DNA of 44,866 nucleotides from a virus (lineage: Duplodnaviria; Heunggongvirae; Uroviricota; Caudoviricetes), in IMG/VR virus record IMGVR_UViG_2579778842_000011, positions 1 to 44,866 of that record; one strand, 5' to 3'. Shown in pieces: positions 1 to 44,866 of this stretch. The notes beneath the pieces were generated by a model that had not been told where the DNA came from, ran no database searches, and worked only from the letters and a program-made list of their open reading frames with translations. Within the stretch, counting starts at the first letter, position 1. Every line of letters begins with the position of its first letter. The translations under genes and the position numbers were made by a program.

Positions 1-672
1 ACGGTCCGGGATGATGCCGGCAGCCTGGGCGGATACCTGAATCTGACACACACGTCCTCCGGCCTGTGGGCTGACATTGTGGCACAGGGAACCCGCCACA
101 GCATGAAAGCGTCATCGGACAATAACGACTTCCGCGCCCGGGGCTGGGGCTGGCTGGGCTCACTGGAAACCGGTCTGCCCTTCAGTATCACTGACAACCT
201 GATGCTGGAGCCACAACTGCAGTACACCTGGCAGGGGCTCTCCCTGGATGACGGCCAGGATAACGCCGGTTATGTGAAGTTCGGGCATGGCAGTACACAA
301 CATGTGCGTGCCGGCTTCCGTCTGGGCAGCCACAACGATATGACCTTTGGCAAAGGCACCTCATCCCGTGACACTCTGCGCGACAGTACAAAACACGGTG
401 TGAGTGAACTGCCTGTGAACTGGTGGGTACAGCCTTCTGTTATCCGCACCTTCAGCTCCCGGGGAGACTTGAGCATGGGGACAGCCGCCGCCGGCAGTAA
501 CATGACGTTCTCACCGTCCCGGAATGGCACGTCACTGGACCTGCAGGCCGGACTGGAAGCCCGTGTCCGGGAAAATATCACCCTGGGCGTTCAGGCCGGT
601 TATGCCCACAGCGTCAGCGGCAGCAGCGCTGAAGGTTATAACGGTCAGGCCACGCTGAATGTGACTTTCTGA
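1..672 (+). CDS. flu: Autotransporter adhesin (antigen 43-like), C-terminal beta-barrel translocator domain; 5' end lies outside the window
   Basis: Frame is open from base 1 into the 79..672 track ORF; ends ...[12 protein letters not shown] with terminal aromatic residue typical of autotransporter beta-domains; followed by a hairpin terminator. Confidence 0.7.
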
Positions 673-693
673 TAATCAGGTCACACCCCTTCA

Positions 694-722
694 GGCCCCG
701 GTCATCATGACCGGGGCCTTTT
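694..722 (+). terminator. Rho-independent terminator after the autotransporter gene
   Basis: GGCCCCGG..CCGGGGCC inverted repeat followed by TTTT. Confidence 0.6.
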
Positions 723-742
723 ACTTACAGGGAGCAACAGAT

Positions 743-976
743 ATGCCGGGTTGTACATCACGTTTATTGCCCGAAGGCCCTTTCTCACGCAACCAGGCTC
801 TTGCCGTCACAACGGCTTACCTTAATGTGCTTATTGAAGATGACCAGGGAACGCATTTCCGGCTGGTGATCCGCAACGCTGAAGGCCAGTTGCGCTGGCG
901 GTGCTGGAATTTTGAACCTGATGCCGGAAAACAGCTAAATCCGTATCTCGCCAGTGAGGGAATTCTCAGGCAATAA
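743..976 (+). CDS. DUF905-like small protein (YkfF-like) of CP4-type islands
   Basis: Internal ATG at 743 preceded by GGAG at 8 nt; motif [17 protein letters not shown]...HFRLV...WNFEPDAG resembles recalled YkfF family. Confidence 0.55.
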
Positions 977-999
977 ACGTCATTCACTTGATCCATCAG

Positions 1000-1030
1000 G
1001 CCGCGTCTTCTCCGGAAGACGCGGCTTTTT
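1000..1030 (+). terminator. Rho-independent terminator
   Basis: GCCGCGTCTTC-TCCG-GAAGACGCGGC stem-loop followed by TTTTT. Confidence 0.7.
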
Positions 1031-1066
1031 CATTTATACCGCTTAATCATTCATAAGGAGCCAATT

Positions 1067-1885
1067 ATGCGATTAGCCAGCCGTTTTGGTTATGTAAATC
1101 AGATCCGCCGGGAGCGCCCGCTGACACGCGAAGAACTGATGTACCACGTCCCGAGTATTTTTGCGGAAGACCGGCACACCTCCCGCAGTGAACGGTATGC
1201 GTACATTCCCACCATCACCGTCCTGGAAAATCTGCAGCGGGAAGGCTTTCAGCCGTTCTTCGCCTGCCAGACCCGTGTGCGCGACCAGAGCCGCCGGGAA
1301 TATACCAAACATATGCTGCGTCTGCGACGGGCCGGACAGATAACCGGTCAGCATGTGCCTGAAATTATTCTGCTCAACTCCCATGACGGTTCATCCAGCT
1401 ACCAGATGTTACCCGGATATTTTCGTGCCATCTGCACCAATGGCCTGGTCTGCGGTCAGTCGCTGGGAGAAGTCCGGGTGCCACACCGGGGAAACGTGGT
1501 GGACAGTGTGATTGAAGGTGCTTACGAGGTGGTGGGGGTTTTTGACCGGATTGAAGAAAAGCGTGACGCCATGCAGTCGCTGGTCCTGCCGCCACCGTCA
1601 CGCCAGGCGCTGGCACAGGCGGCACTGACTTACCGTTATGGTGACGAACATCAGCCCGTCACCACCGCCGACATTCTGACGCCACGACGCCGGGAGGATT
1701 ACGGTAAGGACCTGTGGAGTGCTTATCAGACCATCCAGGAGAATATGCTGAAAGGCGGGATTTCCGGTCGCAGTGCCAGAGGAAAACGTATCCATACCCG
1801 TGCCATTCACAGCATCGACACGGACATTAAGCTCAATCGCGCATTGTGGGTGATGGCAGAAACACTGCTGAAGAGTATGCGCTGA
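1067..1885 (+). CDS. DUF932-like protein (YfjQ-like) of CP4-type islands
   Basis: 272 aa ORF with AAGGAG RBS; N-terminus MRLASRFGYVNQIRRERPLTREEL matches recalled YfjQ-like family. Confidence 0.55.
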   Translation: MRLASRFGYVNQIRRERPLTREELMYHVPSIFAEDRHTSRSERYAYIPTITVLENLQREGFQPFFACQTRVRDQSRREYTKHMLRLRRAGQITGQHVPEIILLNSHDGSSSYQMLPGYFRAICTNGLVCGQSLGEVRVPHRGNVVDSVIEGAYEVVGVFDRIEEKRDAMQSLVLPPPSRQALAQAALTYRYGDEHQPVTTADILTPRRREDYGKDLWSAYQTIQENMLKGGISGRSARGKRIHTRAIHSIDTDIKLNRALWVMAETLLKSMR

Positions 1886-1975
1886 TGCCTTTTCCCTGAA
1901 AGCGCAGTTCTGACTCATGTCCGTCCCTGCCCCGCGACTTCTTCCATTCATTTACTTTTTATAAGGAATAATCTC

Positions 1976-2461
1976 ATGACAACCGTTTTGCATAATTCCA
2001 CCACACCTTCTGTTTCCGTAACCGCTGTATCAGAGAATAACCCGCCTCAACTGGTTGCCACCCTCGTCCCTGATGAACAGCGCATCAGCTTCTGGCCGCA
2101 GCATTTTGGCCTCATTCCACAGTGGGTGACCCTGGAGCCCCGTGTCTTCGGCTGGATGGATCGTCTGTGCGAAGACTACTGCGGTGGTATCTGGAATCTG
2201 TACACCCTGAACAACGGCGGGGCATTTATGGCACCCGAACCGGATGACGATGATGACGAAACATGGGTACTGTTCAGTACCATGAACGGTAACCGCGCTG
2301 AAATGAGCCCGGAAGCCGCCGGCATTGCTGCCTGTCTGATGACGTACAGCCATCATGCCTGTCGTACGGAGTGTTATGCCATGACGGTCCATTATTACCG
2401 GCTGCGGGATTACGCCCTGCAGCATCCGGAATGCAACGCCATTATGCGCATCATTGACTGA
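1976..2461 (+). CDS. Antirestriction protein (ArdB/KlcA family, YfjX/YafX-like)
   Basis: 161 aa; acidic DDDDDE stretch and conserved C-terminal half typical of CP4-island antirestriction proteins; AAGGA RBS. Confidence 0.7.
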   Translation: MTTVLHNSTTPSVSVTAVSENNPPQLVATLVPDEQRISFWPQHFGLIPQWVTLEPRVFGWMDRLCEDYCGGIWNLYTLNNGGAFMAPEPDDDDDETWVLFSTMNGNRAEMSPEAAGIAACLMTYSHHACRTECYAMTVHYYRLRDYALQHPECNAIMRIID

Positions 2462-2475
2462 AAGGGGCCGGAACA

Positions 2476-2952
2476 ATGCAACAGCTTTCCTTTCTGCCCG
2501 GAGAGATGACGCCCGGCGAGCGCAGCCTCATTCAGCGGGCCCTGAAAACCCTGGACCGCCATCTTCATGAACCCGGCGTGGCCTTCACCTCCACGCATGC
2601 GGCACGGGAGTGGCTGATTCTGAACATGGCGGGACTGGAGCGGGAAGAGTTCCGGGTGCTGTATCTGAACAACCAGAATCAGCTGATTGCCGGTGAAACC
2701 CTCTTCACCGGCACCATCAACCGCACGGAAGTCCATCCCCGGGAAGTGATTAAACGTGCCCTGTACCACAATGCCGCCGCCGTGATACTGGCACACAACC
2801 ACCCGTCCGGTGAAGTCACACCCAGCAAGGCAGACCGCCTTATCACGGAACGTCTGGTACAGGCACTGGGCCTGGTGGATATCCGGGTGCCGGACCATCT
2901 GATAGTCGGTGGCAGCCAGGTTTTCTCCTTTGCGGAACACGGCCTGCTTTAA
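2476..2952 (+). CDS. RadC-like JAB/MPN domain protein (YeeS/YfjY/YkfG-like)
   Basis: 158 aa; JAMM-type motif HNHPSG...S..D present. Confidence 0.85.
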   Translation: MQQLSFLPGEMTPGERSLIQRALKTLDRHLHEPGVAFTSTHAAREWLILNMAGLEREEFRVLYLNNQNQLIAGETLFTGTINRTEVHPREVIKRALYHNAAAVILAHNHPSGEVTPSKADRLITERLVQALGLVDIRVPDHLIVGGSQVFSFAEHGLL

Positions 2953-3020
2953 CCCGTCACCGTCACAACCACATCACACCTGTTTTCACTTTTATCTTCT
3001 GTCTTCAGAGGTATCCCATT

Positions 3021-3242
3021 ATGAAAATCATCACCCGTGGTGAAGCCATGCGTATTCACCAACAGCATCCTGCATCCCGTCTTTTTCCGTTCTGTACCGG
3101 CAAATACCGCTGGCACGGCAGCACTGAAACGTATACCGGTCGTGAAGTGCAGGATATTCCCGGTGTGCTGGCCGTGTTTGCTGAACGCCGTAAGGACAGT
3201 TTTGGCCCGTATGTCCGGCTGATGAGCGTCACTCTGAACTGA
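3021..3242 (+). CDS. DUF987 protein (YeeT-like)
   Basis: 73 aa; near-identical by eye to recalled YeeT (MKIITRGEAMRIHQQHP...YVRLMSVTLN). Confidence 0.8.
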   Translation: MKIITRGEAMRIHQQHPASRLFPFCTGKYRWHGSTETYTGREVQDIPGVLAVFAERRKDSFGPYVRLMSVTLN

Positions 3243-3260
3243 GTCAGTAAGGGCATTCTG

Positions 3261-3905
3261 ATGAGCAGAATTATCACCACCACCGTGTATACACTGCATG
3301 AGCTATCCTCCACCGCACAGGAAAAAGCCCGCGACTGGTACCGTCAGCATCATGCTGACAGCAACTGGTATGAAAACGTGTATGAAGACTTCAGGGAGGT
3401 CTGTGGCATTTTCGGAATTGACCTCCGCCAGCGCGTTTTCCGGCTCAGCAACGGCAGGTTTATGGAAGAGCCGTGCATCTGGTTCAGCGGATTCTGCGGC
3501 CAGGGAGACGGAGCCTGTTTTGAAGGACGCTGGCACTGGCAGCCAGCGGCACCCCGGAAAATCAGGGAATATGCCCCGCAGAACCGTGAGCTTCATCGTA
3601 TCTCGGATGCCCTGCAGGTGGTGCAGAAACGTAACTTCTGGCAACTGCAGACTGAAATCCACCACCGGGGACGCGACTGCCATCCGTACAGCATGGATAT
3701 CACGGTTACCCGGAACAGTCCGACTGGTCAGGCTATGACAACCGATGCGGAAGCCGCAGTCAGCGAAGCCCTGCGCGACCTGGCCTTCTGGTTGTACCGT
3801 CAACTGGAAAACGAGTACGACTGGCTGACCTCAGACGCCGCTGTGGATGAGGCCCTTCTCATCAACGAATACACCTTCACCGAAGCCGGTCTGCGCGCCG
3901 GCTGA
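3261..3905 (+). CDS. Hypothetical protein (island accessory gene)
   Basis: 214 aa ORF in same orientation between DUF987 and the antitoxin; no recognisable motif. Confidence 0.4.
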   Translation: MSRIITTTVYTLHELSSTAQEKARDWYRQHHADSNWYENVYEDFREVCGIFGIDLRQRVFRLSNGRFMEEPCIWFSGFCGQGDGACFEGRWHWQPAAPRKIREYAPQNRELHRISDALQVVQKRNFWQLQTEIHHRGRDCHPYSMDITVTRNSPTGQAMTTDAEAAVSEALRDLAFWLYRQLENEYDWLTSDAAVDEALLINEYTFTEAGLRAG

Positions 3906-3954
3906 CTCGTCATCGTTAAACTATCATTCACCGATTTTCTGTAAGGATTTTATC

Positions 3955-4323
3955 GTGTCAGACTCACTCCATGAAACAAATTATCCCGACGATAACAACG
4001 ACCGCCCCTGGTGGGGGCTACCCTGCACCGTGACGCCCTGTTTTGGGGCACGTCTGGTGCAGGAGGGTAACCGGTTGCATTACCTTGCCGACCGTGCCGG
4101 TATCAGAGGCCGGTTCAGCGACGCGGATGCGTACCACCTGGACCAGGCCCTTCCGCTGCTGATGAAACAACTGGAGCTCATGCTCACCAGCGGTGAACTG
4201 AATCCCCGCCATCAGCATACCGTCACGCTGTATGCCAGAGGGCTGACCTGCAAAGCCGATACCCTCAGCAGTTGTGGTTACGTTTATCTGGCTGTTTATC
4301 CGACGCCCAAAATGAAAAATTAA
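3955..4323 (+). CDS. Type IV antitoxin, CbeA/YeeU/YfjZ/YafW family
   Basis: GTG start at 3955 after AAGGA; ...DRPWWGLPCTVTPCFGARLVQEGNRLHYLADRAGI...VYLAVYPTP matches recalled YeeU; immediately upstream of the toxin gene. Confidence 0.85.
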   Translation: MSDSLHETNYPDDNNDRPWWGLPCTVTPCFGARLVQEGNRLHYLADRAGIRGRFSDADAYHLDQALPLLMKQLELMLTSGELNPRHQHTVTLYARGLTCKADTLSSCGYVYLAVYPTPKMKN

Positions 4324-4411
4324 CTCTCCAGAATAGCCTTCTGCTACGGCCTGGTGTTTTCACCACGCCACTTTCCCATTTTTATATCTGCATATCAGGA
4401 AAATCTTCAGT

Positions 4412-4789
4412 ATGAAAACATTACCTGTATTACCCGGGCAGGCGGCCAGTTCTCGCCCGTCTCCTGTTGAAATCTGGCAGATACTGCTGTCCCGACTGCT
4501 GGACCAGCACTACGGCCTCACACTGAATGACACACCGTTTGCCGATGAACGTGTGATTGAGCAGCATATTGAAGCTGGCATTTCACTGTGTGATGCGGTG
4601 AACTTTCTCGTGGAAAAATACGCACTGGTGCGTACCGACCAGCCGGGATTCAGCGCCTGTACCCACTCTCAGTTAATAAACAGCATCGATATCCTCCGGG
4701 CCCGCCGGGCGACAGGCCTGATGACCCGCGACAATTACAGAACGGTAAATAACATTACCTTGGGTAAACATCCGGGGGCGAAACAATGA
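4412..4789 (+). CDS. Type IV toxin, CbtA/YeeV/YkfI/YpjF family (cytoskeleton-targeting)
   Basis: 125 aa; MKTLPVLPGQAASSRPSPVEIWQILLSRLLDQHYGLTLNDTPF... essentially as recalled for YeeV. Confidence 0.85.
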   Translation: MKTLPVLPGQAASSRPSPVEIWQILLSRLLDQHYGLTLNDTPFADERVIEQHIEAGISLCDAVNFLVEKYALVRTDQPGFSACTHSQLINSIDILRARRATGLMTRDNYRTVNNITLGKHPGAKQ

Positions 4790-5274
4790 AACTGGCCCTG
4801 ACGCTGGAAGCCGACAGCATTAACGTGCAGGCACTGAACATGGGGCGAATTGTCGCTGACGTCGATGGTGTTAATCTCACTGAACTGATTAACAAGGTCG
4901 CTGAAAACGGTTATTCACTCCGCGTGGTGGAGGAATCCGACCAACAGTCAACCTGCACACTACCACCGTTTGCAACCCTTGCCGGCATACGCTGCAGTAC
5001 CGCACATATCACGGAAAAGGATAACGCCTGGCTGTACTCGCTGTCACACCAGACCAGTGACTTCGGTGAATCAGAATGGATTCATTTCACAGGTAGCGGA
5101 TATCTGTTACGTACCGATGCGTGGTCATATCCGGTTCTGCGGCTCAAGCGCCTGGGGCTGTCAAAAACGTTCCGTCGTCTGGTTGTCACACTCATCCAAC
5201 GTTATGGCGTCAGTCTCATTCATCTGGATGCCAGCGCTGAATGTCTGCCGGACCTGCCCACTTTCGACTGGTAA
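4786..5274 (+). CDS. YeeW-like protein
   Basis: 162 aa ORF whose ATGA start overlaps the toxin stop, as in yeeV-yeeW arrangements. Confidence 0.55.
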   Translation: MKLALTLEADSINVQALNMGRIVADVDGVNLTELINKVAENGYSLRVVEESDQQSTCTLPPFATLAGIRCSTAHITEKDNAWLYSLSHQTSDFGESEWIHFTGSGYLLRTDAWSYPVLRLKRLGLSKTFRRLVVTLIQRYGVSLIHLDASAECLPDLPTFDW

Positions 5275-5285
5275 CCAGGAACAAC

Positions 5286-5483
5286 ATGAAATCATTAACC
5301 ACGGAAACCGCACTGGATATTCTGATTGCGTGGCTACAGGACAATATCGACTGCGAATCGGGAATTATCTTTGACAACGATGAGGATAAAACGGATTCGG
5401 CAGCACTGCTGCCCTGCATTGAACAGGCCAGGGAGGATATCCGTACCCTGCGCCAGTTGCAGTTTCTGCAACAGAACCAGTGA
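5286..5483 (+). CDS. Small hypothetical protein (DUF957-like?)
   Basis: ATG at 5286 preceded by CAGGA; 65 aa; position after yeeW-like gene. Confidence 0.4.
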   Translation: MKSLTTETALDILIAWLQDNIDCESGIIFDNDEDKTDSAALLPCIEQAREDIRTLRQLQFLQQNQ

Positions 5484-5567
5484 GTCTTACTCACCAGACT
5501 TCATTCCACTGACGCCAGCCTGAACAGGGCTGGCGTTTTCATTTATCTGCAAAAAGGAATATCGATT

Positions 5568-6410
5568 ATGTCTGATATCACAGCCTCCCGTCCGGAAGTG
5601 GTCAACGGGCATACGGACGTTATCTGCTCAACCAGTATCCGCCACATTCTGACTGTACGAAAGAGTACGCTGCTGCAAATCGACACACTTATCCGGCAAC
5701 TGGCTGAAATCTCAGCAATGACAGAAAGTATTGGCGGTAAAACCGCACTGGACTGGGCGATGAAACAGGATTTTCGCTGTGGCTGCTGGCTGATGGAAAA
5801 ACCGGAAGCAGCAATGAAAGCCATCACCCGCAATCTCGATCGAGAAATCTGGCGTGACCTGATGCAACGTTCCGGGATGCTGTCATTAATGGATGCGCAG
5901 GCCCGTGATACATGGTACCGGTCACTGGAGTACGATAATTTTCCGGAAATCAGCGAAGCGAACATCCTGAGCACATTTGAACAACTGCACCAGAATAAGG
6001 ATGAGGTGTTTGAGCGAGGGGTGATCAACGTCTTCAGAGGGTTGAGCTGGAATTACAAAACCAACTCCCCCTGTAAATTTGGTAATAAAATTATCGTCAA
6101 CAATCTGGTGAGATGGGACCGGTGGGGATTTCATCTGAACAGCGGGCAACAGGCAGATCGACTTGCCGACCTGGAAAGAATGCTGCACCTGTTCAGCGGC
6201 AAACCAATCCCCGACAACCGGGGAAACATCACCCTTCGTCTGGATGATCACATTCAGTCTGTTCAGGGTAAAGAGAGCTATGAAGATGAGATGTTCAGCA
6301 TCAGATACTTTAAGAAGGGCTCCGCACACATCACGTTCAGGAAACCAGAACTGGTTGACAGACTGAATGATATTATCGCAAAACACTATCCTGACATGCT
6401 GGCAGTATAG
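5568..6410 (+). CDS. Hypothetical protein, last gene of the island before serX
   Basis: 280 aa ORF with AAGGA RBS; no recognisable catalytic motif. Confidence 0.45.
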   Translation: MSDITASRPEVVNGHTDVICSTSIRHILTVRKSTLLQIDTLIRQLAEISAMTESIGGKTALDWAMKQDFRCGCWLMEKPEAAMKAITRNLDREIWRDLMQRSGMLSLMDAQARDTWYRSLEYDNFPEISEANILSTFEQLHQNKDEVFERGVINVFRGLSWNYKTNSPCKFGNKIIVNNLVRWDRWGFHLNSGQQADRLADLERMLHLFSGKPIPDNRGNITLRLDDHIQSVQGKESYEDEMFSIRYFKKGSAHITFRKPELVDRLNDIIAKHYPDMLAV

Positions 6411-6518
6411 CTTTGCCAGTATGCTCAAAGATCGGAAATTGTCCGATAAGATATGATCGCGGGGCATATAAACCGGTTTCAGATGGCATACCCGATGGCA
6501 TACTGTCCGGAAGGATAA

Positions 6519-6554
6519 ATAAAAAAGCGCATGTTAAACAATAACATGCGCTTA
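6519..6554 (-). terminator. Rho-independent terminator downstream of tRNA-Ser
   Basis: On minus strand AAGCGCATGTT..AACATGCGCTT hairpin followed by TTTTTT. Confidence 0.7.
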
Positions 6555-6559
6555 TAATC

Positions 6560-6647
6560 TGGCGGTGAGGGGGGGATTCGAACCCCCGATACGTTGCCGT
6601 ATACACACTTTCCAGGCGTGCTCCTTCAGCCACTCGGACACCTCACC
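6560..6647 (-). tRNA. serX: tRNA-Ser (anticodon GGA)
   Basis: Reverse complement reads GGTGAGGTGTCCGAGTGG...CCTGGAAAG...GGTTCGAATCCCCCCCTCACCGCCA: 88 nt, long variable arm, GGA anticodon loop, CCA end; adjacent to ghrA as at the serX locus. Confidence 0.9.
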
Positions 6648-6841
6648 AAATTGTCGTTCCTGTCTTGCTGGAACGGGCGCTAATTTAGGGAAATCATGAC
6701 CTGAGGTCAACAAACTTTTTTAAAAAATCGCGCGTTTATTCAAACTTCAATCAATATGCAGTTTTAATAAGCGAAATCTGCTTTTTTTGCCACCGACCAC
6801 GGATTTGTTATGCTGGTGGCTTTTGTAGATCATAACGATAA

Positions 6842-7819
<978 letters not shown>

Positions 7820-7858
7820 TAAAGCATCAGGATTCCTGCTATCCTTGGCGGGAATTGA

Positions 7859-8299
<441 letters not shown>

Positions 8300-8350
8300 C
8301 TAAAATTTTTATTCATCGAATCGTTTGATTGATTAGTGAGCGGTTGAACG

Positions 8351-8405
8351 AAAAAAGATGAAAAAACTTCGAAAAAATTTCAAAAAAGACTTGACAAAAT
8401 CAAAA
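8351..8405. repeat. Phased A-tract array (predicted intrinsically bent DNA)
   Basis: A6 tracts at 8351, 8361, 8372, 8382 plus A4 tracts at 8395 and 8402, i.e. about 10-11 bp periodicity. Confidence 0.6.
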
Positions 8406-8642
8406 GGTACTGTTCCACGGGTGAAATAAAGGGAGTTTTCGGCACCCCGGTTTTTGATGTGCGTGTGAGATTTCAAAACAGGTGCAGTGCAGCCCACCAG
8501 CGCGGTCGCTACGCGACTATTAACACCCGCTAATCCCTTTCCCCGCCTCGATCTTTCCCTTCGTTATAAAGCGTTTTAGGCGCTCTCCTGAATGCGCAGA
8601 TCAGATAAATAATTTTACGCAAATTTAATGGAGGATAACCGG

Positions 8643-9197
8643 ATGAAAGAAGAATTAACCCTTACAGAAATTTCCCGCTTATACGGCTATACAATTAACG
8701 CCGCTAAGAAATGGCAAGAACGAGGAATGCCATTTAACACCAATACCCGCCGCGTACCAGCCAAAGAGGGGACCGAGTGGGTATTAAAAAATATCATCAA
8801 CCCGCTTAAAGAAACTACTGTCAAAGAACAAATCGACGTAGAAAAATTACGCCGTGAGAGAGCATTAGCGGATGCAGCCGAACGAGAGAACCAGGAAGCA
8901 ATGAATCTCCTGATTCCCGTCGGTTATGTAGAACAGCAACTAGCGGAATATTGCGGGAAAGTGAAGCAGACTATTTTGCAGATCGCCACAATCGACGCTT
9001 TAGAAATTCTCGAATCTGCCACTGACCAGAAAACATTAAAGAATAAGCTAAGGGAGATTATCGAGCGTCGTTTAAATGAAGTAGGGGACTTGTTCGAAAA
9101 TGCAGATTTGGGAGAAGACGAGGAAGAAGAATTACCATTAATGGATGAACCGGAAGAACAAGAACCAGAAGAAGACGATGAATTTGATGTGTCTTAA
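8643..9197 (+). CDS. Nu1-like winged-helix DNA-binding protein (terminase small subunit or recombination directionality factor candidate)
   Basis: ATG 8643 with GGAGG RBS; LTLTEISRLYGYTINAAKKWQERGMPF and EKLRRERALADAA resemble recalled lambda Nu1 N-terminus; acidic C-terminal tail. Confidence 0.45.
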   Translation: MKEELTLTEISRLYGYTINAAKKWQERGMPFNTNTRRVPAKEGTEWVLKNIINPLKETTVKEQIDVEKLRRERALADAAERENQEAMNLLIPVGYVEQQLAEYCGKVKQTILQIATIDALEILESATDQKTLKNKLREIIERRLNEVGDLFENADLGEDEEEELPLMDEPEEQEPEEDDEFDVS

Positions 9198-9203
9198 AAC
9201 GCG

Positions 9204-9220
9204 TTATAAATAATAGTGAG
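9204..9220 (+). promoter_or_regulatory. Recurrent 17-mer TTATAAATAATAGTGAG (copy 1), putative promoter -10/operator element
   Basis: Same motif recurs at 11159-11175 (minus), 12437-12453 and as a variant at 41018-41036, each 35-90 nt upstream of a gene start. Confidence 0.4.
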
Positions 9221-9246
9221 AAAGATGTTGAACGGGTCAACGTCTA

Positions 9247-9275
9247 CGGGGGAGAACATCCCCCGCTTAACTTTT
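9247..9275 (+). terminator. Hairpin, possible weak terminator/attenuator
   Basis: CGGGGGA-GAACA-TCCCCCG stem-loop followed by CTTAACTTTT. Confidence 0.3.
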
Positions 9276-9291
9276 AAGAGGATATAAAACT

Positions 9292-9576
9292 ATGGCTACT
9301 TTTATTACCTATGCTGTCACCATTACTATTCTGGCTGCTATCTCTGCTTATAAACTCGGAACCGAACCGAAAGAACGAGGCGAATTATTCTTAGGTGCGT
9401 TTGTTGCATTTGCTAGCCTTGCGTTAATTGTCGAAGGAATTTCTTATATTGTTGGCCTAGTTAGTATGACACTTTTTAACTTCCATCCAACTATTGCTAT
9501 GCATTTGATGCTGACCGTACTTTGGGTATATTGCTTAATCGAATTTTTAACGTTTGTTTTCAAACAGACTAAATAA
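9292..9576 (+). CDS. Small membrane protein (three predicted hydrophobic helices)
   Basis: 94 aa; AGAGGA RBS 9 nt upstream; three hydrophobic segments. Confidence 0.5.
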   Translation: MATFITYAVTITILAAISAYKLGTEPKERGELFLGAFVAFASLALIVEGISYIVGLVSMTLFNFHPTIAMHLMLTVLWVYCLIEFLTFVFKQTK

Positions 9577-9840
9577 TATTGTAATCTGCCTTTTCTCCTT
9601 ATGTGGTTTTAACAGGGAGCTTTCGAAAGAGAGTTCCCGATTAAAAGCCATAAAACACATTCAGTACAGTGTTTTCATAGTCAGTGATCTATACAACATA
9701 AAAACATAACAAGTATAGATTGAGTATTAATCCTCCCGCCTCGAAAGGGGCGGTTATTTTTCTGGCTTTACTGGATAATGTAGCATTATGTTCATTATAA
9801 ATCCTCATCTTTGTTGTGCAAACCTAACCTAAACTTACTA

Positions 9841-9865
9841 GGGACTCTTCGGAGTCCCTTTTTTT
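9841..9865. terminator. Bidirectional rho-independent terminator between convergent transcription units
   Basis: GGGACTC-TTCG-GAGTCCC followed by T7 on plus strand; overlaps the stop codon of the minus-strand 313 aa gene. Confidence 0.7.
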
Positions 9866-10805
9866 ATTGGCAGTAAGAAAAGTTAGTACCGTACATTTCA
9901 TCATGAAGCATTGCAGCATTGCGTTTCTGTTCTTCTTCCTCATCTTCTACATCACTAGAAAAATGAGATTTGCCCTTAAAAGAACGAAGTAATTGCAGTG
10001 CAGCCATCGGATCACGCATCACATCGATTTTCACTTCTACTTCATCATTTGCGGCCTCATCAGCCGCGTTTTCAACTACTGCCACCGGAGCAACTTCTTT
10101 AGCTTTCAGTTCTTCAATCTCAGCTTTCTGTGCTTCGATGATCTGGTCTTTTTCTTTCAGTGCAGCTTTCAGTTCTGCGATCTGTGCTTCCAGTGCAGCA
10201 AAGCGATCTTCAACAACCGGAGAAACAGCATTCACCTGTGCTTCCAGTTCCAGAAATGCTTCGCAAGATTCAATACGTTCTTTCTCTTCACCTTCATAAG
10301 CAACCAGTTCTACAACTTCTTTTTCGGTAGCGTGGCTGTTAAAGAATACAGCAAAGTAAGGATTGCCGGATTTAGTGAAGTTCAGTTTAGCTTTTCCGGT
10401 AACTTCTTTACGACGACCAAAGGTGATCTGGCAATCAGCGGTATCCTGAAAATCCATGTTAGGAGCGGAAACGATAGCAGTATCACCAGCAATAACCAGG
10501 TGGAACAGTTCAGAAGAGTTCTTAACGGTAAAGGTAACGATGTGGTCTACTGCAACGTCTTTAGCAGGTTTAACGCGGTCGATTGCTTTACGAATGCCGT
10601 TAGGCAGTTTACCGTCAACACCAAAGCCAGCCGCGATCAGTGCTTCACGATGTGCTTTAAAGCCAGCGAAAGCGGATTTCTGCTGCGCAAAGGAAACATG
10701 AGCAACAACTTTCGGCTGAATCTTCTTGTTTGCTTCGGTGCCAAATTTGATAACTGCTTTAGCGTTGGTTACTTCGTTAGTGAAAAAGTTAGCGGAAAAT
10801 AACAT
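9864..10805 (-). CDS. Hypothetical protein with central coiled coil and acidic C-terminal tail
   Basis: 313 aa; strong AGGAG RBS; heptad-like EAQIAELKAALKEKDQIIEAQKAEIEELKAK segment; C-terminal DVEDEEEEQ. Confidence 0.5.
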   Translation of the reverse strand: MLFSANFFTNEVTNAKAVIKFGTEANKKIQPKVVAHVSFAQQKSAFAGFKAHREALIAAGFGVDGKLPNGIRKAIDRVKPAKDVAVDHIVTFTVKNSSELFHLVIAGDTAIVSAPNMDFQDTADCQITFGRRKEVTGKAKLNFTKSGNPYFAVFFNSHATEKEVVELVAYEGEEKERIESCEAFLELEAQVNAVSPVVEDRFAALEAQIAELKAALKEKDQIIEAQKAEIEELKAKEVAPVAVVENAADEAANDEVEVKIDVMRDPMAALQLLRSFKGKSHFSSDVEDEEEEQKRNAAMLHDEMYGTNFSYCQ

Positions 10806-10854
10806 ATAAATACTCCTGAATACTCTGTGTTAGTTTTAATGTTTCATATCAAAA

Positions 10855-10890
10855 GCCTCCTTGCGCCAACAGGGAGGCTTTTTTATTTTT
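10855..10890. terminator. Hairpin terminator between the two minus-strand genes
   Basis: GCCTCCTTG..CAGGGAGGC stem followed by TTTTTTATTTTT on plus strand, A-run on the other side. Confidence 0.5.
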
Positions 10891-10922
10891 AAAGCCATCA
10901 TATAATTCTCAGTGAAAGGTTA

Positions 10923-11105
10923 TTACCAGACCTCGGCGGTAATCTTTACTTTAATGTCATACTTCTTTAAGAGTTTGTGAAAGGTTGATTGATCAATACC
11001 TTCACCTTTAAACCATTCACCCATCACTACATCAGGTGTCAGTTCAAAATAACGCTTTGCCATTTCTAAAACGATTTCACGAGTGAACTTAACAGGTCGT
11101 GCCAT
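10923..11105 (-). CDS. Small DNA-binding protein with resolvase/Hin-type HTH-like motif
   Basis: 60 aa; AGGAGG RBS; RPVKFTRE...GIDQSTFHKLLKKYDIK pattern; paralogous to 14641..14865. Confidence 0.45.
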   Translation of the reverse strand: MARPVKFTREIVLEMAKRYFELTPDVVMGEWFKGEGIDQSTFHKLLKKYDIKVKITAEVW

Positions 11106-11158
11106 CTTGAATCCTCCTAAATCTGGATTAATGATTTCTTAAAAAAGAGCGTCAACCG

Positions 11159-11175
11159 CTCACTATTATTTATAT
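11159..11175 (-). promoter_or_regulatory. Recurrent 17-mer (copy 2, ATATAAATAATAGTGAG on minus strand) upstream of the 60-aa gene
   Basis: Followed by AGTGAGCGGTTGACG, which also occurs at 8335-8350 near the prophage junction. Confidence 0.4.
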
Positions 11176-11622
11176 GGGGATTGTATTTTATTTTTCAACC
11201 CCTCACATTTATCTCTTATATATGTATTTATAACAGAGATATGTTAAAATGTTATTCAGATGTTATCAGACGTGTTAAATGTGTTAAACCGCAGCACGAA
11301 TTGCTAAAGCGGAGAGCACGAATTAACCAAATTGATGTATATTCAATCAATTTAGAAAAAGGCATAGCACTTTTTGCTAAAGCGGTGAGCATTAATTGAG
11401 CTATGAATTGTAAAGATTTGTTACAAGATTTTCTCTCAGATCCAAATCTTCACAAACATATAACAATTTAACAGAAGGATAACAAATGAAAGGAAATCGG
11501 TAAATTTTCACTTTCAATACAAATATTATACCACATTTTTCTCGAATTGTCAATTATAGCACCGATCCTACACAGTGTCAACAAAGGATTTTCAAACCTA
11601 CACTAGCCCTACACTATGAAAA

Positions 11623-11808
11623 TTGCCCCTGAATTTTTGCCCCTGAACCAAAATCCCCTAGATTCCACATCCAATTTTTGCCCCTGAAACCCACTATTTT
11701 TGCCCCTGAAATTCTGGGAAACAGTGATTTTGCCCCTCATTTTTGCCCCTGAAATGCCAATAATTGCCCCTGAAAATCTAATTTTTGCCCCTGAAATTTG
11801 CCCCTGAA
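11623..11808 (+). repeat. Iteron-like array: 9 direct copies of TTGCCCCTGAA (8 exact, 1 variant)
   Basis: Copies at 11623, 11637, 11678, 11700, 11730 (variant TTGCCCCTCAT), 11743, 11764, 11785, 11798; all same orientation, irregular 13-41 bp spacing, within a 1.4 kb region lacking ORFs of 60 aa or more. Confidence 0.75.
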
Positions 11809-12436
11809 AAGGATTTGTGAGAAAAACTCTTTATAAAACATTAACTTAGTGAGTGGCAAAACGGGGAATCGGGCGTGCATAGATATTATATAACACATTC
11901 GCTACGCTCATGTGTAAAACCAAAAACAACAAATAACCAAAAAGATATTAGGAGGGCGTAGCCCGACTGCGCGAAGCGCTAACCAATTACTTCTAGTAAC
12001 ACTAATTTAAACTAGATGATACTAGATGGTCTTAGAAGGAATTAACTAGTTTGCTCGCTCGCTTCGCTCACTCTCAAACGTCTGCGACGCCACTGCGTGG
12101 CATCGAGAATCACTTCTGAAAGGATTTTCTTGAAAGGGATTTTAAACTAGTTACTAACTGATTCTAGAAAGATAGTAATAATCACTTTGAAGATAATAGT
12201 AGTTAACTGGTTACTAGATGATTCTAGATCACTTTAATGATCATGAAAGGTATTGGTATCCCTTCGGGATTGCAACCTTCGGTTGCTAAATTGCTTCCTG
12301 ATTATAATTTCTCCAAAAGAAAGATTCTTATATTCTAAAGATACTTCTTCGTTTTGATGATGATTTAATCAAAATCTATGAAGGAGGCGAAGCCGACTGA
12401 ATACCAATTCCTTTCAAATTAGACAAAAATTTCTCG

Positions 12437-12453
12437 TTATAAATAATAGTGAA
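12437..12453 (+). promoter_or_regulatory. Recurrent 17-mer (copy 3, TTATAAATAATAGTGAA) about 35 nt upstream of gene 12489
   Basis: Sequence identity to copies 1 and 2. Confidence 0.4.
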
Positions 12454-12488
12454 CTTACTTTGATTCACTTTTTTAGAGGATTTCCACT

Positions 12489-12941
12489 ATGATCAATACT
12501 AAAACTCCTTTCATTCTTCTGGGTCTGAACCATGATGATAATCTGGCTATGATGCATGTTTTCGCTAATCGTGGTTATAACATCATTCGTCATTCCGAAG
12601 ACTCCAATTTCTCAACTGCTTTCTATGCTCTTAAACGTAATGGTCGCCCTACGGTGATCGTAGACTGCTTTACTGATGAAGGTCGTGAACAATACAACAA
12701 CATTCCGGCAATTATTGTTCGTGATGACCTGCCGTTTGATGTTCGTGAATATGACGTTGATTTAGGCTCTTACTATGGGATCGCCGATCTTGACCAGATT
12801 ATGGCTGATTATGGTAAACAACCCGCTCAGGAAGCCCCAGAACGAGATGAACAAGACGAAGATGACGACGACTACACACCAATCTGTTTCTCTTCTCACG
12901 GTGGCTTCTACGGTTACGATGAAGGCTTAGATATGCTGTAA
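12489..12941 (+). CDS. Hypothetical acidic early protein
   Basis: 150 aa; AGAGGA RBS; C-terminal ERDEQDEDDDDY acidic run. Confidence 0.5.
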   Translation: MINTKTPFILLGLNHDDNLAMMHVFANRGYNIIRHSEDSNFSTAFYALKRNGRPTVIVDCFTDEGREQYNNIPAIIVRDDLPFDVREYDVDLGSYYGIADLDQIMADYGKQPAQEAPERDEQDEDDDDYTPICFSSHGGFYGYDEGLDML

Positions 12942-12963
12942 TTTAGGTCAACCCTTTGGCGTC

Positions 12964-13005
12964 TTGTCAAGGGGTATTGACAAAAATTTCTGACTTTTTT
13001 ATGAT
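12964..13005 (+). promoter_or_regulatory. Candidate sigma70 promoter with overlapping inverted repeat (operator-like)
   Basis: TTGACA 12977-12982, 17 bp spacer, TATGAT 13000-13005; inverted repeat TTGTCAA(12964)/TTGACAA(12977) overlaps the -35. Confidence 0.45.
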
Positions 13006-13061
13006 TATCTCACTTGACAATTTTGAACCTATTTGACCTAGATTTGTAAAGAGGATGTAAC

Positions 13062-13394
13062 ATGAAAGAATTTACCATCACTAAATCCCTGTATGACTGG
13101 ACTGTTAAAATCTCCGGCAAAACCGTTTCTGTAACCCCTAGCCATGTAGAAAATGATTGGGGCGTATCCCGTGAAACTATCTCCCGTAGTATGCATGTTC
13201 CGTTTGATCTGATGTCCTTAACTGGTATTCATGCAATGCTGGAAGTTCGCGAACAATTCGAAGCTGGTAATCACAATGCGACTCCAGTTAGCAATCACCT
13301 TCTTACTAATGAAGAACGTGAAATCATCGAAAACTGGCGTTATGAATATGCGATTCCTTATTATGAAGAAGACCAAGTAGAAATCGATTGGTAA
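13062..13394 (+). CDS. Hypothetical protein
   Basis: 110 aa; AGAGGA RBS. Confidence 0.5.
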   Translation: MKEFTITKSLYDWTVKISGKTVSVTPSHVENDWGVSRETISRSMHVPFDLMSLTGIHAMLEVREQFEAGNHNATPVSNHLLTNEEREIIENWRYEYAIPYYEEDQVEIDW

Positions 13395-13493
13395 TAAATT
13401 TCTATCATAAATAAAAATGTTCCGCGCGCCGTTGGCGTGTGGACAGTTAAAAACAGGAGGATCATCACTAAACCGTTTAAGGGGAATTTAATT

Positions 13494-14324
13494 ATGAATA
13501 CTGTTACTGCTATGAATACTGCTAAAACTGCTTCCGTGTCTCTGGTTGTTGATAACACCAAACCGCTGACCATGTCTTCCCGTCAGATCGCTGAATTTAC
13601 CGGAAAAGAACACCACAAAGTTAAAGTTGATATAACTAAGATGTTGAATGCTCTAGGTTATGAAGATCACGCGAAGTTTCGCGTCATCTATTTTGACCAA
13701 TACGGACGCGAACAAAACGAATATCAACTAGACGAAGAAATGACTCTGACTCTTGTCACTGGTTACGATGTTAAGCGTCGAATGGTTGTTATTCAGGAAT
13801 GGAAACGACTGAAAGAAGAAAATGAAAAACTGCGTTCTCAGCAAGTCAACCCATACGCAAACATGACTAAGCTCGATTGGATTCGTGAGGCAATGGAATT
13901 GGAAGCCGCAAACGAACAACTGATTCAAGAAAAGAAACAACTGGTTGAATTGCATGTTCGTAAAGCTATCGACACACACAGTCTTAGCCGCTTATTAGGC
14001 GAAAAACGAGGCTCTACGAAGGTACAAATTATTCTGAAAGGTTTATGTGCTGCTGGTGTTCTTGAGCGTCGTCTGGATGCTTCTGGTAAGCCTAAAGGCT
14101 ATGATCTGCTTCCTCCTGGCTATATGTTCGCTCGTATGTCGGCACACGGTCAGATCGAGTTCACTGCTGATGCTATCCCGCATCTCGTAAAACTCGGATT
14201 GCTCGAAGAAGAAAAGGCCGCAACTTTGAAATTGCCACAGCCGAATAACTCACGAGCAATCGTCAATAATACTGCTTTGCTGATTCGTCAGAATGCTGGA
14301 TCACTGGAACACTTCGGACTGTGA
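13494..14324 (+). CDS. Rha-family phage regulatory protein / antirepressor-like
   Basis: ATG 13494 after AAGGGG; N-terminal LTMSSRQIAEFTGKEHHKVKVDITKML resembles the Phage_pRha domain; the track start at 13437 is a GTG without RBS. Confidence 0.55.
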   Translation: MNTVTAMNTAKTASVSLVVDNTKPLTMSSRQIAEFTGKEHHKVKVDITKMLNALGYEDHAKFRVIYFDQYGREQNEYQLDEEMTLTLVTGYDVKRRMVVIQEWKRLKEENEKLRSQQVNPYANMTKLDWIREAMELEAANEQLIQEKKQLVELHVRKAIDTHSLSRLLGEKRGSTKVQIILKGLCAAGVLERRLDASGKPKGYDLLPPGYMFARMSAHGQIEFTADAIPHLVKLGLLEEEKAATLKLPQPNNSRAIVNNTALLIRQNAGSLEHFGL

Positions 14325-14332
14325 TAATTTTT

Positions 14333-14356
14333 GCCCCTGAATTTCAGGGGCTTTTT
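14333..14356 (+). terminator. Rho-independent terminator built from the iteron motif
   Basis: GCCCCTGAA-T-TTCAGGGGC perfect inverted repeat followed by TTTTT. Confidence 0.75.
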
Positions 14357-14395
14357 GTATCTGGAGTTTTTCGCCGAAAACCTGCAATACAGAAT

Positions 14396-14598
14396 TTCGA
14401 AAGAATCAATAGGTTAGAGATGAGCGCAGTTTTGCGCCGATTGATTCAAGTTTGAATTTCTCGAAAGAATCAACCACTTAGATAGATACGCTGAACTTTA
14501 AGCACATCCCCTCAGTTTTGAGGGCATCTATAGATCAGTCCAAATCTCTGGACTCATCGGAAGAATCAATGACTTATAGATGAGCGCAGTTTTGCGCG
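14396..14598. repeat. Three dispersed copies of an approximately 40-bp unit with embedded small hairpins
   Basis: Units start 14396, 14459, 14556 (TCGAAAGAATCAA...TTAGAGATGAGCGCAGTTTTGCGC); hairpins GCGCA-GTTTT-GCGC, CCCTCA-GTTT-TGAGGG, AGTCCA..TGGACT, ATTCAA-GT-TTGAAT. Confidence 0.6.
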
Positions 14599-14603
14599 GA
14601 TAT

Positions 14604-14633
14604 AAAAAAAAGGCCAACCCCGAAGGATTGGCC
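14604..14633 (-). terminator. Rho-independent terminator for the minus-strand operon ending at 14641
   Basis: On minus strand GGCCAATCC-TTCG-GGGTTGGCC followed by T8. Confidence 0.75.
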
Positions 14634-14640
14634 TAGAGAA

Positions 14641-14865
14641 TCAAATTCCTGTTGCTTCTACCATTTCACCGTCAACCTGAACAAAGAATTTCAAATCAAC
14701 TTTATGGAGTGATTTGTAGAATTGAGCGATTGAAATACCGTGTTCACTCAATACTTGCTCTTTTTCGGCTTTACCTTTCGGTGCTTGATAGTACGCTTTT
14801 ACAATCGCTGCCAGTTGTTCACGATCAAAACGGCAAGGACGACCGCGAGTAGCTTTAGTAGTCAT
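14641..14865 (-). CDS. Small DNA-binding protein, paralog of 10923..11105
   Basis: Second ATG (14865) has GGAG at good spacing; TRGRPCRFDREQLAAIVKAYYQ and GISIAQFYKSLHKVDLK align with the 60-aa protein. Confidence 0.45.
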   Translation of the reverse strand: MTTKATRGRPCRFDREQLAAIVKAYYQAPKGKAEKEQVLSEHGISIAQFYKSLHKVDLKFFVQVDGEMVEATGI

Positions 14866-14899
14866 AGTCATTTCTCCAAATTAAAGTGAATGTTCACCT

Positions 14900-15502
14900 T
14901 TATTTAGAGGACTTACATTTTATCGGAAAAAGTTCTCCATCGTCAACCGACATAAAGAACTCTGCCTTAATCCCGTACTTCTTCAACCGTGAATAGTATG
15001 TACCCCGACTTATATCAACCTTGCGAAGCACTTCAAAGAACCCTTTAGGATCGTTGTAATAGTGGCTATAACGCACGTTAGCGAGTTCAACGAATAGTTC
15101 CCTTGTATCACCATAGCCTTTCTTGAAAGCCTCGTTACGATAGCGTGTAATTGCGTGATTCAATCTCTTCTGTTTCAACACTTCCCTGATCGGTGTCCAC
15201 TGCAACCGATAGATCGGACCGTCATCAATGCGATAATAACGCTTGATATCAAAATCAAACCAATCTCGGACTCTCCGAAACTCTGTATGTGATGTTCTAT
15301 GCTTCTTAAAGAAGTTGTGAACGTCTGTATAACCATTATCGCGGTAAAACTCTATTAAAATCTCTTTCGCTTCCTCACGACTAAAGCCAGATGTAGTGTA
15401 GTCGGTTTTTAAATGCTTATGCTTAACTGGCAAACGATATTCATGATCGGTACAAGACAAGGCTAATTCTAATTCATCTCTTTGTTGCTGATTAATTAGC
15501 AT
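14900..15502 (-). CDS. Hypothetical protein with C-terminal HTH-like motif shared with the two small paralogs
   Basis: 200 aa; AAAGGGGG RBS; C-terminal DISRGTYYSRLKKYGIK. Confidence 0.45.
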   Translation of the reverse strand: MLINQQQRDELELALSCTDHEYRLPVKHKHLKTDYTTSGFSREEAKEILIEFYRDNGYTDVHNFFKKHRTSHTEFRRVRDWFDFDIKRYYRIDDGPIYRLQWTPIREVLKQKRLNHAITRYRNEAFKKGYGDTRELFVELANVRYSHYYNDPKGFFEVLRKVDISRGTYYSRLKKYGIKAEFFMSVDDGELFPIKCKSSK

Positions 15503-15587
15503 ACAACCCCCTTTAATTAATACCCGTATTTATCAAAATATCAACAATTTAATAAATACCTTCATATTTCGTAATGAGGGTAATTAC

Positions 15588-17492
15588 ATGAAACTGATTT
15601 CAAATAAGGCCAAATTAAAAAAGATTCTCAGAAATATCTCTGCTGCAATTCGCCCACCTAAAGCCATGAAGCCTAGCGAATGGGTAGAGGCTAATGTAGT
15701 TGCAACCGATGGTGTTAAAGCCGGATCGCTAATTAAATTGCATCCCTTCCAACGTGGAATGATGGACGCGATCACCGAAGACCGTAGAAAAATTGTGTTT
15801 AAATGTTCGGCACAGTTGGGTAAGACCATGATTCTTAACGGAATTATCTTCCATCGGATCGCGAGTAACCCTACTAATATTGGGGTCTTGCAAAGTAACG
15901 TTAGGGAACTAAATTCTTGGATCGCTGGTAAGGTGAAGCCAGTATTAGAGGCAACGCCAGAATTAAAAGCGATGATCACCGACAAATCAGACCGTAATGC
16001 TGTTAACAACTCATCGATTATTCAGCTTCGTAATGGATCATTCATGTATTTCATGTCGCTGAACAGTCCATCACACTTGCGCGGTAAGACACTCCCTTTG
16101 ATTATTCTTGATGAAGTTGATGCGGCTGATGAATCAGACGAAGGGAACCCGATCCAGCTAGCGGAACAACGCGCAACCACTTTCGGGGAAGATGCAAGGA
16201 TCGTAATTGCTTCCACTCCAACCGCTCGTGATGGGGCGATTAACCAACAATGGGAACTCTCGGATAAGAGAAAATATCATGTCGTTTGCCAGCATTGCGG
16301 ACACAAGCACGTAATGGAATGGAGTAACGTACATTTCGATTGGCATACGATTAACGGTAAATCATTACCCAACCCAGATACAGCCGTTTACCGTTGCCCT
16401 GAATGTGAAACCGATTGGACCGAAGGGGATCGCCTCCGTGCTGTTGCTCAGGGAGAATGGGTCGCCACCGAACCAAATGCGGAAGTAATCGGTTTTCATG
16501 CTAACCGCCTTATGTCTCCGTTTAGTTCTATCCGTGCGTGTGTGGTGGACTTTGCTGATAGCTACGCGAATATGTCCCTGGCAACGTTCTACAATACAGT
16601 CCTCGGTGAAACCTTCGATGATCTTAACGAAGATCGCACAGCCGACGAACTGGAAACGCTGAAAACTGATATTAGCCTAGACAATATTCCTGATGATGTA
16701 CTGGCTCTGGTAGGTGGAGTTGACCAGCAAAAAGACCGTCTGGAATCTACCTTGCTGGGTATTTCTCGTAAAGGGCTATGCGTAGTTGATCACCGATCAT
16801 TCTATGATGTGAACTGCGAACGCCACGAATCACCAGCATATAACCAGCTTTACAACTTCCTGAAAGCTAAATTCTATACCCGATCCGGTGAACGAATCCC
16901 GATGTTATCTGCTTTCGTGGACTCATCGAACGGACGAGCTACAAACGTGATCTATCGATTCTGTAGTCGGTGGCAAAATCTAACCGCCATTAAAGGCGCA
17001 AGCAATGTTGATGCACCAATCCTTCCGGTAAAAGACACAAGAACGGGTGGTTTTACCCTTAAAATTCTGGGCGTAAACAACCTTAAAACGATGATCCGTG
17101 AAATGATTAACCGGAACTTGAGAGATGGCGATCCTCACACTGTCTTCCAGATTGGTGACGTTCCTGATGACTATTGCGAGCAATTGCTTTCTGAACAGTT
17201 GAAACGGCAGGGTAATACCACACGTTGGGTAAAAGTTGGACAAACACGAAACGAAGCGTTGGACTGCCTGGCTTATTCCTATGCTGCTTCTCGTCATGTA
17301 CTCAATAAAATGTCATGGGAAAAACTCGAAGCCATCAAAGATAGTTTGAACCGTGAACCAGAAGAATCCGTAGAAGCTCCTAAATCGCAATCTAACGAGC
17401 AAATCGAAGAAACTAAGCCAATCACACGACCACAACGTAAAAACATCGCCAGACGCCCAAATAGAGGCCGTAGCTGGGTAACATCGTTCTAA
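15588..17492 (+). CDS. Terminase large subunit (lambda GpA family)
   Basis: 634 aa; Walker-type segments; C-terminal WVKVGQTRNEALDCLAYSYAA resembles recalled lambda gpA RNEALDCFVYALAA. Confidence 0.85.
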   Translation: MKLISNKAKLKKILRNISAAIRPPKAMKPSEWVEANVVATDGVKAGSLIKLHPFQRGMMDAITEDRRKIVFKCSAQLGKTMILNGIIFHRIASNPTNIGVLQSNVRELNSWIAGKVKPVLEATPELKAMITDKSDRNAVNNSSIIQLRNGSFMYFMSLNSPSHLRGKTLPLIILDEVDAADESDEGNPIQLAEQRATTFGEDARIVIASTPTARDGAINQQWELSDKRKYHVVCQHCGHKHVMEWSNVHFDWHTINGKSLPNPDTAVYRCPECETDWTEGDRLRAVAQGEWVATEPNAEVIGFHANRLMSPFSSIRACVVDFADSYANMSLATFYNTVLGETFDDLNEDRTADELETLKTDISLDNIPDDVLALVGGVDQQKDRLESTLLGISRKGLCVVDHRSFYDVNCERHESPAYNQLYNFLKAKFYTRSGERIPMLSAFVDSSNGRATNVIYRFCSRWQNLTAIKGASNVDAPILPVKDTRTGGFTLKILGVNNLKTMIREMINRNLRDGDPHTVFQIGDVPDDYCEQLLSEQLKRQGNTTRWVKVGQTRNEALDCLAYSYAASRHVLNKMSWEKLEAIKDSLNREPEESVEAPKSQSNEQIEETKPITRPQRKNIARRPNRGRSWVTSF

Positions 17493-17564
17493 TAACTCGC
17501 CGTCCTTCGGGGCGGCTTACTCCTAAATATTGTTAATCCAATAACAATTAAATAAGGGGTAATT

Positions 17565-18059
17565 ATGAGTTTAGAACTAATTCCCTTAGTAATTCGTAAA
17601 GGCGAAAAAATCACGCTGGCGAATGAAGAGGGTGTAACAATTCAGGTAGGAAATAGTAAAGGTATCATCTATCAGGTTGATGATACTCCGGCTAATCACG
17701 AGATTAAAACCTTAGATTTTTCCGAAGGTAAATATACCATCGTAACAACTTTGGAAGATGAACTGGTATCAATGCAGGAATTAACTGTTTTGCCAGTATT
17801 CGCCAAAATCTCCAAAAAAGAATATCTGCGGGAAACTATCGCCTTAATCGAGCAAGTTATTTTCGCCCGTTTATCTGGGGACGAAGCCGCATTATCTGCA
17901 ATGACCGTGAAAGGGAATACTTTCGCCTATGAGTCATTGGGTGTTCTCCAGCAATTGAAGACTGATTATGAACGTCAGTTATCTAAATTAATTCAAGCCG
18001 AACGACGTAAACAGGGAATTAGCCCGATTAAAAATATTAAAGTACGTCTTACGCGATAA
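17565..18059 (+). CDS. Hypothetical head-assembly protein between terminase and portal (gpW-position analog)
   Basis: 164 aa; AAGGGGTAA RBS; positional inference only. Confidence 0.35.
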   Translation: MSLELIPLVIRKGEKITLANEEGVTIQVGNSKGIIYQVDDTPANHEIKTLDFSEGKYTIVTTLEDELVSMQELTVLPVFAKISKKEYLRETIALIEQVIFARLSGDEAALSAMTVKGNTFAYESLGVLQQLKTDYERQLSKLIQAERRKQGISPIKNIKVRLTR

Positions 18060-18069
18060 GGGGTAAATC

Positions 18070-19581
18070 ATGTTTAATCTTTTTCGACGCAAAAAGGCGG
18101 TAGAAACTCCAGTTAAAACTAATCACCGCCAGCAACAACCAAAAATTTTCATCGACAAATCTATAGAAAAATACCAGAGATCTTTGGCGACTCGTAGTTT
18201 AGGTCTGGTGGGTGATCGTATTGATGGATCACTTCAACAAGACACCATTACAGGAACCTTCAATAAGGCTCTCAAATCGAACGGTAAGCGCCTTTATGAT
18301 CAGGGTCGTACTCTGGCCTTAAACACTTCCGTAGGCAGTCGCTACACGCAATACATAACCGATATGGTGGTAGCTACTGGCCTAGATCCGAAGCCGTCAG
18401 TTGTTAAATCAAACGGCAAACTTGATAGCGCACTGAATAAGCAGATCGAGAATGCTTTCTGGAAGTGGGCGCAGAATGCTAAACGCTTCTCTCGTAACGG
18501 TCGTTTTAACTTCCGTGAACTGCTGGTGATGGCTGAACGTGAACGCGTTATGGGTGGTGAGTGCTTCATAGTTTTAACCAAAGAAAACAATGAGTTAAAT
18601 GTTTCTATCCTGTCTGCTGATAAGTGCGACTGGTCGCTAAACCGTGAAGTAAGCAAAGACCGTGCGATATATCAAGGTGTGGAGTATGACGTAGAGACGA
18701 TGAAGCCCGTAGCATACTGGTTTCGTAAAATCAACCTACTGACTCAGACCTACACTGGTGATAACTATCGCGTAGATGCATCGCAAGTATGCCATTATTA
18801 TCAACCACTTACAGCCGAATCCCTGCGTGGTGTGACTGACTTCCTGCCAGTGATTAAGGATATCGCACATCAAGACGCATTCCGCGAAACTGCGATCGTC
18901 CAGAAACGTATTGCAGCTAGCTCGATGGGCTTTATCGAACGTCCGAAAGATTCTGGTGACGATTTTGATACTGGTGAAGAGGATGAACAATATCAAGCGC
19001 CGGAAGTAGTACAGGATTTTGCACCAGGTACTATTCAGGAATTACCGGAAGGGGCAACGATCAAGAGCATCCAGGCGACGCAAAGCGGTGATGACTTTAA
19101 CAGCTTCAATGATGCGATGTTTACTAGCGTATCAATGGGTTTAGGCGTGTTTAAACAGGGCTTAACGGGAGATTGTTCACAGATCAACTACTCAGCCGCA
19201 CGTTTTGGTGAACTACTTCAACGTAACCGCGTTAAAGCACTTCAAAACAAATTAATTGAAACAGTGGTATTGCCAATTTTCGAAGCGTATCTACGCCATT
19301 ATTCCGCGCGTGGTATTGTTCCGATTCGTATTACTGCAATTCCACATATTATCGATAATACAACTATTATTCGTCCGCGTTTCGAGTCTGTCGATGTTAT
19401 TAAAGACGTAAACGCTGATATTGCTTTAATTGATAAAGGACTTAAATCACGTACTGCCGTTATTCTTGAACGTGGTGATGATCCTGAAAAAGTATTCTCA
19501 GAGATTCAAGCCGAAAAGAGCGCACTAAATATTATCGTTAATGGCGAGGGTGAAGAAAAAAATTCCCCAGCCGATCCCTAA
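18070..19581 (+). CDS. Portal protein (lambda gpB-like)
   Basis: 503 aa; position after terminase; VFKQGLTGDCSQINYSAARF region resembles recalled lambda B. Confidence 0.8.
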   Translation: MFNLFRRKKAVETPVKTNHRQQQPKIFIDKSIEKYQRSLATRSLGLVGDRIDGSLQQDTITGTFNKALKSNGKRLYDQGRTLALNTSVGSRYTQYITDMVVATGLDPKPSVVKSNGKLDSALNKQIENAFWKWAQNAKRFSRNGRFNFRELLVMAERERVMGGECFIVLTKENNELNVSILSADKCDWSLNREVSKDRAIYQGVEYDVETMKPVAYWFRKINLLTQTYTGDNYRVDASQVCHYYQPLTAESLRGVTDFLPVIKDIAHQDAFRETAIVQKRIAASSMGFIERPKDSGDDFDTGEEDEQYQAPEVVQDFAPGTIQELPEGATIKSIQATQSGDDFNSFNDAMFTSVSMGLGVFKQGLTGDCSQINYSAARFGELLQRNRVKALQNKLIETVVLPIFEAYLRHYSARGIVPIRITAIPHIIDNTTIIRPRFESVDVIKDVNADIALIDKGLKSRTAVILERGDDPEKVFSEIQAEKSALNIIVNGEGEEKNSPADP

Positions 19582-19626
19582 TAACCAACGGGGGCGCAAT
19601 GCCCCCAATTAATTAAAGGTGATTAA

Positions 19627-21630
19627 ATGCTTAAATTTCGCCGCGATCTTAACGGTTACGGTGGAGTTATTAACGAAGGGCATAACGATCAATACGAATT
19701 TGAAATTGCTTTCTCAAGTACACAGCCTTATCAGCGCCAATTTTGGGATGAGCAAAATCAAGAAATGGTGGTATTAGATGAAATTCTGGTACATACACCG
19801 GAAGCGGTTGATCTGTCTCGTCTGAATAATAACGCTCCGTTGCTGTTCAATCATAATTTCGATAATCATATTGGTGTCGTTTGTAACGCTCGAATCGATG
19901 CGGATAACGTAGGTCGTGCTCTGGTTAAATTCTCTAAGCATGGCACTTTGGCTAATGATATTCGCAATAAAGTCATTGAAGGTACGATGGAAAAAATATC
20001 GGTCGGCTATGACATTAAAGAGTATCACATCGACTACGCTAAATCGCAACTCATTGTTTCTAAATGGATTCCGCACGAAATTTCGTGGGTCACGGTCCCG
20101 GCGGACGATTCGGTCGGTTTAAATCGCTCTCTAAATACTATCACAGTTAATTTGGGGGCTAAACGCGATATGACTAAAGAACAAATCGAAGAAATCAAAG
20201 AAGAACAAGAATCCGCTCAGGTTGAAGAAACTCCGGTAGAAGAAAATAAAGAACCGGAAGTTGAAGAAACTCAAGAGCGCCAAGTTGAAGAGAATAAAGA
20301 AGATGAAAATCTCGAAGACGGAAAAGACGCTAAACATCCTGAAAGTGTTGATGATGATAGTTCAACTGTTCGGGAAGAAGAAGAAGTAAAAGAAGAACGT
20401 GAAGCCGCTCCGGTTGAAGAAGAAAAAATCGAAGAAGTGGCTGAACGTTCCGAAGAAGACGAATTAGAAATTCGCGAAATTGCACGCGAACTAAATATTG
20501 ATGACTCTGAATTAGCACGCGCATTGGCAATTAAAGACATGACGCCGGAAGCATTCCGCACTAAGGCGCTAAATAACATTACCAATGTTCAACGTAATAA
20601 CGAACAAATTAAGGACTCTAAAATGGAAAAAACTTTCGATCTTAATAACGTAATCCGCTCCCTGGTAGATGGCGACGTGCTCGGCGCTAACGAAGCTGAA
20701 TATTCCGCAATGGCTGCTACTGCAACTATGCAGCGTGGTCGTGCTGCTCGCGGTGGCTCTGTATTCGTTCCGGCTGCTGCTATGCGTGCTGCTTCTGCTG
20801 GTAACACCAAAGCCGACCTGACCGCTATCACTGACGAAAAACTGATGACTGAATCCTACATCGAAATGCTGATGCCGGAATCTGTTCTGGGTCGTCTGGG
20901 TGTGACTGTTTACAGTGGCTTGAACTCCCCGACCGCTATTCCAAAAATGACTAAATCCAGCGTTGACGCTTTCGGCTTCGTTGATGAAAACGGTGCTGCA
21001 CCGGAAAGCAAAGCTGAATTTGCGAACGTGAAACTGTCTCCTAAGACGTTTGCTGGTGGGAACCCGATCAGCAGAGCGAGCCTAAAAACCGTACCCGGCA
21101 TCGCTTCCCTGATCACTGATCACATTAACAAAGCTGTTCGCATCAAACTGGAACAACTGATTCTGTCTGATAAAGCTAACGACCGTGGTCCGGCTGGTCT
21201 GGTTAAGCAACTGGTAGACGCTAACCGCGTTACCAAGAAAGCTGCTTTCTCTTACAAAGACTTCCTGAAAGAAATTGCAGCACTGACCGACGCTGGCGTT
21301 CCTGCTCAGGCGATCAAGTTTGCGATGAGCGGTGCAACTGCTGCTGAACTGGAATCTACCCTGAAAGATAACGGCGTTTCCGGTTATATCATCGAAAACG
21401 GCAAACTGGCTGGTTACGAAGTAGTTACTTCTGGCGTTATTCCGGCAGACCACATCGTTCTGGGTGACTTCTCCGGTATTACCATCGGTGAGTGGGGCGG
21501 TCTGGAACTGGATATGGATCTAACTACATACCGTGACCGTGGTGCGGTAGTGCCTCGTATCTTTGTAGATTTGGACTACGTTGTAGCACAGCCGGAAGCT
21601 CTGAAAGTTCTGAAAATTGGCGAAGAGTGA
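19627..21630 (+). CDS. Prohead protease - acidic linker/scaffold - major capsid protein fusion (HK97-like)
   Basis: 667 aa; N-terminal ~170 aa with prohead-protease-like motifs (LLFNHNFDNHIGVV, ISWVTVPADDS); E/K-rich linker; C-terminal ~330 aa capsid-like; ends at UGA 21628-21630. Confidence 0.7.
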   Translation: MLKFRRDLNGYGGVINEGHNDQYEFEIAFSSTQPYQRQFWDEQNQEMVVLDEILVHTPEAVDLSRLNNNAPLLFNHNFDNHIGVVCNARIDADNVGRALVKFSKHGTLANDIRNKVIEGTMEKISVGYDIKEYHIDYAKSQLIVSKWIPHEISWVTVPADDSVGLNRSLNTITVNLGAKRDMTKEQIEEIKEEQESAQVEETPVEENKEPEVEETQERQVEENKEDENLEDGKDAKHPESVDDDSSTVREEEEVKEEREAAPVEEEKIEEVAERSEEDELEIREIARELNIDDSELARALAIKDMTPEAFRTKALNNITNVQRNNEQIKDSKMEKTFDLNNVIRSLVDGDVLGANEAEYSAMAATATMQRGRAARGGSVFVPAAAMRAASAGNTKADLTAITDEKLMTESYIEMLMPESVLGRLGVTVYSGLNSPTAIPKMTKSSVDAFGFVDENGAAPESKAEFANVKLSPKTFAGGNPISRASLKTVPGIASLITDHINKAVRIKLEQLILSDKANDRGPAGLVKQLVDANRVTKKAAFSYKDFLKEIAALTDAGVPAQAIKFAMSGATAAELESTLKDNGVSGYIIENGKLAGYEVVTSGVIPADHIVLGDFSGITIGEWGGLELDMDLTTYRDRGAVVPRIFVDLDYVVAQPEALKVLKIGEE

Positions 21631-21717
21631 AATAACGAAGAATTGCCGGAAGAAATTCCGGTAGTTACGGCGAAAGCCACAGCTAAAAAGGTGGGACGTC
21701 CACCGAAAGCAAAATAA
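21631..21717 (+). other. In-frame 28-codon extension downstream of the capsid UGA stop (putative readthrough product)
   Basis: NNEELPEEIPVVTAKATAKKVGRPPKAK then TAA; shares NEELP and VVTAKATAK with the extension after the major tail gene. Confidence 0.45.
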
Positions 21718-21723
21718 TAATTA

Positions 21724-21749
21724 GCCCTGCCTAACGGTGGGGCTTTTTT
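21724..21749 (+). terminator. Rho-independent terminator after the capsid gene
   Basis: GCCCTGCC-TAAC-GGTGGGGC (two G-U pairs) followed by TTTTTT. Confidence 0.7.
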
Positions 21750-21780
21750 GTATGTAAATACTCCATAAAGGGGGGTAACT

Positions 21781-22071
21781 ATGTTCAAATTATCAGAATC
21801 ACAATTATCAAGAATGTTTAAAAGTGCTCCTGTATTTTCGGTGGAAGGTGGTAAATCAATTCGTGCTTATCATGAAATTACTACTACCGACGAACAAGGG
21901 GTAATGACAGAGACAGAATTTTTATTTTGTCGTGAGGGAGACTTAAAGCAGGGTGATATTGTCATTGTAGAAAATCAGCGTTTCAAAGTTCAATACGTTA
22001 AGCGCAATGGTGACAATACAACTGATTGCTTTATCACTCTGGCAGGGGGTACACATGCTCGCTACCGTTAA
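21781..22071 (+). CDS. Putative head completion / head-tail adaptor protein
   Basis: 96 aa; AAGGGGGG RBS; position after capsid gene. Confidence 0.4.
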   Translation: MFKLSESQLSRMFKSAPVFSVEGGKSIRAYHEITTTDEQGVMTETEFLFCREGDLKQGDIVIVENQRFKVQYVKRNGDNTTDCFITLAGGTHARYR

Positions 22072-22477
22072 TAACATGCCGAGACTGAAAATCAAACGCG
22101 CCTTGCAAGATATTATCGAACAAGATTTAGGTCTGGCTTTAAACGTAGAACAAACTCAGCAAGGCTTTAGTGATGATGTGGTTTGTTGGATCACCGGAAT
22201 GAATGAGACTTACACTAGGGTCCGTGGTGGTAATGCAATGCAAGCTGAATGCGTTATCGAAATGCAATTATATTCTCAGATTCATGAAACCAAAATTCAT
22301 GAGGGTATTTGCCAGATAATCCAGATTCAGCCGGATAACCCACGTTTTAAAGATTTGGGCTTCTCTATTTCAGATATCACTCCAGTAGCTTCTAATACCG
22401 ATTATGACGATGATTCTAGTGATGGGGGTATCGTTGGGACACTTAGCCTTAAATTTTCTTATCTAGCGCGTTTTTAA
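22055..22477 (+). CDS. Putative head-tail joining protein
   Basis: ORF 22007..22477; ATG 22055 has GGGGG 5 nt upstream; overlaps end of previous gene; start uncertain (alternative 22076). Confidence 0.35.
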   Translation: MLATVNNMPRLKIKRALQDIIEQDLGLALNVEQTQQGFSDDVVCWITGMNETYTRVRGGNAMQAECVIEMQLYSQIHETKIHEGICQIIQIQPDNPRFKDLGFSISDITPVASNTDYDDDSSDGGIVGTLSLKFSYLARF

Positions 22478-22486
22478 GGGGTAATA

Positions 22487-23320
22487 ATGAATATTACACA
22501 AGATAACTTAGATATTTTCACTGGATCACATGTTGAAGTGTCGATCTCTAACCAGATAGACAATCAGGTCGACTTTTTCGATCCTAGCTTTAGTTCTATG
22601 GAGAACATCGCAGCATTCCCTACGCTAACCGAATCCACAGAGATAGAAACTCTGGAAGAGTACGATCAGGACGCTACGGGGAAACTTGCTGGTTATCGTA
22701 GACTGGAACCGACAACACTCACATTAAACCGTGTTCTTGACGATGAACATCAAGCAATGTTGATGAAAGCGGTAGAGGATAAAACACCTTTACGCTTCCG
22801 TATGTTCTATGTTGTGAACTCTGGCTATAGTGCTGCTAACACAGGGTACTTTTGTATATTCGATGCTTACGTCACATCACATAAAACCCGTGGTAGTGAT
22901 AACAAAGCTGTAACACTGGAATTTAAACTTGAACCAGATGGCGGGATTTTGGCAAGGGGTATTGCTACCGAAGGTAAGATCTTACGTCAGGGTGATTTTG
23001 GTATTGGTGCTGGTGTACATCCATTTACAGGGGGTATAGACGACACAGCATTAGCCGGAAACCGTTTCGTAACTTACAAGGGAACTGCTAGCGGCAATCC
23101 ATATTCAACCGACACAGCATTAATTCACCTTCAAGCTAATGAGCATGGCGCATGGCAATTAACCTGTAATACTTCTGGCGCACCGCGTTTACGTGTCCGA
23201 AATATTCAGGAAAACGGTCGTTCTGAATGGATCAAGGTATATTCCACCAATGAGAAACCGACACCTAGCGAAATTGGCGCAGTGGCTAAGACTGACCGGA
23301 TCGATTTCGGCGAATACTAA
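22487..23320 (+). CDS. Putative neck/tail-associated protein with fiber-like C-terminal motif
   Basis: 277 aa; C-terminal NEKPTPSEIGAVAKTD resembles DKPTPGEIGAYTKAE in the downstream fiber. Confidence 0.4.
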   Translation: MNITQDNLDIFTGSHVEVSISNQIDNQVDFFDPSFSSMENIAAFPTLTESTEIETLEEYDQDATGKLAGYRRLEPTTLTLNRVLDDEHQAMLMKAVEDKTPLRFRMFYVVNSGYSAANTGYFCIFDAYVTSHKTRGSDNKAVTLEFKLEPDGGILARGIATEGKILRQGDFGIGAGVHPFTGGIDDTALAGNRFVTYKGTASGNPYSTDTALIHLQANEHGAWQLTCNTSGAPRLRVRNIQENGRSEWIKVYSTNEKPTPSEIGAVAKTDRIDFGEY

Positions 23321-23399
23321 GGATTCTCCTACCTAAATAAAACATGAACGTTGGGAGGTTAACGCCTCCCTTATTCCTGTTTTATAGTGAGGTGATTCG

Positions 23400-26300
23400 A
23401 TGCAGTCGATCCAATTTAAACGCACACAAACGGCTGGTAAAAAACCAACGCCGGAACAATTATCACAGGGTGAAATCGCCTTACAACTGGCGGACCATGT
23501 GATTTACACCAAAGATAAAAATAATAACGTAGTCCAAATTAGTGTTTCTCCAGAAAAACACGCTGAACTGAATACGAAAGTAGACACCAACAAGGTCAAT
23601 ACAGATAAAGTCATTTCAGCAAATAAAACCGAAGCCGCTAATAATCTGGCTAGTGCTAAAGCTGAACTTAATCAGACTATCACTTCTACCCGTGATGCTC
23701 TCAATGCTTCAATCACTGCTGGCGACACCGCAGCCAACAAACGAATTGATGCTTTGACTACCACAGTAGGTAACAATAAAACCGAAGCGGCTAACGCTCT
23801 GGCGGCTGCTAAGACTGAACTGAATCAGACTATTACTTCAACCCGCGATACTATCAACGCAACAATTAACAAGAACAAGACAGATATTAATGCACGAGTT
23901 GATCAGACTAATACCAACGTTACTAACTTAACGAATAATATCGCAGCAAATAAATCAGCAATAGAAAAGACGGTAGCGGATAATAAGAAAGATGCGGACA
24001 CGAAGATCACCAATCTTACTAGTACGGTCTCTGCGAATAAGACATCCATTGAAAGAACTGTTGCAAATAACAAGGCCAGTGCCGATGCCGCAATTGCCGC
24101 AGCTAATCAGCGAATTGATTCTATTGAAGGTAGTGCCGATGCTGCTTACATCAAGAAGAATACCAACACTTACCATCACGGCTATCTGTTAACCAAAACA
24201 GCTAACTATTTGGAAGACCAGACAGCGAGAGATCTTAACTACTTTGGTGCTTTCCGTACCAATGGTCAAGATGGACTCATGGATCTAACTCTTAACGTTC
24301 CTCACTCTGCCGGCAAAGCGCACGGTCGCGGATTTACTTTCCGTTATGCGTCTGGTGGATCTCGTGTTGAAACCTATGGTTTTGATAGAGAAGGACAGAA
24401 GAACTTTAGCTATAAGATGTATCACGAAGGTGATAAGCCGACTCCTGGCGAAATCGGTGCATACACTAAAGCAGAAGTTGACAAGATGTTTGTTAAAAAC
24501 GTCACTATGTCTGTTCCTAATTCTAGCGAAAACGTATCTGCATATTTCAAATTGGCAACCGCAACAATTCCACAAAACGGGCGTAGTGTGTTTTTCCGTA
24601 TTCATGGTGGTAATGGTTACAACGTTACGGCATATGACCAAGTTGATGTAGTAGAAATTCTTCTCCGTAGTGGTAACGATAGACCTAAAGGACTTAACGT
24701 AGTTGCATATCGTCGAAATACCGTCAAAGATTTTGATGTATTTGCCGTCAATACATCCGGTGATAACTATGACATTTATGTGAAATATCAGCGTTACACT
24801 GATAACGTTATTGTTGAATTTGGTAAAAGTGTTTATGTTAATCTGACTGTTCACGATACACCGGAAGCCACGTTAATTAAACCTTCTGTTGGTGTTATTG
24901 ATGGGCGCATCATTACTCTATTCAATACAGAAAACAAACGAGGTGTGTTGAGTTTTGACGATAACCCACAAAATAGTTATGATATTGTTCACTTGAGTAA
25001 TGATAGGGGTACTGGACGAAAATATATTCGTAAATTCCGTAGCAACTATAACGAAATGATCTGGCATGAGACGGTTCAAGGTTCTACTTATCGACTCGCC
25101 ACGGGTAGTACAGATGCCCAGGAGATTCTATCCGTTGAATCTAGTAGCTCTATTGCTGGGACTCATAAAGGTAATATTCTTTCTGGTCGAATGATGTTGG
25201 GTGGCGGTAGTAATGTTATTACCTTGCGGCGTCCTGCTGGTCAATCCAACCATATTACGTTTCAAGATAATCGGACTGGATCTATTACCCGTCAAGGGTG
25301 GATCGGTTATGGTAATGCTGATACTAACGTTTTTGAATGGTATAGTGATGTAGGTGGCAGTTCTATTCGTCACCACATCGACGGACAGATCGAACTTGCA
25401 ACCGGTAACACAAAACGCGTTTATACTAACGCTCAATTCATCTCAATGAATAGCGACGCCTACCGTATGCTCTATGGTAATTATGGTGCATTCTGGCGTA
25501 ATGACGGCGTTAAAGTTTATCTTCTTTCTACTGCCGAAAATGATAAATTGGGCGGATGGAATACTTATCGTCCATTCATTTATGATTTAACTTCCGGCAA
25601 CGTTCAATTAGGCGGTGATGGTAACGAAGATGCATTAACGTTAGAACGTGCTTCTCGTGCCGCTCGCTTTAGTAATGACGTTTACATTAAGAAAGGGCAT
25701 TTGACTTTCGACGCTGGGCGATTAAATTCCCGCGATTATTTCCGGTTTAACCATTGGGGTGATAGCAATAACGGTCGCGATAACATCCTACAGATTGAAG
25801 ACAGTCAGGGCGCACATTTTATCACTGAACGTGCTATGGGTACTGGTAACATAACAACACGTTTTAGAGGCTTTGTACGTGTAGAATCTGGTGAAATTGC
25901 ATTTGATGCTAACCGTGGTTCTTCTTCGCAATTTAGTCTCCATACATGGGGTAACGAGCAACGCAAACAGGTTTTTGAATGTAAGGATGCTACAAGTTAT
26001 CACTGGTATACTGAACGTACTCAGGGTGGCACTGGACCTATTCTGTTCTCTATGGCGGGTAGTCTAAACGTTGCTAGCAATATCACAACAACTGGTGCTG
26101 ATATTACGTTTAAACGCGCTGGCAATAAGCACATCTGGTTTAGAGATCCAAACGGTTTAGAGTTGGGCTTGATGTATTGCGATGACGCTGGTGTTATTCG
26201 CTTCCGTGGTGAGAAACAAACCGAAGTCTGGAAATTCGGCGGTAAGATGATTCACCTTGAAACGGGCACTGTATCCGGTGGCGGTAATGGTCTTATTCGT

Positions 26301-26918
26301 GGTAGCGTTGCTGGTGGTAGTTGGGCTAGCTGGCGTGATCGTGCTTCTGGTATTCAGGTCGACTGTCAACAATCAACCGATTCCGCTCATAACGTATGGA
26401 AAGCAACCCATCAAGGTAAATATCATATCGCAGCAATGGGTGTACATGTTCCTAGCGGTACTATCGGTAATGCTATGGTTCAACTTCATGTTCATGATAC
26501 CAACTTTATCTTTAACGCTGCTGGTGATTTTACCGCAGGTCGTAACGGTAGCTTTAACGATGTTTACATTCGCTCTGACTCTCGTCTGAAAATTAACAAG
26601 GAAGAATTACAGGACGGTGCATTAGAGAAAGTAAACTCCTTGAAAGTCTACACCTACGATAAAGTTAAATCTCTTTCTGATGACACGGTAATTAAACGCG
26701 AAGTCGGTATTATTGCTCAGGATCTGGAAGAAGTATTGCCGGAAGCAGTAGGTATTCAATCCACCGAAGATCCAGAAAATCCAGAAGCAATTAAGACGAT
26801 TTCTAACTCCGCTGTTAATGCCTTGATTATTAAAGCTATTCAGGAAATGGACGCCAAATATAAAGCCCAGATCGAAGCATTACAGAAAGAAATTGCCGAA
26901 CTCAAAGCAACTAAATAA
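23400..26918 (+). CDS. Tail fiber protein with C-terminal intramolecular chaperone (peptidase S74-like) domain
   Basis: 1172 aa; repetitive N-terminal Ala/Asn/Thr-rich segment; C-terminal SDSRLKINKEELQDGALEKVNSLKVYTYDK...coiled coil typical of self-cleaving fiber chaperone domains. Confidence 0.75.
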   Translation: MQSIQFKRTQTAGKKPTPEQLSQGEIALQLADHVIYTKDKNNNVVQISVSPEKHAELNTKVDTNKVNTDKVISANKTEAANNLASAKAELNQTITSTRDALNASITAGDTAANKRIDALTTTVGNNKTEAANALAAAKTELNQTITSTRDTINATINKNKTDINARVDQTNTNVTNLTNNIAANKSAIEKTVADNKKDADTKITNLTSTVSANKTSIERTVANNKASADAAIAAANQRIDSIEGSADAAYIKKNTNTYHHGYLLTKTANYLEDQTARDLNYFGAFRTNGQDGLMDLTLNVPHSAGKAHGRGFTFRYASGGSRVETYGFDREGQKNFSYKMYHEGDKPTPGEIGAYTKAEVDKMFVKNVTMSVPNSSENVSAYFKLATATIPQNGRSVFFRIHGGNGYNVTAYDQVDVVEILLRSGNDRPKGLNVVAYRRNTVKDFDVFAVNTSGDNYDIYVKYQRYTDNVIVEFGKSVYVNLTVHDTPEATLIKPSVGVIDGRIITLFNTENKRGVLSFDDNPQNSYDIVHLSNDRGTGRKYIRKFRSNYNEMIWHETVQGSTYRLATGSTDAQEILSVESSSSIAGTHKGNILSGRMMLGGGSNVITLRRPAGQSNHITFQDNRTGSITRQGWIGYGNADTNVFEWYSDVGGSSIRHHIDGQIELATGNTKRVYTNAQFISMNSDAYRMLYGNYGAFWRNDGVKVYLLSTAENDKLGGWNTYRPFIYDLTSGNVQLGGDGNEDALTLERASRAARFSNDVYIKKGHLTFDAGRLNSRDYFRFNHWGDSNNGRDNILQIEDSQGAHFITERAMGTGNITTRFRGFVRVESGEIAFDANRGSSSQFSLHTWGNEQRKQVFECKDATSYHWYTERTQGGTGPILFSMAGSLNVASNITTTGADITFKRAGNKHIWFRDPNGLELGLMYCDDAGVIRFRGEKQTEVWKFGGKMIHLETGTVSGGGNGLIRGSVAGGSWASWRDRASGIQVDCQQSTDSAHNVWKATHQGKYHIAAMGVHVPSGTIGNAMVQLHVHDTNFIFNAAGDFTAGRNGSFNDVYIRSDSRLKINKEELQDGALEKVNSLKVYTYDKVKSLSDDTVIKREVGIIAQDLEEVLPEAVGIQSTEDPENPEAIKTISNSAVNALIIKAIQEMDAKYKAQIEALQKEIAELKATK

Positions 26919-26973
26919 TAAAAGTCGGGGGACTAGTTCCCCCGTAATAACAATTTAATTAAGGGGTAATTCT

Positions 26974-27450
26974 ATGTCTCAGCAATTTAAAGATATTTTT
27001 ACTGGTGGTCTGGTAAGTCTGTTCTATCACGCCGATACCACTAACACCGCTCTCAACCATGAGGGCTATGAAGAAATTAAAGAGTGCGCCGGATTCCCGG
27101 AAACTGGTATCGAACGCGGTACTGTAGAAGTTAAATCCTTCTCTTCTCAGTATAACCGTAAACTGGTAGGGAAGCTGAACGTTCCTGATCTGACTCTGAC
27201 CGTTAACTACATCCCAGGCGATGCGGTACATGAAAAACTGATCAAAGCTGCCGAAGATGGTACTCGAATCCAGATTAAAGTAGAGTATTACGTATCAGCG
27301 GATAAGCAGACTGGTATTCGCACCGCTTTCAACGGCTTCATTTCTAAAGTTGCTATGAACGGTGGCGATGAAGAAGTGGTAACTAAAGAGTTTACCTTTG
27401 CAGTGGACGGCAAACCGCTGAAACAGGAAATCTTCAATACTGCCGGATGA
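26974..27450 (+). CDS. Major tail (tube) protein
   Basis: 158 aa; AAGGGGTAA RBS; position before chaperone pair and tape measure; strong terminator after it; ends at UGA 27448-27450. Confidence 0.55.
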   Translation: MSQQFKDIFTGGLVSLFYHADTTNTALNHEGYEEIKECAGFPETGIERGTVEVKSFSSQYNRKLVGKLNVPDLTLTVNYIPGDAVHEKLIKAAEDGTRIQIKVEYYVSADKQTGIRTAFNGFISKVAMNGGDEEVVTKEFTFAVDGKPLKQEIFNTAG

Positions 27451-27576
27451 ACTAACGAAGAACTTCCTTTAATAGAACCGGAACCACAGCCGGAACATGA
27501 AGCGGTGGTGATTCCAGAATTAGAGGTTGTTACGGCGAAAGCCACAGCTAAACGAAGCCGCAAGGCTAAAGATTAA
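27451..27576 (+). other. In-frame 41-codon extension downstream of the major tail UGA stop (putative readthrough product)
   Basis: TNEELPLIEPEPQPEHEAVVIPELEVVTAKATAKRSRKAKD then TAA; 24-nt block GTTACGGCGAAAGCCACAGCTAAA identical to that after the capsid gene. Confidence 0.45.
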
Positions 27577-27582
27577 TTATAA

Positions 27583-27608
27583 GCCCTGCCTTAATGGTGG
27601 GGCTTTTT
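27583..27608 (+). terminator. Rho-independent terminator after the major tail gene
   Basis: GCCCTGCC-TTAAT-GGTGGGGC followed by TTTTT; same stem sequence as the terminator at 21724. Confidence 0.7.
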
Positions 27609-38093: not shown

Positions 38094-38441
38094 ATGGCTA
38101 AAAATATTTTCACTGAATTTCCTACTTATCCGGTCGATCAGCTTTCCGGTATTTTTATTAATGGCATTAGCCCAGAATCAATGACTTATGATTTTGCGGC
38201 GAAGAGAGTTAAACATAAACAATATAAAGAATGTATCCGCGATCATGAAAAAGGGACCGTGTTTTGTGTCGCTACATTGGCTAAACGTCCTAAATATCGT
38301 TTTCGTGTAGGACAAGAAGTTGATGTGGTTAATCCTTATAGCTTTAACTGTCTGGGCGATGCACGCGCGGTGTGTGTAGGCACTGCTCCTTATTATATCA
38401 AGGGTATGCGCTTTATTGGTTATATCTTCGAAATGATCTAA
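38094..38441 (+). CDS. Hypothetical protein
   Basis: 115 aa ORF in the operon preceding the endolysin. Confidence 0.45.
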   Translation: MAKNIFTEFPTYPVDQLSGIFINGISPESMTYDFAAKRVKHKQYKECIRDHEKGTVFCVATLAKRPKYRFRVGQEVDVVNPYSFNCLGDARAVCVGTAPYYIKGMRFIGYIFEMI

Positions 38442-38450
38442 GGGGGTAAT

Positions 38451-38804
38451 ATGTTAAGCAAACATTTTTCTCGCAAGGAATTTAAATGTAAATGCGGAAA
38501 ATGTGATTATGATACAATCGACGCTGAATTACTGGTAATTCTTGAGGATGTACGAGAGCACTTCGGGAAACCAGTAATTATTAACAGTGGGAACCGTTGC
38601 CCGACTCATAACAAGAATGTAGGCGGTGCAACCAACAGCTATCACGTTCGAGGCCGTGCTGCTGACATTGTGATCAAGGGTGTCTCCCCTGATATTGTCC
38701 ATGCTTATCTTGATGGGAAATATCCTACTCAATACGGCTTAGGCAAATATAAAACCTTTACGCATATCGATTCCAGATCGAAAAAATCACGATGGAATGG
38801 ATAA
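38451..38804 (+). CDS. Endolysin, peptidase M15 family (zinc peptidoglycan peptidase)
   Basis: 117 aa; NSYHVRGRAADI and FTHID motifs (His/Asp zinc ligands). Confidence 0.75.
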   Translation: MLSKHFSRKEFKCKCGKCDYDTIDAELLVILEDVREHFGKPVIINSGNRCPTHNKNVGGATNSYHVRGRAADIVIKGVSPDIVHAYLDGKYPTQYGLGKYKTFTHIDSRSKKSRWNG

Positions 38805-38810
38805 AATTAA

Positions 38811-38835
38811 AGCGCCTCTAGTGGGCGCTTTTTTG
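38811..38835. terminator. Bidirectional rho-independent terminator between endolysin and the helicase gene
   Basis: AGCGCC..GGCGCT hairpin followed by TTTTTT on plus strand and T-rich run on minus. Confidence 0.7.
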
Positions 38836-40326
38836 TTATATAGCAATGGTTTTAGTTGCATAGCTGAACTTGTCGGTTAGATAATAGCGGATTCTCTCAA
38901 GTGCATGTTTTACCGCATAATTTTTATGCTTGACTTTTCCGTTACGACCGAATATACACAGATGATCTATAAGATCCCAGACCGTTGCAATATCCTTAGA
39001 ACCATGTTTACGCAATGCACGACCGATACTCTGACGAACGATAGTTGATTCCTTCACTGGATGACCGAAAATAACATGGTGCAAATTCTTAATTGAAACA
39101 CCAGTAGAGAACACACCATAGGATGCAACACAAATGATCCCTGTTTCCCCTTCCGCTAATTTCTTAAATTCATCACGTTCTTCTGTCTTAACTCCACCGT
39201 CAATATAATAAACCTTGTCGTGTACCTTCTGTAACGCATCATACATAAGTTTTCCGTGCTTAGTATTGCGGAACATCAGGAATACGTTTTCGCCCTTCTT
39301 AGCGAGTTTTAGCGCCAAATTACAAGCAAACTTATTTCGTCGTGGGTTAGACGTAATATACTTGATCTCTTCCGCATATTCCCGCCCCTTAACCGCGCTA
39401 CATTCCTCATCGGTATAACGAAGGAAAAGGCAGTTAATTTTCAGTTTTGTCACTTGACCTTCTTCCATCAGGCGGTCAATACTCACGATCTTAGAAATAT
39501 CACCGAAAAGCCCGACGTACTGCATTAAATGGCACTTTGATTCTTTCGGGGAACCAGTCATACCGATTTTGAACTGGCAATGATTCATTCCGTTAATGAT
39601 ATTGGTAATATTTTTGGCACTAGCCTTATGTGATTCATCAACTATCAACATTCCATATTGTTTGAACCATTCAGGAGGCATCTTGCAAGCTGATTGCCAG
39701 GTACTAACCGTGATTAACCTGTCTCCCGGATGTTTCCCGCTACCACTCATCATTGTATGAATTGCTTCATAAGGGAATAGCCTATAATCGACAAAATCAT
39801 CCCTCATTTGAACCACCAGCGATGTAGTAGGGACAATGATTAGAACTTTTCCGGTGTAGTTCTCTAAGTACCAACGAGACAGCATACAAGCAATCAATGA
39901 CTTACCCGCACTGGTAGGAAGAACCAGCATTCTACGGCGATTATGAATACCCTGAAAGACTGCCTCCCTTTGATACCAGTAAGGATTGATTTTATTGGAA
40001 CCGGAATACACTTCTAGGGAATCAATCCATTCATTAATCGCGTCTTTGGTTACATCTTCCTTCTCAAGCAATCTGGGGTCAATCCAGACTGAATAGCCCA
40101 TATTTTTAACGAAGACACCCAACGTTTTTAATAGTCCAATTGGTAGGGTGTTTTCATGCGTAAACAGTCTTATTCGTCCATCCCAGCCAGAATACTTGTA
40201 ACGGGGGCTAAACCTAGCCCCTTCAACCTCAAACGAGAAATAATCTCTTAATTCCATTCCGATAGAAGGAGAGCAATCAACCTTAACGAAACTGTAATCT
40301 TGAAAATGAATTTTAATATCTTGCAT
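38836..40326 (-). CDS. SF2 DExH helicase, T4 UvsW-like
   Basis: ATG at 40326 overlapping upstream stop (TAATG); N-terminus MQDIKIHFQDYSFVKVDC and whole length resemble recalled T4 UvsW; motifs LPTSAGKSL, DESH, QSIGRALRKHG. Confidence 0.8.
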   Translation of the reverse strand: MQDIKIHFQDYSFVKVDCSPSIGMELRDYFSFEVEGARFSPRYKYSGWDGRIRLFTHENTLPIGLLKTLGVFVKNMGYSVWIDPRLLEKEDVTKDAINEWIDSLEVYSGSNKINPYWYQREAVFQGIHNRRRMLVLPTSAGKSLIACMLSRWYLENYTGKVLIIVPTTSLVVQMRDDFVDYRLFPYEAIHTMMSGSGKHPGDRLITVSTWQSACKMPPEWFKQYGMLIVDESHKASAKNITNIINGMNHCQFKIGMTGSPKESKCHLMQYVGLFGDISKIVSIDRLMEEGQVTKLKINCLFLRYTDEECSAVKGREYAEEIKYITSNPRRNKFACNLALKLAKKGENVFLMFRNTKHGKLMYDALQKVHDKVYYIDGGVKTEERDEFKKLAEGETGIICVASYGVFSTGVSIKNLHHVIFGHPVKESTIVRQSIGRALRKHGSKDIATVWDLIDHLCIFGRNGKVKHKNYAVKHALERIRYYLTDKFSYATKTIAI

Positions 40327-40895
40327 TAGTTCCACTCCACACTTGCAATATTCTTTATATTGTTTAGTGATTTATTGCAGTAGTGGAATGTTTCAGTTTT
40401 GCCGTATTCAATCCCGCCTATACCCACATCCAGTAATCTCTTTATTGCTCTTTCAGTGGCTAAAGCATGTTTCATTGATGGCATTTCACCAGCAAAGACA
40501 ATATCAAAGTTATGACCGGGATTGCGTACACCCAGATTAATGCGTCGCTTGATGATTGACTTTGTTACACCAAATTTACCAATATCCCCTGATTTCATTA
40601 CATAGAGATAAGGCACACCCGCTTTATATTGAAAGTAATCACTTTTGAGACATGCACAGCGTTTACCTTCATTAAGCAGGTTGGTAGCTGATTTGTCGGC
40701 TCTATTGCCGCATCGGGTACATGTAAGAGCAATTCTTGAATGAAGCCCTTTAAACTCACCCAGAAAGCCATGAAAGACTAATGGTAAGTCCTTATCTTTG
40801 ATGTGAGTCAGAATGCGTTGTTCTAATGCCGATGGAGTTACAGCACGGGAGGATTTAGGAGTAAAAACAATATCTTTAGCCATTACTGGAATCAT
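40326..40895 (-). CDS. Zinc-ribbon + T5orf172/GIY-YIG-like domain protein
   Basis: 189 aa; GAGG RBS; CTRCGN...CAC Cys cluster; YLYVMKSGDIGKFGVTK...R...E pattern. Confidence 0.5.
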   Translation of the reverse strand: MIPVMAKDIVFTPKSSRAVTPSALEQRILTHIKDKDLPLVFHGFLGEFKGLHSRIALTCTRCGNRADKSATNLLNEGKRCACLKSDYFQYKAGVPYLYVMKSGDIGKFGVTKSIIKRRINLGVRNPGHNFDIVFAGEMPSMKHALATERAIKRLLDVGIGGIEYGKTETFHYCNKSLNNIKNIASVEWN

Positions 40896-41017
40896 ATAGA
40901 CCTCACTTTTTTAACTTATAGGCATAACCTCAATATGGTTGGTTTGGGATTTAGGGTCGCGTATTATACACATTCAGATAGAGAATGCAATAGTAAGACA
41001 ATTTTCTCTAATAAATA

Positions 41018-41036
41018 GTAGTGAGCTTATTATTTT
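41018..41036 (+). promoter_or_regulatory. Variant copy of the recurrent 17-mer (TAATAAATAGTAGTGAGC) upstream of gene 41050
   Basis: Similarity to the copies at 9204, 11159 and 12437. Confidence 0.3.
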
Positions 41037-41049
41037 AGAGGAAACTACT

Positions 41050-42225
41050 ATGAAACTTGCTTACGCTGCCGAAATTCCTTTTGTTAAGAAAACTCGCGGT
41101 TTATCACCGGAAGAGTACCAACAACGAATCATCGCTAAACTGGAACCTGCTTTCGTATTTGGTGGATTTATCCTACCGTGGAAGGGTAATCACACTTACT
41201 TTCGAATCTACAATTTAGACACACAAGAATATAAGGACTACAAATTACGCAAACTGGAAGATACTAACGGGGGTGAGTTATTCCAGACTGAAAAGGCTGT
41301 ATGGTTGAAAATGGAATCTCGTTGTAATGAGAAGGGAAAGAAATTCCTCGGATGGCAAGGAGAATGGAAAGGGCGAAATAGAACGAAAGCCCGTGTTTTG
41401 TGCCCTGAACACAATCAAATCATGACGCCATCTCTATTACATGCTCTCAAAGATGATTTCGATTTTGATTGCAAAATCTGTATGGCTGAAAAATCCCAAC
41501 GGGTAAGAAGTGGCAAGACTTTTGATGAAGTTATTAAGGACAAAGAGACAATCATCAATGCACGTTGCGAGAGTACGCCTTACACCTTCAAAGGATTCAT
41601 CATAAACACCCCACACCTAAAGGATGTTAAATTTAAAACCTATTGCAAGACACATAACCACGAATGGGAATCTCATTTAAGATGTGCTGATTCTTTCACT
41701 TGTCCGCTTTGCATTAAAGACCAACTGGTGCAACTGTCTAACCGGACTTATCAGGGTAAGGCTAGTTTCTACATTCAATTATTAGATGACAAATTTATTA
41801 AATTTGGAATCACTACCCGGAAACCAGAAGAACGAATGAGAGAGCAAACCAGAAAGAGCAACTTCACTCACCGCTTAATCTTTACTCATGAGTTTGAGGA
41901 TGGTTGGAAAGCCGTTGATTTAGAGCATGAAGTAAAACAACGCTTCAAGACTCATGCAGCACCCTACAAAGATTTCAAGGATGGATGGTCGGAAACTCTG
42001 ACTATTGATGAGTTACCACACTTACAGCAACTGGTTTATGACTACCTAACCAATCAACCGGACGAGGCTAATATGTGGGTATCCCCGAAAGATGTATTTG
42101 ATGACGATACATTCAAGCTACATACTCACTTCTACGGCATCAATAAACCGGAATTTTTCTGTATTGATGACGACAGTCCTGATTTAATGGATGAATACTT
42201 TAATACGCTCTTAGACGCTGCCTAA
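41050..42225 (+). CDS. Paralogous protein with two Cys/His zinc-ribbon modules and C-terminal T5orf172/GIY-YIG-like domain
   Basis: ATG 41050 after AGAGGA (track ORF begins upstream without RBS); CPEHN...CKIC and CKTHNHEW...CPLC; FYIQLLDDKFIKFGITTRK. Confidence 0.45.
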   Translation: MKLAYAAEIPFVKKTRGLSPEEYQQRIIAKLEPAFVFGGFILPWKGNHTYFRIYNLDTQEYKDYKLRKLEDTNGGELFQTEKAVWLKMESRCNEKGKKFLGWQGEWKGRNRTKARVLCPEHNQIMTPSLLHALKDDFDFDCKICMAEKSQRVRSGKTFDEVIKDKETIINARCESTPYTFKGFIINTPHLKDVKFKTYCKTHNHEWESHLRCADSFTCPLCIKDQLVQLSNRTYQGKASFYIQLLDDKFIKFGITTRKPEERMREQTRKSNFTHRLIFTHEFEDGWKAVDLEHEVKQRFKTHAAPYKDFKDGWSETLTIDELPHLQQLVYDYLTNQPDEANMWVSPKDVFDDDTFKLHTHFYGINKPEFFCIDDDSPDLMDEYFNTLLDAA

Positions 42226-42242
42226 CGCAATTAAATTAAAAA

Positions 42243-42271
42243 GGGGTACATCTGTACCCCTTAACTGTTTT
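42243..42271. terminator. Hairpin terminator between convergent genes
   Basis: GGGGTACA-TC-TGTACCCC inverted repeat flanked by A-run and T-rich tail. Confidence 0.5.
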
Positions 42272-42298
42272 AGCTCGTTATACGTCGATTTAGGCCGC

Positions 42299-43978
42299 TT
42301 AAATTCCAAATTCCTGTAATGGACCTGGTATTTCCTCTTCTGGTTTCCAGTTCTTATCTGTCAGCATGTCTAAACATGGATGCAGAACAAGCCCGTTACT
42401 CTCCAGAATCTGCCTATCATTGATAGTTTTCAAATCGACAAAGATTTGTCCTTTCCTCGTTCCTCTTGAATTTTCTATTACAACTCTCTGGGTCTTTCCA
42501 TCGATGTATTCCAGTACAAACAAGTTTTTGTTTCTGTCAATCCTGCTACACCCGATCCGCTTTAGAGCTTGCTTAATCTTAAACCGGACCTTTAGTCGTT
42601 CCTCGTTGTAAACATCTTCTAAATCAAATTCTGCGAGCTTCTCCCAGCCTTGAGAGTCAACAGAATACATTTCCTCTTCTGCCATCTTGATCTGATTGTA
42701 GAGTGTTTCACGCTCGCTATTGAGGGTAGTAATCTGATCGGCTAGCTCCTTCGTTGCTCCTGTCATAGCAGAAAGGGCAATCAGGTTATCAATCTTGCGT
42801 GATATCTCATCAACCTGTACTTTTAAAGCCGGAACCGGATTAGCCTTGTCCTCAGCAATCCAGATTTTATCAGCCAGCAATTGCAATACAGCTTTCTCTA
42901 ATTGATCACCTCGAAAACTCCAGTTTGGATGCTCGCAATCAAGTCTACGTGAACGGGTCGCATCACATGTATAACGATACTGGTCAGAACGTTTGTTCGT
43001 TCCCTTCACTTTAACCATAGCGCAACCGCAATGATCACATTTCAATAGGCCAATACCACTAAGCAGGGGGATCGGTTTAACTTCTTCCTTGTCTCCAAAG
43101 TTCCATGCTCTAGCACCAATATTTTTCTTAAGGTGATAGAACGTAGGGTCATCAATAACACGAGGGTAATAATCCTTTAACTCATAGTTAACGCCATCTA
43201 CAGAGACCTCCTTGATACCAATCAAAGCGCGGGTATGAAACAACCTTTCAACCATTGCCCGTGACCATTTTGAATGCTTCTTGTTGCTAACCGCTGGTGG
43301 CGGTGTATAAGTCTCGTTAAGGTGATCCAGTATCTCGGCGGTTGAACGTCCATTCTTCCGTAATTCCACAATCTCCTGAACAACAGGGAAGTACACCGGA
43401 TGAGGCAGCACATAACCGGAAGTGGTATCAGTCCACCACATATTCTTTCCAACTTCCTCGATTGCCACTGCCGGATTCTGGGGATTTTCTTGATGCGACT
43501 TAATCTTAATCAGTGCGCTTGAGTTAGTACGATTGCGCTTAGTCTGACTTTCCTCATTACCACGGATGAATAGAAGGATGGAGAACATCAGGTCCATCGG
43601 ATTAGCGGTAACAGTATCCAGCGAGTAGATCTTGTTATCCATGCCAGTAACAATGGTTATTCCCCTACGGATGATTGAAAGGAATAACTCCTGCGCACTG
43701 ACAATATCGGCACGGGATAAGCGGTCCAAGTTTTCAATGAATAGCCAGCTACCAACAGGAACGGATCTACCAATTGCATCAAGGAAACGAGATAGCGCCC
43801 CTGTTTTAGAGTTAGCACCTTTAAACGCAGATACACCCAGATCCTGATAATCATTTACCAGTTCAAGGTCATACTTTGCCGCAATCTCTCTCGCCATCCT
43901 GATTTGTCGTTCATAACTCGAACCATCACTCTGACGCATAGACGAGAAGCGAATATACGAATACAGTTTAGTTTTCAT
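42299..43978 (-). CDS. Large serine recombinase (phage integrase of the serine family)
   Basis: ATG at 43978 (track start 43993 is TTG); N-terminal YSYIRFSSMRQSDGSSYERQ resolvase catalytic motif, ENLDRLSR, Cys-rich zinc ribbon CDHCGC...CDATRSRRLDCEH, coiled coil. Confidence 0.85.
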   Translation of the reverse strand: MKTKLYSYIRFSSMRQSDGSSYERQIRMAREIAAKYDLELVNDYQDLGVSAFKGANSKTGALSRFLDAIGRSVPVGSWLFIENLDRLSRADIVSAQELFLSIIRRGITIVTGMDNKIYSLDTVTANPMDLMFSILLFIRGNEESQTKRNRTNSSALIKIKSHQENPQNPAVAIEEVGKNMWWTDTTSGYVLPHPVYFPVVQEIVELRKNGRSTAEILDHLNETYTPPPAVSNKKHSKWSRAMVERLFHTRALIGIKEVSVDGVNYELKDYYPRVIDDPTFYHLKKNIGARAWNFGDKEEVKPIPLLSGIGLLKCDHCGCAMVKVKGTNKRSDQYRYTCDATRSRRLDCEHPNWSFRGDQLEKAVLQLLADKIWIAEDKANPVPALKVQVDEISRKIDNLIALSAMTGATKELADQITTLNSERETLYNQIKMAEEEMYSVDSQGWEKLAEFDLEDVYNEERLKVRFKIKQALKRIGCSRIDRNKNLFVLEYIDGKTQRVVIENSRGTRKGQIFVDLKTINDRQILESNGLVLHPCLDMLTDKNWKPEEEIPGPLQEFGI

Positions 43979-44043
43979 ACCATTTCCAAACAAAAACGCC
44001 CCTACCGTGTATTATAACGATAGGGGCATTGGTTAGTAAGTCA

Positions 44044-44289
44044 TTAATATTTCTTTCCAGTTAGTTTTGCATCACGTTTATTAATATCCTCGATATGACT
44101 CCATACACACGCAGTAATAAAGTCGTCATCGTCACCAACTCCGGCAACCTGTGCTAATTCAGTACACAGTTGATTTAAAGAAGGTGCAACGGCAGCACGT
44201 TTGACACTATCACCCTGTACATATTGTTCGGCATTTGCAGCACCAACCAAACCCAGAGCAAGAACAACACCAGCGATAATCTTTTTCAT
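44044..44289 (-). CDS. Small secreted protein (moron candidate)
   Basis: 81 aa; AGAGGA RBS; signal-peptide-like MKKIIAGVVLALGLVGAANA followed by A-E; two Cys. Confidence 0.5.
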   Translation of the reverse strand: MKKIIAGVVLALGLVGAANAEQYVQGDSVKRAAVAPSLNQLCTELAQVAGVGDDDDFITACVWSHIEDINKRDAKLTGKKY

Positions 44290-44334
44290 AGTAGAATTTC
44301 CTCTTGTTATTTGAATTACGATATATTTATATCA

Positions 44335-44460
44335 TTAAAAATTGATGCTAATTACCAGACCAAACACAACCGCACCAATCAAATCAATCCAGTTAATACA
44401 CAATCCGCTATATTCTTTCTTGAATGTCTTAGATGAAATGCCATCATGAAATTGTTTCAT
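44335..44460 (-). CDS. Small hydrophobic peptide (41 aa), absent from the ORF track
   Basis: MKQFHDGISSKTFKKEYSGLCINWIDLIGAVVFGLVISINF; GGGGTGAG 5 nt upstream of ATG; C-terminal hydrophobic helix. Confidence 0.3.
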   Translation of the reverse strand: MKQFHDGISSKTFKKEYSGLCINWIDLIGAVVFGLVISINF

Positions 44461-44596
44461 TGCTCACCCCATACTAACGACAATATAAGAAAGACTAATC
44501 ATGGTTGTGAGACTACCTCCCACGAATGAGATAAAAGCTAACATGTTTGATTCTCCATTTAAAAAGCGGTGGGAATTGCACCCACCAAATTAGAAA

Positions 44597-44866
44597 TTAC
44601 TTCTTGCTAATAAACTCTTTGTAGATAAAATCTAAGACTTCCTTTAACTTCTTATCGGTGCCAATCATCGCCGGAAGTTCTTCTTTAATATCGCGAGGAA
44701 GATACACATTACCTTTCCAGAACAAGCAACCACATTGAGCAATCGAATAGCTGAACATCCATTCACAATCTTGTTCTATCTCCCAGAATCTAACCTGCTC
44801 ATCTTCGAGTTGAAGTTCGATTCCACGGCGGCGAGCATAGTTATGGATTGCTTTGGTAATGTTCAT
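44597..44866 (-). CDS. Hypothetical protein; start coincides with the window edge, so may be 5' truncated
   Basis: 89 aa ORF, AT-rich phage-like composition. Confidence 0.4.
   Translation of the reverse strand: MNITKAIHNYARRRGIELQLEDEQVRFWEIEQDCEWMFSYSIAQCGCLFWKGNVYLPRDIKEELPAMIGTDKKLKEVLDFIYKEFISKK

Follow-up and report, generated by a model that had tools for sequence, protein, structure and literature searches.

The right end of this prophage raises the question of whether a run of very small open reading frames (ORFs) beside the integrase gene encodes proteins at all and, if so, what a temperate phage would use them for. In a preliminary description of the window (the whole 44,866-nt stretch of viral DNA analysed here) two of these ORFs, encoding 81 aa and 41 aa, were called moron-like and assigned a possible superinfection-exclusion or lysogenic-conversion function. 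Both are present on the minus strand, at 44044-44289 and 44335-44460 respectively, and to them we add a third gene, of 26 aa (44464-44544, minus strand), that had not been listed. In the direction of transcription the order is therefore the 26-aa peptide, the 41-aa peptide, the predicted exported 81-aa protein, a strong terminator and the integrase.

The position beside an integrase is borne out. The neighbouring gene (42299-43978, minus strand; ATG at 43978) encodes a large serine recombinase of 559 aa (Pfam Recombinase and Zn_ribbon_recom; phrog_95, E=2e-63), which is annotated by PGAP as ‘recombinase family protein’ in 57 E. coli genomes and is the last gene in the direction of minus-strand transcription at the end of a real prophage. 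Megablast of window positions 42200-44866 against 50,697 phage records gave no match, and chromosomal copies at 80-99% identity occur in 57 of the 5,426 complete E. coli genomes searched. The copy in E. coli BS74R-D forms the right end of a prophage that interrupts ycdX, with ycdY, ycdZ and csg adjoining. Window positions 1 to ~8274 are host DNA and hold a CP4-like island with an autotransporter C-terminus, an antirestriction gene with a cbeA/cbtA toxin-antitoxin pair, a tRNA-Ser gene (6560-6647), ghrA and the 5′ part of ycdX. The prophage extends from ~8275 to its right junction ~44 nt outside the window, is ~36.6 kb long and is inserted in ycdX; related prophages use hicB as insertion site instead. 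Its two junctions have only AATCC in common, as expected for a serine integrase. A T4-like lytic phage was also considered (the UvsW protein is 81% identical to that of RB49) and was rejected, as this is an integrated prophage of ~36.6 kb that carries lambda-like terminase and tail genes, the helicase block being an insertion. The prophage is temperate and siphovirus-like. In the phage collection the nearest counterparts of its integrase and major capsid protein reach no more than 31% and 45% identity, respectively; judged by these sequences it belongs to a lineage without a close cultured relative, and our literature search brought up no publication describing a serine-recombinase prophage in ycdX. 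The sources of the prophage are human and livestock E. coli and also Salmonella. Searches of species-representative genomes, by DNA pattern or back-translated peptide, returned no match, and the circular (attP) form was not found among the metagenome contigs with an upstream flank that were checked, these being the integrated form.

As many as 45 ORFs of at least 25 aa overlap this AT-rich 3.9 kb, and a small ORF therefore proves nothing by itself; conservation is needed. The loci compared were the window, 11 complete E. coli genome stretches, 25 IMG/VR contigs, 10 metagenome contigs and five others, the last being Logan/NCBI contigs obtained by protein look-up (three with cargo, as defined below, that NCBI assigns to Salmonella enterica). 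Fifty loci carry the start of the 40/41-aa ORF, and it is intact in 49/49 that are complete, i.e. not cut by a contig end. Third codon positions account for 15 of the 22 polymorphic sites in the 41-aa gene, dN/dS is 0.03/0.31 and 0.28/0.99 (0.1-0.3), and the sole length difference, 40 versus 41 aa, is an in-frame indel of 3 nt. For the 81-aa gene dN/dS is 0.13/0.45, or 0.30. On the evidence of sequence conservation the 81-aa and 41-aa ORFs are real genes under purifying selection, and both can be taken as genes for small envelope-targeted proteins, as proposed earlier. Automatic annotation mostly passes over the two peptides: of the 11 records of complete E. coli genomes that we examined, two carry a PGAP annotation of the 41-aa gene and none has one of the 26-aa gene.

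The 41-aa gene encodes a putative tail-anchored membrane peptide, MKQFHDGISSKTFKKEYSGLCINWIDLIGAVVFGLVISINF. Its N-terminal half is basic and is followed by a hydrophobic C-terminal segment at about residues 20-41 (best window 2.51), in keeping with the transmembrane-like helix that had been recognised at this end. The good Shine-Dalgarno (SD) sequence noted previously is likewise present: GGGGTGAG stands before the gene and agrees with the anti-16S consensus in its GGTGA part. The N-terminus, MKQFHDGISSKTFKK, is nearly fixed: 13 of its 15 residues are invariant and positions 3 and 6 nearly so, the changes Q3P and D6Q being confined to one Salmonella locus (L040). Synonymous changes occur within these same 15 residues and the constraint therefore acts on the protein, not the DNA. 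The C-terminal helix ends in SIN(F/I). The family has 12 members, reaching down to 63% identity in Salmonella.

Directly upstream, the 26-aa gene encodes MLAFISFVGGSLTTMISLSYIVVSMG, a hydrophobic peptide with no charged residue and a GRAVY of 1.64. It has its own SD sequence (GGAG, 8 nt before the ATG), and its TGA stop codon lies inside the SD sequence of the 41-aa gene, 3 nt before the ATG of the latter, which suggests translational coupling. Homologs are present in diverged E. coli and Salmonella prophages (MSVLISFAASTLLTIISFVYLVVNAV, MAALLSFASAVVITILSYVYVVVSAV and MSLLLSFVGSTVLTISGFVYMVVNAV), often with ATGA start/stop overlaps with the neighbouring genes (in L013, L014 and L042), and in L009 and L018 an unrelated hydrophobic ORF of 25-29 aa stands at the same place. 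Moreover, in one metagenome variant (P0022) a TGA-to-TGG change fuses the 26-aa and 40-aa ORFs into a 68-aa two-helix protein. If this fusion is functional, its first helix would be N-out, the basic loop cytoplasmic and the second helix C-out.

The 81-aa gene (SD sequence GAGGA, 9 nt before the ATG) encodes a protein that starts with MKKIIAGVVLALGLVGAANA followed by EQYVQ. Residues 1-20 (nt 44230-44289) read as a signal peptide, with a basic n-region (MKK), a 13-residue hydrophobic core (IIAGVVLALGLVG) and a cleavage site between AANA and EQ, positions -3 to -1 being A-N-A. The hydropathy maximum is 2.60 at residues 4-18 (best 15-residue Kyte-Doolittle window), and there is no Cys at +1 (no lipobox), so that the protein is not a lipoprotein. 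From these features it carries a classical Sec (signal peptidase I) signal peptide and is predicted to be exported. The cleavable N-terminus and the two cysteines of the preliminary description thus both stand, the latter as Cys42 and Cys61 in a mature part of 61 aa. Homologs number 12-13 clusters or sequences at 74-98% identity, all from E. coli wherever the source names an organism, with both cysteines invariant and with two allelic groups that are ~77% identical to each other. The most divergent part is the segment between the cysteines, AQVAGVGDDDDF versus ANLAGQPNDEEL, dN being 0.39 in this loop versus 0.02 in the N-terminal mature part. AlphaFold2 modelled helices at residues 28-49 and 55-77 with a pLDDT of 78-93 there, in a model built on a shallow alignment of 13 sequences (mean pLDDT 68.8). 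The mature part is accordingly expected to fold as a hairpin of two helices, one carrying Cys42 and the other Cys61, and a disulfide staple between them would be possible.

We searched widely for relatives of known function. A profile search of 1.84 billion representatives with the 81-aa protein returned one full-length cluster, the other matches being signal-peptide fragments and one weak match to a repeat protein; a PDB sequence search gave only a spurious repeat-protein match. A fold search with the 81-aa model (BFVD, PDB) found nothing below E 1.9, as is expected for a two-helix hairpin, and Foldseek against PDB found nothing with E below 3.6. None of the 81-, 41- and 26-aa proteins has a significant match in Pfam, PHROGs, NCBIfam or PADLOC, the best weak matches being three PHROG hits to the signal peptide (E 0.06-0.16). 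In PADLOC these three and the 89-aa product of the first gene of the operon match no family at E <= 5, and the NCBIfam small-protein models show no similarity to the peptides.

Comparison of the relatives reveals a fixed order with one exchangeable position. From the att junction this order is one to three small genes of cytoplasmic type (phrog_6147, phrog_14908 or phrog_16283), the 26-aa gene, the 40/41-aa gene, a variable slot, the terminator and int. The slot holds the 81-aa gene at 20 loci and, at another 20, Salmonella included, a gene for a 132-139-aa beta-barrel protein that starts with the signal peptide of the 81-aa protein and diverges completely afterwards. Elsewhere the slot encodes the 81-aa protein plus a membrane-anchored coiled-coil protein of 113 aa, or a lipoprotein of 130 aa with the lipobox LAGC; it may also be taken up by a homing-endonuclease-like gene of the CapR/T5orf172 type (348 aa) or, in some relatives, by IS elements. 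In two relatives the homing-endonuclease-like gene is alone in the slot, and in two others, L013 and L018, nothing follows the 40/41-aa gene. L013 has a distinct 75-aa secreted protein with two cysteines between its two peptide genes, which gave no BLASTP alignment with the 81-aa protein. The 113-aa coiled-coil protein has a weak Rz-like spanin match (phrog_739, E=0.0024), and the 132-139-aa protein weakly resembles lysozyme-inhibitor barrels; any comparison with the periplasmic lysozyme inhibitors MliC/PliC concerns this alternative cargo, not the 81-aa protein. Cargoes with an export signal are envelope proteins in every case, the exchange junction falls in or just after the shared signal peptide, and the type of cargo is shuffled relative to both integrase type and insertion site. 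As the peptides are kept and the cargo is shuffled, the former are the conserved core of the cassette and the 81-aa protein is its exchangeable part. In the 45-nt spacer before the cargo gene, directly after the stop codon of the 41-aa gene, there is an inverted repeat, CGATATA-AA-TATATCG (44319-44334; the window's copy has one mismatch). Possible roles are those of an operator or of a recombination boundary of the slot; the folding of the repeat is not significant (z = -0.5).

The cassette is closed by an intrinsic terminator after the 81-aa gene (43995-44030, minus strand), with a 14-bp stem and a T-tract (-23.4 kcal/mol, z = -4.7). None of 200 shuffled sequences was as stable, and the terminator separates the cassette from the integrase gene. 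The hairpin, GCCCCTATCG..CGGTAGGGGC, occurs in 33 of 40 loci, among them L013 and L042, which are diverged. Its loop contains a perfect TATAAT, which might serve to start int transcription. A weaker hairpin with a T-tract (44567-44587, minus strand; -12.5 kcal/mol, z = -1.9) lies between the 26-aa gene and the 89-aa gene and could act as a partial terminator or else form a stem-loop at the 5′ end of the cassette transcript. It is kept wherever the 26-aa gene comes after an 89-aa-type or 128-aa-type gene and is absent in L013 and L042, where the 26-aa start overlaps the upstream stop (ATGA).

Initiation is harder to place. The 89-aa gene (44597-44866, minus strand; phrog_6147, E=1.2e-31) is the first of the operon, and its ATG is at the last base of the window. 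Between the crossover and this ATG there are ~45 nt of phage DNA, a stretch that the ycdX and hicB types share in conserved form. In the integrated state, a leader of ~45 nt leaves no room for a promoter of the first gene that is wholly phage-borne. We scanned 43800-44866, the left end of the prophage and a reconstructed attP against the sigma-70 consensus and found no convincing promoter; in 43800-44866 there were three sites against 3.4 expected from shuffles. One 9/12 promoter-like site (44511-44482) lies within the 26-aa ORF, where its -10 element varies with an I/L codon, and the spacer before the 81-aa gene has no promoter-like site by the same kind of scan. An internal or non-consensus promoter in the cassette is possible. 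Homologs of phrog_6147 belong to the early region of virulent phAPEC8-like phages. Taken together, the att site in the operon leader, the scans and this early-gene kinship make constitutive expression in the lysogen doubtful; expression from the circular infecting or excised genome, together with Int, is more likely.

These data change the picture of a moron beside the integrase. Phage morons such as those for the phi80/N15 Cor lipoprotein and P22 SieA resemble the cassette in encoding small non-structural envelope proteins of temperate phages, and for the 81-aa gene the label is half right: it is present in some related phages and replaced in others, and a terminator follows it, but no credible promoter of its own was found and its G+C content is not atypical (0.34-0.40 across 43800-44866 versus 0.36-0.48 in the neighbouring 10 kb, with no step). 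For the 41-aa gene the label does not hold, since all relatives examined, in E. coli and Salmonella, have it as a core gene with a tiny hydrophobic ORF as its constant partner. The lysogen-expressed role envisaged under lysogenic conversion is not supported either, given the att site in the operon leader and a first gene whose family is early in virulent phages. HK97 gp15 is a comparable phage envelope accessory protein; homology to Cor, SieA or HK97 gp15 was not detected, there being no PHROG match of known function. A recombination directionality factor was considered for the small genes and rejected, as two of them encode membrane peptides and one an exported protein. They represent new families within a familiar kind of protein, the accessory envelope microproteins of phages.

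What, then, might the cassette do? Our analysis leads us to favour, tentatively, interference with incoming phages at the level of the envelope, i.e. superinfection exclusion. The 26-aa and 41-aa peptides would sit next to each other in the inner membrane and form a two-helix unit, the 41-aa peptide with a basic cytoplasmic N-terminus, one transmembrane helix and its C-terminus outside. The 81-aa protein would leave the cytoplasm through Sec and lose its signal peptide after ANA; oxidation in the periplasm would then staple it, through a disulfide, into a helical hairpin whose acidic and most variable loop (VGDDDD / QPNDEE) would be the binding surface. In such a scheme the membrane pair would stay constant and the exported protein would be exchanged, lending the system its target specificity. 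Several observations point this way: the genes are under purifying selection and in a coupled arrangement, the two peptides are fused in P0022, the cargoes with an export signal are all envelope proteins and are shuffled against integrase type and insertion site, and the 81-aa protein diverges most in its inter-cysteine loop.

The logic would be that of the T4 pair Imm (inner membrane) and Sp (periplasm), a phage-encoded superinfection-exclusion pair acting at the envelope (PMC11436027); the small envelope exclusion proteins Cor and SieA block the receptor or DNA entry (PMC11436027, PMC10883804). T4 Imm is, from its translated sequence, a very hydrophobic protein of 83 aa, and T4 Sp is a Sec-exported protein of 97 aa with two cysteines and the signal peptide MKKFIFATIFALASCAAQPAMA, a likeness to the 81-aa protein that also speaks for exclusion. 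Both systems thus combine a small inner-membrane part with a small Sec-exported two-cysteine periplasmic protein. They differ in that the cassette has two separate membrane peptides (26 and 41 aa), three contiguous genes and an exchangeable exported part, whereas imm and sp are unlinked in T4. The likeness does not extend to sequence: hhalign of the 81-aa protein with T4 Sp gave a probability of 8.6% over 16 aligned columns, in the signal peptide only, and BLASTP of the fused 26+41-aa sequence with T4 Imm gave no alignment at E <= 100. A bolder version, which we consider rather improbable, is that the 26-aa and 41-aa peptides are a constant inner-membrane platform and that exported proteins swapped at the shared signal peptide complete it, as an undescribed modular system of phage exclusion or entry control in an unstudied lineage of temperate phages of E. 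coli and Salmonella. The proteins plugged into such a platform would, by a similarly speculative assignment, be the helical hairpin, the beta-barrel and the related lipoprotein, and integration might switch the system off, attP being in its leader. A counterpoint to exclusion in general lies in the upstream genes, which are of an early type known from virulent phages, and the cassette may serve lytic growth in some other way. The negative searches for a known family, a related fold and a promoter of the cassette weigh against exclusion as well.

This counterpoint leads to the alternative that survives best, which we regard as possible, if on the unlikely side: an early or establishment operon, expressed only from the circular genome, that modifies host membrane physiology for replication or for the lysis-lysogeny decision. 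Its targets, on the same doubtful footing, would be transport, division, proteolysis or membrane potential, with no lysogen-expressed exclusion or conversion. The crossover (core AATCC) lies ~45 nt upstream of the first ATG, so that integration severs the operon from what lies upstream, and this layout recurs at two unrelated insertion sites, ycdX and hicB. Moreover, the family of the first gene (phrog_6147) has its place among early genes in virulent phAPEC8-like phages, the operon ends with int, whose product is required immediately upon infection, both peptides are core and not optional, and the near-invariant N-terminus that the 41-aa peptide would expose to the cytoplasm points to an unchanging partner inside the cell. 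However, the P-arm side of the reconstructed attP also yielded no promoter, and a cargo that close relatives exchange freely is what one expects of an arms-race function more than of housekeeping control of the host. An early operon is in any case compatible with exclusion, as T4 imm and sp belong to a virulent phage.

We give little credence to a role in lysis timing, in which the holin or spanin would be modulated by the two peptides together with the periplasmic protein, in the way of an antiholin and by analogy with T4 RI. Small membrane and periplasmic proteins would suit such a role, some relatives carry in the slot the coiled-coil protein with the weak Rz-like match (phrog_739), and the two-helix periplasmic domain predicted for the 81-aa protein is broadly of the kind found in the antiholin RI. 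However, the endolysin and holin-like genes of this prophage are at 36870-38804 on the opposite strand, the gene for the M15 endolysin itself at 38451-38804 with the integrase gene between it and the cassette, and a holin-like 56-aa gene and an ORF for a 103-aa membrane-anchored coiled-coil protein already lie upstream of the endolysin. The 26-, 41- and 81-aa proteins have no match to a PHROG lysis family, and the slot can be without cargo (L013, L018) or hold a homing-endonuclease-like gene only.

It is equally hard to see the peptides as membrane-damaging toxins, either of a type I toxin-antitoxin-like addiction system or as an abortive-infection effector. In size and composition (26 aa, uncharged, strongly hydrophobic) they are like the Ibs, ShoB, TisB and Hok-type peptides, with which, as with AcrZ and MgrB, they share a length of 26-41 aa and a single transmembrane helix; like bacterial small membrane proteins they are largely overlooked by annotation, one of them being uncharged, and a prophage end would be a fitting position. 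They differ in being phage-borne and operonic with an exported protein and in that no antisense RNA partner was found: 44290-44600 has no plus-strand promoter-like site, and an Rfam search gave no significant sRNA on the opposite strand (best E 0.07, below the gathering score). A novel antisense sRNA opposite the peptide genes is possible. Moreover, normal SD sites and co-oriented, translationally coupled genes in an operon are unlike tightly repressed type I toxins, and in P0022 the two peptides are naturally fused.

Very unlikely, in our estimation, is that the 81-aa protein is a lysogenic-conversion factor that helps the bacterium outside phage-phage conflict, for instance in tolerance of envelope stress, resistance to host lysozyme or colonisation. 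It would be a small exported protein with a predicted disulfide at a prophage end, the prophage occurs in human and livestock E. coli and in Salmonella, and its alternative cargo is weakly like lysozyme-inhibitor barrels; but integration splits the operon and no similarity to a known virulence or fitness factor was found. Lastly, the idea that the small ORFs are chance reading frames in a non-coding integrase leader, which could appeal to the abundance of short ORFs here and to the PGAP records that skip the 41-aa ORF in most genomes and the 26-aa ORF in all those examined, is effectively refuted for practical purposes by the frame intact at every complete locus, the third-position bias, dN/dS well below 1, the in-frame indel, the substitution of another hydrophobic ORF for the tiny one in L009/L018 and the family members at 63% identity in Salmonella.

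In summary, the cassette remains a well-described set of hypothetical proteins, of a size (26-81 aa) that annotation systematically misses. It offers a comparative case in which two microproteins are conserved in ~50 prophage loci across two genera and tied to a cargo-exchange slot. If the cassette blocks phage entry, it would be a compact modular exclusion system, relevant to host range in phage therapy of E. coli and Salmonella. If instead it has an establishment-phase function that integration silences, it would be an example of gene control through the placement of the attachment site.

Positions 1-8274 of the window (8.3 kb) lie outside the prophage and comprise a CP4-like island and, after it, host genes. 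Encoded here are the C-terminus of an autotransporter (Ag43-like), DUF932, antirestriction and JAB/RadC-like proteins and CbeA/CbtA-type toxin-antitoxin genes, together with a tRNA-Ser (6560-6647), ghrA and a 5′ fragment of ycdX. The prophage interrupts ycdX. We place attL at about 8262-8280 and attR at 14690-14720 of L003, a related locus, and only AATCC is common to attL, attR and uninterrupted ycdX. Sister prophages whose integrase is approximately 75% identical over the N-terminal 150 residues, as estimated by eye, are inserted in hicB. The ycdX and hicB types share a conserved stretch of approximately 45 nt of phage-side DNA adjoining the crossover (AATATCATGTACCCACAATAACACGAG..).

Within the structural-gene region, the gene for a major capsid family protein (19627-21630) encodes 667 aa, about double the usual length. 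In the phage collection, its closest match is from Escherichia phage DCP80 at 45% identity, with the other matches listed at 27-30%. The protein could represent a protease/scaffold-capsid fusion in an unstudied lineage. The same region contains an ARAGORN call for a 91-nt tRNA-Gln(ttg) on the minus strand (22242-22332), opposite to the surrounding ORFs, and this call may be a false positive since its length is unusual.

Between the endolysin and integrase genes lies a block (38836-42225) containing the gene for a UvsW-type helicase of 499 aa, which is 81-82% identical to UvsW of RB49-like T4-type phages and is flanked on each side by a gene for a CapR/T5orf172 (GIY-YIG-like) nuclease. The block is present in Salmonella relatives, one of which (L040) additionally carries a UvsY gene, and is absent from the related loci L005 and L012, in both of which the endolysin gene adjoins int. 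This looks like a recombination module that virulent phages and the temperate prophage have in common, and homing endonucleases may have moved it.

At the right end of the window, the first gene of the minus-strand operon (44597-44866) encodes an 89-aa protein (phrog_6147), and homologues approximately 56% identical to it occur in 420 phage records. In phAPEC8, the only context examined, the homologue (1829-2113) is in the early region; other matches include rV5-like, Klebsiella and Campylobacter phages. Two tiny membrane-peptide genes of 26 aa (44464-44544) and 41 aa (44335-44460) are also found here. In one family member, P0022, from a 747-nt ENA metagenome contig, the stop codon of the 26-aa ORF is changed from TGA to TGG, so that the frame continues into the 40-aa ORF and encodes a two-helix protein of 68 aa. 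This fusion could occur in nature, or it could stem from an error in sequencing. Directly 3′ of the 41-aa stop codon, a 7-bp inverted repeat (CGATATA AA TATATCG, 44319-44334, with one mismatch in the window) lies at the left edge of the variable cargo slot, where the exported-protein gene before int is found, and is kept across cargo types.

Just upstream of int (42299-43978, minus strand) is a strong terminator hairpin on the same strand (43995-44030). Its loop contains a perfect TATAAT, kept even in the diverged relatives L013 and L042, and the corresponding -35 matches are weak (3-4/6). From a promoter with its -10 element in this loop, transcription would begin inside the 3′ arm, and the resulting transcripts would escape termination at the hairpin. 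If this is true, int would be shielded from upstream transcription, yet would have a start of its own.
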